Source: Clostridia bacterium (GTDB lineage: Bacteria; Bacillota; Clostridia; Christensenellales; UBA1242). From it: a stretch of 64,000 nt of DNA. The translations under genes and the position numbers were made by a program. The notes beneath the pieces are model-generated. The model saw only the letters and a program-made list of their open reading frames with translations, was not told the DNA's origin and did not search any database. This document shows positions 1-64,000 of this stretch, piece by piece (positions within the stretch are counted from its first letter, which is position 1; each line of letters opens with the position of its first letter). The stretch spans positions 2,749 to 66,748 of the forward strand of contig JAZTWI010000007.1 in assembly GCA_045635805.1 (NCBI GenBank). Reading direction: 5' to 3'.

Positions 1-599
1 ATGTATTTTGTAATAGCAATACCATCTTCTAGCCTTATAAGTTCGGTAGAATATGGATATTTATCTATTGTACTTAAATACTTTCTTAAATTCACTACCA
101 TAGACCTTTTCTTGTGTGGTACAAAATCATCACCCTCGACTAGGCCATGCAGAAGAACATTATCGGCAAAGATAATACCATTTTCATTTAACATTTTAGT
201 TAAAGTTGGTAAATATCTAATATACTGTCCCTTTGCACCATCTAAGAAAATCATATCGAATTTATAACCATTATTACAAAGGTCTCGTATTACATCTTTT
301 GCATCACCTTCATAACTCTCGACAATGTCTTGAAAACCTAGCATCGCAAAGTTTTCTCTAGCAAGCTTGAGATAATTCGCATTTTTATCAATTGTTACTA
401 GATTATCTATGCCCGCAGCTATCATAATACTACCAGAATAGCCAATAGCTGTACCTATCTCTAATATTGTTTTTATATTATTATTCTTTATAAAATCAAA
501 TAAATATTTAGAAGATTCTTCCCTAATTATAGGCACAAAATTATCTTTTGCATAAGACTTAGAACCTTCTAACTTATCTATTATTTCTTGATATTCCAT
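1..599 (-). CDS. SAM-dependent O-methyltransferase, family 3 (YrrM/TrmR-like); 3-prime end runs off the window
   Basis: Absent from the ORF track because its stop lies left of position 1. Hand translation from ATG 599-597 gives MEYQEIIDKLEGSKSYAKDNFVPIIREESSKYLFDFIKNNNIKTILEIGTAIGYSG...FDMIFLDGAKGQY...LIRLEDGIAITKY. It has SAM motif I (LEIGTAIGYS) and the FLDGAK motif typical of this family. AAGGA RBS; starts 13 nt after the rnj stop. Confidence 0.75.
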   Translation of the reverse strand, partial: MEYQEIIDKLEGSKSYAKDNFVPIIREESSKYLFDFIKNNNIKTILEIGTAIGYSGSIMIAAGIDNLVTIDKNANYLKLARENFAMLGFQDIVESYEGDAKDVIRDLCNNGYKFDMIFLDGAKGQYIRYLPTLTKMLNENGIIFADNVLLHGLVEGDDFVPHKKRSMVVNLRKYLSTIDKYPYSTELIRLEDGIAITKY

Positions 600-612
600 T
601 TTACATCCTTAA

Positions 613-2283
613 TTATTTTGTCTCAATGATTAGTGGTATTATAACAGGCTTTCTCTTGATTCTCTTGAAGAAGAACGTCTGTAGAGTTTTCTTAATAGAA
701 GCCTTAATAGAATTCCAATCCTGAGTCTTAAAGTTAGTAGAAATGATTTGATTTAATACCAAATCCTTAGCTTCTTCTATAATATCTTCGTTGTCTTTTA
801 CATATACGAAGCCCCTAGTATAAATATCAGGTTTAGAAGTAAGCGCTGCAATTTTTGCTGAAATTGTAATTGTAACAATACAAACACCTTCACTAGCAAG
901 TTGCATTCTATCTCTTTGAACTATACCACCAGCTTCGCTAATATCTAGTCCATCTACTAGTTTAATTCCACTAGGAACTACACCAGATTTCTTAATAGCA
1001 TTTTTATTAATAGAAATTGTATCTCCTAGTTCCGGAATTAATATATTTCTATCATTCATACCCATTTCTTTAGCAAGATTAGCATGAGCCCTTAAGTGTC
1101 TATACTCACCATGTACAGGTACAAAGAACTTTGGTTTTAAAAGTGTATGAAGAGTCTTTAGTTCTTCTTGATAAGCATGACCACTAACGTGAACTTCTGC
1201 AAGTGACTCATAAATAATAGAAGCACCTTTAGAGTATAGTAAATTAATTACATTATTAATCTCTCTCTCATTACCAGGGATAGCAGATGATGAGAAAATA
1301 ACATAGTCGTTTTCTCCTATCTCAATTCTATTAAATTCACCATTAGCCATTCTAGTTAGAGCACTATTTTCTTCACCTTGACTACCTGTACATAGGATAC
1401 AAATTTGTTCATCGGTGTATTTATCTATATTATTAATATCAACGACTAAATCTTTATTAAAGTTTAATTCACCGATTTTAGAAGCTGTCTCACAGATATT
1501 TAACATACTTCTACCTGTAAATATAATTTTTCTACCATATTTTTCACAGATATTTAAGATTTGCTGAATTCTATGAACGTTACTTGCAAATGTTGCAATG
1601 ATTATTCTCTTCTTAACATTTTGAACAAATAGAGCATCAAGGGTAGAACCAACCTTTCTCTCACTCATACTAAATCCAGGTCTCTCTGCATTAGTACTAT
1701 CAGCAGTTAAAAGTAAAACACCCCTTCTACTTATCTCTCCAAGTCTAGCTAAATCCATAGCTTCTCCATCGATAGGAGTATAGTCTAGCTTAAAGTCACC
1801 TGTATGGAAATACACACCCACAGGAGTAGTGATTGCAAATGCAAGTGCACCACTAATACTATGTGTAACTTTTACAAATTCAATTTGGAAAGAACCAATC
1901 TTAATTACCTGTTTTGGTTTTACACAGGTAGGTTTTACCTTAATTTTTCTATGTTCTTTTAATTTGTTTTCGATTAGAGCAACTGCTAGTTTACTTGCAA
2001 AAACTGGTACTCCTGGCAATTCTTGTAGTAGATATGGTAAAGCACCAATATGGTCTTCGTGACCATGAGTAATAAGTATCGCCTTTATTTTTCTTTTGTT
2101 ATTTGCTAAATAGGTAAAGTCTGGAATTACTAAGTCAATACCAGGCATATCATCGCTAGGAAAAGCGAGACCACTATCGATAATCAAAATTTCATTGTTA
2201 TACTCTAGCGCCATAATATTTTTACCAACTTCACCAACACCACCTAAAAAAGATAGTTTTAGTCCGCCTTGTGGTTTATTCAT
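613..2283 (-). CDS. rnj: Ribonuclease J
   Basis: Metallo-beta-lactamase motif ITHGHEDHIGALPYL, with beta-CASP region and C-terminal domain of RNase J length. Preferred start is ATG 2283 behind AAAGGAGAA; the track start at 2301 is TTG. Confidence 0.9.
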   Translation of the reverse strand: MNKPQGGLKLSFLGGVGEVGKNIMALEYNNEILIIDSGLAFPSDDMPGIDLVIPDFTYLANNKRKIKAILITHGHEDHIGALPYLLQELPGVPVFASKLAVALIENKLKEHRKIKVKPTCVKPKQVIKIGSFQIEFVKVTHSISGALAFAITTPVGVYFHTGDFKLDYTPIDGEAMDLARLGEISRRGVLLLTADSTNAERPGFSMSERKVGSTLDALFVQNVKKRIIIATFASNVHRIQQILNICEKYGRKIIFTGRSMLNICETASKIGELNFNKDLVVDINNIDKYTDEQICILCTGSQGEENSALTRMANGEFNRIEIGENDYVIFSSSAIPGNEREINNVINLLYSKGASIIYESLAEVHVSGHAYQEELKTLHTLLKPKFFVPVHGEYRHLRAHANLAKEMGMNDRNILIPELGDTISINKNAIKKSGVVPSGIKLVDGLDISEAGGIVQRDRMQLASEGVCIVTITISAKIAALTSKPDIYTRGFVYVKDNEDIIEEAKDLVLNQIISTNFKTQDWNSIKASIKKTLQTFFFKRIKRKPVIIPLIIETK

Positions 2284-2607
2284 AATTTTTTCTCCTTTCA
2301 ATTTTATATAATTAATAATCTAATCAATGTTAGATTTATGTAACAAAAAGTCAATAGCTATCAAATATTTCCACGGAAAAAAGACCTTTGGAAATATCCA
2401 ATAACAAAATAATACAATATTTAGCCCAATCACCAAATAATTATATCTATATATCTGGGTTTGTATATACAATACCCATCTCATCAACTTCGCTAGATAT
2501 AATATACTATAAATTATATAAAAAATCAATAATTTGCTTAAATAAATTCTTATTTTTTATTTTAAGCCCTATTTTTCGATATTTACCCCTACAAATTTAC
2601 TATATAC

Positions 2608-2632
2608 AAAAAAAATCCCTAGAAACTAGGGA
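2608..2632 (-). terminator. Rho-independent terminator after the 317-aa membrane protein gene
   Basis: Minus strand TCCCTAG-TTT-CTAGGGA hairpin (2616-2632) followed by 8 T (plus-strand A run 2608-2615), 6 nt after the stop. Confidence 0.6.
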
Positions 2633-2637
2633 CCATA

Positions 2638-3591
2638 TTATACCAAGAATCTCATATCTTCTATTTTATCACTCTTTTCTTTTTTCAAAGGAGTAACAAC
2701 ATTGTAGACGTCTACATAATATCTCATGCCTAAACCTTCAAATGTAGTAACCATACCAAAGGCAGAATATAGCAAGAACGATGTAGGAATAGAAACAAGC
2801 AATCCAACACCAAAGGTAAAGAAACCTAGGAATAGATTAAGTGGAATTAAAGTTAAGACAAATCCCACGGAGATAGCCAAAGTTCTTCCATAGTGTTTAA
2901 ATGAAGTCTTCAGAGAAAGGCCAAGTGAACGCCATACACTATAATTCATTGTAACCATTGTCGGTATCCAACAAATAAATAATGTACACTTCAAAGACAA
3001 TAGCAATATTAAAATAAGCATAATTAGGAATGGTGCAAGGAATGAAATCACCCACCAACTAGCATTAAATAATCTAAAACTAAAGATAAATATTGAACCA
3101 ATAAGTAAATCAACAGGAAGAGAAACTAAGTACTGAATAAGCGTTATCTTTAAACTCTTACCGAATGTGTCTTGAAAACTACCAAAGAATCCATAACTAT
3201 TAATACTACCCATATAGTAATTAAGAGAATTACACATAGGAAGAATACTTAAATTATGTAGAATTGCAGTAAAGAAAGCAATTATCAAAGCAAACAAAAC
3301 AAAATTAAACCATATTGAAGAAATATTAGCTGTAAGAATCGCAACTAATTCTATTCCTAATTCCTTAATAGAAAGCAGTAAATTAGTTAGATTTAAGCTG
3401 GTTAAAAACTCAGTATACACTTCTACAACACCTATAGTAAAACCAGAAGAACGCAAAAGATTATATACAGGCATTACTGTCAAATATAATGCTGCTCCTA
3501 GAACTAATGCAACTAATAAGAAATATAACATTGATTTCCAAACAATGTTAAAATTAGAAAGTGCTATTTTTATAGAATTTTTATATTTCAT
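2638..3591 (-). CDS. Polytopic membrane protein, unknown function
   Basis: 317 aa with about 8 hydrophobic helices and no family motif I recognise. Bounded by hairpins on both sides, so it is probably its own transcription unit. Confidence 0.55.
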   Translation of the reverse strand: MKYKNSIKIALSNFNIVWKSMLYFLLVALVLGAALYLTVMPVYNLLRSSGFTIGVVEVYTEFLTSLNLTNLLLSIKELGIELVAILTANISSIWFNFVLFALIIAFFTAILHNLSILPMCNSLNYYMGSINSYGFFGSFQDTFGKSLKITLIQYLVSLPVDLLIGSIFIFSFRLFNASWWVISFLAPFLIMLILILLLSLKCTLFICWIPTMVTMNYSVWRSLGLSLKTSFKHYGRTLAISVGFVLTLIPLNLFLGFFTFGVGLLVSIPTSFLLYSAFGMVTTFEGLGMRYYVDVYNVVTPLKKEKSDKIEDMRFLV

Positions 3592-3665
3592 TTTCTTTAC
3601 CGTTTTTCTAAATTTCTACTCTAAGTATATAATATTTTTTCTTATATGGCAAACTAAAACATAAG

Positions 3666-3697
3666 AAAAAATGGCTCATTTTTAAAAAACAAGCCAT
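3666..3697 (-). terminator. Putative terminator closing the phage-like operon
   Basis: Imperfect hairpin ATGGCT..TTTTT/AAAAA..AGCCAT (3671-3697) followed on the minus strand by a T run. It lies 11 nt after the holin stop. Confidence 0.45.
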
Positions 3698-3707
3698 AAA
3701 AACCTTA

Positions 3708-3965
3708 TTATAATTCCCCTATATTTTCATCATCATTTTTTATTATTTCATCTATTAGTATATCTGTATTTTCTTGTTTACCCGACTCTGTTTTCTTAGT
3801 TATAAAACCCACAGCAACCAAAACTACAGCAATAGATGTTATAATATTTTCTATATTTTCCGAAGGAATAGAAAAACCAAAAACCTCAGCAATACTTTCT
3901 AACAGTAGAACAATAGCCCCACTAACACCCAACCAAAACGAAGTTGTCCTTAATTTATTTTTCAT
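3708..3965 (-). CDS. Phage holin (phi LC3-like pattern)
   Basis: 85 aa with a basic N-terminus (MKNKLRTTSFW), two hydrophobic helices (LGVSGAIVLLLESI; ITSIAVVLVAVGFI) and a charged tail. Last gene of the operon; overlaps the upstream gene by 11 nt. Confidence 0.65.
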   Translation of the reverse strand: MKNKLRTTSFWLGVSGAIVLLLESIAEVFGFSIPSENIENIITSIAVVLVAVGFITKKTESGKQENTDILIDEIIKNDDENIGEL

Positions 3966-4197
3966 CTTTACTTACTACCTTAGTCCTTATCTTTTTGTTT
4001 ACAAGCTGCTCTTTTATCATCTCAACATCTAGCTTTACTTCTTTTACTACCTGCAGAGAATCACCCAATTTAGCAATAGTTTCTTGATACTTAGACTCTC
4101 TATTTTTACTATCCCTTAATTGATAAATAAAGAGTCCTAAAAACATTACAGCAAATAAACCATTGCTAATTGCTAGATTAACTATTTGCTCCCACAT
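3955..4197 (-). CDS. BhlA/UviB-family holin-like protein
   Basis: 80 aa. A single N-terminal TM (GLFAVMFLGLFIYQL) is followed by RDSKNRESK and a coiled-coil tail. This matches my recollection of SPbeta BhlA (GPFAVLF..LLFYV..SKERESK). Confidence 0.7.
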   Translation of the reverse strand: MWEQIVNLAISNGLFAVMFLGLFIYQLRDSKNRESKYQETIAKLGDSLQVVKEVKLDVEMIKEQLVNKKIRTKVVSKDEK

Positions 4198-4200
4198 AAC

Positions 4201-5139
4201 CTATCTAACATATTTTTTATAAGCTTCATCATAGTTAACACCTAGAGCATCTTTCAGTCCACTACTTGTAAGTAATTCGATTCTTTTTGACTTATCTTTA
4301 CCTGCCAAATAATTATCAAGAACTGCAAAAACTTGGTTTTTAGTATAATTTGCAAGAGCCTTAGTTCCATATTTAGAAATCAACTCACTCTGTTTAGAAG
4401 CATTGTTAATATTCTTTTCTTTAATATCTGCAACTAATTTATCATAATTCTCTTGATATTCTTTTTCCTTCTTAGCGATTTCGTTATTATACTTAATAAT
4501 CTCACTCTGTTTTTTCTCAAATTCACTAGTTAGCGTATTAATTTTATCATTTAGTTTAACTGCATACGCTATATCAAAGTCACTAATCGCCTGTTTTCTC
4601 TGTGCATCTAATGCATTGATTTCAAAGTCTATAGCATTTAAACTATCTGTATAATCTTTCTCAACTCTATTAATATCATCTATTTCATCTTTAGAAAAAG
4701 CATCTAACACAGAAACTATTATGCTACTCCTAGCAAGACCCCTTCTTAGTGCATCATTACTAGCATTTTCTCTAGCATTATTATAGGCAGAAGAAATACT
4801 ACTTAGGTTAGAAGACTTATTGTCTTTTAGGTCTTCCTTATTTTTTTCAAGCGTATCTCTTTTATTCTCAAAACTCGAGTCAATACTTGAAAGTTCTGTA
4901 TTCCTAAAATCTGCTAAAGAATTCTCTGCTTCACGCTCGATTTCTTCGTTATTTTTAGATGGAACATCTAGTCTAGAAAAATTAGGTTCTTCATAATCAG
5001 GGATTTCAATAAGGCCAAATGAATCATTTATAGCCTTTATTGTATCAACAACACCATCTAATTCACTTTTCTCCTTATCTATATCATAGGCCGAAGCCAC
5101 TTTTTTAGTAATAGCATCATCTACTGAATAATTATTCAT
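4201..5139 (-). CDS. Coiled-coil virion-associated protein, unknown function
   Basis: Start moved to ATG 5139 behind AAAGGAGAA; the track start at 5214 is TTG without an RBS. Highly charged, Asn/Ser/Glu/Lys-rich heptad-like sequence. Sits between the tail-like genes and the holins. Confidence 0.5.
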   Translation of the reverse strand: MNNYSVDDAITKKVASAYDIDKEKSELDGVVDTIKAINDSFGLIEIPDYEEPNFSRLDVPSKNNEEIEREAENSLADFRNTELSSIDSSFENKRDTLEKNKEDLKDNKSSNLSSISSAYNNARENASNDALRRGLARSSIIVSVLDAFSKDEIDDINRVEKDYTDSLNAIDFEINALDAQRKQAISDFDIAYAVKLNDKINTLTSEFEKKQSEIIKYNNEIAKKEKEYQENYDKLVADIKEKNINNASKQSELISKYGTKALANYTKNQVFAVLDNYLAGKDKSKRIELLTSSGLKDALGVNYDEAYKKYVR

Positions 5140-5200
5140 ATTTTCTCCTTTATTCTTAACTCTGCTAAAATTAATTTTACAAACCAATCTCAATATCTCA

Positions 5201-6277
5201 TCATAAGTCTTCAATACTCACAAACCTTTCCATATAATTATATGTTATCATCATAAAATTATCATATATCAAAATACAATCTGCTAGTATAATTCTCTTT
5301 TGTAGTATAGGTACGACCTTAAAATTAATTTTATCTAAACTATATTTTTTTATCATCTGGTCATAATTATCTTTATATACCAAATAAACAAAATTATCTA
5401 TTATGCAAATATCTTGTTTTTTGCTTTTTGTATTCAATATTTCAATAAATCTCGAATTGTTATGGTAATATAAACCTGTGGTGCTATTAAGGTACTCCAC
5501 CATAAACATAGGTAACATATCATTAGAACTAATCGAATGTATATCTTTAACACTCTCACCTGTTTCAATTTCTATAATACTACCCATAGACATATCTTTA
5601 CCAAGTCCCACCATATATAATTTACTATTATTTATAAAGACTACGCCAAGCAAATATTCACTAAAACCAGGTATCAAAATAACCTTTTCATATTCAAAAT
5701 CACACAAATATTGTGTGGTATAATTATCTATATTTGTGCATAAATATAATTTGTCTTTTTTAACCAGTTTTGCAATTTGAATACTTGAACCGTTTTTAAA
5801 CTCAACCAAATCTATCATTTCTATAGTACCCAGATAATCAAATGTTTCTTTTCCATTTGTAAATGTATTGTATCTATATTCCATAAATACCCCACCACAA
5901 TCTTCTAAGTATATGTTCGAATTATATAAGATTTTATCTCGTACCCTACAAGCAAACTCAGCACCATAAATTTGTAATGTCAGATAATCGGCGTCACCTT
6001 CTATTTCTATATAGTCACCTGAAGCAAACTTTAGAGATATTAGAGAACTATATCCCACATCAATACTAAATATAGGCAGACCATTAAAATACATATTTAG
6101 ATTCTCTGCATTACCAATACTTATGTATATGTATCCATATGAGCCAACCAATGACGACTTAATGTAATGCCTAGACAATCCTTTATGAAACCTATACGTA
6201 AGTTTATCAAATCTACCAGACAAGTTGTCTTTTACACAGTTTTTCTTTAATTCATCCTTAATTAAACCCTCTATCAT
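5201..6277 (-). CDS. Phage structural protein candidate (beta-rich, unknown family)
   Basis: 358 aa with an ATGA overlap to the upstream gene. No recognisable motif; assignment rests on position only. Confidence 0.4.
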   Translation of the reverse strand: MIEGLIKDELKKNCVKDNLSGRFDKLTYRFHKGLSRHYIKSSLVGSYGYIYISIGNAENLNMYFNGLPIFSIDVGYSSLISLKFASGDYIEIEGDADYLTLQIYGAEFACRVRDKILYNSNIYLEDCGGVFMEYRYNTFTNGKETFDYLGTIEMIDLVEFKNGSSIQIAKLVKKDKLYLCTNIDNYTTQYLCDFEYEKVILIPGFSEYLLGVVFINNSKLYMVGLGKDMSMGSIIEIETGESVKDIHSISSNDMLPMFMVEYLNSTTGLYYHNNSRFIEILNTKSKKQDICIIDNFVYLVYKDNYDQMIKKYSLDKINFKVVPILQKRIILADCILIYDNFMMITYNYMERFVSIEDL

Positions 6278-7767
6278 AAAACACCTACCTTCACTTGAAC
6301 ATTAGCAATTCTAGTATTAGTTGTTTTAGATAGAAAACTCACTGCAATTTTAGTTCCCTTTAGTCTTGGTTTTATTACAGAAATACCATCTTTACCCTTA
6401 ACACTAAAATCTTTAGTTTTACCATCTACACTAATTCTAACTATACAATCTTTATCTGTTTCTAAATAAATTTCTTTGATAAGTTTCTGCCTGTCTGGAT
6501 AGTTGTAATCACTCTCTGCAGTGAGCCATACTTTTTCCGTGACTTCATCAAATATCATACCAGAATTATCAATAAGACCTAGTTTATAATTTTCACCCAT
6601 CTTTACAGAAACAAGTACAAAACTTGACTTTGTATCATTGATTACAGAGATATCTCTAATATCAACACCCCTAAGAATTGTTAGTTTCTTTGAATTAACA
6701 TCAAATCTAACAAGCGCATTATTATCCAAATCTCCTATCGTCTCATTATCTGGGTCATCATCAAAATTTAGTCTACACGCTAGATAATAACAACCATTAC
6801 AGAAACCAGCAATAGCAGAATGGTTATTATCATCAAAGATATTATTAATTCCTAGACTAATTCTAGTCGAAGATGAACCATTAAAAGAGTACAATCCATC
6901 TGTCGCTAAATACATTATTTTATTTCCACACACAACAACGGTATCTTTTATAATCCTACCACTACCAACATATAATTGACTTACAGAGAAGTTCTCTTGC
7001 TCAGCGTAAGCAGTAATTCTAGCAATATTATAATCTCTAAATACATATAGATATCCTTCAAAAGAAACAACTTTATTCGACCTACCAAAATCATCAACCA
7101 AGTCAATAAAACCACCTTCGTCTAGACTAGTAGAAAAATTAGTTGGATTTAAATCATCACTAAACCAGACCCTTCGCTCATTTTCTACCGATGTAACAAA
7201 TAGCCTTTCATTATGTATACACATACTACTTATACAAGGTACATTTTCTATCTTATTGGCCACTCCACCTTCAACCCAGGTATACATACCTGTTGATTTA
7301 GAAAAAACAAGAAGGGTATCTACACCATTTAAATTGTAACTAGTAACGATTGGTTTGGCATCTGTAGAAGTAAGCCCTTCTATTTCCTTCCAGCCTGTAT
7401 CTGGATAATGAAGATTATTATAATAAAATTTATTATTATAACTATATATAATAATGATAGGATTATATACCTTTGCCGTTATATGCCATGTCTGAAATAA
7501 CCAAGAAGCCCTAACCATTATATGATTAGGAACATCCAATAACTTCTTATACTCGGGACTAATATTTGAATACTTAACATAAGGAAGAGATATACCCAAT
7601 CCATCCTTTAGAGCACCATCTGAGTAATCATAATTATAAGACAGTCTAGTATATCCACTAGGTAGCACCGACTCGTCATATATGGTATTAACACCCTTCA
7701 TAAATGATGAGTAATTAATATACTTATAGGTAATATTTTTCAAATTAAGAAAGTTCGTATAGAACAT
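6274..7767 (-). CDS. Putative tail hub / particle-stabilisation-like protein
   Basis: 497 aa, beta-rich with repeated strand-turn patterns. Its size and its third position after the capsid gene parallel gp10-type hub proteins of P22-like podoviruses. This is positional inference, not a sequence match. Confidence 0.4.
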   Translation of the reverse strand: MFYTNFLNLKNITYKYINYSSFMKGVNTIYDESVLPSGYTRLSYNYDYSDGALKDGLGISLPYVKYSNISPEYKKLLDVPNHIMVRASWLFQTWHITAKVYNPIIIIYSYNNKFYYNNLHYPDTGWKEIEGLTSTDAKPIVTSYNLNGVDTLLVFSKSTGMYTWVEGGVANKIENVPCISSMCIHNERLFVTSVENERRVWFSDDLNPTNFSTSLDEGGFIDLVDDFGRSNKVVSFEGYLYVFRDYNIARITAYAEQENFSVSQLYVGSGRIIKDTVVVCGNKIMYLATDGLYSFNGSSSTRISLGINNIFDDNNHSAIAGFCNGCYYLACRLNFDDDPDNETIGDLDNNALVRFDVNSKKLTILRGVDIRDISVINDTKSSFVLVSVKMGENYKLGLIDNSGMIFDEVTEKVWLTAESDYNYPDRQKLIKEIYLETDKDCIVRISVDGKTKDFSVKGKDGISVIKPRLKGTKIAVSFLSKTTNTRIANVQVKVGVL

Positions 7768-7768
7768 T

Positions 7769-8326
7769 TTACCACCACCTTCTCTTTGGCATTATTATAT
7801 TTTTAGAAGGTCTTTGTATAGATAACATACTTGCTTTAAATCTCTTGTCCCACACATATGCATCATCTATCTGCCCTTTTAGAAATAAATATTCAGCAGC
7901 AACAGCATACCCAAATAACAATTCATTTAATTTTCCAAAATAATCAATACTATCATTAAGCGTAACCATGTCTGGAAAATATGAATACAAGATTTCACAC
8001 TCACCACTTGTTAACTCCATAGAATCATTATGAACCCTAAAATCAACTCTCTCACCATTCCTTGTTACTTTCTTTATTTGTATAATAGCTCTACTTGTTA
8101 TACTTGAAAACTTAATATTATCATCTTTAATAGTTGCCTTATACTTATCATAAACCGGTAAATAATTAGCAGCAATATTACCTATAGCCATATTCGTAGC
8201 TACAATTAAATTATCTAATTCCTGCATGTCATCACTCCCCACACTTTCACCACTAAAATATGGTGTAAGTCCATTTAATCCAAGCAGACCAACCACTATC
8301 TTTAATACATTTTTTACACCAATCAT
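7769..8326 (-). CDS. Putative head-tail adaptor/connector
   Basis: Start ATG 8326 lies 5 nt after GGAGG (8332-8336); the track start at 8338 is GTG. 185 aa; assignment by position after the capsid gene. Confidence 0.4.
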   Translation of the reverse strand: MIGVKNVLKIVVGLLGLNGLTPYFSGESVGSDDMQELDNLIVATNMAIGNIAANYLPVYDKYKATIKDDNIKFSSITSRAIIQIKKVTRNGERVDFRVHNDSMELTSGECEILYSYFPDMVTLNDSIDYFGKLNELLFGYAVAAEYLFLKGQIDDAYVWDKRFKASMLSIQRPSKNIIMPKRRWW

Positions 8327-8328
8327 CT

Positions 8329-8706
8329 CTACCTCCACACACTAGAAAATGCTTTATTTAAATCATACTCTTTACTTGAATTATTAGAAAAATCAAAAAT
8401 TTCTTTCGCCATATACGTAGTTAAATCAAGAGTCTCATCTTTGCTTTCTTTCTCCACTTTACTATTCATATTGTCAATATCGTTTATAATATTGTCAATA
8501 TATCTAATATTGGAATAAAAAATATCATCTATTAATTTCGATGAAATTTCATTATTTTTTATGTTAAAACAAAAAGTATTTCTTTGATTTGTATTATGCA
8601 ATTCTAATAATCCCGTCTTTAAATTAAGCATAATCTTATACCCATCATCTATTTCTTTTATTCTATTTACAATATCAAACACATCACTCTCTATCTCTAT
8701 TTTCAT
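8329..8706 (-). CDS. Small acidic phage protein, unknown function
   Basis: 125 aa, first gene after the capsid-gene hairpin. No recognisable motif. Confidence 0.4.
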   Translation of the reverse strand: MKIEIESDVFDIVNRIKEIDDGYKIMLNLKTGLLELHNTNQRNTFCFNIKNNEISSKLIDDIFYSNIRYIDNIINDIDNMNSKVEKESKDETLDLTTYMAKEIFDFSNNSSKEYDLNKAFSSVWR

Positions 8707-8722
8707 ATCATTTTTCCTATTT

Positions 8723-8755
8723 AAAAAAATTACTAGGGGTATACTCTACCCCTAG
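8723..8755 (-). terminator. Strong hairpin + T run directly after the major capsid gene (terminator/attenuator)
   Basis: Minus strand CTAGGGGTA-GAGTA-TACCCCTAG (9-bp stem, 8733-8755) followed by TAATTTTTTT. It is the only sizeable gap inside the operon. Confidence 0.65.
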
Positions 8756-8783
8756 CATAATACTGAGATTAATTTACTTTAAA

Positions 8784-9956
8784 TTACGCACCAATAATAC
8801 CTGTTAGTTTAGCTTGACTATTTGGTCTATTACATAGAAGTTCTGCGTATTTAACAAGAGTAGCAGTATATACAGGATAACCTTCTTTCTGTCTAATTAC
8901 TTTACCCTCATTATCTTCTAACCATTGCCAATCACATAATTGACATAGCTCAAAGTCTTTAGTATTTAGTAGATACATTGTATCATCAGCCACAAATCTA
9001 TCAGCAACAACAGGAATACCATTAAATGATAGAGCCTTAAATCCGCCCTGAAGATTCATAACATCAATATTTCTTCTATATGTACTTAGTTCTTCCTGGT
9101 ATGCCCTTCTAACAGCAGAAGAACAAGCAATGAAGTCAATCTCTCCACCGGTCACTTCTTCTATCTCATCAATAACTGTCTGCATAACAGTTTCACTTAG
9201 AGCACCAATCTCATCTTTTACTTTTGATTTTAACCATACATTACTAGTTCTATTGATACCGTATAATTCTCCCTTATTTGAGAATATTTTTTCAAGACCT
9301 GTAATTTCATTGTTATAACCATTGATAGTTGTTAGTTTCATATTATTCATAGTAGCATCTAGAGTTCTATCGAATTGAATATACTTTAGAGTTCTCTCAA
9401 TATTCTTAACAATTAATGGCTCGTTTTGTAGATAAGCACCACTATTATTTACAACCTTACAAGCAAGGCCTTCCATAACGTTTTTAACATTGTCTACATA
9501 AGCACCATATGCACCCATAATATTTTCTTCGCCTACAGTAGTAGCAAGAACACCACTACCATCGCCATACAACATTCTACCTAAATTAAATGTACTTGAT
9601 TTAATCAAACTCTCCATTTCTTCATTAAGTAAGTTTACAAATGCACCAGCACTATTTTGAGACGCTCTGATTGCCTTATCTGTAATTTCAATTGTTCCAT
9701 ATAAATTTTTAAGTGTTAATACAAATTGAGCATAACCTTTATTGTATGCACCAGGAAGAGCACCATCTTCTGAACCAGCACTCACACCACCAGAAAGACC
9801 AAATGAAGTAGCCTTTCTAATTTCGTTGCCATATACATTATTTGTTGTTTGTTTAATTTTTGTTAGTAATGGATTTGCACCAACATTTAATTGGTTTCCA
9901 ATTACTCCTAAGTAAATTGACTTTAGAGCATTATCTGCAGTTGTTAATGTAATCAT
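8784..9956 (-). CDS. Phage major capsid protein
   Basis: 390 aa directly after the scaffold gene, with an AGGAGAAA RBS. The segment IEITDKAIRASQNSAGAFVNLLNEEMESLIKSSTFNLGRMLYGDGSGVLA follows the conserved pattern seen in tailed-phage major capsid families. Confidence 0.75.
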   Translation of the reverse strand: MITLTTADNALKSIYLGVIGNQLNVGANPLLTKIKQTTNNVYGNEIRKATSFGLSGGVSAGSEDGALPGAYNKGYAQFVLTLKNLYGTIEITDKAIRASQNSAGAFVNLLNEEMESLIKSSTFNLGRMLYGDGSGVLATTVGEENIMGAYGAYVDNVKNVMEGLACKVVNNSGAYLQNEPLIVKNIERTLKYIQFDRTLDATMNNMKLTTINGYNNEITGLEKIFSNKGELYGINRTSNVWLKSKVKDEIGALSETVMQTVIDEIEEVTGGEIDFIACSSAVRRAYQEELSTYRRNIDVMNLQGGFKALSFNGIPVVADRFVADDTMYLLNTKDFELCQLCDWQWLEDNEGKVIRQKEGYPVYTATLVKYAELLCNRPNSQAKLTGIIGA

Positions 9957-9968
9957 CTTATGTTTCTC

Positions 9969-10622
9969 CTAAAACCTGAACATATTCTCCACATACTTTT
10001 TAGCTTCTTCTAGTGTATTAATTTTACCAGAACCCACAACATTTCTATCGTATCCAGCATTAGACACCGTTATAGGACTCTGTGCCTTTTGTAGTGAAGC
10101 AACATATTCTTTTATTATTTTTTCTTTTATTTCTTCATTATTGTAAATATGATTTTCCAGAAAATTCTGGTCACTTGCTAAGTCTTTTGGCAGAACATAA
10201 TTTTTATCTAAAACTTTTAAGTATGCCTTTTCTAATCCATCTTCTGCATTCTTAAGTTTCTCATCACCGATTAATTCTTTAGTTATTTCTTCTGCAAATG
10301 TATTAGCAAATTTGTGAGTTTGTAAAAACTCTTTTAAATTTTTATTCCAGGCAAATTCTTCTGTATCAGTTGTAGATAAAGTTCCGGACTCTTCATCTTT
10401 ATTTGTTTCATACAGTTGTTTCTCTACTTCACTTAGTTTCTGACACTTGCGAGTAAACTCACTCTGTAACTCGTTATAAGCATCTAACAGTTTTTCGGGA
10501 TTTTTAAATTTACCTAGTGGAGAGCCATCTAGTTGACCCACTTCTTTTTCCACTCCTGTCGCTACAGCATAAGCGTCAACTTGAGAAGGTTGTTCTCCAA
10601 TAATTTTATTTTCTACACTCAT
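9969..10622 (-). CDS. Phage scaffolding protein (GP20-like)
   Basis: 217 aa, acidic and helical. The motif GKFKNPEKLLDAYNELQSEFTRK is typical of Firmicute-phage scaffolding proteins. Lies between portal and capsid. Confidence 0.7.
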   Translation of the reverse strand: MSVENKIIGEQPSQVDAYAVATGVEKEVGQLDGSPLGKFKNPEKLLDAYNELQSEFTRKCQKLSEVEKQLYETNKDEESGTLSTTDTEEFAWNKNLKEFLQTHKFANTFAEEITKELIGDEKLKNAEDGLEKAYLKVLDKNYVLPKDLASDQNFLENHIYNNEEIKEKIIKEYVASLQKAQSPITVSNAGYDRNVVGSGKINTLEEAKKYVENMFRF

Positions 10623-10624
10623 AT

Positions 10625-12505
10625 TTATTCTCCATTATTTATTTCTTTCATTATATTTAAAAATTTTTTATGACTTCTAATATGTCCTAACACTATGTCT
10701 TCTACCTTAGGATTTTTTGCATACGCTTTCTCATAATCACTACTTAACATAAACGCAGTATGCTCACTAATATGTAAATTATGGTCATCTATTTCTTTTG
10801 CATTTAAAGTTTTAACATTTGTAATCATTGCAATATTCTCTTTTGATGCACTATTAATTTGAAGTGAACTAATGTCTCTACTAGTCTCCCATACACCAAA
10901 GCCTAATTGTTCAAGTATCTTAGACCTCATAGAGTTACTTAGTTTTCCGTTTTCATCAACTAAAAGCCCTGCTCTTAACATATCAAATATCATACTTCTT
11001 TTCTGGGCAAGAGTTTCATTAATTTCACTTTCAGTCTCAAATACAATTTCTTCACTATTAATATCGGAGCCCTTCCAATAGAATAATTCAATAGCTCCAC
11101 CTTCACCAATAATCCTAGCAGTATGCTCAATTACAGCAAATTGTTTGTATAATCTTAGAATATGTTTAGCGATTTCTTTAGCAGCATTTTTAATCTCTTC
11201 AGCACTAGATAGTAGCTTGATATCATCTTGCTCGATAAGTAATTGCAGAGCAATACCACTAGCATTAGTACCCGAGAAACCCCTACTATTCATAAGGTCA
11301 CTTACACCAGAAATATTTGTAAATTCATTAAGTAGAGAATTCTCTTCATATTGAAAATCAATAGGCACAGAGCCTGTTGATAGTAGTTTCGGCCCACTAG
11401 AACCCTGTCTATAGATAAGGACCTTCCCAGGAGAAAGCCCTTCTTCTTCTAAGTTCTCTATATCTACAGAGCCATCTTCTACCGATAATATTCCCATTGT
11501 TAATCTATTTAAGAATTCGTGCTTTCTATTCTTAATGGCATTATATGACCTTTGAATAGGAATACATCTCTCTATAACACTGCTTCCCCAGAAACAATTA
11601 GGCGACACAATACACGATTGTTTAATAAAAGGAAAACCCCTTTTACCATCTGCTTTATTAATATATGGCAAATCACCCATAAATAAGAGATGCTCACCAG
11701 CAATGATAGTAAGCCTTCCATTTGGATACTCAATTGTTGGTTTTTCATATTTCTCTAGGACCAATACCTGGTCTTTTTTTAGTTTCTTTGCAACTGCAGT
11801 AGATAGTGATGTATAACCAAGCCCTCCTGCCATAGATAGATTATCTAGAGTATAAACATTAATATCTTCACCGTCACAATCAACACCCCAAATATTTTTC
11901 ACCATATCCTTATGAAATGTTCTGGCATAAATAATAGACATACAGTCATCGACATTATTATAAGTATTACTATCAGGATAAATTTCAAAGGGACTAACTA
12001 CAGATAAAGATATATCTCCTTCTCTTATAATATTACCAGTCTCATCTTTGCCAATAACCCTGCCACCAGAATTATCCCAATCAATCTTATAAAATGCAGT
12101 TCCACAAATCTCACTCCACATAGTACCTTGTGAAATAACTTTGCTAATATTCTTACTATGACTAACAGCCTTTAATATTTTCTTACTAGTCTTTGCACAA
12201 GCAACATCTGCTTCATCATCAGAAAATGGTATCACAGTAAGTGCAGGTCTAACTCTTGAGAGCTTAGACTGTCTAATCTCAATAATATTTGCTATATGAT
12301 TATAAACTTCTCTTTCTTGCCAAAAATATTGTTTACTAGACTCCATAATATCTCCATTAGGAGAGATATAACAATATTGATTACCAACAAAGAAATTAAT
12401 ATTTAATTGCCATAGTGCTTCAAAAGATTTTCTCTCAAGTTGCCTTTTGTGGAAATCTTCCAAAACACCATCTACTATTTCTTTTTCTTCTGTTAATTTA
12501 TCCAT
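10625..12505 (-). CDS. Phage portal protein
   Basis: 626 aa between the terminase and scaffold genes. N-terminal WQLNINFFVGNQY motif is like portal families. The large size is typical of short-tailed phage portals. Confidence 0.8.
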   Translation of the reverse strand: MDKLTEEKEIVDGVLEDFHKRQLERKSFEALWQLNINFFVGNQYCYISPNGDIMESSKQYFWQEREVYNHIANIIEIRQSKLSRVRPALTVIPFSDDEADVACAKTSKKILKAVSHSKNISKVISQGTMWSEICGTAFYKIDWDNSGGRVIGKDETGNIIREGDISLSVVSPFEIYPDSNTYNNVDDCMSIIYARTFHKDMVKNIWGVDCDGEDINVYTLDNLSMAGGLGYTSLSTAVAKKLKKDQVLVLEKYEKPTIEYPNGRLTIIAGEHLLFMGDLPYINKADGKRGFPFIKQSCIVSPNCFWGSSVIERCIPIQRSYNAIKNRKHEFLNRLTMGILSVEDGSVDIENLEEEGLSPGKVLIYRQGSSGPKLLSTGSVPIDFQYEENSLLNEFTNISGVSDLMNSRGFSGTNASGIALQLLIEQDDIKLLSSAEEIKNAAKEIAKHILRLYKQFAVIEHTARIIGEGGAIELFYWKGSDINSEEIVFETESEINETLAQKRSMIFDMLRAGLLVDENGKLSNSMRSKILEQLGFGVWETSRDISSLQINSASKENIAMITNVKTLNAKEIDDHNLHISEHTAFMLSSDYEKAYAKNPKVEDIVLGHIRSHKKFLNIMKEINNGE

Positions 12506-12725
12506 CTTTCTTTACTCCAGATTTTGATTTTTTATTAAACACATTTACAGGACTTTTAGGAACAATTCTTTTTGCTAGTTCACTATATAGTTCCTTCATA
12601 CAATCTTCACAAATGTATAATCCAATGGACTTAATAAACCCATCTTTCTTAATCTTTGCGGTTGCTAAATTTTTACAATTAGGCATCTCACACCTAATCC
12701 TTCTATTAATATTTTCTATTCTCAT
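12498..12725 (-). CDS. Small 4-Cys zinc-ribbon protein with basic tail
   Basis: 75 aa with CEMPNC...CEDC and a Lys-rich C-terminus. ATGA-type coupling on both sides. Confidence 0.5.
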   Translation of the reverse strand: MRIENINRRIRCEMPNCKNLATAKIKKDGFIKSIGLYICEDCMKELYSELAKRIVPKSPVNVFNKKSKSGVKKDG

Positions 12726-12991
12726 TTTATATCCTTTAATAATTCTAAAAGTTTTTTCTTTTCTTTATTTAATTCTTCATCAGTCAAAGACGATAAATCC
12801 CCATCTTCTCTATTCTCTAGTAACATTTGTAATGCCGACAAATCTGGTGGATATGTCTTTGTACTTGTTTTTCTTTTCTGTAATACTAATTCATCTCCAG
12901 ATAGTCCATACTCTTCTATTACTTCTTTTGTTTCATATCCAAGTGCTTTATCTAGGAGTGCTTTTTCTATTTTCTTATTGTTCACTTTCAT
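12722..12991 (-). CDS. Small-terminase-like fragment (no HTH)
   Basis: 89 aa. ALGYETKEVIEEYG...KRKTSTKTYPPDLSALQMLLENRED resembles the central GY..EE...K..PPD..A...L.NR segment of Firmicute-phage small terminases (recalled from memory). It lacks the usual N-terminal HTH and lies downstream of terL. Confidence 0.4.
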   Translation of the reverse strand: MKVNNKKIEKALLDKALGYETKEVIEEYGLSGDELVLQKRKTSTKTYPPDLSALQMLLENREDGDLSSLTDEELNKEKKKLLELLKDIK

Positions 12992-13033
12992 AATGTTTTA
13001 CAAAAAACAACCACAATACTTTATTGTAGTTGT

Positions 13034-14479
13034 TTATACACCATATCCCCAATTTCCTAATTTTAGTTTTCTTATTAATCGTTCTTTATCTTTAGCAATA
13101 ATTGATTTAAGTACTTTCTCCTGTTTTTGTCTATTCTCTGGTCTACTCATAATATAGTATCTCAGTTCATCTAGAGCATGGTCATCTCTCTTGACCGGAG
13201 CATCATTATTACCCCAATAGTAACCTTTTATTTCTCTTATTAGATTTACACAATTTTTAAAAATAAATAATTTTCTCTCTCCACTCGCATTTCTAAAGTA
13301 AGACTTTACTCTGTTAATACCAGAAAAAAGGTCTTTGTTTACATAAGGATTTGTTGATATTCCATTTTCATAAAATAACTCAGTAACACTTTTTGTTCCA
13401 GATAAAGTTCTCTGGTTAGCAGCACTATCTATTATTGCTTCATATTTACCGTTACGCTTAGGCCATTCTAGAGCCTTACAAATCTCTTTTATTTTATTGC
13501 TATGCTCTTCTATCGTTTTTTCTTTTTCATAATGCTCTGCAATAACATAAATATTTCCATCAAAATCACAAGCATACCAGTGAGTACTGAGTGGATTTTT
13601 AAGTCCAGGGTCAATAGATATTTTATCATACCAACTCTTAGGCACATCGAAGGGTTCTATCACATTTTCTGTAATATCAAACTCACTATAAACCATACCT
13701 GTTCCACTCATAAAGTTACCATATTTTCTGCTATTCAATTCTTCTTCACTCATTACTTGCGATAGTTTCTTTATTTCATTTTTATTAAGGTACGGATTAT
13801 CTTCCCAGTTCATTTGCTCATACCAAATATCTTCATCTTGTGCTTCGTTTAGGTATATTTTCTCATAGACCCAAGTAAGACCCTTCAAAGGAGTCATCGT
13901 TCCGTAAACTTCACCATTTTTATCTAAAACTCTCATTTTACACTCTATATAAATATCTTCTGGTGGTTCTTCATCAAACCACACATAATCTAGCGAAGTT
14001 CCCTGGAATTTTTCTCTGCCTTGGTCACAACTTTTAAACCCTATCTTACTAATGCTACCAAAAACATTTTTAATATAAATTGTATCTATAACACCCTGAT
14101 TTGCACTAGACTTTTTACCAGAAATCATTGTTATTTCTTCTATCCACTCTGGTTTTAAGTAACTCAGTATCTTGCTTTGAGCGACATCTCTCTGCACCTG
14201 TTGACTAAGTGAAACCACCCAACCATCTCTAGGTTTATTTTCCTTATATGGATGAATACCCCTAGCATACCATACTGTCTCTACAGCACCACATTCCGTT
14301 TTACCACTTCTATTACCACCGAATACCCATCTGTTTTTCTTAGTACATTTATGAAAATTAACTTGCTTATGATGAACAGGCTCTTCTCTATTGTACCTAT
14401 CTATTTTCCCATACTTCTGTCGCCGTTTCTCTTCATATAATATCTTATTAAGCCTTTCAATAATTTCTTGTTTTGTCAT
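13034..14479 (-). CDS. terL: Phage terminase large subunit
   Basis: 481 aa with Walker A GGNRSGKTECG, Walker B LDYVWFDEE, and nuclease-domain motifs IDSAANQR and DDHALDELRYY. AAGGGGA RBS. Confidence 0.9.
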   Translation of the reverse strand: MTKQEIIERLNKILYEEKRRQKYGKIDRYNREEPVHHKQVNFHKCTKKNRWVFGGNRSGKTECGAVETVWYARGIHPYKENKPRDGWVVSLSQQVQRDVAQSKILSYLKPEWIEEITMISGKKSSANQGVIDTIYIKNVFGSISKIGFKSCDQGREKFQGTSLDYVWFDEEPPEDIYIECKMRVLDKNGEVYGTMTPLKGLTWVYEKIYLNEAQDEDIWYEQMNWEDNPYLNKNEIKKLSQVMSEEELNSRKYGNFMSGTGMVYSEFDITENVIEPFDVPKSWYDKISIDPGLKNPLSTHWYACDFDGNIYVIAEHYEKEKTIEEHSNKIKEICKALEWPKRNGKYEAIIDSAANQRTLSGTKSVTELFYENGISTNPYVNKDLFSGINRVKSYFRNASGERKLFIFKNCVNLIREIKGYYWGNNDAPVKRDDHALDELRYYIMSRPENRQKQEKVLKSIIAKDKERLIRKLKLGNWGYGV

Positions 14480-14529
14480 TTTATCCCCTTTTTCAATATA
14501 TTATCTAATAAATACTCAAGTAAGTGATT

Positions 14530-14557
14530 TTGAATTAAATACAATATTGTCTATCAT
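14530..14557 (+). promoter_or_regulatory. Candidate sigma-A promoter giving a leaderless mRNA for the 245-aa SH3b gene
   Basis: TTGAAT (14530-14535), 16-nt spacer, TATCAT (14552-14557). The ATG at 14564 follows only 6 nt later and has no Shine-Dalgarno. Confidence 0.35.
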
Positions 14558-14563
14558 CTAAAT

Positions 14564-15301
14564 ATGAAAAAATTAATCACGATTATTTTAATAATATTTT
14601 ATTTTACAACACCTACCAACTACCTACTAGTTAGAGCAAATTCTACAAAGTACGCTAGAGCATTAAATGGTAATGTTAATCTGTATCGATTGTCTGTAGA
14701 TGATAATAATATAGAAAATGTACTTTGCTTGATAGAAAAAACCTACTTTGTCGAGATTGTGAGCGATAATGTTGACTGTTACAAAGTAAATTACAATGGA
14801 ATAAGTGGATACATTAAAAAGAATGATGTAGTAATGGTTCAGAACGAACCAACTACACCATTCCCTGTAAATATTAAAATGACTATTGCTAGTAATTGCA
14901 ATCTGCGTAGCTCTCCCACAACTCATCCAAGCACAAATAATATCATTTCTACTATATATTCAGGAGAAACGAATTTAACTTTCATAGGCAGAATATTTGC
15001 AGAAGAAGCCATCGACTTTGGTGGCACCACTTGGTACTATGTCTCCTTTGATGGTCAAAGGGGTTATATCTATAATAAATACATTAAGTCAATAACACCC
15101 ATTTATCCAAATACCGAAGAAACACTAATTCACACAAATAATAACTATACTCAAGTGAGCCCACTTAACGACACTAATAGTATTATCATAATTATACTAC
15201 TCTTTATACCATGTATTGGAATACTAATTTTACTCTACTTACCTAGAAAAACTAGTACTAGGCAAAATGATAAAAAGTCACGATATATAGACAGATATTA
15301 A
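14564..15301 (+). CDS. Secreted, C-terminally membrane-anchored protein with two SH3b-like domains
   Basis: Signal peptide MKKLITIILIIFYFTT..VRANS. Two SH3b-type modules (..YKVNYNGISGYIKKNDV; ..WYYVSFDGQRGYIYNKYI). C-terminal TM IIIIILLFIPCIGILILLYL plus a basic tail. Confidence 0.65.
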   Translation: MKKLITIILIIFYFTTPTNYLLVRANSTKYARALNGNVNLYRLSVDDNNIENVLCLIEKTYFVEIVSDNVDCYKVNYNGISGYIKKNDVVMVQNEPTTPFPVNIKMTIASNCNLRSSPTTHPSTNNIISTIYSGETNLTFIGRIFAEEAIDFGGTTWYYVSFDGQRGYIYNKYIKSITPIYPNTEETLIHTNNNYTQVSPLNDTNSIIIIILLFIPCIGILILLYLPRKTSTRQNDKKSRYIDRY

Positions 15302-15853
15302 TTAAATATACGTATTACAAAATGTATGAATCTTACCAACATCACTAAGCATATTTTTAACAAATACACCCTCTAAAACTTTCTCTTCTTCATTAGATTC
15401 TCCCAGTACTTCGTTGTAGATTACATCAAACCAAGCCTCACCTAAGTATTCTTCATCAAAGAAGTCTTTTCCATAGCCAAGACTTGTTAGTTTATCACTA
15501 AATTCAATTAATGCCTTCATCTTTTGTCTAAAGAAGGTCCTTAGACTAATGCCAAGCAACTGTGAAATAAGAGATGCTGTAATTCCGTCTATATAAAAAA
15601 GTGTTAGCAGTCTACGACTATCTCTAGATATCCCTGCCAACCCTTCTTCTATTATAACTTTTAAATTAACAAGTTTTCTTTTTCTGTCTATTAAACTTAT
15701 CATCCTCCCTGTTTGAATATTTGTTGTTTGAAATTTTGTTATATCTCTAGTATAACTTGATTTTCCCGTGTCCAGCACTAACTTATCAATACTATTAGAC
15801 ATTGTCTCTAGGTATCTATAAATAGAGAGCGCTGACTTGCTCCAGTATTTCAT
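15302..15853 (-). CDS. Sigma-70 region-4-type transcriptional regulator (phage late-gene activator-like)
   Basis: 183 aa. RRLLTLFYIDGITASLISQLLGISLRTFFRQKMKALIEF is a region-4 HTH. The N-terminal ALSIYRYLETMSNSIDKLV..DRKRKLVNLKVIIEEGL pattern resembles small phage sigma-like activators of Clostridia. Lies upstream of the terminase. Confidence 0.6.
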   Translation of the reverse strand: MKYWSKSALSIYRYLETMSNSIDKLVLDTGKSSYTRDITKFQTTNIQTGRMISLIDRKRKLVNLKVIIEEGLAGISRDSRRLLTLFYIDGITASLISQLLGISLRTFFRQKMKALIEFSDKLTSLGYGKDFFDEEYLGEAWFDVIYNEVLGESNEEEKVLEGVFVKNMLSDVGKIHTFCNTYI

Positions 15854-15882
15854 AAATTCCTCCTTTTAAGAAATGCACCTAT

Positions 15883-15912
15883 AGTATAATGTATGAAAAA
15901 GAGCAAAGTCAA
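15883..15912 (-). promoter_or_regulatory. Sigma-A-type promoter of the late-regulator gene
   Basis: Minus strand TTGACT (15907-15912), 18 nt, TATACT (15883-15888), then ATAGGTGCATTT, AAAAGGAGG and ATG. Confidence 0.55.
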
Positions 15913-15928
15913 AACATTGTGTCATTTT

Positions 15929-16062
15929 TTGTAAAATTTTTTTATAAATTGTAAAAATTTGTAAAAATTAATTACTTAAGTAATTAATAAATTTTAAAAA
16001 ATTTTATTAAATTACTAACTTTTATCTACATTTTAAATATATTCAAAGTAAATATATTCAAA
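15929..16062. repeat. Cluster of short repeats and a 20-nt perfect palindrome in the divergent control region
   Basis: TTGTAAAA(A) at 15929, 15949 and 15959, with GTAAAAATT again at 16091. TTAATTACTTAAGTAATTAA is a perfect palindrome at 15968-15987. TAAATATATTCAAA is directly repeated at 16034 and 16049. Confidence 0.45.
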
Positions 16063-16078
16063 TAAAGTATTAAATTCA

Positions 16079-16107
16079 TTGTCAAAATAAGTAAAAATTG
16101 CTAAAAT
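16079..16107 (+). promoter_or_regulatory. Candidate sigma-A promoter of the 849-aa gene
   Basis: TTGTCA (16079-16084), 17 nt, TAAAAT (16102-16107), then AAAGGAG RBS and ATG 16133. Confidence 0.45.
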
Positions 16108-16132
16108 TTAAACATACACAAAGGAGTAAAAA

Positions 16133-18682
16133 ATGAAGAAATTCGCACTAGCAATTTTTATACTTTTATTTGGACTATTTTTTGCTCCAAATAAATATAT
16201 AGTATCTGCCGAAGAAACCCAGGGCGAAACAAACAATTCCCCTATAGTAAATACTATATATACAGACGGAATACTTGAATATAAAAACTTAACAAACATA
16301 TCTAAACTTGCTATAAATGATACATATATAGCGTATAGTCTAGATAAAAATAATATAGAAATTTTAAATAAAGAATCAAAGTCAACAGTCAAAATCACAA
16401 ACTTTGGAAATATTCATAAAATTAAATTTGTTGGAGAAAAATTACTAGTTGTAACCGATACCAATATTAAGGTCATTGATGTATTCAAAGACTTTGCTGC
16501 ATCTAATTACTCTAGTATACCAGACATCTCTTTTACTAACCTAAGAGCAATTGATATCTACTCCACAAACTCTCTAATATACATAGGTTTTGTAGATGGT
16601 CAAACATTTAATCTAAATGAATACTCTTTAACACTACAACCAAAAAACAACCCAATTAAACAAATAACTTCTAATAGATATAGTGACACCTACGTAATGG
16701 CGATTAATGATAAAACAGCTTATATCGTATCTAATGAATTATCACCTACAATGTACGCACTAGACTATTTAGAAGATGAACCAACAACTAGTCCATTATC
16801 TATTCCATATAAGGTGCTAGATACTTTCTACTATAATGGCAATGAATATATACTTTCATTTACAACAGAAAACTTATCACTACTAACTCCTGACTTTACA
16901 GAAATAGATACTTTAACAATAAACCCAATAGAAAATGTTGCTCTAGATATTACAGATATCGAATTCTATGAAAGTAAAATAGTTGTTGCCGACAAGAGAA
17001 ATACAGGTGCAATACAGGTTTACAATATCAACCTAGAAGAGACAAACAACGAACTATCTTCTACAGAAATACTAGTTTGTAGTAATAGTAAAAATATTGG
17101 CAGATACAATAACGCAGAAGGCATTGTGGTTTCTGGCGATACTATTATGGTAGCCGACACAAATAACAATAATATTCATATTATTGAAAATGGAACTACT
17201 ACATACATTAATGACCTAAACACATCTGCTAAACCAAGAAATTTAGCAATGGATGAAAAATTAAATATCTTCTTTATTGAAGACTCTACAAGCAATTCCA
17301 TTGTTACTAAATACAGATACACAAGTGCCGGGTATGTATTCGCAACTAAATACGAAACAGTATCATCTAATAATATTGGCTATGTTTCGTCACTAATAGC
17401 ACACAATTCCACTGTTTATCTGCTTGATTACACAAATAATAATCTGCTAGCTATCACAAATAACGGTATGCAGATTAAAGCAGGTTTATCAATAGACTTA
17501 AATGAAAATTCAATGATTGAATATATAAAAGGTACTAATCAATTAGTTATATATAATGACGCTACACTATACCTTCTTAATACTTCCGGCACAATTTTAA
17601 ATAGTATTACCACAGAAGAATTAGTATCAATTACAGCCGACCTATATCATATTTACGGTTTGCAAAACGATACTATACATATCTATAGTATTAATACTAC
17701 AGACAATACTATTATCAAAACTACCGACACAGTTACCTGTGATGACTTTGTAAATTTAAGCGAAATTGAGTTCTGTATATCTGCTAGAGAAATATTTGCA
17801 TATGATAGCAGTAGAGCTTGTCTAGTTAGATTTACATTTGATAAAGTAAATAATCCATTTAACTTTGAAGACTATTCCACTACTGAACCACTATTAGAAA
17901 ACTCAACCATACTTCCTATAGCTATCACCAATAATCCTATTATTTACGAGTACCCTTATCATATTGGCAAGGCGTATAATAAGGATTATAGCATTACTAA
18001 TTGTATTGGAATTGGTGAATATGCTAATGAATATAGAATACTATTTAATCATAATGGTGAGCTCACAAGTGGATTTATTAGTAAAACTAATGCTCAAATA
18101 CAAACCATTACTAGTGAAACAAACGAAGTAATTGCAATCAACCAAAAAATACCTGTCTATAAATACCCTACAATTCTTACTCATAATGATGACACTATTA
18201 GAGTTGGCGTAGTAGAACATAAAACAGTATTTACTGTAACAGCCAAATTCCCTATCAGCATCGATGGTAAAGTTTTCTATCAATATAAATACGATGGAAA
18301 AGTTGGTTATATATTCAACGCAGATATAGTTCTAAATGACGATAGAAGCATATCTTATATAACAACTAAAAACGCTACTATCAAAGCAATAGGAGTAGAT
18401 ACAATCGAACTATATAGCGAAGACAAAACAGAAGTTGTCACTACTCTTAAAAATGACGATAGGATATATGTAGCAGAATACAACGAAAATAATGAGTATA
18501 CTAAGGTTATATATACTGATAGTTCACTTAATACTATCGAAGGCTATGTAAAAACCGAATATATAGAAATGGACAAACTAGACAATATGAGAATTATACT
18601 CATAGTTGTCATTATCATTTCTGTAATACTCCTAATAGTTATCATCGCTAGTTATATAGCAATCAAGAAAAAGAAAAGTTAA
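16133..18682 (+). CDS. Large secreted beta-propeller/NHL-like repeat protein with C-terminal SH3b domains and TM anchor
   Basis: Signal peptide MKKFALAIFILLFGLFFAP..VSAEE. NHL-like repeats (IVVADKRNTGAIQVYNI; IMVADTNNNNIHIIENG; VYLLDYTNNNLLAITNNG). SH3b-like modules end in GKVGYIFNADI and IEGYVKTEYIE. C-terminal TM IILIVVIIISVILLIVIIASYIAI followed by KKKKS. Confidence 0.6.
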   Translation: MKKFALAIFILLFGLFFAPNKYIVSAEETQGETNNSPIVNTIYTDGILEYKNLTNISKLAINDTYIAYSLDKNNIEILNKESKSTVKITNFGNIHKIKFVGEKLLVVTDTNIKVIDVFKDFAASNYSSIPDISFTNLRAIDIYSTNSLIYIGFVDGQTFNLNEYSLTLQPKNNPIKQITSNRYSDTYVMAINDKTAYIVSNELSPTMYALDYLEDEPTTSPLSIPYKVLDTFYYNGNEYILSFTTENLSLLTPDFTEIDTLTINPIENVALDITDIEFYESKIVVADKRNTGAIQVYNINLEETNNELSSTEILVCSNSKNIGRYNNAEGIVVSGDTIMVADTNNNNIHIIENGTTTYINDLNTSAKPRNLAMDEKLNIFFIEDSTSNSIVTKYRYTSAGYVFATKYETVSSNNIGYVSSLIAHNSTVYLLDYTNNNLLAITNNGMQIKAGLSIDLNENSMIEYIKGTNQLVIYNDATLYLLNTSGTILNSITTEELVSITADLYHIYGLQNDTIHIYSINTTDNTIIKTTDTVTCDDFVNLSEIEFCISAREIFAYDSSRACLVRFTFDKVNNPFNFEDYSTTEPLLENSTILPIAITNNPIIYEYPYHIGKAYNKDYSITNCIGIGEYANEYRILFNHNGELTSGFISKTNAQIQTITSETNEVIAINQKIPVYKYPTILTHNDDTIRVGVVEHKTVFTVTAKFPISIDGKVFYQYKYDGKVGYIFNADIVLNDDRSISYITTKNATIKAIGVDTIELYSEDKTEVVTTLKNDDRIYVAEYNENNEYTKVIYTDSSLNTIEGYVKTEYIEMDKLDNMRIILIVVIIISVILLIVIIASYIAIKKKKS

Positions 18683-18687
18683 AAAAT

Positions 18688-18718
18688 AAAAGACTCAAAA
18701 TTACTTTGAGTCTTTTTT
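18688..18718. terminator. Bidirectional terminator between convergent genes
   Basis: AAAAGACTCAAA / TTTGAGTCTTTT stem with a 5-nt loop, flanked by A and T runs. The minus-gene stop codon (18701-18703) sits in the loop. Confidence 0.65.
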
Positions 18719-19252
18719 ATTACTTTTAGTTTTCGTCGGTAAAGATTTTTTACGATTAATTTTATTACCTGTTTTTTTATCATCTATGGCTTCAACACTT
18801 GATTTCTCAGTGCTATGCATAGTACTAGAATTTAAGTAATATGCTGAGTAATACATTATGGTTAAAACCATACTTGCAATACCATATACAGAAGTAATGA
18901 TAGGCAGAGCAACTCTCCTACCATCTAGCTTGGTTACAAATCCAGATGGATTGTTTTCATCATAATAAATGGTCACCTTGTCGCCAACATTGTTTCTTGA
19001 CAAATAAGATGTGGTATTGAGTAGAACAACATCATCAACAGTATACTCTAAAACATCATATAACTTACCTGCATCTGTGCTATGCCCCACAACTACAGCT
19101 TCGGTTTTTACAAAGAAACCATATCTCTTCTCATAATCAAAGCACCAAATTATTGTATATGTTAGCATTACAACAAATAGAACAAGCATTATTATAATGT
19201 ACATTAGATATTGCTTTTTTTTGAGTTCTCTAATATCTACTAAATCTTGCAT
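18701..19252 (-). CDS. Two-TM membrane protein (DUF3592-like topology) with Lys-rich tail
   Basis: 183 aa arranged as TM, about 90-aa beta-rich domain (..VVVGHSTDAGKLYDVLEYTVDD..VTIYYDENNP), TM, then a K/S/T-rich tail. Confidence 0.45.
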   Translation of the reverse strand: MQDLVDIRELKKKQYLMYIIIMLVLFVVMLTYTIIWCFDYEKRYGFFVKTEAVVVGHSTDAGKLYDVLEYTVDDVVLLNTTSYLSRNNVGDKVTIYYDENNPSGFVTKLDGRRVALPIITSVYGIASMVLTIMYYSAYYLNSSTMHSTEKSSVEAIDDKKTGNKINRKKSLPTKTKSNKKDSK

Positions 19253-19325
19253 TATGTATTTATCCTTATATATTTATTAACATTATATTACCACAAATAA
19301 TGCAAAATAACAAAGGATATGTGCT

Positions 19326-20003
19326 CTATCTAACATAGTAATTTTCCAACACTCCCATAGACGTGAGCACCGTATCAACGTCTAAATCTTCCTTAATAAT
19401 CTCTACACGACTTAAACTTACTTCATATGCAGTCTTTACAACAATATCATCACCAATCTTCTTTTGATACTCACGACTCTGTATTCTACCAGATACCGAA
19501 ACCTTGTCACCTATAGCAAAATTTTTCACAAATCTAGCATTTCTCCCCCAAGCAATACAAGGCAAATAATCACTCTTATTATAACTTCTATTTACTGCAA
19601 GTAACACATCTGCAATTTCTCTTTTAAAAGGCGTTGTTCTAAATACAGGTTCTTTACAAACAAACCCAACAATCTCAATACTATTAGGATTATCACTTGC
19701 GCTATAAGGGCATAATTCTCTCAAAAAAACCGTGAGCATTAGTTTACTCTTGCCATCTTCTAATTTATTATAACTTCTAAATTGCCCACTACCAGCTATT
19801 TTACTACCTATGCTAATCTCATTATCTAGTAGCAGTCTCTCACTAATTGTTACAGGAATAATATCATATATATCAGAAAGCCTTGATACTTTAAGTTTTA
19901 AATCAAAAAACTTCTCTCCATATGTCTCATGACTAAACTCTAGTTCACTGACAACTTCTCCTGCAATATTTACCCTATTATTTTTTAGCAAATTGTAATC
20001 CAT
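19326..20003 (-). CDS. Tandem OB-fold single-stranded-DNA-binding-like protein
   Basis: Two SSB-like OB modules. The first runs NRVNIAGEVVSELEFSHE..GSKIAGSGQFRSYN..KSKLMLTVF; the second runs IEIVGFVCKEPVFRTT..LPCIAWGRNARFV..GDKVSVSGRIQSREYQ..AYEVS. No acidic DDD(I/L)PF-type C-terminal tip. Confidence 0.55.
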   Translation of the reverse strand: MDYNLLKNNRVNIAGEVVSELEFSHETYGEKFFDLKLKVSRLSDIYDIIPVTISERLLLDNEISIGSKIAGSGQFRSYNKLEDGKSKLMLTVFLRELCPYSASDNPNSIEIVGFVCKEPVFRTTPFKREIADVLLAVNRSYNKSDYLPCIAWGRNARFVKNFAIGDKVSVSGRIQSREYQKKIGDDIVVKTAYEVSLSRVEIIKEDLDVDTVLTSMGVLENYYVR

Positions 20004-20023
20004 TTAACTTCTCCTTATATAAC

Positions 20024-20791
20024 CTAATTATTTTTTCTTTGTGTGCCTAGATTGTCTATATAGTAATCACTTTTTAATATTAAATCTCCTACCGAGCATA
20101 TCTCATACCCCGCATTTAGTAGGCGCTCGAGCATTAATGGCAATGCATCTAGGATATTATCTGCATTATTATGACACAGTATAATACTACCATTATCCAC
20201 CTTACTCATAACCCTTTCGCAGATATCAATTCCACTAAGGCCCTTCCAATCCAGAGTATCCACACTCCACTGAATAGTCTTTAGATTCATTTCTTCGGCA
20301 AGATTTAAAACAGTATTATTATACGCTCCATATGGTGCTCTAAAAAGTTCTATAGGCTTACTTGTAATATTAGTTATTTTCTCTATACTACTCTCTAATT
20401 CTAGTCTCATCTGTTCTATACTAATAGTTGTAAAGTCTGGATGAGTATTACTATGAGTCCCTATCTCTATTCCTGCTTCATCTATGGCTTTTACCATTTC
20501 AGGATAATCATCTACCCAAAAACCTACCATAAAAAATGTCGCATCTACATTATATTCTTTTAGAATATCTATTATCTTTAGAGTCTTATCTGCACCCCAT
20601 GCAGTATCAAAAGAAATCGCAACTTTCCTGTCTTCAGTCTCTACCGAATAGATAGGAACTAGTCTAGGAGCATTGCCAAAGTACACTTCTGCACTAGCAC
20701 CACCACCTATATCTATTGATAGTAAAAACATACTTAATACTACTAAAAGTAATAAAACCAGACTTTTCTTCTTTATCACTAAAAATCTCAT
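20024..20791 (-). CDS. Polysaccharide deacetylase (NodB/PdaA-PdaB-like), secreted
   Basis: N-terminal signal/TM, SFDTAWG (Asp motif), HSNTHPDF metal motif and RAPYGAYN motif. Confidence 0.8.
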   Translation of the reverse strand: MRFLVIKKKSLVLLLLVVLSMFLLSIDIGGGASAEVYFGNAPRLVPIYSVETEDRKVAISFDTAWGADKTLKIIDILKEYNVDATFFMVGFWVDDYPEMVKAIDEAGIEIGTHSNTHPDFTTISIEQMRLELESSIEKITNITSKPIELFRAPYGAYNNTVLNLAEEMNLKTIQWSVDTLDWKGLSGIDICERVMSKVDNGSIILCHNNADNILDALPLMLERLLNAGYEICSVGDLILKSDYYIDNLGTQRKNN

Positions 20792-20936
20792 CTAGCACCC
20801 CTTTATTATACTTTAAGATACTAGATTACCTTAGCAAATATTAATTAGATAATTGGTAAATAAAGCCTAGTTTTGTCGATTTTTTAGAATAAAAAAAAGA
20901 TATAATATATTACTATATTATACCTTTATATTTTTC

Positions 20937-23900
20937 TTAACTTTCTACAAATGGATATACTCTCTTAACCTTTTCCTTAATTATTGCTTTTCCGTTACCC
21001 ACTCTGGTGTCAATTGGAAGAGCAGTACTTCTAACAAAGGTTAATTTACTATCTAAGGTTTCTATTACATAATTTGTCTTTGGACTTAATTTTCCTGCAT
21101 ATAATAAGATAGCATTTTTAGCCTTAGGACTGATATATGATAGACCCTTTCTATTTCTAGCAGAGTCTGCCACTTCCCCCTGTTTAAGGATTTTAGCATG
21201 TCCATCGCTTTGGAATAGAGTAAATGCATCACTAATAGCTACTTGCATAGCAGAAACGATATAATCATTCTTATCTAGTGCCATACCTTTAACACCTTGG
21301 CTAGTCCTACTAGATACAGCCATATCTTCAGTCTTTATCTTAACAGCATTACCAAGCATTGTAAATAAAGCTAATTTTTTGTCAGGATTAAATATTTCAA
21401 CAGATACTAGTTCATCATTTTTAGCAAGTTTAATAGCAGTAATAACTTGTTTGCTAGATAGATAATCTGTAACTTTAGAAATCTTAACCATACCCATCTT
21501 TGTAACAAAAATAAGGTTAGTATCTTTCATACCAGCATCTAATTCTAAGATAGATACAATATTCTCATCTTTAACAACATTTTTAGCCATGCTAAATAAT
21601 GCTGTACCCTTATCTCTAAACTTACATTCCGCAATAGATTTTACTGCAACTTTTACACTGTCACCACGATTTGTAAATACATATACGTCTTTATTATCAT
21701 CTACCTTAAAGCTTGATGACGGAATCTCTGCAACAGATGGATTATTACCTAGTTCCTTAGTAACTAGATTATAACTCTTTAGATTTACTATTTTCAATGT
21801 GTTCATTGGAGTAGAAATTAAATGGAATGTTTGTATGTCTTCTGTTTCGTTTTCGATACTATCAAGTATAGCAGAACTATCTTCAAAGTGTTCTTCTGCA
21901 CTTAAGAACTTAGTTCTTCTAGGGCTACCAAATTCTTTGATGATATCTTGAAGTTCACTCTTAACCACCTTCATTTGTAGTGCTGGACTCTTTAGAATTG
22001 CAGTATATCTCTTAATCAAATCTCTTAGCCTATTAAGGTCAGTGATTAATTTGTTTACTTCTAGGTTTGTAAGTCTTGCTAATCTCATATCAAGTATTGC
22101 TTGAGCCTGTATTTCTGATAATTCAAAAGTACTGATAAGTTTAATTTTAGCATCAGTAACACTCTTACTAGACTTAATAATCCTTACAACTTCATCGATA
22201 TTTCTAATAGCGATGAGCAATCCTTCTAAGATATGTTCTTTCTTAAGTGCTTCTTCCAAATCATAGTTTGTTCTATTGTATATTACTTTTTGTTGGTAAT
22301 TTACATAGTAATCTATAATCTCGATAAGACCCATTTGTTTAGGCTTACCATCAGCGATAGCAACGATATTAGCTCCAAATGTTGTCTGAACATCACAGTA
22401 CTTATATAGAGTATTTAGAATTGCATTGATTTTGGCGTCTTTCTTTAGTTTAATTACAGCTCTTGTTCCAAATCTATCTGATTCGTCAACAATCTCTGCA
22501 ATACCACTAAGTGGGCCGTTTGGGTTAGCGTCTCTATATTTAGCTATTTTCATTAGCATATTTGCTTTGTTTACTTGGTATGGTATCTCATTAAGAACTA
22601 TATTCTTTCTACCATTATCAGCATTTTCAATGCTAATCTTTGACCTAATATAGATTTTACCCTTACCTGTCTTATATACCTGTTCTAGTTCGGAAGAGTC
22701 TAGAATATAGCCACCACTTGGAAAGTCTGGTGCAGGCATTATCTTCATTAGTTCTTTTAGAGTTATATTTCTATTGTCAATGTATGCAATAACTGCATTA
22801 CACGCTTCTGTTAAGTTATGTGTAGGAATGTTTGTAGCAAGACCTACAGCAATACCCTGACAGCCATTAACAAGTAGGTTTGGAAATCTACCTGGTAAAG
22901 TATTTGGTTCTTTTAGTCTATCATCAAAGTTTAGACCCCAAGTAACTGTATCTTTATCTAGGTCTCTAAGTAATTCTAGTGCAAGTGGTGTAAGTTTTGC
23001 TTCTGTATATCTCATAGCAGCAGCACTATCACCATCGACTGAACCGAAGTTTCCGTGACCATTAACTAATGGCTCTCTCATATTAAATGGTTGTGCCATT
23101 CTAACCAAAGTATCATAAATACTTGTATCTCCGTGTGGGTGATATTTACCCATACACTCACCGACAATACTAGCACTCTTCTTAAATGGTCTATCTGGAA
23201 GGACGCCTACTTCAAGCATACTATATAGTACCCTTCTTTGAACAGGCTTGAGACCATCTTCTACTCTAGGAAGAGCTCTATCCATAATAACAAATTCACT
23301 ATATGGAATCATACTATCGTGAATAGTCTGAGATAGCGTCTTTGTTACATAGTTAGTATTATAATCTTCGATAGTTATATCTCTTTGTGTCTTTTTCTTA
23401 GCTCTAGTTCTTGTCTTCTTTACGGTACTTTCTTCTAATTGCATAGTATCATCTAGAGTTTCTTCTTCGACAACTTCTGTCTGTCTCTCGTCCTTTGCAG
23501 GCTCTACCTTAGATAACGCAACAGTAATACTATCTAATTCTTCTTCGGTTAAATCTTCTAGTGGTTTATCCATATCAACAACTTTAGTTTTTGATTTGCT
23601 TGGAGATTTAACTGCTGTAGTCTTTTTAGGCTCAGTAGTAGTTTTCTGTGGAGCTGTAGTCACATTCTTAGTCTCTGTAGTAGCCACCTTCTTTGTAGTA
23701 GCCTTAGTAGTTGTCTTTTTTACTTCTTCCTTTACTTCTACAGTCTTTACTTCTTCTTTTTTAGGAGCAACCTTTTTTGTTGTCTTCTTAGTTTCTGCAA
23801 CTTCTGGAGTTACAGTTTCTTTAGATACGATATTTTTCTTAGCAGTTGCTTTTGGAGTAGATTTAGTGGTCGTATCTTTTATTTCTTCTACTTTACTTGC

Positions 23901-23975
23901 AAAAAGGTCTTTTTTTACAGCACCTTTTTTAGTAGGAGTAGTTTTTTTATCTTTTATTTCTTCGTCTTTAGCCAT
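20937..23975 (-). CDS. Type IIA DNA topoisomerase subunit A (GyrA/ParC family) with long Lys/Thr-rich N-terminal extension
   Basis: Core motifs RALPRVEDGLKPVQRRVLY, GKYHPHGDTSIYDTLVRMAQ and AAMRYTEAKL (catalytic Tyr). I saw no GyrA box (QRRGGKG) in the C-terminal domain. Preferred start is MAKDEE at 23975, an 8-nt overlap with the B-subunit stop; an alternative ATG is at 23999. Confidence 0.85.
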   Translation of the reverse strand: MAKDEEIKDKKTTPTKKGAVKKDLFASKVEEIKDTTTKSTPKATAKKNIVSKETVTPEVAETKKTTKKVAPKKEEVKTVEVKEEVKKTTTKATTKKVATTETKNVTTAPQKTTTEPKKTTAVKSPSKSKTKVVDMDKPLEDLTEEELDSITVALSKVEPAKDERQTEVVEEETLDDTMQLEESTVKKTRTRAKKKTQRDITIEDYNTNYVTKTLSQTIHDSMIPYSEFVIMDRALPRVEDGLKPVQRRVLYSMLEVGVLPDRPFKKSASIVGECMGKYHPHGDTSIYDTLVRMAQPFNMREPLVNGHGNFGSVDGDSAAAMRYTEAKLTPLALELLRDLDKDTVTWGLNFDDRLKEPNTLPGRFPNLLVNGCQGIAVGLATNIPTHNLTEACNAVIAYIDNRNITLKELMKIMPAPDFPSGGYILDSSELEQVYKTGKGKIYIRSKISIENADNGRKNIVLNEIPYQVNKANMLMKIAKYRDANPNGPLSGIAEIVDESDRFGTRAVIKLKKDAKINAILNTLYKYCDVQTTFGANIVAIADGKPKQMGLIEIIDYYVNYQQKVIYNRTNYDLEEALKKEHILEGLLIAIRNIDEVVRIIKSSKSVTDAKIKLISTFELSEIQAQAILDMRLARLTNLEVNKLITDLNRLRDLIKRYTAILKSPALQMKVVKSELQDIIKEFGSPRRTKFLSAEEHFEDSSAILDSIENETEDIQTFHLISTPMNTLKIVNLKSYNLVTKELGNNPSVAEIPSSSFKVDDNKDVYVFTNRGDSVKVAVKSIAECKFRDKGTALFSMAKNVVKDENIVSILELDAGMKDTNLIFVTKMGMVKISKVTDYLSSKQVITAIKLAKNDELVSVEIFNPDKKLALFTMLGNAVKIKTEDMAVSSRTSQGVKGMALDKNDYIVSAMQVAISDAFTLFQSDGHAKILKQGEVADSARNRKGLSYISPKAKNAILLYAGKLSPKTNYVIETLDSKLTFVRSTALPIDTRVGNGKAIIKEKVKRVYPFVES

Positions 23976-25938
23976 GGTTCTTCTTACTCCTAGTTTCAAA
24001 TAAATCTACTCTATTAAAGTTTGCATTTGCAGTGATATATTTCTTTCTAGCTTCGATATTATCACCCATAAGTGTAGATATCATCTCTTCTGCATCTGCT
24101 AGGTCATCAATAGTTACTCTTACAAGTACTCTCTTTGCTGGGTCCATAGTTGTATCCCAAAGTTGTTCTGCAGACATCTCACCTAGACCTTTAAATCTAG
24201 TAACAGAATATCCTGCACCTGCTTCTTTAACTATCTTATCGTAATCTTCTTCGTCGTATACATATTTTTCAAAGTTCTTCTTACTTATCTTATAAAGTGG
24301 AGCAATCGCAACATATACGTGTCCTGTATTTATAAGTTCTCTCATATATCTATAGAAGAATGTAAGTAAGATTGCTCTAATATGAGCACCGTCTTGGTCA
24401 GCATCGGCCATTATAATAATCTTATTATATTTTAAATGTTCAATATTAAAGTCTGTACCAATACCTGTACCAATAGCAGAAATCATTGTTCTGATTTCTT
24501 CGTTATCAAGTATCTGAGATAATCTCTTCTTCTCAACGTTTAGTGGTTTTCCCCTAAGTGGTAAGATAGCCTGAAATGACCTGTCTCTTGCCTGTTTAGC
24601 ACTACCACCAGCACTATCACCTTCTACGATAAACACTTCGTTAAGTAGTGGATTCCTACCTGTACAACTAGATAATTTACCTACTAGTGAATATGTGTCA
24701 ACACTATTTTTCTGTCTTGTGATTTCCTTAGCTCTCTTAGCCGCATCTCTAACTTTTGCAGCACCCTTAGCCTTATTGATAATCTCTGTCAAGGTCTGTT
24801 TGCTACTAGTTTGATTTGCAAAGTTTATTAAACCTTCGTAAATAATATTCTCTACTTCTGGTCTAGCCTCTGGATTACCAAGTTTAGTCTTGGTTTGTCC
24901 TTCAAACTGTACATTTTTCATCTTAATAGATAGAACAACTGTCATACCTTCCCTGTAGTCTTCACCAAGAAGATTTTGCTCTTTCTCTTTAAGAAGTCCC
25001 ATATTTCTAGCAATCTCATTAAATGCTCTAGTTAGTCCACTCTTAAGGCCGGTCTCATGCATACCACCTTCTGGAGTTGGAATATTGTTTACATAACTAA
25101 ACACGTTCTCAGAATATAGGTCAACGTGTTGAATTGCACAACACAAATCAACTAGGTCTGTTTTTGCTTCAATATAAATAGGCTCTTTATATACAACAGA
25201 ATTTTTTTCATTTAAATATGCAATAAATTCTTTTAGGCCGTTTGTATAATTATACACTCTAACCCTATCACCCATCTCTTCTACTTGATTTTCATCAATA
25301 AGTTCAATAGTGATACCTTTATTTAAAAATGCAAGTTCTCTAACTCTTTTTGCTATAGTATCTCTATCAAATTGGGCATCTTTAAATATTAATTTATCAG
25401 GTTTAAATGTAACTGTTGTTCCCGTCTCTTTAGTAGGTCCAATTAGCGCAAGGGGTGCTACAGGCACACCACCAGAAACCTTGTCCTTACCCTTTCTTAC
25501 AGATTTAAATTCCATAAAGTATTTAGAACCATCTTTACAAACTTCTACCTTTAACCACTCACTTAGAGCGTTTGTAACAGACGCACCAACACCATGTAAT
25601 CCACCAGAATAAGCATAATTTGAGTTATTAAATTTACCACCAGCGTGTAACTGAGTAAATACTACCTGAACACCGCTTATTTTAAGAGTTGGGTGTTTAT
25701 CAACAGGAATACCCCTACCATTATCTTTTACAGTAATGCTATTGTCTGTATGAATTGTGATAGTGATTTTATCACCATAACCATTAGCAATTTCGTCAAT
25801 GGAATTATCAACAATTTCCCAAAGAAGATGATGCAAACCTTTAACTCCGGTAGTACCTATATACATACCCGGTCTAAGTCTAACAGCATCTAGGCCTTCT
25901 AAAACAACTATGTCTTTACTATTATAATTTGCAGCCAA
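23968..25938 (-). CDS. Type IIA DNA topoisomerase subunit B (GyrB/ParE family)
   Basis: GHKL ATPase motifs (LHHLLWEIVDNSIDE, GGLHGVGAS), Toprim EGDSAGGSAK and IMADADQDGAHI. TTG start at 25938 supported by AAGGGAGA 6 nt upstream. Confidence 0.9.
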   Translation of the reverse strand: MAANYNSKDIVVLEGLDAVRLRPGMYIGTTGVKGLHHLLWEIVDNSIDEIANGYGDKITITIHTDNSITVKDNGRGIPVDKHPTLKISGVQVVFTQLHAGGKFNNSNYAYSGGLHGVGASVTNALSEWLKVEVCKDGSKYFMEFKSVRKGKDKVSGGVPVAPLALIGPTKETGTTVTFKPDKLIFKDAQFDRDTIAKRVRELAFLNKGITIELIDENQVEEMGDRVRVYNYTNGLKEFIAYLNEKNSVVYKEPIYIEAKTDLVDLCCAIQHVDLYSENVFSYVNNIPTPEGGMHETGLKSGLTRAFNEIARNMGLLKEKEQNLLGEDYREGMTVVLSIKMKNVQFEGQTKTKLGNPEARPEVENIIYEGLINFANQTSSKQTLTEIINKAKGAAKVRDAAKRAKEITRQKNSVDTYSLVGKLSSCTGRNPLLNEVFIVEGDSAGGSAKQARDRSFQAILPLRGKPLNVEKKRLSQILDNEEIRTMISAIGTGIGTDFNIEHLKYNKIIIMADADQDGAHIRAILLTFFYRYMRELINTGHVYVAIAPLYKISKKNFEKYVYDEEDYDKIVKEAGAGYSVTRFKGLGEMSAEQLWDTTMDPAKRVLVRVTIDDLADAEEMISTLMGDNIEARKKYITANANFNRVDLFETRSKKNHG

Positions 25939-26157
25939 AGTATATCTCCCTTATTTTAATCTCATTTCCAAAATTCATTATAACACAAAAAAACACAAAA
26001 TACAAATATTTTCCTAAATTTGGTCATTTTTTAAACCTTTGCATAATGTGTTTATTTTTATTCGTTATTATAAATATTTATACATAAATAATACATATAA
26101 TAAGGAATAGTTAGAAATTATAACACATAAAATAAATAAAGACAATAAGGAGTGTAT

Positions 26158-27213
26158 ATGAAAAGAATAGTATTTACAGGTGGTGGTACAGGTGGACACA
26201 TTATGCCAAACCTATCAATCATAGAAGAAATTAAAGAAAAATATGAGATATTTTACTTAGGTTCAAATAGTATGGAAAAAGAGATTATATCTAAATACCC
26301 ATATATCACATTTGTCGAAATACCATCGGTAAAACTTATACGTAGTTTGGATTTTAAAAACCTTCTTATACCCTTTAAACTAATTAAAAGCATAGACATT
26401 TGTAAAGAAAAACTAAAAGAAGTATCCCCTGACCTTATTTTTTCCAAAGGTGGATATGTTTCAATCCCCGTAAGCATAGCTGGACACAGACTAGGTATAC
26501 CCATTTTAACACACGAAAGCGACTTTAGCATTGGAATTGCAAATAGAATAATTGCAAAAAAATCAAAATATCTCTGCTGTACATTTGATGAAACTGCAAA
26601 AAAATATGGCAAAAACGCCATACATACAGGCTCACCAATAAGAAAACAAATATTTAATGGAAATAAAAACAATATTATTAATAAAATAAACCTTGATACA
26701 AGTAAACCAATCATCACTATCACAGGTGGTAGTCTAGGAGCAAAAAGAATCAATGAAGTTATATGGAACAACATCGAAACACTTACCAATAAATACACCA
26801 TTATTCACCTTGTCGGTAAAAATAAAGTCAATCATAAAATAAAAAACACTAAGAAGTATATCCAAATAGACTTTACAAACAATATAGAAGATTATTTTGA
26901 TTTAAGTGATATCGTCATTTCAAGAGCTGGTAGCAACACAATATTTGAGTTACTAGCACTGCATAAGCCAATGATACTACTGCCCTTATCAAAAAAATCA
27001 AGTCGTGGCGACCAGATAGTAAATGCTGAGATTTTCCATAAAAAAGGCTATGCAGAATATGTTTTAGACGAAAATTTAGACATAGACACACTAATAAATC
27101 AAATAAAATTAGTACTTAATAACAAAAATAAATACATAAATAATATGTCGAAATGTAAAAATGCTAATGGCACAAATAAAATAATAGAACTGATAGAAAA
27201 ACACATTAAATAG
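26158..27213 (+). CDS. murG: Lipid II-forming UDP-GlcNAc transferase MurG
   Basis: GGGTGGHIMP N-terminal motif, ITGGSLGA, and GT28 length and architecture. Start ATG 26158 after AAGGAG; the track start at 26152 is GTG. Confidence 0.85.
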   Translation: MKRIVFTGGGTGGHIMPNLSIIEEIKEKYEIFYLGSNSMEKEIISKYPYITFVEIPSVKLIRSLDFKNLLIPFKLIKSIDICKEKLKEVSPDLIFSKGGYVSIPVSIAGHRLGIPILTHESDFSIGIANRIIAKKSKYLCCTFDETAKKYGKNAIHTGSPIRKQIFNGNKNNIINKINLDTSKPIITITGGSLGAKRINEVIWNNIETLTNKYTIIHLVGKNKVNHKIKNTKKYIQIDFTNNIEDYFDLSDIVISRAGSNTIFELLALHKPMILLPLSKKSSRGDQIVNAEIFHKKGYAEYVLDENLDIDTLINQIKLVLNNKNKYINNMSKCKNANGTNKIIELIEKHIK

Positions 27214-27251
27214 ATAATATGCAGAGCAATAAAAAATAAGTATACAAAGCA

Positions 27252-27284
27252 AAAAAATAGACAATTTTATATTGTCTATTTTTC
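27252..27284. terminator. Bidirectional terminator between murG and ddl
   Basis: ATAGACAAT-TTTAT-ATTGTCTAT hairpin (27257-27279) with flanking A and T runs. It overlaps the ddl stop. Confidence 0.55.
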
Positions 27285-28403
27285 TAGTACTTTTACACCC
27301 TTATTTAGTACATCACTTATATAATTTACTTGATACTGCCCTTCTTTTACTTTCCTGTGAATAGCATTTGATATCATAATATCTATTAACTTATTATATG
27401 GATATTTTTCTTTATCAAAAAGATAATTAGCCATTGAGCCAGGAATAGTATTGACTTCATTAATATATAGCTGGTCTCCCGTATCTAAAATAAAGTCAAA
27501 CCTAACAACTCCAAACAAATCAAGTTTAGAATATATTTTAGCCGCTGTATCTCTAATGACCTGCGTCATTTCTTCATTAATAAGTGCTGGACTTATTCTT
27601 TTTATTCCTTCAAAGCCATCAGTACTATTACTATACTTTTCATCAAAACTAAGTATACTTGACTTACTAATAGGCTCTTCTGTATTAGAGAAAACTAAAT
27701 CACCCTTATTTTCGATGACAGCAATATTGATTTCTTTTTTAATATCAACATACTTTTCAATCAAAACTTTTTTATCATATAGGAAAGACTGTTTGAGCTT
27801 ATCTTCTAGTTCTTCACTACTAATTACTACTTCTATACCAATACTACTACCCAATTTTGATGGTTTTAAGATAATAGGATATCCCATTTTATTTATCTTA
27901 TCTATAACTCCCTGTTTACCTAAAATATACTCTTCTTCAAATATTGCAAATCCATCAATGGTCTCGACTCCAATACCCTTCATCATATACTTAAAGGCAA
28001 CTTTATCGAGACACATTGCACTAGACGTTAGACTACAGGCAGAATATGGAATCTTAGCCATAGAGAGCAATCCAGACACACCACCACCTTCTCCATTACC
28101 ACCATGCAGACAAAGTATAGCCGCATCAATATTTGTTATTGGTTTTAATTTTCTCTTTTTAATAGAATATAGTGTTTGAGACGAAGGGGTAATTGTACAC
28201 TCATGCACAGCAAAAAATTCATCATTATAATTATCAAGGTCAAAGAGTTCGTCTCCTGTCAACCACCTACCATTTCTGTCTATATAAATTGGAATTAGAT
28301 TGTAGTCAGGTAGATTTGCTCTACTAAGTAGTTGCACTCCTGTGATTATAGATATATCGTGCTCACAACTCTCCCCACCAAATATCACTGCAATATTTTT
28401 CAT
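27276..28403 (-). CDS. ddl: D-alanine--D-alanine ligase
   Basis: VIFGGESCEHDISI N-terminus, ATP-grasp body, EVNTIPG C-terminal motif. Confidence 0.9.
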   Translation of the reverse strand: MKNIAVIFGGESCEHDISIITGVQLLSRANLPDYNLIPIYIDRNGRWLTGDELFDLDNYNDEFFAVHECTITPSSQTLYSIKKRKLKPITNIDAAILCLHGGNGEGGGVSGLLSMAKIPYSACSLTSSAMCLDKVAFKYMMKGIGVETIDGFAIFEEEYILGKQGVIDKINKMGYPIILKPSKLGSSIGIEVVISSEELEDKLKQSFLYDKKVLIEKYVDIKKEINIAVIENKGDLVFSNTEEPISKSSILSFDEKYSNSTDGFEGIKRISPALINEEMTQVIRDTAAKIYSKLDLFGVVRFDFILDTGDQLYINEVNTIPGSMANYLFDKEKYPYNKLIDIMISNAIHRKVKEGQYQVNYISDVLNKGVKVLEK

Positions 28404-28411
28404 AATACCCC

Positions 28412-30079
28412 CTATATATAATTGTCAGGTAAATCATTTTCAATAAGAACTACATAATCTTTATCTAGAGAATTTACATAATTTTTTATATCTGAAAAAG
28501 AACTCACAAAAGTAACTCTATCTAAATCAAACCCAGCTGATTTGAGTCCAGAAACTATAGCATCACGATTGATGGATTTAACAATAACTACATCGGTCGC
28601 AACCCTTGCAATTTTCTGCCCAAGAATAAAATTATCGTCATACGCAGAATTTGTTTCTATAAAACCAGGTGTGATAACTAGAGTATGTTTTCTATTAAAG
28701 AGTGACACTGCACCTAATGCCCCATCAACCGAATCAATATTAGAATTATATCCATTATTAAGTATTGTTGCACCACCATCAGCAGTGAGTCTCTCAAGCC
28801 TTGCTTTAATGGGTTTTAATTTATCTACACCAATCTCTATATTTTCATTAGATACACAAAGCATCTTAGCCATCGCTATAGATAGCAAAATATTGATAAC
28901 ATTATGTATTCCAACAAGTGTTGTCTCTGCAGTAAATAGTTTACACCTATCCATATACACATCAAAAACACATCCATTTTCAGAAATTTTTATCCTTTTT
29001 GCATAGACACTATTTTTTATAGGAAATAAATACAACTTTAACTTTTTGTCAATATTTATATACTTACTTGCATATTTATACATTTTTTTGACTAAAACAC
29101 CACTAATATGCAAACCTTGATTTTTTAAATAAAATACGGCAATTTTTACACCAATATACTCCCTGTACATATTGTATACATATTTATTAGTTATATTAAA
29201 TATACAGTACTTCCCTGTTAGATAATCAGGGAGTTCTTTTTTTGTGCGATAAATATTATTGATATTTCCAAATGTGCTAGTATGTTGTCTACCCACTGCA
29301 GTCACAATCCCATAGTCAACATTTACTATAGAACACAGTTCCTTTATCTCTCCTACTTTCTTAGCTCCCATCTCACATATAAAGACTTCGCTAAGATTGT
29401 CTATACTAGACAAAATCGTCTTTGTTATACCCATAGGAGTATTGAAACTTTTAGGAGTAGCAACAACATTAAAATGAGTAGACAGTATCGTGCTTAAAAT
29501 TTCCTTAGTACTAGTTTTACCATAACTCCCTGTTATACCTATCTTTATAAGGTTTGGATTCTCACCTAACTTTAGTTTTGCCCTTCTAATATACGACTGC
29601 CTTATCGAATACTCTAGTGGAGACAGCACTACCAAACTAATTAGAACTATTAGATAATTCAATACAAGTATAAACGGCATAAATGCCACTATAAATAAAT
29701 TATCTATAATCAGTGTTAAGATTAAATATAAAATAAGAATTATTGTTGATATGATTATCAACCTACACATACGCTTAGTGTATTTAATTTTTTTAATAGA
29801 ATTAAACTTATCTCCAGCAGATACAATTATGCCACCAGATAGAATTAAAAGTGCAGTTAAATAATAAATATTTCTATACCCTATAATGAGTATCGCAATC
29901 ACTGCTATTAAGTATAGGAGCCATTGAATATATGTTTTCTTAAAACCAAAACAAAAATACTCCCATATAGACCTATATGTATAACCTGACATTTGTACTA
30001 AATACATAAGTCTAGATAGATACTCAAATTCAAAAATAAAAACAAAAGACATATAACAAAAACAAAAAAGAAAATCCAT
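28412..30079 (-). CDS. murF: MurF-like Mur ligase (UDP-MurNAc-tripeptide--D-Ala-D-Ala ligase family) with N-terminal multi-TM domain
   Basis: P-loop IGITGSYGKTSTKE; KSFNTPMGITKT; EMGAKKVGEI; VGRQHTSTFG. Adjacent to ddl. The first 165 aa or so are 4-5 hydrophobic helices rather than the usual soluble N-domain. Confidence 0.7.
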   Translation of the reverse strand: MDFLFCFCYMSFVFIFEFEYLSRLMYLVQMSGYTYRSIWEYFCFGFKKTYIQWLLYLIAVIAILIIGYRNIYYLTALLILSGGIIVSAGDKFNSIKKIKYTKRMCRLIIISTIILILYLILTLIIDNLFIVAFMPFILVLNYLIVLISLVVLSPLEYSIRQSYIRRAKLKLGENPNLIKIGITGSYGKTSTKEILSTILSTHFNVVATPKSFNTPMGITKTILSSIDNLSEVFICEMGAKKVGEIKELCSIVNVDYGIVTAVGRQHTSTFGNINNIYRTKKELPDYLTGKYCIFNITNKYVYNMYREYIGVKIAVFYLKNQGLHISGVLVKKMYKYASKYINIDKKLKLYLFPIKNSVYAKRIKISENGCVFDVYMDRCKLFTAETTLVGIHNVINILLSIAMAKMLCVSNENIEIGVDKLKPIKARLERLTADGGATILNNGYNSNIDSVDGALGAVSLFNRKHTLVITPGFIETNSAYDDNFILGQKIARVATDVVIVKSINRDAIVSGLKSAGFDLDRVTFVSSFSDIKNYVNSLDKDYVVLIENDLPDNYI

Positions 30080-30124
30080 TTCTCACCATAAATATTATTT
30101 ATAATATCTATGATAAAAAATAGA

Positions 30125-30853
30125 TTATTTGTTACTAAGCAAACTCTCAATTATGAATGCAAAACTATTTAGTCTTTTAAGGTATACAAAGTGCCCACCC
30201 TTTTTATTTATAGTGGCGACAGAGCCTTCTATTTTTTTATTTAATTTTTTGCAAATCCAAAAGGGTGTGGATTTATCATCTTTTGCCCAGAATAACTTTG
30301 TCCTAACCCTAATCTTGCTAAGCAAATAACTAAGGTCTTGATTTACTATTTTTACAAAGCACGACTTCATTACAGGGTTTAATTTTTTGTAATCTCTACT
30401 ACCTGCATTTTCTAATTTTTTAGCAGAGTATAGACCATAAGCAGACAATTTTTTTTTAAATTTATAAAGTAGAACTTTTACTTTCTTTTTTAAATCAAAT
30501 CTATTAAGCCCTGCACTAGAAGTCAAAACAAGCCCTTCTATATTAATATCAAATACCGAAGATAAAATAATCGCCACCCTGCCACCAAAGGAGTGTCCCA
30601 CTAGTATTATATTTTTTATATTTAATTTACTAAGAAGTAAAAAAATTTGATAGGCGTATTCATATGTGTCATAGTATTCTTCTGGCATACCAGAATCACC
30701 AAACCCATAGAAATCAACTATCAAACATTTAGCTTTAGTATTAAATTTTTTACTTAAGATGGCAAAGGCATCTTTACTCATACCCCAGCCATGGAGCATT
30801 ACAATCGTCTTTTCCCCAGAACCTTCTAGAGAATACATTAGTTTACTTGTCAT
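30125..30853 (-). CDS. Alpha/beta hydrolase
   Basis: HGWG oxyanion region, GHSFGG nucleophile elbow, C-terminal GGHF. Confidence 0.7.
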   Translation of the reverse strand: MTSKLMYSLEGSGEKTIVMLHGWGMSKDAFAILSKKFNTKAKCLIVDFYGFGDSGMPEEYYDTYEYAYQIFLLLSKLNIKNIILVGHSFGGRVAIILSSVFDINIEGLVLTSSAGLNRFDLKKKVKVLLYKFKKKLSAYGLYSAKKLENAGSRDYKKLNPVMKSCFVKIVNQDLSYLLSKIRVRTKLFWAKDDKSTPFWICKKLNKKIEGSVATINKKGGHFVYLKRLNSFAFIIESLLSNK

Positions 30854-31286
30854 TTAATTTCAACCTATACAAATCTGCATCAATTCCATTGTAGTATTTT
30901 TCTCTAGTGTAATACTTAATAAAACCAAATTTCTCGTATAAGTTCTTTGCAGGAATATTATCTACTCTTACTTCTAAGAATATGATTTTTACTCCTTGTT
31001 GTTTTAAAGTTTCTATAGCATTACTGATAAGTCTACCAGCAAGTCCTTGCCTTCTATAACTTGAGTCTATTACAACCTTGATTAGTTCTGCTTCGTCTAC
31101 TGCAATATTAAAATTAATATAACCTATAATCCTGCTATCATCTTCTGTAACCAAAGTATAAGAAGTCTCTGCAACTAGCATAGAATTAATAGTATCTAGC
31201 GAATAAGAATCTTTCTCAAAAGAATCTAAAATATGTATCTTCTCACCATCTTCAACTCTAGCCTTTCTAATTAAAAAATTACTCAT
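30843..31286 (-). CDS. rimI: Ribosomal-protein-alanine N-acetyltransferase (GNAT)
   Basis: GNAT motif A YRRQGLAGRLI. Follows tsaE-tsaB as in many bacteria; overlaps both neighbours. Confidence 0.75.
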   Translation of the reverse strand: MSNFLIRKARVEDGEKIHILDSFEKDSYSLDTINSMLVAETSYTLVTEDDSRIIGYINFNIAVDEAELIKVVIDSSYRRQGLAGRLISNAIETLKQQGVKIIFLEVRVDNIPAKNLYEKFGFIKYYTREKYYNGIDADLYRLKLNDK

Positions 31287-31902
31287 TTTTCAAATTCCTT
31301 TCTGCCTGAGAGAGTTGTAGATAATATGGAACGAAGTCTTCCTTCTCTCCACCTAATTTAGCCTTAATTGCATCAATATATAGTTCGTCAAGAGACTCTA
31401 TAACTTCTATATTATTATATTCTAGAGCAATTGCAATTTGTTCTTCTGCTAGTATATATATCTTTTCCCCATCAAATGTATCTATTATACTACTCTTATC
31501 TATAACAGACGCATCTACTACCTTTTTAGATTTGATTTTTGCATAATAACAACTAGTATTAGTGCTATTTAGTAGCACTACACCGTTTTTTACCACACTC
31601 GCCAAAATTTCAAAAGTATTGATAGGTACTATTTCTTTCTTAGCAACTTGATTAAAGCCTTTGATTGTAGACATTCCTACTCTGATGCCTGTAAAAGAAC
31701 CAGGACCTACAACAGCAGAGTAATAATCAAAATCATTTATATCCATCTTATTATCAAGTAAAGCCTTCTCTATATATAGAAATAATCCTTCACTATGTTT
31801 AACTCCATCACCCATAGTCAAAACGAACTTATTATCTTTTTCTTCATCATATAGAAAAATCTTTGCTATTTTTCTAGTTGTATCTATACCAAATATTTTC
31901 AT
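31279..31902 (-). CDS. tsaB: tRNA t6A37 biosynthesis protein TsaB
   Basis: MKIFGIDTT start (ATG 31902; the track start lies further upstream) and GPGSFTGIRVG motif. Confidence 0.8.
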   Translation of the reverse strand: MKIFGIDTTRKIAKIFLYDEEKDNKFVLTMGDGVKHSEGLFLYIEKALLDNKMDINDFDYYSAVVGPGSFTGIRVGMSTIKGFNQVAKKEIVPINTFEILASVVKNGVVLLNSTNTSCYYAKIKSKKVVDASVIDKSSIIDTFDGEKIYILAEEQIAIALEYNNIEVIESLDELYIDAIKAKLGGEKEDFVPYYLQLSQAERNLKNE

Positions 31903-31915
31903 ATTTTCACCCAAA

Positions 31916-32341
31916 TTATCTAATAATCTCAAACTTTCTTTTTTGTTCATCAATTAAAGAAATATTTATTTCTATAAAATTACCATTTAACATTTCCTTA
32001 ATATTCTCAGACCACTCTATAAATACTAGACTTCTTTTGTCACCAGAATAAATATAGTCTTCTAGCCCAAACTCCCTTACTTCATCAGGTGACTTTATCC
32101 TATACATATCGAAGTGATAAATATTAAATTTCTTAGTAGAATACTCTCTCATAATGGTAAATGTTGGGCTAGTAACTTCACCCTTAACCCCTAATGCCTT
32201 TAGCACCTGTCTAGTAAACGTTGTCTTACCTGCACCCAAGTCTCCATTAAGTAGAATTATCTCTCCACCCTGCAGAAGTTTTGCAAATTTCTTAGCAAAA
32301 CTAGTAGTCTCTTTTAAATTATTAATTATAACTGTTTCCAT
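31916..32341 (-). CDS. tsaE: tRNA t6A37 biosynthesis ATPase TsaE
   Basis: GDLGAGKTTFTR P-loop, SPTFTI, HFDMYR. Confidence 0.85.
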   Translation of the reverse strand: METVIINNLKETTSFAKKFAKLLQGGEIILLNGDLGAGKTTFTRQVLKALGVKGEVTSPTFTIMREYSTKKFNIYHFDMYRIKSPDEVREFGLEDYIYSGDKRSLVFIEWSENIKEMLNGNFIEINISLIDEQKRKFEIIR

Positions 32342-32342
32342 A

Positions 32343-33308
32343 TTATTCTTCTTCGCTTTTACTCTCTTCTGTTTTTGTTTCTTCTACTACTACATTTGTA
32401 GCCTTCTTAGCCTTAAATATAACTTTAAATAATAGTGGTAGACCTAATGAAACTACGAGACCCAATATAAAGTAGACAATGAAATATACAAAGCCTGTAA
32501 TTTCAAATAATGCATTCATTGTAAAATATAAACCAAATAGCACCGCATAAGTAATTAAACCCTTTAGGATAGTCACCCACCAAATACTCTTCTCTTCATA
32601 CTTAATATACTTCTTTTCAAGTAAATATCCTAGACTAATAGAACCGAATACACCTAAAAATGTAAAGACCTTTTTAGAAGCAAAATCAAGTGCTAATTGT
32701 ATGATTAAACACACAACAAAACCTGCCATACACGCTAGGAATATTGCATTGATTATAAAGTCAAGGCTTATCTTGTCTTTAATCTTCTGCGGACATAAAT
32801 ATATCGCATAATCAATCATAAATGGAATAGCGATACCAAGCATCGCACCAACGATAGTATCACTCAAATAATGCTGTCCCCAATAAAGCCTACTGAGCAT
32901 TACCATAATAGACATAAATATAAGCACACATAGCATAGTCACTTTCACAGACTTTTTAGCCTTTGATTTACCTATCTCTTGCATACCTGTAGTTGCCTGA
33001 ACAACAAATCCTTGAGTATGACCACTAGGAAAACTAAACTCAGACGCAGGTAGCCTATTGAATACTTCATTTGATACGACATAAGGTCTAGGTCTTCTAA
33101 TTAAAATCTTAATAGCCGCATTTATACCCACACTTATTAGATAATAAAATGAGTACTTGTATGCAAATTGCTTACTATACAGAAGATATATTCCGGCAAA
33201 CATAAGCAAGAAGAAAATTTCTTCTCCCATCTTTGTAATTAACCAAAAGTAAACATCTAAAAATGAGTTTGCAATACCCTGCACAGACTTAACAATGTTT
33301 ATTTCCAT
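32343..33308 (-). CDS. PAP2-family lipid phosphate phosphatase with extra C-terminal TM helices
   Basis: KX6RP (ILIRRPRP), PSGHT and SRLYWGQHYLSD motifs. Start ATG 33308 (MEINIV) behind GGAG. Confidence 0.75.
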   Translation of the reverse strand: MEINIVKSVQGIANSFLDVYFWLITKMGEEIFFLLMFAGIYLLYSKQFAYKYSFYYLISVGINAAIKILIRRPRPYVVSNEVFNRLPASEFSFPSGHTQGFVVQATTGMQEIGKSKAKKSVKVTMLCVLIFMSIMVMLSRLYWGQHYLSDTIVGAMLGIAIPFMIDYAIYLCPQKIKDKISLDFIINAIFLACMAGFVVCLIIQLALDFASKKVFTFLGVFGSISLGYLLEKKYIKYEEKSIWWVTILKGLITYAVLFGLYFTMNALFEITGFVYFIVYFILGLVVSLGLPLLFKVIFKAKKATNVVVEETKTEESKSEEE

Positions 33309-33415
33309 AACAACTCCAAATTGTTTATCAATCGTATTGTACCAAATATTACAAAATAAAACAAATAAATACAATTATCGTTTTATAAATATAAATATTT
33401 ATAACATAATTAAAT

Positions 33416-34177
33416 ATGGAATATAAAGTAACCAAACTAAGTAAAATATCTAATGCAATATTTTTAATCTTCACTTTATTTATGTTGTCTTTTATCTGGA
33501 CACAATATTATTTTAAAAATCTAAATTTATCACTAATTATTAGTATTCCTATTTCATTAGCAATTTATCTATCATACTTCCCAATAAAGAGATATATAGA
33601 TAAATCAAAAGAAAAGAAAAAGAAAATTAAACAATCGAGAGAAGAATTAATCCTGAGCCTAAGCTTAGGTAAAGAAAACATAATTAATAAACATTTACTT
33701 AATATTTTTGAATACGCAAACATTACTCAATTAACACCCAACCACTATCTATTAGCCAACGAAAAAGACATAGTCTTTTCTTTTCAAAAAGAAATCCTAG
33801 ACCAAGAAACATACAATAGAATTATTCGAAAAAGCATAACGTGTAGCATAACCATATTTTGTATAAAATCAAAAGTATCATACACACCTAAAGACATAGA
33901 TATCGAAGTAATAGATATTGATAAGATTTATCAAAAAGTAACACAGAATAATGTCTCATTTCCTACAAAAGTAGAACTAAAAAAACAGCCTAAATATAGG
34001 CTCAAAGATATACTTTGCATAGTTTTCAATAGAAGCAAATCTCTTAAGTATTTTTACACGTCATTACTCATTATATTTGCTAGTCTATTTACACCATTTA
34101 CTAATTACTATATCATCATCAGCACCCTGCTCTTAATTGCATCAATATATAGTAGATTCAATTCTAGATTCAACTAA
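33416..34177 (+). CDS. Membrane protein, unknown (2 TM - soluble domain - 2 TM)
   Basis: 253 aa with hydrophobic ends and a charged central domain. No recognisable motif. Confidence 0.45.
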   Translation: MEYKVTKLSKISNAIFLIFTLFMLSFIWTQYYFKNLNLSLIISIPISLAIYLSYFPIKRYIDKSKEKKKKIKQSREELILSLSLGKENIINKHLLNIFEYANITQLTPNHYLLANEKDIVFSFQKEILDQETYNRIIRKSITCSITIFCIKSKVSYTPKDIDIEVIDIDKIYQKVTQNNVSFPTKVELKKQPKYRLKDILCIVFNRSKSLKYFYTSLLIIFASLFTPFTNYYIIISTLLLIASIYSRFNSRFN

Positions 34178-34200
34178 AAAACACCCTTTCGGGTGCTTTT
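34176..34200. terminator. Small bidirectional hairpin terminator
   Basis: AAAAACACCC-TTTC-GGGTGCTTTTT lies between convergent genes. Confidence 0.45.
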
Positions 34201-34502
34201 TATTTTCTTTTACTTAATAAGTGTGCAAACTTTGGTTTTTCTGTTTCTTTGTATACAACTATTTTACTGCCAATAATTGCAACTAAAATACAATTACATC
34301 TATCACAGATTTCATTTGCCAATTCTTCTAGAGTATATGCAACATTTTTATTTACTTTAATTTTAATAAGTTCGTGTGCATATAGATTATCGTTAATTTG
34401 AGCAACTACTGTATCGGTAATGTTTTCTTTACCAACAAATACTAGGTCTTTTAATGAATGACTAAGACTAATTAGTTTTGCTCTCTCTTGTGAAGTTATC
34501 AT
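34200..34502 (-). CDS. YhbY-family CRM-domain RNA-binding protein
   Basis: 100 aa with LTSQERAKL..L.., GKENIT and ELIKIKV patterns. Lies immediately downstream of obg. Confidence 0.7.
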   Translation of the reverse strand: MITSQERAKLISLSHSLKDLVFVGKENITDTVVAQINDNLYAHELIKIKVNKNVAYTLEELANEICDRCNCILVAIIGSKIVVYKETEKPKFAHLLSKRK

Positions 34503-34511
34503 AATTTCCCC

Positions 34512-35780
<1,269 letters not shown>

Positions 35781-35787
35781 CTATCTC

Positions 35788-36417
35788 CTATTTAGAGTTT
35801 ATACAAACATTTTTCAGTACACAATTTTCGCACTTAGGATTTCTTGCTAAACAGTAATATCTACCGAATAATAACATTAAGTGATGAATATCTCCCCACT
35901 GTTCTTTTTTGAATATAGACTTTAATTTTTCTTCGCATTTGTCTGGACTATCTGTTTTAGCTAGTCCTAATCTATTACTCACCCTTAAGATATGTGTATC
36001 TACTGCAAATGCTGGAATACTAAATCCCACTGCTTGTACAACATTAGCAGTCTTATTTCCAACACCAGGAAGCGACACCAAATCACTATGACTAGAAGGT
36101 ACTTCTCCACCAAATTTTTCAATTAGCATCTTACAAGCATTTACTATATTTTTTGCTTTATTTTGATAATAATTACAAGACTTAATATCTTCTGCTAATT
36201 CTTCGTAAGAAGCCTTTGCATAATCTTCTGCTGTATGATACTTCTGAAATAACTTATCTGTTATTATATTTACCCTTTTATCTGTGCACTGTGCAGACAA
36301 CATTACAGCGATTAATAATTCTAGATTATTACTAAAATTCAGTTCACTCTTTGGCTCAGGAATTAAACCCCTTAGAGCCTTGACAATATAGTCATACTTT
36401 TCGTTATTATTTTTCAT
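35788..36417 (-). CDS. nth: Endonuclease III
   Basis: HhH-GPD LPGVGNKTANVV, catalytic DTH, and C-terminal 4Fe-4S cluster C..ARNPKCENCVLKNVC. Confidence 0.9.
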   Translation of the reverse strand: MKNNNEKYDYIVKALRGLIPEPKSELNFSNNLELLIAVMLSAQCTDKRVNIITDKLFQKYHTAEDYAKASYEELAEDIKSCNYYQNKAKNIVNACKMLIEKFGGEVPSSHSDLVSLPGVGNKTANVVQAVGFSIPAFAVDTHILRVSNRLGLAKTDSPDKCEEKLKSIFKKEQWGDIHHLMLLFGRYYCLARNPKCENCVLKNVCINSK

Positions 36418-36473
36418 ACGACCTATTATAACAAATTAAGTTATCATTGTCAAAGTCAGACATAAAATATCAT

Positions 36474-36734
36474 CTAAATAGGTAAATATTTTCTAATCAA
36501 ATCCCCCGTCATAATATACAAACCCTTACACGAAGAATAATTGCCTTTAGATAAAACATACCTAATCTGAAGTATATCTTTCTCTAGAAAAACAACAGAA
36601 AGACTACATGCTTCTCCTAATTCTCTAGGTGTATTTATAGTTTTATTTCTAACCCCCATTCTCTTAAGACTGGTCGATAATTGCATTGCTTGATTTCTAC
36701 TCGAAAAAACAGCCAAAATATTTCTCATACTCAC
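36474..36734 (-). CDS. DUF3343-like small protein (putative S/Se carrier)
   Basis: 86 aa with TPRELGEACSLSVVF. Divergent from a cysteine desulfurase-family gene. Confidence 0.5.
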   Translation of the reverse strand: MSMRNILAVFSSRNQAMQLSTSLKRMGVRNKTINTPRELGEACSLSVVFLEKDILQIRYVLSKGNYSSCKGLYIMTGDLIRKYLPI

Positions 36735-36801
36735 TCCACATTTTATATTTATATTTCATATTATTTATTATTGAAGTATTTTGTTAAAAAGGAGTAAAAA
36801 T

Positions 36802-37923
36802 ATGATATATCTAGACAATAGTTCTACTACTCACAAGAAACCACTTTCAGTTAAACTTGCCACACTAAAAGGTCTATCTAGTTTAAGTGTGAATCCTAGT
36901 AGGTCTGGACATAAACTAGCGCTCAAGGGTGCTGAAAAAATATATAGTACCAGAGAAAACCTATCCGAGTTCCTTGGAACAACTCCAGAAAATGTAATAT
37001 TCACTAGTGGCTGTACAATGGCAATTAACTTAGCCTTGCGTGGAACAGTGAAAAAAGGTGGTCATATTATCACCACTATTTACGAACATAATAGCACCCT
37101 TAGAACACTCGACTATTTAAAGAAAACCGAAAATATAGAAGTCTCTTATCTTACACCCAATAAGTCTGGACTAATAACAACAAAAGACATATTAAATAAA
37201 ATTAAAAAGAACACATATCTAATTATAGTAAATCATACAAGCAATGTTACAGGAGTTACACAAGATATTGAATCAATTGGCAAACTATGTAAAAAGAAAA
37301 ATTTACTTTTTATGGTTGATGGTGCTCAAAGTATAGGACATACAAATATCAATATGCAGAGACAAAATATAAATATGCTCACTCTTGCTGGACACAAAGG
37401 CTTATATGCTCCAGAAGGAATAGGCGCTCTACTACTGAATAACTGTACAGTCTCACCTATTATATTCGGTGGTACAGGAACACATAGCGACAAAGAATCT
37501 CAGCCAACTGAAATACCTGACGGACTAGAGAGTGGGACAATTAATCTTCCAGGAATCTTAGGACTAGATGCAGGAGTAACTTTTGCTAAAAACAACTTTG
37601 ATAAAATAAATAATAAAATTGAAATGCTATCCAACCTACTTATATATGAATTAAATAGAATTAAAAATGTCAAAGTTTTTGGCAATATAAAATCAGGTGT
37701 TGTATCTATTGCAATTAATAATAAAGATAGTTCAACCATCTCAAATATCTTAGATGAAAAATACAATATCTGTACCAGGAGTGGATTACATTGTGCACCT
37801 AGAGTCCATAAATACTTAGGAACAATAAAATCAGGACTCACAAGAATTAGTCTCTCATACTTCAATTCAACTAGAGATATTAAGAACTTAATCAACGCCA
37901 TAAAAGAAATTGCTTTGGACTAA
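36802..37923 (+). CDS. Class V aminotransferase / cysteine desulfurase-family protein
   Basis: MIYLDNSSTT start (ATG 36802 after AAAGGAG), PLP lysine in AGHKGLYAPEGIG, and catalytic Cys in RSGLHCAP. Confidence 0.8.
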   Translation: MIYLDNSSTTHKKPLSVKLATLKGLSSLSVNPSRSGHKLALKGAEKIYSTRENLSEFLGTTPENVIFTSGCTMAINLALRGTVKKGGHIITTIYEHNSTLRTLDYLKKTENIEVSYLTPNKSGLITTKDILNKIKKNTYLIIVNHTSNVTGVTQDIESIGKLCKKKNLLFMVDGAQSIGHTNINMQRQNINMLTLAGHKGLYAPEGIGALLLNNCTVSPIIFGGTGTHSDKESQPTEIPDGLESGTINLPGILGLDAGVTFAKNNFDKINNKIEMLSNLLIYELNRIKNVKVFGNIKSGVVSIAINNKDSSTISNILDEKYNICTRSGLHCAPRVHKYLGTIKSGLTRISLSYFNSTRDIKNLINAIKEIALD

Positions 37924-37936
37924 CCAAAGCAATTTT

Positions 37937-39073
37937 TTATATTAATACTAATTTTCTTAAATCAAGATAACCATACCCTTCTTTGTTTCTATCTCCTTCT
38001 ATTCTAATACAAGCACTAATGAGCATATATTTTATTTCATCAGGAGAGTATCTAGGATTAATATTTTTAAGTAAACTCGCAACACCTGCTACCATTGGTG
38101 CCGACACACTAGTACCACTCATCTTAGTATAAAATTTCTTATCCACACTGAAAACATTTGTCGATACAATGTCTGTACCAGGAACAACAATATCTGGCTT
38201 ATAATAATTACCACAAGGGCCCCTACTACTAAAGTCAGCAACAGAAATAACTCCCCGGCTTATATCATCTAAGCTACCAACAGTTATAACTCTCCTGCTA
38301 CTACCAGGAGACATAATTGTCTCACTATCTGGTCCACTATTTCCTGCAGCAGTAACCACAACTATACCACTATTCCATAGTATCTCTGCCGCACTTACCA
38401 GTGGGTCATCTTCTCTATACACACTGCCAAAACTCATACATACAGTGGAAATATTGTATTTTTCTTTATTTTGAAGAACCCACTGCATTGCCTCTAAAAT
38501 TTTAGTTGTGGTCGTTTCTCCTATACTATCTAGGGCTTTTATGACAATAATATCAGATATTTTGTCAATACCTACATACTTACCATTAATTCCATTACCA
38601 CACATAACACCAGCAATAAATGTTCCGTGACCATTATCATCATACGGCTCCAACCTATTATTAATAAGGTCAACAAATTTAACAATCCTATATTTACCTA
38701 ACACAAAGTCAATATGTTCGTATATTCCCGTGTCTATTATCACAACAGAAAATTCATTATTTTTCGTGATAAGAGAGTATAAATAATCCGTATGTAAAAA
38801 CCTTTTTGTCTTATACATTAGGCTACATACCCTGCAGTCATCAGTTATAAAACGTACAGAGTTTTCACTGGCTAAAGTATTAACTGCACCCATAGGCAAA
38901 CTCACTGCAAAACTCGAAATAAAAGGAAACTTCTTTATGTTGTTATATTTATTATCATACACTCCTATATCTCTAACATAATTATCCAAGTGAACAATCA
39001 CATCTATATTACTATGCAAGTTTGACGAAATAGAAATCTTATCAAGTAACCTTTTATCAATCTTACTTAACAT
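37937..39073 (-). CDS. Subtilisin-like (S8) serine peptidase without signal peptide
   Basis: Catalytic triad contexts VIIDTGI, DDNGHGTFIAG and SGTSVSAPMVAG. Propeptide-like N-terminal 100 aa or so; no hydrophobic leader. Confidence 0.85.
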   Translation of the reverse strand: MLSKIDKRLLDKISISSNLHSNIDVIVHLDNYVRDIGVYDNKYNNIKKFPFISSFAVSLPMGAVNTLASENSVRFITDDCRVCSLMYKTKRFLHTDYLYSLITKNNEFSVVIIDTGIYEHIDFVLGKYRIVKFVDLINNRLEPYDDNGHGTFIAGVMCGNGINGKYVGIDKISDIIVIKALDSIGETTTTKILEAMQWVLQNKEKYNISTVCMSFGSVYREDDPLVSAAEILWNSGIVVVTAAGNSGPDSETIMSPGSSRRVITVGSLDDISRGVISVADFSSRGPCGNYYKPDIVVPGTDIVSTNVFSVDKKFYTKMSGTSVSAPMVAGVASLLKNINPRYSPDEIKYMLISACIRIEGDRNKEGYGYLDLRKLVLI

Positions 39074-39347
39074 CTTTTACCATATTAATAATACTATCTA
39101 GAGAACTTGCCTGGTCACTATTTAAATAAGGCTTTAGGGTATCTTTGATTCCATTTAATTTTTTATCGCTCAAATGCCCTGCACTTTTTTCTTTTGCTGT
39201 TAGTTTGAGAAATTCCTGCATTAGTTCACTGCTACTCAACTTACTATACTTATCAATCATATCTTGATAGTCGTTTTTATTTTTATCTATCTTCGATTCC
39301 TTCATATCACTATCATTTATGTAATCACTAAATTTAGACATACTCAC
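39063..39347 (-). CDS. Small acidic/helical protein, unknown
   Basis: 94 aa. Its 3-prime end overlaps the S8 protease start by 11 nt, suggesting translational coupling. Confidence 0.4.
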   Translation of the reverse strand: MSMSKFSDYINDSDMKESKIDKNKNDYQDMIDKYSKLSSSELMQEFLKLTAKEKSAGHLSDKKLNGIKDTLKPYLNSDQASSLDSIINMVKDVK

Positions 39348-39449
39348 CCCCTGTAATATTTCATTATATGCATTGCATTTTTATTATGATAAAAACACTT
39401 ATCACAAATAGTACTCATAATTCATATATATTACAAATAGGAGAATATT

Positions 39450-39902
39450 ATGGATAATATAGCCCAACTACTAAAAATATTATCAAACACTAATAACGAA
39501 GAAAATAAGGCACCCGATATACCAAAAGAAATAATTGAGCAATACCCTTATGGGGAGTTCCCTATTAGATATACAAAGTCTGGTCAAGAAATCATAAGAA
39601 AAAATAGTGAAGCCAGATACTCTCACACTATAGATAACCACAAAGACTCTCCAATAGCTAAACCTTCCGGGATAGACTTATCAACAATACTCAGCCTATC
39701 TACTCTACTATCGAATAAAAAAAAGAATAGTCAAAACGACATGCTAGAAATATTTTCTTCTTTATTATTTAAAGACAACCCTGAATTTAAAAAAATACTA
39801 GAATTATTCTCTAAAAAACCTAAAACTCAAGAAATAGATAATACAAATAATTTTCCTAATGTAAATAAAGTCTGCATTAGTGCACTAAAAAAGGTTGAGT
39901 AA
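39450..39902 (+). CDS. Hypothetical protein
   Basis: 150 aa, hydrophilic, with RBS AGGAGAA. No recognisable motif. Confidence 0.4.
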   Translation: MDNIAQLLKILSNTNNEENKAPDIPKEIIEQYPYGEFPIRYTKSGQEIIRKNSEARYSHTIDNHKDSPIAKPSGIDLSTILSLSTLLSNKKKNSQNDMLEIFSSLLFKDNPEFKKILELFSKKPKTQEIDNTNNFPNVNKVCISALKKVE

Positions 39903-39915
39903 TTATTTCTCAACC
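39887..39915 (-). terminator. Hairpin whose loop holds both convergent stop codons
   Basis: GGTTGAG (39893-39899) / CTCAACC (39909-39915). The loop contains TAA of the plus gene and TTA (=TAA) of the minus gene. A T run follows on the minus strand. Confidence 0.5.
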
Positions 39916-40565
39916 TCATCTTCTTCTAGCAAAGAACCAAACTTTAGGTATTTTCTCTTATAACCAAATTGTGATGCAATTTCATCTTCTTCTGTCATAA
40001 TAATAGCTGCAGCAGCATTTGTCTTAATCATTGATTTAATATTCTTAATAATCGGGGCCCTATCAATAGGAGAAATCCTAGCAAAGACATCATCTATGTA
40101 GAATAGCTCAATATTTCTTATAGATAGCCTAGCAAGTGCCACTTTGATTTTATCTAGATAATTCAATTCTTTTACTTTCTTATTTTTTAGATATTCAATA
40201 CCGAAACTAATGAGAGCATTATTCACTTTTGCTTCATAAAAAGTTGGATTTTCTTTTCTAATCTTTAGTGGATACTCAATATTCTGCTTAACAGTTTTAT
40301 TATCTAAAAATGCAGGGTTCGCAGGTAAATAACCAACAGATATATCATTTTGTGGGTCAACCCTATCAATAGGCATATTTTTATATAAAATCTCACCCTT
40401 AGCAATAGGCTCTAGTCCAACAAGAGTTCTAAGAAGCGCAGTTCTGCCACTCTCTTTACTACCAACAATAACTAGTCTATCATTGCTATCAAGTGAAATA
40501 TTAATATCGTTTAATGTATAGTAATCTTTTGTAAAAGACACATATAAATGATTAATTTCTAACAT
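39903..40565 (-). CDS. ABC-ATPase-fold protein with degenerate catalytic motifs
   Basis: Walker A is GSKESGRT (Lys to Arg). Q-loop is GYLPANP (Gln to Ala). The signature LSGGQ is replaced by LNYLD. Walker B is LFYIDD (Glu to Asp). The H-switch is TEED. No permease gene is adjacent. Confidence 0.6.
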   Translation of the reverse strand: MLEINHLYVSFTKDYYTLNDINISLDSNDRLVIVGSKESGRTALLRTLVGLEPIAKGEILYKNMPIDRVDPQNDISVGYLPANPAFLDNKTVKQNIEYPLKIRKENPTFYEAKVNNALISFGIEYLKNKKVKELNYLDKIKVALARLSIRNIELFYIDDVFARISPIDRAPIIKNIKSMIKTNAAAAIIMTEEDEIASQFGYKRKYLKFGSLLEEDEVEK

Positions 40566-40719
40566 TTTACATACCTTATTTTGTATTTTTTCTTATTTTA
40601 CTAAATATTTGCCTTTTTCACAACTAAAATTATAATTTTTATAAATATTGGGTAACAAAGTTGCTTTTTTTTTAGCATTGTAATACACTATAAAATAGAT
40701 ATAACTAAGGAGAATTTAT

Positions 40720-42123
40720 ATGATAAGTTTTGGAACAAGTGGCTTTAGAGCAACAGTTGGTGAAGAGTTCACTAAAGAATCCGTACAAAAGATTGCTCAA
40801 GCATTATCTAAATTAATTAAGAAAAGCAAAGTAAATAAGCCTATCGTTATCGGTTATGACCGTAGATTTATGTCAGACTTTTACGCTAAATGGGTTGCAG
40901 AAGTTTTCGCTGGAAATAAAATTGTATCCAAATTATATAATAGACCAGTCCCAACCCCTACCGTAATGGCAGCCGTTAAAGAAGATAACTTAGACTATGG
41001 TATCACTATTACAGCTAGTCATAATCCATACTACCATAATGGTTTAAAAATCACAGTTGCTGGTGGTAAAGATGCAGACATCGAGCTTACTAGCCAGATT
41101 ACAAAAATAGCTAACAAAAACATCAAAATCAAATCAATACCTTATGACTTGGCCGTTACTAATGGTTTAATTGTTGAATACGATAGTATGAAAGATTATA
41201 TTAAAAATATCTGCAAATTCCTATCTAAAAACATTAAAGAAAATAACATTAAACTATTATTTAATGCAATGCACGGTGTAACAGTAGAGCCTGTTAAATT
41301 ACTAGCAAAGAAACTAAACTTAAAGAAACTAGACATTATGAAGGAAGATACAGATGTATACTTTGAGTATAACGTAACATCTCCTGATGAGAAAAATGTT
41401 GAAGACCTAAAGAAAGAAGTGGTTAAAGGTAAGTACACTCTAGGTATTGCTTGTGATGGCGATGGCGATAGAATAGCGATTGTAGACGAACTAGGTACAT
41501 ATCACGATTGTAATACAATAATTGCAATACTTTACTACTATCTTGCTAAATACAGAGGTATGGAAGGAGATATCGTTAGAACACTACCTACTAGTATAAT
41601 TTTAGACAAACTTGCTACAGCACTAGGCTTTAAGTGTCACGAAGTTCCTGTTGGTTTCAAATGGGTTTCTGCTAAAATGAACGAAGTAGATGCACTAATG
41701 GGTGGAGAATGTACAGGTGGACTCACAATGAGAGGTTATACCCCTACTAAAGATAGTTTATTTGCTGCAGCACTTATATTAGACGCAATAGCAACTATCA
41801 AAAAACCACTTAGTGCAATAGTAGAAGAAGTTAAAACATTTGCTGAATATATCTCAACATACTGGGAAGGTACATTTAAATTAAAATCAAAGAAAAAAGT
41901 AGCAAAAGCATTAAATAAAACAGTACCAAGCTTCCCATACAAACCAACTCAAATCATTAGAACTGACGGAACTAAATATGTATTCGAAGACGGAAGTTTC
42001 GTAATTATGAGATTCTCTGGAACAGAAGACCTACTAAGATACACTATCGAATTCCAAACAGAAATAGAGTGCGAGAGAGTAATTAAAGCAATAAACACAT
42101 TTATCAGTACATATGATAAATAA
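40720..42123 (+). CDS. Phosphohexomutase (phosphoglucomutase/phosphomannomutase family)
   Basis: FGTSGFR, active-site TASHNPYYHNG, metal loop ACDGDGDR, sugar loop GGECTGG, phosphate loop RFSGTED. Confidence 0.85.
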   Translation: MISFGTSGFRATVGEEFTKESVQKIAQALSKLIKKSKVNKPIVIGYDRRFMSDFYAKWVAEVFAGNKIVSKLYNRPVPTPTVMAAVKEDNLDYGITITASHNPYYHNGLKITVAGGKDADIELTSQITKIANKNIKIKSIPYDLAVTNGLIVEYDSMKDYIKNICKFLSKNIKENNIKLLFNAMHGVTVEPVKLLAKKLNLKKLDIMKEDTDVYFEYNVTSPDEKNVEDLKKEVVKGKYTLGIACDGDGDRIAIVDELGTYHDCNTIIAILYYYLAKYRGMEGDIVRTLPTSIILDKLATALGFKCHEVPVGFKWVSAKMNEVDALMGGECTGGLTMRGYTPTKDSLFAAALILDAIATIKKPLSAIVEEVKTFAEYISTYWEGTFKLKSKKKVAKALNKTVPSFPYKPTQIIRTDGTKYVFEDGSFVIMRFSGTEDLLRYTIEFQTEIECERVIKAINTFISTYDK

Positions 42124-42138
42124 TTTAAAATTTAATAA

Positions 42139-42172
42139 CAAAAATAGACTATCAATAGATAGTCTATTTTTA
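42139..42172. terminator. Bidirectional terminator
   Basis: ATAGACTATC-AATA-GATAGTCTAT 10-bp stem (42144-42167) flanked by A and T runs. Confidence 0.7.
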
Positions 42173-42221
42173 TTAAAATCTTATTAATATAGGCAATATT
42201 TCAAGACTTGCATAATACTAA

Positions 42222-43766
42222 TTACTTAGTATAACTCTTGAATTCAATAGTTCCATGGAACTTAAAGTATACAGAGAATTCACTATTGTCTTGGTTGATT
42301 TGCGCATTATTTGGATAAAATTGATAATCTTCTTTAGCTACTACGGTATTACCCATATAATCTTCATTACCAAGGCCTGAGATACTACCAGAGATATTAC
42401 CTGTAGCCATAAATTTAAATGGGTCAGAAATGATAGCTGGTAGATATACTACAGCAGAACCTTTATCGTGAAGTTCTACAGCGTGCTCATATGTTTTGTC
42501 TGCAGCTAATTTACTCTTAACTTCTTCAAATGTTACTGTAACCTTAGAAGAACCAAGAGTTTTGATTCTTAATTTATTTACTTTATTTACAACAGTAATA
42601 TTACCATCAACGTTCTCAATATAAGTAACTACTTTGTCCATATAATCACTAGTACTATTAACTAGGATATTTCCCCTTTTACTAGTAAATGAACCATTCT
42701 TTAAGTATGAATAAACAGTAATATTTCCATAGTGAGTTAGGATATTTAGATTGTCATTAGCCTTATTAATTGTGATATTTCCGTGCTCACTTTGTAAGAT
42801 TGCTTCATTATTAATCTCTTCAATATTGATTGAACCAGAAGTTGTTATAATACCTGTTTTACCTGTAAGAGTTGTAATATTTACACTACATGTATCAGTA
42901 ATAATTGTATTCTCTGCTCCACTAGGTGAATTAAGTGTCTTTACATTAAATTGGCCATTCTCAGACATAAATGTAAATCCATCAGCAGTACATCTAATAT
43001 TCTCTGCCTTGATACCTACACCAGTACCCCTAATATCAAGTGATGCATTAACATCATTAAATACAAACTCTCCTCTTTCAGCATTTAGTTTGATTTGAGA
43101 TGCTACATTTAATGTTGCAACTTGAGAGAAATTCATCTCACCACTAACAGTTGTTAGATTAAGTGCTCCTAGGTTAAGAGAAATACCTTCTTCATTTTTT
43201 GAATTTTTATAATATTTTAAATTACCAGATTGTGTATTTACAGTTAAATTAGAGATGCTTAATTCTGGACTGCTTCCATCACCTAATTTAATATCTGCAC
43301 TCTTGGTATTAAGAACTAGTGCATATGTCCTACTAGCAGGTACAGTAACTTCTACTCTACTACCACCCATAGAAATCCAGCCATTAGGCTCTGTTACACT
43401 TAGGTTAATCTTTAGAGTAGAGTTTTTAACTTCTATATCTTTAACTACTCTATATTCAGTAATATCAAAAGAAATACCAAAAGTCGCTAGAACTAATTTA
43501 TACTCAACATTTGTAACTTCGGTACTAGCAACAACATTAATAGGAACCTTATTACTACTTAGTCCCAATTCAATACTACTATATCCTGAGTAATCAGTTA
43601 GAACAATTGGGTCACCTTCCACTTCTTCATTGGAGTGAGTAACACCCACACCCATTATTCTAAAGTTAGGCGCAAAATACATAATACCAAATAAAAGTAC
43701 GCCTATAGCAAATATGATGCCTAGAACTATTCCAACATAAATCATTAAACCTTTCAATGCTTTCAT
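42222..43766 (-). CDS. Membrane-anchored DUF4097-like beta-strand repeat protein (putative adhesin fold)
   Basis: N-terminal TM, then repeated G(N/S)I.I / SG.I.V strand motifs (SGEMNF, SGSINIEE, HGNITINK, YGNITVYS, RGNILVNS). Confidence 0.6.
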   Translation of the reverse strand: MKALKGLMIYVGIVLGIIFAIGVLLFGIMYFAPNFRIMGVGVTHSNEEVEGDPIVLTDYSGYSSIELGLSSNKVPINVVASTEVTNVEYKLVLATFGISFDITEYRVVKDIEVKNSTLKINLSVTEPNGWISMGGSRVEVTVPASRTYALVLNTKSADIKLGDGSSPELSISNLTVNTQSGNLKYYKNSKNEEGISLNLGALNLTTVSGEMNFSQVATLNVASQIKLNAERGEFVFNDVNASLDIRGTGVGIKAENIRCTADGFTFMSENGQFNVKTLNSPSGAENTIITDTCSVNITTLTGKTGIITTSGSINIEEINNEAILQSEHGNITINKANDNLNILTHYGNITVYSYLKNGSFTSKRGNILVNSTSDYMDKVVTYIENVDGNITVVNKVNKLRIKTLGSSKVTVTFEEVKSKLAADKTYEHAVELHDKGSAVVYLPAIISDPFKFMATGNISGSISGLGNEDYMGNTVVAKEDYQFYPNNAQINQDNSEFSVYFKFHGTIEFKSYTK

Positions 43767-43841
43767 ATAATCCCACCTGGACTTATTATTTACCTAAATT
43801 ATACATTAAAGATAAAATAAAAGCAAACACTTATAGGCAAT

Positions 43842-43881
43842 AAAAAAGACAGATATATATTTATTAATATATATCCGTCTT
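43842..43881 (-). terminator. alaS terminator
   Basis: 15-bp stem with one mismatch (43846-43860 / 43867-43881), followed on the minus strand by a T run. Confidence 0.6.
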
Positions 43882-43887
43882 AAGCTT

Positions 43888-45726
43888 TTATTCTAAAACT
43901 GCTTTAATTCTTCTAACACCACTAGAAGATGCTTCTTCTTTCTTAATAACAAATTTACCTAATTCTCTAGTATTTGCAACGTGTGGTCCTGTACAAATCT
44001 CCATAGAAACATCACCGATTGAATATACAGACACAATGTCTGGATACCTATCAATGAATTGATGCTCTGCACCGATTTCTACAGCCCTAGTCTTAGGCAT
44101 TTCTTCTTTAGTAACATCATAAGCGTTAGCAATCCACTCATTAACAAGTCTAGCAGTCTCAGTTAATTCTTCTTGAGTCATCTTATGGTCACAAGCAAAG
44201 TCAAATCTTAATCTTTCAGCAGTAATATTAGAACCCATCTGATGAGAAGTCTCACCAATTACTCTTTTTAGAGCAGCATTTAGTAAGTGTGTAGCAGTAT
44301 GGTACTTAGTTTCCATCTCTCCACCACCAGCAAGTCCACTCTTAAATGCACCTGCACTAGTAGTTCTAGCTAGTTCTTGGTGTTCTTCAAATGCCTTTTT
44401 AAATCCTGCTTCGTCTACCTTTAATCCTAATTCTTCAGCCATCTCAATTGTCATCTCAATTGGGAAACCAAATGTATCATATAGTCTAAATGAAGCCTTA
44501 CCACTAATGGTCATATCTTCTTCTGTTTCTTTATATTCTGGATTATTAGATTTTAAGAACTCTACTTTTCTTCTTAAACCATTTACAACCTTATCAAATT
44601 CCTTGATACCTGTCTCGATAGTTTTGTTAAATTTATCTACTTCTTTCTGTATTTCGCTTAAAATATAATCTTTCTTCTCTACTAGATTAGGATATGCCTT
44701 GTCATAAACTTTCTCAATGAAGATTTTTACAACATTACATAATTCATTAGACTCAAGTCCAATTTTCTTAGCATGTCTAATTGCTCTTCTAAGTAGTCTT
44801 CTAAGGATATATCCAGCACCTACATTACTAGGAACTATACCATTGATATCACCTATTAACATCATACCTGTTCTTAGGTGGTCGGCAATAATTCTCATAG
44901 AAGCAGTTTCTTTAGCGTCTTTGCCATATTCTTTCTGTGATTTCTCTTGAATATATGCAATAACATCAGAGAAAAGGTCTGTCTTATACACATCTTTTAA
45001 ACCATTTAAGAACATTAACATTCTCTCAAAACCAAAGCCTGTATCAACGTTTTTATTAGCAAGTGGAGTATATCCGTCTTCTAATTTTTGATACTGCATA
45101 TATACGTCATTACCTATCTCTACAAATCTACCACAGTCACAAGTAACGTCACATTTATCACTGCAAGGCTTGTCACTCAATGGATAGAACCACTCATTAT
45201 CTGGACCACAAGGTGTTCCTGTTGTTCCTGCTAGTTCCCACCAGTTATCTTCTTTACCTAAATAAAAGATATTCTCTTTTTTGATACCTAAACCCTGCAA
45301 AAGTCCTGCAGTTTCTTCGTCTCTTGGAGCACTCTCATTACCAGCAAATACAGTAGAACAGATTTTAGATTTATCTAGACCAAATACTTCAGTTAGTAAT
45401 TCTACAGACCAAGCAGTTTTCTCTTTCTTGAAATAATCTCCTAAACTCCAGTTACCCATCATCTCAAAGAAAGTACAGTGACTCTCATCACCAACAGAAT
45501 CTATATCTATAGTTCTTACACAACCCTGAACATTACAAAGTCTAGTTCCTTGTGGGTGTTTTTCGCCAAGTAAATATGGCATTAATGGTTGCATACCAGC
45601 AACATTGAACATAACACCTGTAGTACCATCACCGATAAGTGAAACAGCACCAATATCCACGTGACCTTTTGACTTATAAAAATTTAACCAAGCATCTCTT
45701 AATTCTTTTGAAGTATATTTTCTCAT
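43888..45726 (-). CDS. alaS: Alanine--tRNA ligase, short form (no C-Ala domain)
   Basis: Class II core FNVAGMQPL and TFFEMMGNWSLGDYFK. Editing-domain zinc motifs HTATHLL and CTGPHV. The protein ends about 30 aa after the editing domain, at 612 aa. Confidence 0.9.
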   Translation of the reverse strand: MRKYTSKELRDAWLNFYKSKGHVDIGAVSLIGDGTTGVMFNVAGMQPLMPYLLGEKHPQGTRLCNVQGCVRTIDIDSVGDESHCTFFEMMGNWSLGDYFKKEKTAWSVELLTEVFGLDKSKICSTVFAGNESAPRDEETAGLLQGLGIKKENIFYLGKEDNWWELAGTTGTPCGPDNEWFYPLSDKPCSDKCDVTCDCGRFVEIGNDVYMQYQKLEDGYTPLANKNVDTGFGFERMLMFLNGLKDVYKTDLFSDVIAYIQEKSQKEYGKDAKETASMRIIADHLRTGMMLIGDINGIVPSNVGAGYILRRLLRRAIRHAKKIGLESNELCNVVKIFIEKVYDKAYPNLVEKKDYILSEIQKEVDKFNKTIETGIKEFDKVVNGLRRKVEFLKSNNPEYKETEEDMTISGKASFRLYDTFGFPIEMTIEMAEELGLKVDEAGFKKAFEEHQELARTTSAGAFKSGLAGGGEMETKYHTATHLLNAALKRVIGETSHQMGSNITAERLRFDFACDHKMTQEELTETARLVNEWIANAYDVTKEEMPKTRAVEIGAEHQFIDRYPDIVSVYSIGDVSMEICTGPHVANTRELGKFVIKKEEASSSGVRRIKAVLE

Positions 45727-45800
45727 ATTTTTACCTTCGTATATCTTATTTTAACATAAAATTATATTATCATAATTAGTATATTTTATCAACTAGTTAG

Positions 45801-47141
45801 TTAGATTTTAGAAATATTTTCTTTGTGTTTTGAGAAAATTAAACACGCCCAAATAAGAGTAAACTCTATTCCAACAAAAATCATTATAGCAAGACCTGAC
45901 TGCACAAAGAGACTCTGCACACTTTTACCACCATCAAAGCCAATTAAATCAAGTAGTACACCGATAATTAGTTGTGCTATAGAACTCGCCATATTCCCAG
46001 CAAAAGTAAGTGTAGATGAATAGGTAGCATTGAGAGAGCCAGACCTATCTATCTTCATAACAGCGTCACCATACATCGCTGTTGGCAATGTATATAATGC
46101 ACCACTGCCAACTCCACAAAAAAGTATAGCAACCATCATTAAATAAAAACTAATGTCAACTAGTTCGATTCTAAATAAAAATATAAATATAACAGCGAAA
46201 ACGGCTAGTATTGTTACAATAATACCAGATAAAAGTGCTGGTTTTTTACTACTTTTTTTAGAAAGCGACACCCATAGTGGCTGACTGATTATTGTGCCTA
46301 AAAGTAGTGTCAAAAGTAGTATTGTTATTTGGTCACTTTCATAGAAAAAGGAGTACGTAAAAAAGTGCATACCTACACTACATAGTATTACTGTTGCTAT
46401 AGAAACTAGAACATAGCCCCATATGATTTTTGATACTCTTTTATCCTTAAAAGCAGTTAGAAAATTATTCCATAGCCCACCAATGCTAAGTTTAAATTTA
46501 GAATTATTTATCTTTTCAAATTTATTCTTAGGAATAGTAGTAAGAGATGATATTAGTCCACAAACTAAGCAAATTATACTGCTAACAATAGCAATTTTTA
46601 CATAGCCACTTGGATTAAGTTGCCCTACAGGATATTCAGTTGTGCTAGGCAAGAAAATAAAGAGCAACACACTAGGCACTATCATACCTATTAGATAAAA
46701 AACAGTATTAATGGCACCAATGGTAGTCCTTTCGCTATCGTTTCTAGAGAGCTCGTTACCGAGTGCCATATATGGAGTTGAAAACATTGTATTAAATGTC
46801 TCTAAAATCAATAACGACAATAAAATCCACACAAACTTAAATCCTACACCTATACCATTAGGTACACACCATAGAAAAATATTAGCAATAGACATACCTA
46901 TTGTTGCTATCAACATATAACCATTTCGTTTACCTAAAAATCCAAGCTTATAATTATCACTGATATAGCCTACAATAGTATCACTAATCCCGTCCCATAT
47001 AGTACTAATAGCAATCGCAATACCAACTATAGTTCCTTTAATACCTAGAACAGACGTTGAGAAGAACATAAAAAAATTAGCAACCGTTTGACTAATAACA
47101 CTATACGAAAGCCCACCTAAGCCATAGAAATATTTTCTCAT
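45801..47141 (-). CDS. MFS/GPH-family (glycoside-pentoside-hexuronide-like) transporter
   Basis: 12 hydrophobic segments and the GPH-like loop WDGISDTIVGYISDN..GKRNGYM. Confidence 0.7.
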   Translation of the reverse strand: MRKYFYGLGGLSYSVISQTVANFFMFFSTSVLGIKGTIVGIAIAISTIWDGISDTIVGYISDNYKLGFLGKRNGYMLIATIGMSIANIFLWCVPNGIGVGFKFVWILLSLLILETFNTMFSTPYMALGNELSRNDSERTTIGAINTVFYLIGMIVPSVLLFIFLPSTTEYPVGQLNPSGYVKIAIVSSIICLVCGLISSLTTIPKNKFEKINNSKFKLSIGGLWNNFLTAFKDKRVSKIIWGYVLVSIATVILCSVGMHFFTYSFFYESDQITILLLTLLLGTIISQPLWVSLSKKSSKKPALLSGIIVTILAVFAVIFIFLFRIELVDISFYLMMVAILFCGVGSGALYTLPTAMYGDAVMKIDRSGSLNATYSSTLTFAGNMASSIAQLIIGVLLDLIGFDGGKSVQSLFVQSGLAIMIFVGIEFTLIWACLIFSKHKENISKI

Positions 47142-47243
47142 TAATATTTATTTTACCCTTTATATATAATAAATAATATTGACTAAAATATCGCTATATA
47201 TTGTGATTTTATTAAATATTGCATAATATTACAAATTCAAACA

Positions 47244-47266
47244 AAAAAGACTGCCTGATAGGCAGC
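47244..47266 (-). terminator. Terminator after the GLUG lipoprotein gene
   Basis: CTGCCT-GAT-AGGCAG hairpin followed on the minus strand by TCTTTTTT. Confidence 0.5.
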
Positions 47267-47276
47267 CTTATTAATT

Positions 47277-48293
47277 TTATACACCACTTAATCTACCGAT
47301 TAATTGATTCTCTATATTCGCACCTGTGCCTGTTCCATTATGAGTAACAGTAACATTAGTAGCAGTATTACCTGCTGCAGCAAAGTTCTCTCTAGTAATA
47401 GATGCACAACCAACTACCTGACCAGCATCTCTACTAGCAGTAACTGTACTATCAGTTGCAGAACAATTAGTCATTGTAGAATTATGGTCAATAGAACCAG
47501 ATACTACACCTGCTTTGTCTCCATTTTCTTGGTCATCATATAAACTACAAGTAATTACAGCATTTTTAACGTGACAATTAGTAATCTCTCCACCAATAGA
47601 ATATCCTACCACAGCACCAACAAAATGATTGCCTGTAACTACTGCATTTTCGATTTTAATGTTTTTAACAACTGCACCGGTATTAATACTACCAAATAAT
47701 CCAACACCTGCACTACCATCAACACCTGTGCTAGGTTCTTCTACACCTGTTTGTGCATTAGGTGTAACTCCACCCTTTGTTCCTACTACATTTAGATTGT
47801 AAATTGTATGATTCTTACCATCAAATGTACCTTTGAAATATCTTTCAAATTGTGGAGTTCCATAACCAATAGTATCCCATGCGAGATTTTGTAAATCTAG
47901 GTCACACTCTAGGTTAATTGTATATCCTGCATATGAATTACCTTCATTTACATCATATGCTAATTTTGCTAGTTCTTCTGCAGTATTGATAGTAATTGTA
48001 TTTTCTACTACATTTAGAGCACTAGCCTTTGAACCGTCCCATAGATTATAAGTTGCTGTCTCTCTAACGTAACTACAAGTATTACAAGTAATATCTGCTG
48101 CATCGGTATAATCATGTTGAGAATATGCGCCTTTCTCTGATGTGTGTTCACAAGTAGCTTCGTGCCAATGATGTGTCACATCTTTTTTCCACTCTTCAGC
48201 AAATGTATGTTCATGCCCACAACCAACTAGCATACCTGCACCAGCCAATCCCATACAAGCAGCTAGTGCCATAGTTAAAATTTTCTTTTTCAT
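47277..48293 (-). CDS. Lipoprotein with His/Cys-rich N-terminal segment and GLUG-motif repeats
   Basis: Start MKKKIL at 48293 behind GGGGG, with lipobox LVGC. GLUG-like repeats (GVGLFGSINTGAVVKNIKIENAVVTGNHFVGAVVGYS..). The N-terminal HEHTF..THHWHEATCEH..CNTC segment is a possible metal site. Confidence 0.6.
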   Translation of the reverse strand: MKKKILTMALAACMGLAGAGMLVGCGHEHTFAEEWKKDVTHHWHEATCEHTSEKGAYSQHDYTDAADITCNTCSYVRETATYNLWDGSKASALNVVENTITINTAEELAKLAYDVNEGNSYAGYTINLECDLDLQNLAWDTIGYGTPQFERYFKGTFDGKNHTIYNLNVVGTKGGVTPNAQTGVEEPSTGVDGSAGVGLFGSINTGAVVKNIKIENAVVTGNHFVGAVVGYSIGGEITNCHVKNAVITCSLYDDQENGDKAGVVSGSIDHNSTMTNCSATDSTVTASRDAGQVVGCASITRENFAAAGNTATNVTVTHNGTGTGANIENQLIGRLSGV

Positions 48294-48376
48294 AATATAA
48301 CCCCCATTAGTAATATTGCTTTTAGTGTATATCAATATTTAATAATTGACAAACAAATGATAGCAATAAAAATAAA

Positions 48377-49009
48377 TTACCCTTTTATTAATATATCAAG
48401 TATCTCTTTTTCGGTAGCCTTAGTAATTTTATCAAAGTAATGCTCTACTTTGTAAGGATTATCAATAATGCCAATATTATCTGCCATATACATCGCTTCT
48501 TTAATATCATGCGTCACCATAATAATTGATTTAAATTTATCCTTGTACTTTTCTTTAATTAAGTCCATCATCTTATACTTATTAGGATAATCAAGATTTA
48601 CAAAAGGCTCATCCATTATAAGAATATCTGCATCAAATATTAATGCTCTAAGTATAGCAATCCTTCTAGACATACCTGCACTCAAGTTAATAGGATATAA
48701 GTCTTTTGCATCAATCAATCCAACACTTGATAGAATTTCATCAATATCTACATTACCATTGATTAGTAATAAATTCTCAGCAACAGTCAGATTAGGAATC
48801 AATCTATCATTATCATATACCATAGAAATAGACCTTATCTCTACTTCACCTGTGTATTCGATATTACCCTGAAGAATATTGAAGAGAGTTGTCTTACCAC
48901 ATCCACTCTCACCCATAATAACGTTGATTTTATTATCTTTAAAGTGATATGCAAAATTTTCAAAAATTACTTTATCTCCATATTTTTTCGTAATATTATT
49001 TACTCTCAT
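48377..49009 (-). CDS. ABC transporter ATP-binding protein (NitT/TauT-type importer)
   Basis: GESGCGKTT Walker A, LSAGMSRR signature, ILIMDEP Walker B, VTHD. Start ATG 49009 behind GGGAGG. Confidence 0.85.
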   Translation of the reverse strand: MRVNNITKKYGDKVIFENFAYHFKDNKINVIMGESGCGKTTLFNILQGNIEYTGEVEIRSISMVYDNDRLIPNLTVAENLLLINGNVDIDEILSSVGLIDAKDLYPINLSAGMSRRIAILRALIFDADILIMDEPFVNLDYPNKYKMMDLIKEKYKDKFKSIIMVTHDIKEAMYMADNIGIIDNPYKVEHYFDKITKATEKEILDILIKG

Positions 49010-49766
49010 ACTTACCTCCCACTCTATGCGCAATTTTATGGAAAATAAGTTCAATAGACACAGCAATTATAACCATTATAAGTACTATTGCAAAGAGTTC
49101 AGCTGTCTCAAAGTACACCTTTGCCTCTGTCATCATATTTCCTATAGACCTAGCAGTTCCTGCAATCACTTCTGCAGCTACAATTAATTTAATATTTAGA
49201 GACAATCCACTACCTATTGTTTGAATTGTACTAGGTAGAGTTATAGGTAAGATATATCTAGCATATTGAGTCTTTTTAGGAATATTAAAAGACTTCATCA
49301 TTGTTATAATCTCACTGTCGACTTTTCCAAGAGCTACCTGCATAGAAGTATACATTGTAGGCAAAACCACCAGCATTGTAACAACGACAGACGCCACTCT
49401 AGAATTGGTCCATAGCAATAATAGTAGTATGACAGCAATAGTTGGCATCGCTCTAATAATAGAGACAAGCACATTAATCACTGATTGACTCATTTTTGAA
49501 TAGCTCACAAGCACTGCAAGTGCTGTTCCTAGCAAAAATGAAATAATAAATGCTACAACACCCCTACCCATCGTGCATAAAAAATTAATCCAAAACTTAC
49601 CCTTAGTCAGAGTTTCAAAAGTCTTAGACAAGACAACAAAAGGCGTAGGTAAAATAATCGCTTCATCTACTATTTTAGACGCAATAAACCATATTAGTAT
49701 GATAACTAATATGGCTATAATAGGTAAACAGATATTAAGGGTTTTATTTATCTTTCTCATTTTCAT
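48996..49766 (-). CDS. ABC transporter permease (NitT/TauT family)
   Basis: 6 TM helices and an EAA-like loop (..EAKVYFETAELFA..). Overlaps both neighbours. Confidence 0.8.
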   Translation of the reverse strand: MKMRKINKTLNICLPIIAILVIILIWFIASKIVDEAIILPTPFVVLSKTFETLTKGKFWINFLCTMGRGVVAFIISFLLGTALAVLVSYSKMSQSVINVLVSIIRAMPTIAVILLLLLWTNSRVASVVVTMLVVLPTMYTSMQVALGKVDSEIITMMKSFNIPKKTQYARYILPITLPSTIQTIGSGLSLNIKLIVAAEVIAGTARSIGNMMTEAKVYFETAELFAIVLIMVIIAVSIELIFHKIAHRVGGKYESK

Positions 49767-50743
49767 AATTCACAAAATATATCATCAGTATAGTTTCCTA
49801 TAGCAGCAGGTGCTATAGTTCTAATTTTTTCTAAGTATGATTTCATTCTAGCAATCTCAGAAGACGAACTTGTATCATAGATTTTAATGTTGCTATTAGC
49901 AATTGCTGTTTGGGAAAGTGTAGTCTGCAATGATGCTGTTACCCCTTCTACTAGATGACTATTAACAGCATTAACTGCCTGACTAACATTATTTATAACC
50001 CATGTTTCTACTTTTCTCATCTCATCAATAATATTTCTTACAAATTCTTTGTCTATAGCAAGTTCTGTTTTTACAACCATCACAGCCTGTGGATAACTAC
50101 CACCTTCCCATAGTGCTTGTATATCTAATTCAATACTAAAATTAGGTGCCATAGTTAATAATTTAGACACAGCAGGTTCTGGAATTAAACCAAACTTTAG
50201 TTTGTTTTGCTTAAGCATTGGGAGTAGAAGACTAGCATCATTAAAATACTGGATAACTACTTTACCATCCTTTGCAGTTTCGCCTTCTTCGTAGTCAATA
50301 CCAGCATTGCTTAGCAAATATCTAAAATTTAGGTCTGGAACATTACTTCTACCTATCACTCCCACAACGGAGCCAACTAGCCCATTTAAATTTGATATAT
50401 CTTCGCTACCAACAATGTATAGATTACCATTAGTAACAGTAGCACATATTTTATAATCTTCGCCATTACCAATAATCTTACTAGCCATATTAATAGGCAT
50501 AATAGCGATGTCTGCTGTTTTATTCAATATAAAATTAGATATATTAGAAGCAGCAACTACATTATACTCAGTATCTTTTCCAAATGACTTATTCTCATAC
50601 ATCATTCTACTCATCGCTAGTGCTGGTGCACCATCTGGCATATATATAGATAATTTATTATCGTCCTTTCCACAAGCCATAATGCTCATACCGCAAAATA
50701 AACATATAATGAGTACAATTACGTATTTAAGAAACTTTTTCAT
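49763..50743 (-). CDS. ABC substrate-binding lipoprotein (NMT1/THI5-SsuA-like)
   Basis: Lipobox IMAC, periplasmic-binding-fold length, first gene of the three-gene transporter operon. Confidence 0.7.
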   Translation of the reverse strand: MKKFLKYVIVLIICLFCGMSIMACGKDDNKLSIYMPDGAPALAMSRMMYENKSFGKDTEYNVVAASNISNFILNKTADIAIMPINMASKIIGNGEDYKICATVTNGNLYIVGSEDISNLNGLVGSVVGVIGRSNVPDLNFRYLLSNAGIDYEEGETAKDGKVVIQYFNDASLLLPMLKQNKLKFGLIPEPAVSKLLTMAPNFSIELDIQALWEGGSYPQAVMVVKTELAIDKEFVRNIIDEMRKVETWVINNVSQAVNAVNSHLVEGVTASLQTTLSQTAIANSNIKIYDTSSSSEIARMKSYLEKIRTIAPAAIGNYTDDIFCEL

Positions 50744-50823
50744 ATTTTCACCTTACTTATGTAATAAGTAAAGTTTACCACCAGGACAGTATTTTAGTCA
50801 AATAATTTAATAATTTAGAGCAA

Positions 50824-50855
50824 AAGAAAAAGGCTAATTTTACATAATTAGCCTT
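50824..50855 (-). terminator. dnaB terminator
   Basis: AAGGCTAATT / AATTAGCCTT 10-bp stem with a 6-nt loop; a T-rich run follows on the minus strand. Confidence 0.65.
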
Positions 50856-50860
50856 ACTTT

Positions 50861-52438
50861 TTATTCAAATATATCTAGTAATTCATCTGCTTCGCTAAGT
50901 GGCATCATTTCCATCTCTGGTGGTGGCTCTGGTAGTGGTTCATCATTTATCGCTGGAGACTCTGGCAGTGGTACTTCTTCTGTCATAGGCTCAGCTGTAG
51001 GTGCAGCACTTTGAGCTTTTTCTTCTGCCTGAGACTTTCTCTCTTCTGGTAGTTGTGGAGCTGTTTCCACTAGGCTCATCTCGTTAGCATCTTTCTCTAG
51101 ATTTAAGAATGAAGTAATACTACCCACCCACTTAGTTTTAATAGTATCACACTTACCTGCTCTGTTTTTTGCAATGATAATTTCAGCAAGGCCTGATAAT
51201 TTCTCTGCTTCTGGAACATCATTATACATATCTGGACGATAAATAAACAATACCATATCTGCGTCTTGCTCAATAGAACCAGACTCCCTTAGGTCACTAA
51301 GAATTGGTCTATGGTCTTTTCTATCTGAACTCGCTCTGTTTAACTGTGAAAGCAAGATAATAGGAACTTCTAATTCTCTAGCCGCCATCTTTAATGTTCT
51401 AGTAATAGTAGAGATTTCTTGTGTTCTATTCTCTATCTTTCCATCTCCCTGCATAAGTTGAAGGTAGTCAATCATTATACAGTCTAGACCCTTTTCTCTC
51501 TTTAATTTTCTACACTTACCTAAGATATCCATAGGACCCTTTGAGAATCCTTCATCGATATATAGGTGTGCTTCACTTAATTTCTTACTAGCTGCAAGGA
51601 TTGATTTCCACTCTTTATCGTTCATCTCACCCTTTAGAGCTTTGGCTGAGTCAACGAACGCTAGACCACATATAGACCTAGATGCAATCTCTTCTTTACT
51701 CATTTCTAGAGAGAATATAGCACATTTCTTACCACACTTAACTGCTGCGTGGTTAATCATATTCATACCCAAACTAGTTTTACCACAACCCGGTCTAGCA
51801 GCAATAAGGATTAACTGACCTTTTTGGAAACCATTAGTGATTTTATCTATTCCATAGATACCACTAGGTATACCCTTTACAGCGCCTTTACTATTTTGTA
51901 ATTCTTCAAAGTTAACAATAGCATTACTTACTGCTTCTTTGATATGAGCAAATCCACCCCTAGAATCTTTTTCGCCAATAGCAAAGATATTCTGCTCAGC
52001 ATAAGATAGTGCGTCTTCCTTCTTGACGTCTTCGTATGCTTTATTAATAATATCTTGTCCTGCAGCGATAAGTTCTCTAAGCACACTATTGTTTTTTACA
52101 ATCTCCATATAGTGAGTATAGTTACTAGCACTAGGAATTATATTAGTTAGAGTTGTTAAATAATCAATACCACCGATACTATCTAGCATATCGTTTTTGT
52201 CTAAGTTCTCTGTTAGAGTTACAAAGTCAATAGGTGCATTATTTAAAAACACCCTGTACATTGCTTCAAATATTATTTTGTGTGGTTGAGAATAAAAGTC
52301 TGACTCCTTTAGAGTAGACATAATATTATAAGCAGCATCCTGGTCAATAAGCGCACAACCTAATACACATTGCTCTGCTTCTATACTATGTGGTAGTATT
52401 CTTGCATCGTTTACTTTCTTTGCGTTAGTACTTTTCAT
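50861..52438 (-). CDS. dnaB: Replicative DNA helicase DnaB with acidic Pro-rich C-terminal tail
   Basis: LPHSIEAEQCVLG N-terminus, Walker A ARPGCGKTS, IMIDYLQLM, and LSQLNR with its arginine finger region. About 80 extra C-terminal residues. Confidence 0.92.
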   Translation of the reverse strand: MKSTNAKKVNDARILPHSIEAEQCVLGCALIDQDAAYNIMSTLKESDFYSQPHKIIFEAMYRVFLNNAPIDFVTLTENLDKNDMLDSIGGIDYLTTLTNIIPSASNYTHYMEIVKNNSVLRELIAAGQDIINKAYEDVKKEDALSYAEQNIFAIGEKDSRGGFAHIKEAVSNAIVNFEELQNSKGAVKGIPSGIYGIDKITNGFQKGQLILIAARPGCGKTSLGMNMINHAAVKCGKKCAIFSLEMSKEEIASRSICGLAFVDSAKALKGEMNDKEWKSILAASKKLSEAHLYIDEGFSKGPMDILGKCRKLKREKGLDCIMIDYLQLMQGDGKIENRTQEISTITRTLKMAARELEVPIILLSQLNRASSDRKDHRPILSDLRESGSIEQDADMVLFIYRPDMYNDVPEAEKLSGLAEIIIAKNRAGKCDTIKTKWVGSITSFLNLEKDANEMSLVETAPQLPEERKSQAEEKAQSAAPTAEPMTEEVPLPESPAINDEPLPEPPPEMEMMPLSEADELLDIFE

Positions 52439-52456
52439 ATACGTATTTACTTATCC

Positions 52457-52945
52457 TTAACTATTTTTCTTTGTTATTTTATTTGCTGTTGTAGCCTGTG
52501 TTGTCTTCTTAGAACTTGTAGCCTTCTTAGTCTCAGTAGGCTTAGATTCTTCCTTTTGAGTATCTTCCTTATCCTTTGTTTCTTCTACTTCGATTACCAC
52601 TTCAGCCTGTTGTTCTTTTGCTTTTTTCTTTTCTTCCCTTATTCTCTTGTAACTATCTTCTAGTATTTGATTTTTTCTCTTTCTCATCTCTTCTCTTGCT
52701 TTCTGTTTAGCAGCGAGTTTAGCGTCTTTCTTTTCAAAGATTTTCTTTGCTATATGATTACCTATAGCCACAAATACAAGTAAGATTATACAGTCTAGTA
52801 GCACAATTAGCCATCTAATATTAATGTAAGTGTATGCAAAGACATTAAAGAGAACCAATGGTATAAATGAAATTAGGAATATAATGCCATATTTAGCAAA
52901 GCCCCTTTTCATATCTCTCTTATCGAAAAAATATCTACTTCTCAT
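52457..52945 (-). CDS. Two-TM membrane protein with Lys/Glu-rich tail
   Basis: 162 aa upstream of and co-oriented with dnaB. No recognisable motif. Confidence 0.45.
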   Translation of the reverse strand: MRSRYFFDKRDMKRGFAKYGIIFLISFIPLVLFNVFAYTYINIRWLIVLLDCIILLVFVAIGNHIAKKIFEKKDAKLAAKQKAREEMRKRKNQILEDSYKRIREEKKKAKEQQAEVVIEVEETKDKEDTQKEESKPTETKKATSSKKTTQATTANKITKKNS

Positions 52946-53867
52946 CTTTTTCCACTTCCTCTTTTGTTATGTGAACAGTTACTTTGTTTTTAGCAGCATT
53001 TGTTGAAAGTTTAACCATAATAAGAACAACTACTACCGCAGAGATAACAAGTGCTAATACATACCAATGCACTGCTTGTGGTCCTAGTTTATATATCTCC
53101 ATCTTAAAAGTGTCGTCTTTATTTGATAAATCCCACATCATCATAGTTAAATCACCAGCATACTCAATTTCATCAGCATTACTGTATAATTTCTCATCAG
53201 GATATGCAAAGATTTGGGAAATATTTAAATCTTCTATATCATAATAGTTATTTGTCATCTTTCTGTATTTCTCATATAAAACAGAGAAATCATTGTCTTC
53301 GCCTTCTGGTAGGGCCTGTAAGTTTTTGATAAAACCAGCGTCTTCTATATGAGAATATTTATATAGGAATAACGCCATATCTGTAGTCTCATACTGCCCT
53401 AGTAATAATTGTGAAAGAAATGGTCCAACATCATTAAGAGCTTTCTCATACTCAACATCTTCTAAATTAACAATACCATAGAAAAGACCGAACATTTGCC
53501 AATTACTAAATTCTATAGCAACAGACAACTGATTGCCTGTCTCTGTGTCATTAATAAGAATACCATTTTCTAGGCTAAGAGCTAGTTCTGGGTACTCCTC
53601 AAGTGTAAACTGAGTCTTCCAGCTCTCAACATACTGTCTAAAGGAAATAATATCATTTTTGATTGCCGATTTTACTTCTGCCACAGTCTTGCCAGACTTA
53701 TTAATCTTTGACTCGTCTAGGTCTATAACTAACCTGTCGATAATTGTACCAGATGAGTCAATGGCTCTAACCATTTGAATACTAGCACAACCCCAAAAAG
53801 AAAAAACAGCAACAAATAGAAGTATTATAGTTGTAAGTATTTTTCTTGCCTTCATATATTTCCTCAT
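52935..53867 (-). CDS. Putative lipoprotein with C-terminal TM anchor, unknown function
   Basis: Signal plus FWGC lipobox-like site and a C-terminal TM (HWYVLALVISAVVVVLIMV). 11-nt overlap with the next gene. Confidence 0.45.
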   Translation of the reverse strand: MRKYMKARKILTTIILLFVAVFSFWGCASIQMVRAIDSSGTIIDRLVIDLDESKINKSGKTVAEVKSAIKNDIISFRQYVESWKTQFTLEEYPELALSLENGILINDTETGNQLSVAIEFSNWQMFGLFYGIVNLEDVEYEKALNDVGPFLSQLLLGQYETTDMALFLYKYSHIEDAGFIKNLQALPEGEDNDFSVLYEKYRKMTNNYYDIEDLNISQIFAYPDEKLYSNADEIEYAGDLTMMMWDLSNKDDTFKMEIYKLGPQAVHWYVLALVISAVVVVLIMVKLSTNAAKNKVTVHITKEEVEKDEK

Positions 53868-54076
53868 TTTTCTCAGTATAATATATATTTTAACAAATTG
53901 AAATGCAATTTACAATAGATTACAGCTCAAATTTAAAAATAAATAATTATATTATTTAAAGTCGTAATATTCGCTAAAAATTCCCATAATGCCGATAAAA
54001 TAATTTGCGTTATTTACAAAACTAATATATAATTACATAAGAAATAAAAATTAAGGACGAATAAAAAGGATTTAAT

Positions 54077-54757
54077 ATGGAACTAATACAAGTAACAAAT
54101 CTAGCAAACGGAAGATATTTAATCGCTAATATGAAAAACGACAAACCGGCAATTATCAGAAGTGAACTACTTAATAGTTTCGCAGTTGGTGCATTAGGTT
54201 CTTCTTATAACGAAAAAATATACTTCGATACACCTGACTTTTTCTTTGCAGAGAAAGGTATCAATATTTATACCGTAACAATCAATGGCTCAGCAAAAGA
54301 ATTGGTTATTAGATACGATAGTGAACAAGTAAAAAGGATTGAGTTCTTAAAGAATATGCCTAATTACTTTAAACTCCCTATCAAAAAAGATGAGACAATG
54401 CATAAATATTACAACGAAATCATTGAAGCTATCTATAGAGTATTCCCTGCTGGTCTAAATGTTAATATCGAAGACTACCTAAGACAATGCTCTCCACAAA
54501 TCAAAGTTATGAAGAAGAGAGAAAGCTTTAGAGTTGTTAATAATACAGGACTTAAGATGGTTATGTCTTTTGATATCTGCGAATATGTAAATGTAGCAAA
54601 AAGGGGTAAATTCTCTCAACCAACACTTGATATTGTTTGTGAGTCTGTTAGAAATCCTGACGACTTTAAAATCTTCTTAAAGACAGTTATCAGAGACTTC
54701 CCACAACTAATCAAAATCGAGAGCAACGAACTCACAGTTGCTAGAAATAACTTATAA
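54077..54757 (+). CDS. Hypothetical protein (possible degenerate CYTH-like fold)
   Basis: 226 aa. KIYFDTPDFFFAEKGINIY recalls the DTYFDTPD..L.....LRIR strand of CYTH domains, but the N-terminal ExExK motif is absent. Confidence 0.35.
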   Translation: MELIQVTNLANGRYLIANMKNDKPAIIRSELLNSFAVGALGSSYNEKIYFDTPDFFFAEKGINIYTVTINGSAKELVIRYDSEQVKRIEFLKNMPNYFKLPIKKDETMHKYYNEIIEAIYRVFPAGLNVNIEDYLRQCSPQIKVMKKRESFRVVNNTGLKMVMSFDICEYVNVAKRGKFSQPTLDIVCESVRNPDDFKIFLKTVIRDFPQLIKIESNELTVARNNL

Positions 54758-54777
54758 TTTTAGTATTATGCAAAACT

Positions 54778-54808
54778 AAAAAAATACCCGTTCTTACGGG
54801 TATTTTTT
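54778..54808. terminator. Bidirectional terminator
   Basis: ATACCCGT-TCTT-ACGGGTAT hairpin (54784-54803) flanked by A and T runs. It overlaps the minus-gene stop. Confidence 0.7.
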
Positions 54809-56054
54809 ATCTTCTACCAAATATACTTTTTTCTTCTGTTATTTCGTTATCTTCTATATGGTCAACCAGTATTCTTCTGGTTTTTTCTTCAACATATGGT
54901 ATAGAAATACCACCAGCTGCGGACATCACTCCACCAACTACAAAGCACGACCAGATTGGAAATATTATACCAAATGATACTATGACTGTCGTTGATACGA
55001 AATACATATTAATTTTATTTATTATACAATGTATATTTCTACCAACTATCTTACTCTTCATAAGCATTCTATGATAAGAGAAGAAGAATACTAGAGAGTA
55101 ACACATTGCCATTATGCCAACGATAATATAGAATAGTACTAAGTTTTTAATAAATATTAGAGAGATTCCACATATTCCGAGTAGCACACCAAAGCACATA
55201 GACATATTGGTTAAGTCTCTCTTTGCTTCTAGTTTTTCAAAGAAATAACAACCTATTCCATATACACCATCAAATATAGCACTAGCAATAGCGGCTGTTG
55301 TAAATGTACCTGTTATAGTAAACATAAGCAGTGGTAGTAAAATGTACATAGCATTATAACTCTCTTGCAAGAAGTAGAACCAACAATATTCTTTTACAAT
55401 TCTCTTAGATACAATATTAGACCTAGTTGTATCCCTACTCTGAGTTTTAAGTGCAATATGCTCTTGTGTAGAATACTCTTGGTTTCTATTCTCATCTTTC
55501 CTATGCGCTAGATTATATATTATTAGTGGCACAGCGCCTACAAAATATAGTGCAATGGAAATAATAACTAGTATAGTCATATCTAAATAGTCTAGAGCAA
55601 CACCACCAAGTATCGTTCCGACAATTAGTGCCATCTGCCCCATAAGTTTAGTCTTTGCTAAATGTTTACCCGTTCCCCTTTCTCTAGGTGCATTAACGTA
55701 AGCAAAAAGTGCTTCTTTTGGAATATGTTTAAATGTATAACTACAAGAAAACGCTATACCAATGCCAAATACACAAGCCAAAGGATACTGTCCCACAAAT
55801 AGAAGTAGTATTTCATATATAATGATAGGAATTATCCTAAGGAAAGTGAATAACTGCGGTTTTTTGATTAGTTGTTTTTCTAAAATCAAGTCTAAAACAT
55901 AACTAAGGAGATATTGAATGGCAAGAGTAAGCATAGCCATCTGCATTTTATTATGCTCTACATAATTATAAACAATAACAGGAACAAAACCACCAACTAA
56001 CTTGGTGGAAAAATTCGACATAAATCTATTGAAATTTACTAGTACTCTTTCCAT
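54807..56054 (-). CDS. Multi-pass membrane transporter-like protein (MFS-like), paralog A
   Basis: 415 aa with about 12 hydrophobic segments. Shares KKPQLFTFLRIIPIIIYEI and a C-terminal IPYVEEKTRRILVDHIEDNE block with the divergent neighbour. Confidence 0.55.
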   Translation of the reverse strand: MERVLVNFNRFMSNFSTKLVGGFVPVIVYNYVEHNKMQMAMLTLAIQYLLSYVLDLILEKQLIKKPQLFTFLRIIPIIIYEILLLFVGQYPLACVFGIGIAFSCSYTFKHIPKEALFAYVNAPRERGTGKHLAKTKLMGQMALIVGTILGGVALDYLDMTILVIISIALYFVGAVPLIIYNLAHRKDENRNQEYSTQEHIALKTQSRDTTRSNIVSKRIVKEYCWFYFLQESYNAMYILLPLLMFTITGTFTTAAIASAIFDGVYGIGCYFFEKLEAKRDLTNMSMCFGVLLGICGISLIFIKNLVLFYIIVGIMAMCYSLVFFFSYHRMLMKSKIVGRNIHCIINKINMYFVSTTVIVSFGIIFPIWSCFVVGGVMSAAGGISIPYVEEKTRRILVDHIEDNEITEEKSIFGRR

Positions 56055-56252
56055 ATCTTGCCTATAATTTGATTATTTCTTTTGTTATTTTAACATACAA
56101 AATTATATTTTCAAAATAATACCATTTAATAATTTAAAATGATTAAAATCATTTTTAAAAAAATAGTTACTATGGTATATTATTATTGTTAATAATATAT
56201 TTATGTAAATATATTAGTATTTTGACACAAAAATAAAATATAGGTGATAAAA

Positions 56253-57509
56253 ATGAATCAGTTAAAACTGTTAAATTACCACAAGATGATAGCGAACTTT
56301 GCCAATAACTTAATAGGAGCATTTGTATCTCTTATTATCTACCAAGCAACTAATAGCCTAACCTATGCTGTAGTATACTTAGTTATGGTAAATTTCCTAA
56401 GATTTGTCTTTGGTGTATCTCTTAGAAAATTACATTATAAATACCCACAATTATTCCTACTACTTAGAATAATTCCGATAACGCTATATAATATATTTAT
56501 CTTTATACTAGACATAAACTTAGTAATAGGTGTAATAGGTGTATGTATATTCTACGCTATGGACGCTTCTTTCCACTACCTACCTAAGGAATTAATATTC
56601 AACTACTCATCTCTAGACCAATCACAAAAATCAGACAAATCAATCGGTGTAACTAGATTATTTGAACAAGCAGGAATCATTATCGCTATGGTACTAGGTG
56701 GTCTGCTACTAGATATCAATAAAACACTAGTACTTATTCTAGCACTCAGCATCTATACAATCAGTGTAATTCCACTAGTTGTTTACTATATTAAATGTAA
56801 AAATGATAAAACATTTAATAAAGATGCTACATCTAATGCTGTAGACACCCTACTAAAGAAAGAAAAAACTAAAACAAAAACACAGAAACTTAGCAAAAAA
56901 CTAATACTAACATACGGATTTATATATTTCTCTTTTGCATTTATGGACCTACTACAAACAACATTTAGTATGCATGTATTCATAATCAAAGGCGAATTTG
57001 CCTTATCTGGTATTATCAATGCTATATTTAATACCTTCTATGCAATCGGCTGTTATGTAGCAAGTGCAATAAGCCAAAGGAAAGACACAACCAAACTAGT
57101 ATCTATCCTATCTGTAGTTATGGCCATAGTCGTTGTTATCTTACCTTTCGTTGATGTCGACTCAATGTTTATAGTGATTTGTATTATCTATGGTATTATC
57201 GGTATCAGTTATCCATTCCTATCACTATTTGTATTAGATAGAATGCTTATCAAATCTAGAATAATGGCTTGCTCTAATGATGCCCTATTCTCTAGAGAGA
57301 TTAGCTGTCACGTAGCCTATGTCCTTGGATACTCATTTGGATTTATAGGACTAGTTGCAATCTTTATAGTCATCGGTGTATCTATGGCAGCATCTGCTGT
57401 AATCATACCTTGCGGAGAAGAGAGTACCAGAAAACAATTAGTTGACTTCCTTCAAAATAACGAAGTCGTCCACCACAATAAAAGAAAAGCAAAAATAAAA
57501 GAGAGTTAA
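56253..57509 (+). CDS. Multi-pass membrane transporter-like protein (MFS-like), paralog B
   Basis: Start ATG 56253 after AGGTGA; the track start at 56244 is GTG. KYPQLFLLLRIIPITLYNI and IPCGEESTRKQLVDFLQNNE match paralog A. Confidence 0.55.
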   Translation: MNQLKLLNYHKMIANFANNLIGAFVSLIIYQATNSLTYAVVYLVMVNFLRFVFGVSLRKLHYKYPQLFLLLRIIPITLYNIFIFILDINLVIGVIGVCIFYAMDASFHYLPKELIFNYSSLDQSQKSDKSIGVTRLFEQAGIIIAMVLGGLLLDINKTLVLILALSIYTISVIPLVVYYIKCKNDKTFNKDATSNAVDTLLKKEKTKTKTQKLSKKLILTYGFIYFSFAFMDLLQTTFSMHVFIIKGEFALSGIINAIFNTFYAIGCYVASAISQRKDTTKLVSILSVVMAIVVVILPFVDVDSMFIVICIIYGIIGISYPFLSLFVLDRMLIKSRIMACSNDALFSREISCHVAYVLGYSFGFIGLVAIFIVIGVSMAASAVIIPCGEESTRKQLVDFLQNNEVVHHNKRKAKIKES

Positions 57510-57650
57510 AACAACTCTCTTTTTTTATTTCGATGTTTTTCCAAATAAAAACAAAAAAAGAGAGTCTGACTAGGACCCCCTTTACCTAAATATATGTATA
57601 TAGGTAGAATGAAAAATGGAAAAACATTTTAAGTTTATTAAAATGCACCT
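57495..57650 (-). ncRNA. Candidate small transcript (sRNA or 13-codon micro-ORF) driven by an orphan promoter
   Basis: It lies downstream of a near-consensus promoter and no annotated gene follows on this strand. Possible ends are the T run at about 57547 or the reverse face of the 57500-57520 hairpin. It contains the internal hairpin TACCTA..TAGGTA and an ATG-led 13-codon frame (MFFHFSFYLYTYI) without an RBS. Confidence 0.3.
57500..57527 (+). terminator. Terminator of paralog B gene
   Basis: AGAGAGTT-AAAAC-AACTCTCT followed by TTTTTTT. The stop codon lies inside the hairpin. Confidence 0.7.
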
Positions 57651-57652
57651 AT

Positions 57653-57681
57653 AGTGTAACACCGAAACCACCCACTGTCAA
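57653..57681 (-). promoter_or_regulatory. Near-consensus sigma-A promoter with no downstream protein gene
   Basis: Minus strand TTGACA (57676-57681), 17 nt, TACACT (57653-57658), followed by ATAGGTGCATTT. The same sequence follows the late-regulator promoter at 15871-15889. Confidence 0.55.
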
Positions 57682-57841
57682 TACCTTTCCAAAAAATTTT
57701 TGTTTATATCAAAATTAATGGCTATTTTAAGCCAAAAAACAACAAAAATTTATTTGCAAACAAATTTAAAAACTTGAAAAAATTTCATAAAATTCAATAT
57801 TTGTCAAATAATTTAATATAATTTGTTTATGTTTTAATAAC

Positions 57842-57877
57842 AAAAAAATAGGGCCATATATTATGTATATGGTCCTA
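57842..57877 (-). terminator. hpf terminator
   Basis: AGGACCATATA / TATATGGCCCT stem with one mismatch (57850-57876), then TTTTTTT on the minus strand. Confidence 0.6.
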
Positions 57878-57884
57878 CAATTTA

Positions 57885-58412
57885 TTATTTAACTACTTCG
57901 ATTAAACCTAAGTTACCATCGTTTCTCTTATAAATTACATTGATTTCGCCTGTTTCGCCATTAAGGAAAACATAGAAATTATGTCCTACAGCTTCCATAA
58001 ATGCTATAGCATCTTCTACACTGATAGGGTCTAATTCAAAAGTCTTAGTCTTAACTACTCTAGCAGCGATTGGTTCTGGCTCTTCTTCGATAAACTCAAA
58101 TGAATCAGCAACCACTCTTTCGGCAAATTTATTTTTATACTTTTTATTGTTCTTAACTATTTGCTTCTCTAGTTTTGGCAAAGCCATATCAATATTGTTG
58201 TACATATTATCGGAAGTAACTTCACTTCTTAAGAATAATCCAGCACTATTGATAGTGATTTCTAATTTGCATATATCATTTTGCTCTGTACATGCAACTT
58301 TCAAATCAACATCTTTGCTAAAATATTTCTCTAGTTTTGAAAGTTTTTTCTCGATAACATCTTTAAATTTATCGGAGATTTTGTAATTTTTTGCAACATA
58401 TTTTATATCCAT
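57885..58412 (-). CDS. hpf: Ribosome hibernation promoting factor (long HPF)
   Basis: Start MDIKYVAKNYKISDKFKD at ATG 58412 behind GAAGGAGAG. RaiA-like N-domain plus the C-terminal dimerisation domain (MEAVGHNFYVFLNGETGEINVIYKRNDGNLGLI). Confidence 0.88.
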   Translation of the reverse strand: MDIKYVAKNYKISDKFKDVIEKKLSKLEKYFSKDVDLKVACTEQNDICKLEITINSAGLFLRSEVTSDNMYNNIDMALPKLEKQIVKNNKKYKNKFAERVVADSFEFIEEEPEPIAARVVKTKTFELDPISVEDAIAFMEAVGHNFYVFLNGETGEINVIYKRNDGNLGLIEVVK

Positions 58413-58518
58413 AAATCTCTCCTTCCCATATTTATATATGGTTTTTAATTTTTGTAGACACATATATATCTACACTTTTATTTTATCAAATATATATAAA
58501 TTTACCAAATATTTTACA

Positions 58519-61053
58519 CTAATTTTCTCTGCCTGTAACCTTAAAGTTCAGTTTACCATCTCTAGCAGAAATAATTATAGTAGAATTAGCACTGATACTA
58601 CCATCTAGTAGTTGTTCTGCTAGTCTATCTTCTATCTCCTGCTCTATTAGTCTTCTTAGTGGTCTGGCACCATATTCACTATCATAACCCTTGTGAATTA
58701 GGTATTTAAGAGCACTCTCGGTAATTTTTAGACTAGCTCCACGATTTTGAAGTCTCTTATTGAGACCTGTAATAAATAGTTTAGCAATTTGAGATAATTG
58801 TGCAGTATTAAGTGGATGAAATACAGTAACAACATCTATTCTATTTAAGAATTCTGGCCTAAAGTGTTTCTTTAGTGCACCTGTTAGTATCTCTTTGATT
58901 TCTTCATAGTCTAGTTCTTTATTTTGTTCTTCATCTGCTCCAAAGCCAAGAGCACCTTTCTTCTTAGGAAGTTCACTAACACCCACATTAGAAGTAAAGA
59001 TAATAATAGTATTTTTAAACGATACAGTCCTTCCCTGACTATCGGTTAACCTTCCATCATCTAGTACTTGCAAAAGTAAATTAAATACATCAGGGTGAGC
59101 CTTCTCTATTTCATCAAATAGAACTACTGAATAAGGTTTTCTCCTAACCTTCTCTGTTAATTGTCCACCTTCATCAAAGCCAATGTATCCAGGGGGAGAA
59201 CCAATTAGCTTACTTACACTATGCTTCTCCATATACTCACTCATATCTAGTCTAATAACAGCTGTTTCACTATCAAACATCGCTTCGGCTAGAGCCTTAC
59301 ATAGTTCTGTCTTACCAACACCTGTTTGTCCTAGGAACATAAAGCTACCTATAGGTCTATTATTGTCCTTAAGACCAATTCTTGCCTTCCTAATAGCTTT
59401 ACTAACAGCGATAACTGCTTCGTTTTGACCAATAACTCTTTTGTGTAAAATATCTTCTAGTTTAAGTAGTCTATCTCTCTCGTTTTCTGTGATTTTAGTA
59501 ATAGGAATCTTAGTCCAATCACTGATAATATTACATATATCGTCTTGAGTGATTACTAGTTCATTTAATCCATAATTTTGAGAAGTAAATTCTTTGATTT
59601 TCTCTTGTGCATCTCTAATTTTATCTCTATACTCTCCTGCTTTCTCAAAGTTCTCAGCAAAGAGTGCTTCTTTCTTCTCTACTTCGTATCTAGCGATGTC
59701 TTCTTCTAGTCTAACTAATTCTTCAGGTTTTTTCTTGCCTACAACTTTTGCTCTACTACTAGCTTCGTCAATTAAGTCTATTGCCTTGTCTGGCAGACTC
59801 CTACCCATAATATATCTATCACTAAGAGATGCCGCAGCAACTATCGCTTCATCAGCTATCTTTACCTTATGGAATACTTCAAAACTATCTTTGAGACCCC
59901 TTAGAATCTCAATAGTTTGTTGCACTGATGGTGGATTAACCATTACAGGCTGAAATCTTCTCTCTAAGGCTTTATCTTTCTCAATATACTTTCTATACTC
60001 ATCAGTTGTTGTAGCACCAATAGTTTGGAATTCTCCCCTAGCAAGATATGGCTTAAGCATATCTGCAGGATTAACTTCGCCCTTATCTCCACCAACTTGT
60101 ACTAGAGTATGAATCTCATCAATAAATACGATAATGTCTTTGTTATTACAGATGTAATCAATTAATTGCTTTAGTCTCTCTTCTAATTCACCCCTATACT
60201 TAGTTCCAGCCATTAAACCACCTAGTTCTAGTGAGAAAATAGTTTTTCCTTTTAGTAGTTCTGGAACTTCGTTACTTGCAATAGCAAGGGCTAGACCATC
60301 AACCACAGCACTCTTACCTACACCTGCTTCACCGATAAGCACAGGGTTGTTTTTATTCTTTCTACATAGTATTTCTATAACTCTAGCAATTTCTTCTTTT
60401 CTACCTATAATAGGGTCAATTTTGCCATCTCTTGCTTTTTGAGTCAAATCCCTACCCATAGACTTTATAAAGTCTGGTATCTCACCAGGCGCAGATTCTC
60501 TAGCATAATCATTTTGTCTATTTTCTTGATAGCCATAATCATTGTGTCCTACACCATAATAGGAATTACTAGGGTTATTATAGCTATAACTATTCATACC
60601 ACCTAGTGCTGTAGATTTTAAAATTTGCAAAACACTATTCTTTATCTCATTTATATTTACTCTAAAGTTCTTCTTTATAATATTCCCTGCAGAATAATTA
60701 TCTCCTGTAAGAATTGCAATAAGTAAATGCTCTGTTCCAACAAAGTCGTGACCTATCTGCATAGCAAACTGACTAGCAATAGAGATTATCTCTTTACCAT
60801 CAATAGTTAGGTCTACTTCGTTTGCAATCATCGTACTAGCACCCTTGTATAGTTTAGCAAAAAGATTATCTAAAGCAGTGCTAGTGATACCATAAGAAGA
60901 TAGTACCTTATTAGATAAACTATCTGGAATCTTTGTTAGTCCATACAAGATATGTTCACTATCTATCGCAAATTTACCATATTGTAAAGCAATACTACCA
61001 GCGTATTGAAGTGCTAAATCTGCATTGTCTGTAAATCTAATATTATTATACAT
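58519..61053 (-). CDS. clpC: ATP-dependent Clp protease ATP-binding subunit ClpC
   Basis: Double Clp-N repeat. AAA1 GEAGVGKSA with DEIH; UVR-like middle domain; AAA2 GQTGVGKTE with FDEIEKAH; GARPLRR sensor. Confidence 0.92.
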   Translation of the reverse strand: MYNNIRFTDNADLALQYAGSIALQYGKFAIDSEHILYGLTKIPDSLSNKVLSSYGITSTALDNLFAKLYKGASTMIANEVDLTIDGKEIISIASQFAMQIGHDFVGTEHLLIAILTGDNYSAGNIIKKNFRVNINEIKNSVLQILKSTALGGMNSYSYNNPSNSYYGVGHNDYGYQENRQNDYARESAPGEIPDFIKSMGRDLTQKARDGKIDPIIGRKEEIARVIEILCRKNKNNPVLIGEAGVGKSAVVDGLALAIASNEVPELLKGKTIFSLELGGLMAGTKYRGELEERLKQLIDYICNNKDIIVFIDEIHTLVQVGGDKGEVNPADMLKPYLARGEFQTIGATTTDEYRKYIEKDKALERRFQPVMVNPPSVQQTIEILRGLKDSFEVFHKVKIADEAIVAAASLSDRYIMGRSLPDKAIDLIDEASSRAKVVGKKKPEELVRLEEDIARYEVEKKEALFAENFEKAGEYRDKIRDAQEKIKEFTSQNYGLNELVITQDDICNIISDWTKIPITKITENERDRLLKLEDILHKRVIGQNEAVIAVSKAIRKARIGLKDNNRPIGSFMFLGQTGVGKTELCKALAEAMFDSETAVIRLDMSEYMEKHSVSKLIGSPPGYIGFDEGGQLTEKVRRKPYSVVLFDEIEKAHPDVFNLLLQVLDDGRLTDSQGRTVSFKNTIIIFTSNVGVSELPKKKGALGFGADEEQNKELDYEEIKEILTGALKKHFRPEFLNRIDVVTVFHPLNTAQLSQIAKLFITGLNKRLQNRGASLKITESALKYLIHKGYDSEYGARPLRRLIEQEIEDRLAEQLLDGSISANSTIIISARDGKLNFKVTGREN

Positions 61054-61474
61054 TGTTATCTCCTTTGTCTAAAGAATCTATTTCTCTTTTTATTTCACTA
61101 GCCCTTTCGTAATTCTCCATCTCAACTGCTTGGTTTAGTTCCCTTCTTAAATTCATAAGTTTAAGAGCGTTAGGATTGTCTTTTACTTCATCTCTAAATT
61201 TATTAGCACCTAGTCTTATCGAGTTTTTTGCTTGGTCAATAATGCTGTCTTTTCTTTTGACCCCAGCATATGCAGGAGAAAAATTAATCTGTGGTATAAA
61301 GTCAAATCCAAAGCTAGGAGAAAAGAAATCTTCAAATATATTAAAGTAATCATCTCTCATAATATAACTAGCACTAGCACACTCACTGCATAAATGCTCT
61401 TCTCTAGTATCACCATTTATGGTCATCTTATAAAATGTTGTTGCTTCTCTTAGTCTACATCTATCACAAACCAT
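61046..61474 (-). CDS. McsA-like UVR-domain zinc-finger protein
   Basis: CDRC...CSEC zinc finger plus a UVR motif LRRELNQAVEMENYERASEIKREIDSL. Lies between ctsR and clpC and overlaps clpC by 8 nt. Confidence 0.65.
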   Translation of the reverse strand: MVCDRCRLREATTFYKMTINGDTREEHLCSECASASYIMRDDYFNIFEDFFSPSFGFDFIPQINFSPAYAGVKRKDSIIDQAKNSIRLGANKFRDEVKDNPNALKLMNLRRELNQAVEMENYERASEIKREIDSLDKGDNNV

Positions 61475-61476
61475 AA

Positions 61477-61935
61477 TTATTTCCCCCTTAAATAATTTAT
61501 TAATACTGTTTTTAAAATATTTGCTCTTTGTTTATTTTCTATCCTAACAGGCATCGAAAGTGCCTTTGGCGATACTGCAGAACTAAGTACAAATCTAGCA
61601 GAATCATCAATGATATCAAGACTGTAAAGATTATCAAGTATTTTAATTGCAGTGTTATAATCAATTTCGTCTTCTAATGTCGTAGATATTAGTTCTCTAA
61701 TATAATCATTCTTTTCGTAATTCACCCTAATGAGTCTAATAAACCCACCACCACCACGATGGGATTCTACTATATACCCCTTAGGTGCTGTAAATCTAGT
61801 AGACAATACATAATTAATCTGACTAGGCGCACAACTGAAAAAATTGGCAAGTTCATTCCTTGACAAATCTATATTATCACTGTCTTCTAATTGTTCTAAA
61901 ATAAATTCTTCTATGATATCACTAATATTTGACAT
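61477..61935 (-). CDS. ctsR: Class III stress-gene repressor CtsR
   Basis: MSNISDIIEEFI.., winged-HTH SQINYVLSTRFT and the glycine loop ESHRGGGGFIRL. Confidence 0.9.
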   Translation of the reverse strand: MSNISDIIEEFILEQLEDSDNIDLSRNELANFFSCAPSQINYVLSTRFTAPKGYIVESHRGGGGFIRLIRVNYEKNDYIRELISTTLEDEIDYNTAIKILDNLYSLDIIDDSARFVLSSAVSPKALSMPVRIENKQRANILKTVLINYLRGK

Positions 61936-61952
61936 ATAACACCTTTGTAAAG

Positions 61953-61969
61953 TTTGACTTTCTTTGACC
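61953..61969 (-). promoter_or_regulatory. CtsR operator (canonical heptad direct repeat)
   Basis: Minus strand GGTCAAA-GAA-AGTCAAA matches the published consensus (A/G)GTCAAA-NAN-(A/G)GTCAAA exactly. It sits 12 nt downstream of the -10 element. Confidence 0.8.
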
Positions 61970-61980
61970 TTTACACTATT

Positions 61981-62009
61981 ATATTACTCTTTCAAAACCA
62001 CATTGTCAA
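61981..62009 (-). promoter_or_regulatory. Sigma-A promoter of the ctsR operon
   Basis: TTGACA (62004-62009), 17 nt, TAATAT (61981-61986). Confidence 0.65.
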
Positions 62010-62161
62010 GAACTTTTTACACATAATTTTTATATATACAATAAATAAAAAGCACTAATTATAGTGCTTTTTAATACTTTTGCATAATAAAATAAATTTT
62101 TATATTTTAATTTTATTTCATAATTTTTGACCATAATAATATAAAATAAACTTATCTCAAA

Positions 62162-62180
62162 GGTCAAACTAAAGGTCAAA
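62162..62180 (+). promoter_or_regulatory. Second CtsR-like heptad pair with 5-nt spacer
   Basis: GGTCAAA-CTAAA-GGTCAAA on the plus strand, plus an inverted TTTGACC at 62126-62132. The right heptad overlaps the stop codon of the deaminase gene. Confidence 0.3.
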
Positions 62181-63453
62181 TACCCTTCTCATCTAGTCTA
62201 GCGATTATTTTATTGCAGTGTTTAACCACATCTTCGTATACTGCATTACAATAATACTGTCCATCTCTATATAATATTTTACCATTTACCATAGTCATAA
62301 TAACGTTATTAGACTCACAAGCGTTGACTAGATTATTATATATATTATTTAGTGGTTGCATATTAGGTTTATGAATATCTATCATAATAATGTCTGCTAG
62401 ATACCCTTCTTCTATTCTGCCGATATCTTTATAACCAAGAGCGAGTGCACCCCTAAGCGTTGCCATCTTAAGAGCATCAATTGTGGTAATCGCCCTAGCC
62501 TGATTAAGTACCCCTGCTTGTAAATTGTCTGCTAGATACATTTCCTTAAACATATTTAGGTTATTGTTACTAGCAGCACCATCTGTACCGATAGACACAT
62601 TGATTTTATTTTTTACAAAACTATATAGTGGAGCAATACCACTACCAAGGATTAGATTGCTACTAGGATTTGTAGCAACTGTTATATCGTAGTTACTCAT
62701 TATCTCTATGTCATTCTTATCACAATGTACGCAATGTGCTAGAACTGATGGACTATCAAAGAATCCATAACTCTCTAGTAACTCAATAGGAGTCATATTG
62801 TGCTTAGCAGCAATATCTCCCACTTCTTTTAGTGTTTCACTTGCGTGTGTAGACTTAATAAGATTATGTTTAACTGCATACTTATTAAGTTCTGCAAATT
62901 GGCTTTCATCACAACTATATAGACTATGAGCATATAGTATAGGCTTAATTATCTCTGATACACTAATATCTTCTATCTCTTTATCTAGAAATTCTTCACT
63001 AATGATTTCTCTACCATTAATAGCACCTACACCAATACAAGTACGAATACCTGTATCAATTACAGCCTTAGCAGTCTCTCTAGGGTTGATATAGAAATCT
63101 GCAACTGTTGTTACACCATTTTTAATAAGCTCGAGCATTCCTAACATCGCACCATAATAGCAGTCATCTGTCTCCAACTTCTCTTCTAGTGGTCTCATAT
63201 AGTCTAGCCACCAGTTATTAAAATTAGAATTCTCAGCATAGCCCCTAAAAAGTGTCATTGCTAGATGACAGTGAGTGTTTACAAAACCTGGCATAATAAT
63301 ATTGCCTTTAGCGTCAATAATATCGCCTTCTTCTTCCCTTATAGAGCCTACATAAGTAATCTTACTGTCTTCTATCTCTACCTGTCCATTTCTAATAATC
63401 TCATTGTCTTTATTCATAGTAACAATGATTGCATTCTTAATTATTTTCTTCAT
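62176..63453 (-). CDS. mtaD: Amidohydrolase, MtaD-like 5-methylthioadenosine/S-adenosylhomocysteine deaminase
   Basis: PGFVNTHCHLAMTLFRGYAE metal motif, HASE, AHCVH and GTDGAASNN motifs of the ATZ/TRZ-MtaD subgroup. Confidence 0.7.
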   Translation of the reverse strand: MKKIIKNAIIVTMNKDNEIIRNGQVEIEDSKITYVGSIREEEGDIIDAKGNIIMPGFVNTHCHLAMTLFRGYAENSNFNNWWLDYMRPLEEKLETDDCYYGAMLGMLELIKNGVTTVADFYINPRETAKAVIDTGIRTCIGVGAINGREIISEEFLDKEIEDISVSEIIKPILYAHSLYSCDESQFAELNKYAVKHNLIKSTHASETLKEVGDIAAKHNMTPIELLESYGFFDSPSVLAHCVHCDKNDIEIMSNYDITVATNPSSNLILGSGIAPLYSFVKNKINVSIGTDGAASNNNLNMFKEMYLADNLQAGVLNQARAITTIDALKMATLRGALALGYKDIGRIEEGYLADIIMIDIHKPNMQPLNNIYNNLVNACESNNVIMTMVNGKILYRDGQYYCNAVYEDVVKHCNKIIARLDEKGI

Positions 63454-63462
63454 ATGTTTCCT

Positions 63463-64000
63463 TTATTTTGCTTCGTACCAAGTCTTTCCAGATTCAATAT
63501 TTACAGTTAATTTTACACTTAAATCGGCAATATTTTCCATACCGTTTTTAAGTATGTCTTTCACAATATCAAGTTCGCCAGGTGCCACATCTACCACTAG
63601 TTCATCGTGAACCTGCAATATAATCTTACTATTCAAATCTCTTTCTTTCATTTCATTATAAATTTTAACCATAGCAAGTTTAATAATATCACTAGCACTG
63701 CCCTGAAGTGGCATATTCATAGCTGCCCTTTCACCAAAGTTTCTTAGGTTAAAATTAGAACTATTGATTTCTGGTACAGGTCTGATTCTACCAAACATTG
63801 TCTTTATATAACCGAACGACTTGCAATACTCCACGTTCTGTTTCATATATTCCGAAATCTTAGGATATCTAGCAAAGTATAATTTTATATACTCACTAGC
63901 TTCTTTTCTACTAACACCTATATTTTGGCTTAGACCAAAGTCACTAATACCATAAACAATTCCAAAGTTTATAGCCTTAGCACTTCTTCTCTGCTCACTT
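63463..64000 (-). CDS. polA: DNA polymerase I, C-terminal part (5-prime end beyond the window)
   Basis: The frame stays open to position 64000. Hand translation gives ..SEQRRSAKAINFGIVYGISDFGLSQN.. (motif B), then NMPLQGSASDIIK and QVHDELV (motif C). Confidence 0.92.
   Translation of the reverse strand, partial: SEQRRSAKAINFGIVYGISDFGLSQNIGVSRKEASEYIKLYFARYPKISEYMKQNVEYCKSFGYIKTMFGRIRPVPEINSSNFNLRNFGERAAMNMPLQGSASDIIKLAMVKIYNEMKERDLNSKIILQVHDELVVDVAPGELDIVKDILKNGMENIADLSVKLTVNIESGKTWYEAK

Follow-up and report, generated by a model that had tools for sequence, protein, structure and literature searches.

A conserved podovirus-type gene module at a fixed chromosomal locus of Christensenellales-like Clostridia, candidate core of a GTA-like particle maker

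Gene content and control DNA of the locus

The analysed DNA is a 64,000-nt window from a Clostridia bacterium (assembly GCA_045635805.1, contig JAZTWI010000007.1, positions 2,749 to 66,748 of the forward strand). The 14 minus-strand ORFs that an earlier note on this DNA had placed at window positions 3708-15853 were recovered at those positions when checked against the sequence. None of the 14 contains an internal stop, and the tight packing that had been described, with overlaps of 4-14 nt and only three gaps, matches the sequence; of the gaps, the larger ones follow terL (42 nt) and the capsid gene (77 nt). The order is regulator, TerL, TerS-like protein, Zn-ribbon protein, P22-type portal, scaffold, major capsid protein, five proteins (125, 189/185, 497, 358, and 337/312 aa), and two holins. 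These 14 genes stand, but a plus-strand gene between the regulator and terL had been overlooked. Likewise, rnj and the type IIA topoisomerase genes, named as the flanking core genes, are both present but are not the immediate neighbours. A membrane protein gene lies toward rnj, and on the other flank genes for a surface protein, DUF3592, an SSB-like protein, and a deacetylase precede the topoisomerase genes. The neighbouring and inserted genes are as follows.

2638..3591, minus strand: multi-pass membrane protein, 317 aa, conserved gene separating the module from rnj (29 loci)
14564..15301, plus strand: membrane-anchored SH3 protein, 245 aa, between the regulator and terL (Pfam SH3_3)
16133..18682, plus strand: NHL/SH3 surface protein, 849 aa, with a signal peptide, NHL repeats, an SH3-like region, and a C-terminal membrane anchor (Pfam NHL and sequence)

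The 317-aa protein has no family match in profile libraries including Pfam, and its gene ends in a separate terminator (2634-2614); its membership of the module is uncertain. The gene of the 849-aa protein points away from that of the regulator and accompanies the module in all clades; its homologues or analogues were found upstream of the regulator in at least 28 loci, including loci with different outer flanks. The position and orientation of the 245-aa SH3 protein gene are kept in 48 loci, with dN/dS of about 0.13.

Integrase, repressor, replication, fibre, and endolysin genes are absent from the whole window, as had been claimed, and the remainder consists of housekeeping genes. The window also lacks tRNAs and att-like direct repeats, again in agreement with the earlier description. 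No Rfam family was found in the 64 kb, no receptor-binding protein was recognisable within the window, and profile searches with Pfam and PHROG found no primase-replicase module or antirepressor in the module. Autonomy genes contiguous with the module, which would have refuted a domesticated element, adjoin it neither here nor in relatives.

The regulator and the putative control elements are as follows.

15302..15853, minus strand: sigma-region-4-like activator, 183 aa, candidate late-gene regulator (Sigma70_r4_2, E 7e-4; DUF1492, E 2e-3; PHROG 36/248 transcription regulators, E 1e-7)
15883..15912, minus strand: promoter-like site of the regulator gene, TTGACT-N18-TATACT (consensus scan, 10/12 matches)
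15968..15987, no strand: 20-bp palindrome TTAATTACTTAAGTAATTAA upstream of the regulator promoter, unique in the window
8731..8757, minus strand: terminator-like hairpin directly after the capsid gene, inside the 77-nt gap (11-bp stem, then a T run)
3671..3697, minus strand: terminator-like hairpin ending the structural operon, 10 nt past the holin stop codon (12-bp stem and T run)

NCBIfam sigma-70 models match the regulator weakly, and its likeness to sigma factors and late activators falls below curated thresholds. It is present in 47 loci, with dN/dS of about 0.13-0.2. Operator-like motifs around its gene are conserved. The palindrome, in the form AATTACT-N2/3-AGTAATTAA, is kept in all 11 relatives of the same clade (clade A) despite saturated synonymous sites, and the block GACAyAAaGTTTTGACTT...TATACTATAG is near-invariant across this clade. 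Judged from its sequence, the palindrome is a candidate operator of the regulator gene. Of 36 loci outside clade A, 29 have a Cheo (LexA) box beside the regulator gene, against a chance expectation of about 1. No LexA box was found at the regulator promoter in clade A, where the palindrome stands instead, so the inducing signal of this clade is unknown. In 17 clade-B loci a 16-nt motif occurs upstream of terL, once per locus and nowhere else in 1.07 Mb. By analogy with the attenuator model in the T7 annotation (Tphi), the hairpin after the capsid gene is inferred to be an attenuator that may raise the capsid:tail transcript ratio.

Head, packaging, and tail proteins

The structural operon encodes the following proteins.

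13034..14479, minus strand: large terminase TerL, ATPase and nuclease (Terminase_6N/6C; PHROG 2, E 1e-30)
12722..12991, minus strand: small-terminase-like protein, 89 aa (PHROG 309 TerS, E 3e-7)
12498..12725, minus strand: Zn-ribbon protein (CxxxxC...CxxC), 75 aa (sequence; 34 loci)
10625..12505, minus strand: portal of P22/SU10 type, 626 aa (Pfam P22_portal, E 6e-15; PHROG 156)
9969..10622, minus strand: scaffold-slot protein, 217 aa (position; 55 loci)
8784..9956, minus strand: major capsid protein (NCBIfam capsid_maj_Podo, E 7e-79; PHROG 14242, E 4e-55)
8329..8706, minus strand: head-associated protein, 125 aa (profile matches to genes after the capsid gene)
7769..8338, minus strand: candidate portal-nozzle adaptor, 189 aa, given as 185 aa in the earlier note (immediately upstream of the nozzle gene; 53 loci)
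6274..7767, minus strand: tail nozzle (beta-propeller), 497 aa (AF2 and Foldseek; 50 loci)
5201..6277, minus strand: beta-rich accessory protein, 358 aa, fast evolving
4201..5214, minus strand: DUF7934 coiled-coil protein, 337 aa (TTG start) or 312 aa (ATG) (Pfam DUF7934, E 5e-44; 40 loci)
3955..4197, minus strand: BhlA-family holin (Pfam Holin_BhlA, E 2e-14)
3708..3965, minus strand: second holin, Phage_holin_1 type (Pfam, E 2e-4; PHROG 297, E 1e-9)

The catalytic motifs of TerL are conserved: across 51 sequences, conservation is 95% or more at the Walker A and B, TMTP, and nuclease Asp/His residues. The 89-aa protein is present in 52 loci, and its PHROG 309 match covers only profile positions 195-246 of 319. 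The TerS of T7 likewise has 89 aa, and therefore the short length alone proves nothing. The Zn-ribbon profile also matches small genes between terL and the portal gene in true-phage relatives. The label "GP20-like" given earlier to the scaffold has no support from Pfam or PHROGs, and the protein belongs to no family in the searched profile libraries; the scaffold call rests on its position and on a match of its profile (E 2e-8) to the phage relative L065, where the matched gene immediately precedes the capsid gene. Podophages of Microbacterium and Arthrobacter have capsid proteins that share 25-30% identity with the major capsid protein. The profile of the 125-aa protein matches the gene that directly follows the capsid gene, both in two true phages (L066, E 1.5e-26; L065, E 1.2e-17) and in the distant lineage L063, which carries a minimal module.

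The AF2 model of the 497-aa protein (pLDDT 86, pTM 0.87) was matched best by Foldseek to the podovirus nozzle of Pa223 (E 3e-21, TM 0.75), with further nozzle matches to VP1, PhiM1, GP4, SU10, P22, and T7 gp12, and its profile matches Shocker gp33 (E 3e-8). As far as the predicted structure can tell, this protein is a podovirus tail nozzle, which bears out the podovirus-like hub suspected earlier. The 189-aa protein is probably the adaptor. Its profile matches a 176-aa protein of L065, which itself has a faint match to Pfam SU10_adaptor, and no significant match was found to T7 gp11 or PDB sequences. The 358-aa protein is restricted to six clade-A loci and absent elsewhere. Its identity is 35% versus 63-74% for its neighbours, with dN/dS of 0.4-0.54, and the structure of its AF2 model (pLDDT 72) matches generic propellers only; it is possibly a distal or receptor-binding part. 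Comparisons with PDB, PHROG, and phages gave no informative match for the DUF7934 protein. The BhlA holin gene is also the last gene of the minimal module in L063, while the second holin is limited to clade A.

Conservation and selection across relatives

The comparison across relatives is a new result beyond the earlier note. Relatives of the cassette (12-15 kb) were found in 57 species-representative Christensenellales-like genomes; all relatives compared are MAGs. The check proposed earlier, for the module at the same locus, gave the same rnj-linked place in many related genomes: it usually lies between rnj (flanking in 26 loci) and the SSB-like gene (24 loci). The order from the surface protein gene to the regulator, the SH3 gene, terL, terS, and on through portal, scaffold, capsid, adaptor, nozzle, and DUF7934 is kept, with the surface protein and SH3 genes on the strand opposite to the others. 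Even in a distant lineage with capsid identity of only 36%, a minimal module remains beside rnj. In about 50 genomes, with contigs reaching 1.1 Mb, host genes flank the module on both sides.

The module has diverged together with its hosts. Pairwise identities correlate with those of rnj (Pearson 0.94 for TerL, 0.95 for portal, and 0.82 for capsid; 0.63-0.82 within clades), and TerL identity is 58-64% even where rnj identity is 45-47%. Composition is ameliorated: module GC follows rnj GC with r of 0.995 over 27-58% GC, and GC3 with r of 0.989. Co-divergence alone could be produced by host-restricted phages too, but an unchanging locus that lacks an integrase speaks against them.

Purifying selection, the other proposed check, was found both between species and within one species. 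Between species, dN/dS of core genes is 0.03-0.25, with saturated dS (>1) and intact ORFs. Within one species, pS is 0.014-0.038 and pN/pS 0.02-0.21 (portal 0.04, adaptor 0.02, nozzle 0.115). TerL (dN/dS 0.03-0.04) and portal (0.04-0.07) are under the strongest constraint among the module genes. Six core genes are intact in 40 of the 44 loci holding all six; the capsid or nozzle gene is split in four loci, which may be decay or MAG error.

Interpretation as a domesticated particle maker

Because the cassette has stayed intact at one chromosomal position in dozens of gut Clostridia species, the likeliest reading is a GTA-like particle maker owned by the host, not a dead prophage. With a probability of roughly 0.65, the region forms the core of a GTA-like "viriform", a particle-making module of phage origin fixed in the chromosome; there is no direct evidence of particles, packaged host DNA, or transfer. 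The fixed locus, purifying selection, lack of autonomy genes, and podovirus nozzle support this reading, which the earlier note had favoured; GTA function itself is shown by no sequence test.

The missing integrase, repressor, replication, fibre, and lysin genes, and the split genes of a few relatives, could also indicate a recently truncated, cryptic prophage in neutral drift, the alternative of the earlier note. This is refuted by the locus kept even at rnj identity of 45-47%, dS >1 with intact ORFs and dN/dS far below 1, within-species pN/pS of about 0.02-0.2, fully ameliorated GC, and conserved regulatory motifs, and it remains very improbable; a module present only in this strain with neutral substitutions is at odds with 57 species genomes and dN/dS of 0.03-0.25. 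Gene intactness, and nothing further, would fit part of an active phage with its other genes elsewhere or just outside the region. This can practically be dismissed given the host genes on both flanks, here and in about 50 genomes, and true phages appear only at capsid identity of about 33% or less and look quite different, as in a contig of 57.7 kb that carries tail genes along with numerous small genes. A capsid-forming satellite (cf-PICI-like), or a mobile element borrowing fibres or replication from a helper phage, would share the PICI-like size of 12-15 kb and the possession of its own capsid, portal, and terminase without fibres or lysin. It is improbable, as integrase, att site, repressor or antirepressor, and primase-replicase module are missing, an adaptor and nozzle are encoded, the position is fixed and vertically inherited, the composition follows the host, and IMG/VR holds only three close contigs, all host fragments.

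More serious, though still unlikely, is a domesticated particle, DNA-filled or empty, with a role other than gene transfer, such as killing or competition, programmed lysis with eDNA release, phage decoy, or delivery of protein cargo. A killing or competition role has been proposed for PBSX. The whole evidence for domestication applies equally here, no receptor-binding protein or fibre was recognised, and holins are present in cis without an endolysin. Moreover, for FpGTA, a podovirus-like GTA of Faecalibacterium published in January 2026, the authors leave open whether the particles deliver DNA (PMC12946183). On the other side, the strongest constraint on the TerL nuclease/ATPase motifs and portal argues that DNA packaging is central, the podovirus-type adaptor and nozzle, a DNA-ejection conduit, are conserved, and no contractile or pore-forming killing apparatus is present.

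If the GTA-like reading holds, the donor would have been a short-tailed phage with a capsid protein of the capsid_maj_Podo family, a portal of P22/SU10 type, and a beta-propeller nozzle; its genes for head, packaging, and proximal tail would have passed to an ancestor of a large group of Christensenellales-like gut Clostridia. Replication, integration, and immunity genes would have been lost, and the rest inherited vertically under purifying selection. The activator may be kept off by a repressor bound at an operator in its promoter, a LexA/Cheo box in most lineages, which implies SOS control there, and the different 20-bp palindrome in the clade of the window. Once produced, the activator would turn on the terL-to-holin operon. 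Procapsids would be built from scaffold, capsid protein, and portal; TerL and its 89-aa TerS-like partner would package DNA, most likely of the host, by a headful mechanism; and the portal would be closed by the 125-aa protein, adaptor, and nozzle. Distal or internal parts may come from the DUF7934 protein and, in clade A, the 358-aa protein. The BhlA and second holins would permeabilise the membrane, and a fraction of cells would release particles. That the module is induced, packages host DNA instead of its own, lyses cells, and delivers to recipients is inferred throughout.

The module is podovirus-type, as the earlier note stated, but its description as an unusual GTA is weakened because FpGTA is already published, with particles demonstrated experimentally to carry about 9 kb of DNA (PMC12946183). 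GTA-like packaging of Christensenellaceae DNA, of about 4.1 and 6.3 kb, was also reported from human faecal viromes, without identification of the gene cluster responsible (PMC12946183). The gene order of FpGTA is that of the module (PMC12946183), and the DUF7934 protein occupies the slot of FpGTA RCH50844. The FpGTA capsid protein, in contrast, is labelled as a different family, and thus the module looks like a separate domestication.

Gene content and extent of the module

The window is a stretch of a low-GC (~31%) Clostridia chromosome, and its host genes include rnj, parC/parE-like genes, murG, ddl, tsaB/E, obg, alaS, dnaB, clpC, and ctsR. The phage-derived gene block at 3708-15853, here called the module, was listed in the earlier note as 14 minus-strand ORFs. 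All 14 were recovered and every one is intact, but a plus-strand gene at 14564-15301 had been overlooked. The features discussed below are as follows.

3697-3671, terminator-like hairpin directly 3' of the last holin gene
5201-6277, minus strand, 358-aa protein
6274-7767, minus strand, 497-aa protein (nozzle)
7769-8338, minus strand, 189-aa protein (probable adaptor)
8757-8731, terminator-like hairpin directly 3' of the capsid gene
14564-15301, plus strand, membrane-anchored SH3 protein, between the regulator gene and terL
16133-18682, plus strand, large surface protein

Library searches characterized the regulator as a sigma-region-4/DUF1492-like protein, and found matches for TerL, an 89-aa TerS-like protein, a P22/SU10-type portal, a DUF7934 protein, and, at the operon end, two holins, one of them of the BhlA family. 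The major capsid protein belongs to the NCBIfam family capsid_maj_Podo (NF033394, e-value 7e-79), which is its sole NCBIfam match at e-values up to 0.01. The 217-aa protein in the scaffold slot has no match in Pfam, NCBIfam, or PHROG. The shortness of the TerS-like protein was considered as a sign of a lost DNA-recognition domain, as in the gene transfer agents (GTAs) RcGTA and FpGTA, but this argument was dropped because the TerS of phage T7 is also 89 aa.

Foldseek searches with predicted structures, proposed in the earlier note, placed the 497-aa protein among podovirus tail nozzles. Its AF2 model, built from a 63-sequence alignment (pLDDT 86, pTM 0.87), showed the best match to the Pa223 tail nozzle (e-value 3e-21, TM 0.75), followed by VP1, PhiM1, GP4, SU10, P22 gp10, and T7 gp12. 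The nozzle family profile also matches gp33 of Microbacterium phage Shocker, encoded 3' of its "tail tube protein" gene. The 189-aa protein is encoded directly upstream of the nozzle gene, and its profile matches a 176-aa protein of a true-phage relative bearing a faint SU10_adaptor signal. No significant match was obtained against T7 gp11 or Shocker gp32, and none against PDB sequences. From gene position and this profile match, the 189-aa protein is a probable adaptor. True phages encode homologues of the 125-aa protein in the position immediately 3' of the capsid gene. DUF7934 is a coiled-coil protein, and its profile has no informative match in PDB; neither DUF7934 nor the nozzle found a match by tblastn among 50,697 phage records. 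PDB sequence searches with the capsid, portal, and nozzle proteins and with the capsid profile were uninformative, and the fold search with the nozzle was the only PDB-type search giving a result. Based on the identities of the capsid, portal, probable adaptor, and nozzle, the particle is of the podovirus type, with a head, a portal, an adaptor, and a nozzle.

The 358-aa protein is beta-rich. It was considered as a receptor-binding protein, and the call is withheld because only four homologues were found, the AF2 model is moderate, and Foldseek against PDB and BFVD returned only generic propellers (TM <0.4).

Outside the module, the 64 kb contains nothing phage-like, which agrees with the earlier observation that genes for autonomy are missing. 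The reported absence of tRNAs and att repeats also held for the 64-kb window, where flanking direct repeats are imperfect pairs at chance level. No Rfam family, and no recognizable endolysin, fibre, or receptor-binding protein, was found in the 64-kb window, and PADLOC returned no defence-system match among the unknown or neighbouring proteins. Four ORFs of 310-514 aa on the minus strand (42222-43766, 47277-48335, 49763-50743, and 52935-53867) have no significant family match and are not phage-like by Pfam and PHROG searches, which were blank except for one marginal PHROG match of unknown function for 47277-48335 (e-value 5.5e-4). The parC-like ORF (20937-23999, minus strand, 1020 aa) starts with TTG. 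Its start is probably over-extended, since no topoisomerase domain is seen before residue 241 and 32 nt are shared with the parE-like gene.

The element is to be extended to about 3671-18682, which adds the control region of the regulator, and the two SH3 surface proteins probably belong within it. Each surface protein (14564-15301 and 16133-18682) combines SH3 domains with a signal peptide and an anchor at the C-terminus, and NHL repeats are present in the larger one as well. Every clade keeps their genes within or next to the module, on the strand opposite to it, regardless of differences in the outer flanks. In clade B, a clade other than that of the window, the C-terminal part of the large surface protein is matched by the SH3 profile too.

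Conservation, inheritance, and selection

A capsid-based scan with one genome per species, in which 10-kb flanks were examined around each relative, revealed 57 loci with capsid identities of 42-80%. Every locus comes from a gut MAG with the label Clostridia, Clostridiales, or Christensenella. In metagenomes, more than 6,000 capsid protein clusters are related to the module. The conserved cassette order was established by tblastn and iterated profiles on the ORFs of the relatives. It begins with the large NHL/SH3 surface protein (opposite strand), the regulator, and the SH3 membrane protein (opposite strand), continues with terL, terS, (Zn-ribbon), portal, scaffold, and capsid, and ends with (125-aa protein), adaptor, nozzle, (variable gene), DUF7934, (holins). 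The flanks are rnj in 26 loci and an SSB-like gene in 24 loci, and parE/parC, ispG/nusA, or dut/trmB in some clades. The surface protein, regulator, and SH3 genes remain attached even in the clades with other flanks. The question raised earlier, whether related genomes carry the module at the same locus, is thus answered by synteny in about 50 genomes. A distant lineage with a capsid identity of only 36% has a minimal 8-kb module, likewise beside rnj, composed of TerL, an 81-aa protein, portal, scaffold, capsid, 106-aa and 175-aa proteins, nozzle, and a BhlA holin. At capsid identities of 32-33%, the contexts switch to those of true phages.

Several side observations were made on these loci. 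The SSB-like protein (19326-20003, minus strand, 225 aa) consists of two OB-like halves without an acidic C-terminal tail, matches PHROG 26861 over its full length, and in 24 loci from three clades adjoins the module. Conceivably, it may have a part in the DNA handling of the element. "Candidatus Fimimonas" (taxid 2840648) is filed by NCBI under Myxococcota, and locus L010 is titled "Corallococcus sp."; L010 and L015 carry a Clostridia-type module flanked by rnj, in L010 also by the SSB-like gene, and these labels look like taxonomy mislabels. Two contigs of one MAG (RGIG4556) have identical 21-kb module regions, which may mean that the contig was duplicated or that a second copy truly exists.

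The module diverges together with its host. Between the window and a deep clade, the identities are 45-47% for rnj, 58-64% for TerL, 52-56% for the capsid, and 46-50% for the portal. Identities of module proteins and rnj are correlated across 26 genomes (r 0.94, 0.95, and 0.82) and also within clades (r 0.63-0.82). The GC content of the module follows that of rnj over a range of 27-58% (r 0.995; GC3 r 0.989).

Purifying selection, suggested earlier as a check, was seen both between species (dN/dS 0.03-0.25 for core genes) and within a species (pN/pS 0.02-0.21). Against the three closest species, dS is saturated and all ORFs are open, and dN/dS is 0.03-0.04 for TerL, 0.04-0.07 for the portal, 0.10-0.14 for the capsid, 0.08-0.14 for the nozzle, 0.11-0.19 for DUF7934, and ~0.5 for the accessory 358-aa protein. 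The within-species sample is unsaturated (pS 0.014-0.038). It consists of eight independent metagenome contigs of a related species, reached through two abundant capsid clusters whose members carry ENA and Logan sample codes and no NCBI assembly accession, so that none was matched to GCA_900761075 or GCA_019420265; pN/pS is 0.02 for the adaptor, 0.04 for the portal, 0.115 for the nozzle, 0.12 for the scaffold, and 0.21 for a 124-aa protein. In 51 TerL sequences, 177 residues are at least 95% conserved, including Walker A and B, the TMTP coupling motif, and the acidic residues of the nuclease. All six core genes are intact in 40 of the 44 complete loci. Split capsid genes are found in L009 and L055 and split nozzle genes in L010 and L044, and the portal and scaffold form one fused ORF in L050; such cases could reflect genuine decay in some lineages or errors in the MAG sequences.

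A very recently truncated prophage had been offered as the alternative to a domesticated element. A decaying prophage is excluded because of the co-divergence with rnj, the matching composition, the low dN/dS, the conservation of catalytic residues, and the intact ORFs. The traits expected of an integrated prophage, whether intact or recently degraded (integrase, att site, repressor, replication genes, strain variability, and foreign composition or neutral substitution), are not seen. Two criteria for a GTA are fulfilled: vertical inheritance at a conserved position under purifying selection, and a phage-derived chromosomal cluster of head, packaging, and tail genes without replication, integration, or immunity genes. 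For release by lysis and delivery to recipients, which call for lysis genes and a device for adsorption, the module has two holins, the probable adaptor, and the nozzle, and an endolysin, a fibre, and a receptor-binding protein were not recognized anywhere in the 64 kb.

Putative control sequences

A sigma-70 promoter scan of the window gave 75 matches against 82.6 in shuffles, which is no excess, and therefore only promoters with cross-species conservation are reported. The features upstream of the regulator gene and the large surface-protein gene in the window are as follows.

~15905-15925, degenerate repeat TGACAyAAAGTTTTGAC
15968-15987, palindrome TTAATTACT-N2/3-AGTAATTAA, with the clade-A sequence TTAATTACTTAAGTAATTAA
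16040-16132, block conserved in clade A, TTAAATTTTAGCAATTTTTAC...TTTTGACAATGAA

In clade A, the clade of the window, the DNA upstream of the regulator is conserved although synonymous sites are saturated, and it includes a near-invariant promoter block. The palindrome is unique and is common to the window and 11 relatives. The block at 16040-16132, upstream of the gene for the 849-aa surface protein, is probably the promoter of that gene.

Of the 36 loci from other clades, 29 have a GAAC-N4-GTTC box, typically AGAACAAACGTTCGA, against ~1 expected by chance. It is located directly downstream of an extended -10 element, and in the remaining seven loci the box is found within 560 bp. This is the known Cheo/LexA box of Bacillota. 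Its presence implies that the activator would be under SOS control in the other clades and that a regulatory swap occurred in the clade of the window, an inference from motifs. What bears on control by host regulatory circuits, as expected of a GTA, is this box in the other clades and, in the clade of the window, the different palindrome, for which no binding protein is identified. In clade B, an inverted repeat TGACA-N6-TGTCA is seen upstream of the regulator (e.g., ~4200-4280 in locus L024), directly upstream of the extended -10 element (TGCTATAAT) and the LexA box. The degenerate repeat at ~15905-15925 is its persisting form in the clade of the window.

The 16-nt motif TTTGCC[GA]AGTT[AG]TGT is present once in each of 17 clade-B loci, and in all of them it lies between the SH3 gene and terL. 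The rest of the 1.07 Mb has no copy, and neither has the window. It is a candidate late promoter, and in clade B copies of TTTGCCGAGTTRTGT across the genome could mark the regulon.

Relation to known particle systems

To our knowledge, GTAs have long been known almost only from Alphaproteobacteria. RcGTA has a phage-derived structural cluster of ~15 kb with accessory genes at other loci, shows vertical inheritance and purifying selection, is controlled by host regulators, and packages host DNA shorter than the cluster. By definition, the DNA packaged by a GTA is essentially random host DNA, taken up without preference for the element, and is shorter than its cluster, so that the element cannot transfer itself. 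For the module, the sole lead on such packaging is the literature on Christensenellaceae MAGs given below. The likeness to the module lies in the vertically inherited phage-derived cluster under purifying selection. RcGTA is siphovirus-like, with a tail tube and a tape measure and with proteins unrelated to those of the module, and its control is by CckA-ChpT-CtrA/GafA, not by a sigma-like activator with a LexA box.

PBSX of Bacillus subtilis is an SOS-induced element in Bacillota derived from a defective phage. Its late operon is driven by the sigma-like factor Xpf, and this logic resembles the LexA box upstream of the sigma-region-4-like activator. In contrast to the module, PBSX is myovirus-like with a contractile tail, its cluster is ~28 kb, and it is species-restricted. 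No family of contractile sheath, tube, baseplate, or tape measure, the traits of PBSX-like elements and tailocins, was found in the module or the window. PBSX packages ~13 kb of host DNA (Fig. S1 legend, PMC12946183). It is regarded as a killing particle whose DNA is not injected. The cf-PICIs are, like the module, small chromosomal elements with their own capsid, portal, and terminase and no full virion. They are mobile, with an integrase, att sites, a repressor, and a replication module, none of which is in the module, and they need the tails of helper phages, whereas the module has its own adaptor and nozzle. The search for satellite traits (integrase, repressor or derepression module, and primase-replicase) found none; the nozzle and adaptor are present instead.

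Full-text searches of the literature found one relevant paper, which reported FpGTA from Faecalibacterium prausnitzii (Borodovich et al., Nat Commun 2026, PMC12946183) and showed a short-tailed GTA working in a dominant human gut genus. FpGTA consists of an operon of about 10-10.5 kb and a second 5.5-kb locus with fibre, receptor-binding, holin, and endolysin genes; its capsids are ~40 nm and contain 8.5-9 kb of host DNA, and the portal, capsid, "TolA" protein, TerL, and tail nozzle were identified by proteomics (PMC12946183). The gene order read from accessions RCH50852 to RCH50844 and the functions in the proteomics table is TerL, portal, scaffold slot, capsid, two small genes, nozzle, one gene, and the abundant coiled-coil "TolA". 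This matches the module from terL to the nozzle, 358-aa protein, and DUF7934, and the criterion of architecture is fulfilled. Like the module, FpGTA is a chromosomal operon in gut Clostridia that lacks genes for replication and integration; it also resembles podoviruses and is found in nearly all members of its host group.

The proteins differ. The FpGTA capsid (RCH50849) is labelled as the N4-gp56 family by NCBI, whereas the module capsid matches only NF033394, and the profile of the module capsid family against N4 gp56 gave an hhalign probability of 0.5%. The N4-gp56 criterion of the FpGTA family is therefore failed, with the NCBI label and not the RCH sequences compared. The scaffold slot of FpGTA holds a Prp-like protein, to which the 217-aa protein is unrelated, and this criterion is failed as well. 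The holins of FpGTA are in the second locus, whereas the module has two in cis, and only the module has the regulator and the two SH3 surface proteins attached. Particles and packaged DNA were demonstrated for FpGTA, and none have been demonstrated for the module. Because of the different capsid labels, the lack of similarity to N4 gp56, and the differing scaffold slot, the two are probably analogous, independent domestications; this rests on the family labels and the N4 gp56 comparison, not on FpGTA sequences.

The best description is that of a GTA-like particle module of podovirus origin that is passed on vertically. The earlier proposal of a domesticated GTA-like podovirus module is supported by the shared locus, the selection, and the nozzle fold. 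Domestication is close to certain. Production of DNA-filled particles is likely, although no particles have been shown, and gene transfer is open. The module belongs to the known GTA kind and is not a new kind. GTA-like packaging of ~4.1 and 6.3 kb was reported for Christensenellaceae MAGs (GCA_900761075, HGM11616 sp900761075, and GCA_019420265, QANA01 sp019420265) in human faecal viromes, and the genes were not identified (PMC12946183). The module is a concrete, testable candidate for these genes. A broader joint reading is tentative, with a probability of roughly 0.3. The module would be a second podovirus-type GTA of gut Clostridia, domesticated independently of FpGTA, as the capsid-family evidence indicates, and old enough to span much of Christensenellales, and it would be the gene cluster behind the 4-6 kb particles of Christensenellaceae. 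Its trigger would be an SOS/LexA switch on the sigma-like activator, rewired to another repressor in one clade, and the SH3 surface proteins would be part of the system, e.g., as a cognate receptor, a kin-recognition factor, or a wall-lysis factor.

The breadth and age of the module show in the 57 loci and the metagenome clusters, and in the one locus kept while the host GC moved from 27% to 58%. If its capsid family differs from that of FpGTA, as it appears to, domestication of podovirus heads for DNA export would be recurrent in gut Clostridia. Christensenellales are among the most heritable and health-associated gut taxa, and a built-in DNA-exchange device would bear on their evolution. The LexA box, the conserved promoters, and the catalytic motifs are direct targets for induction, deletion, and EMSA.

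The closest cultured phages are Microbacterium phage Shocker and Arthrobacter phages Jasmine, Brad, and Adat. Their TerL, portal, and capsid show 22-30% identity by tblastn, and the profile e-values are 2e-56 for TerL, 5e-68 for the portal, 3e-50 for the capsid, and 3e-8 for the nozzle. The order terL, two small genes, portal, scaffold, and capsid is that of the module. These Actinobacteria phages differ in having autonomous 45-kb genomes with a DNA polymerase, primase/helicase, endolysins, and a 5.2-kb virion protein gene. The TerL profile reaches an e-value of 1e-250 in the chromosomal lineage, even in the minimal lineage (loci L063/L064), against only 1e-15 to 1e-20 in the nearest true phages (L065/L066), in which the portal and capsid still score 1e-96 to 1e-174. 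This contrast in profile scores suggests a terminase swap or a strong lineage-specific constraint.
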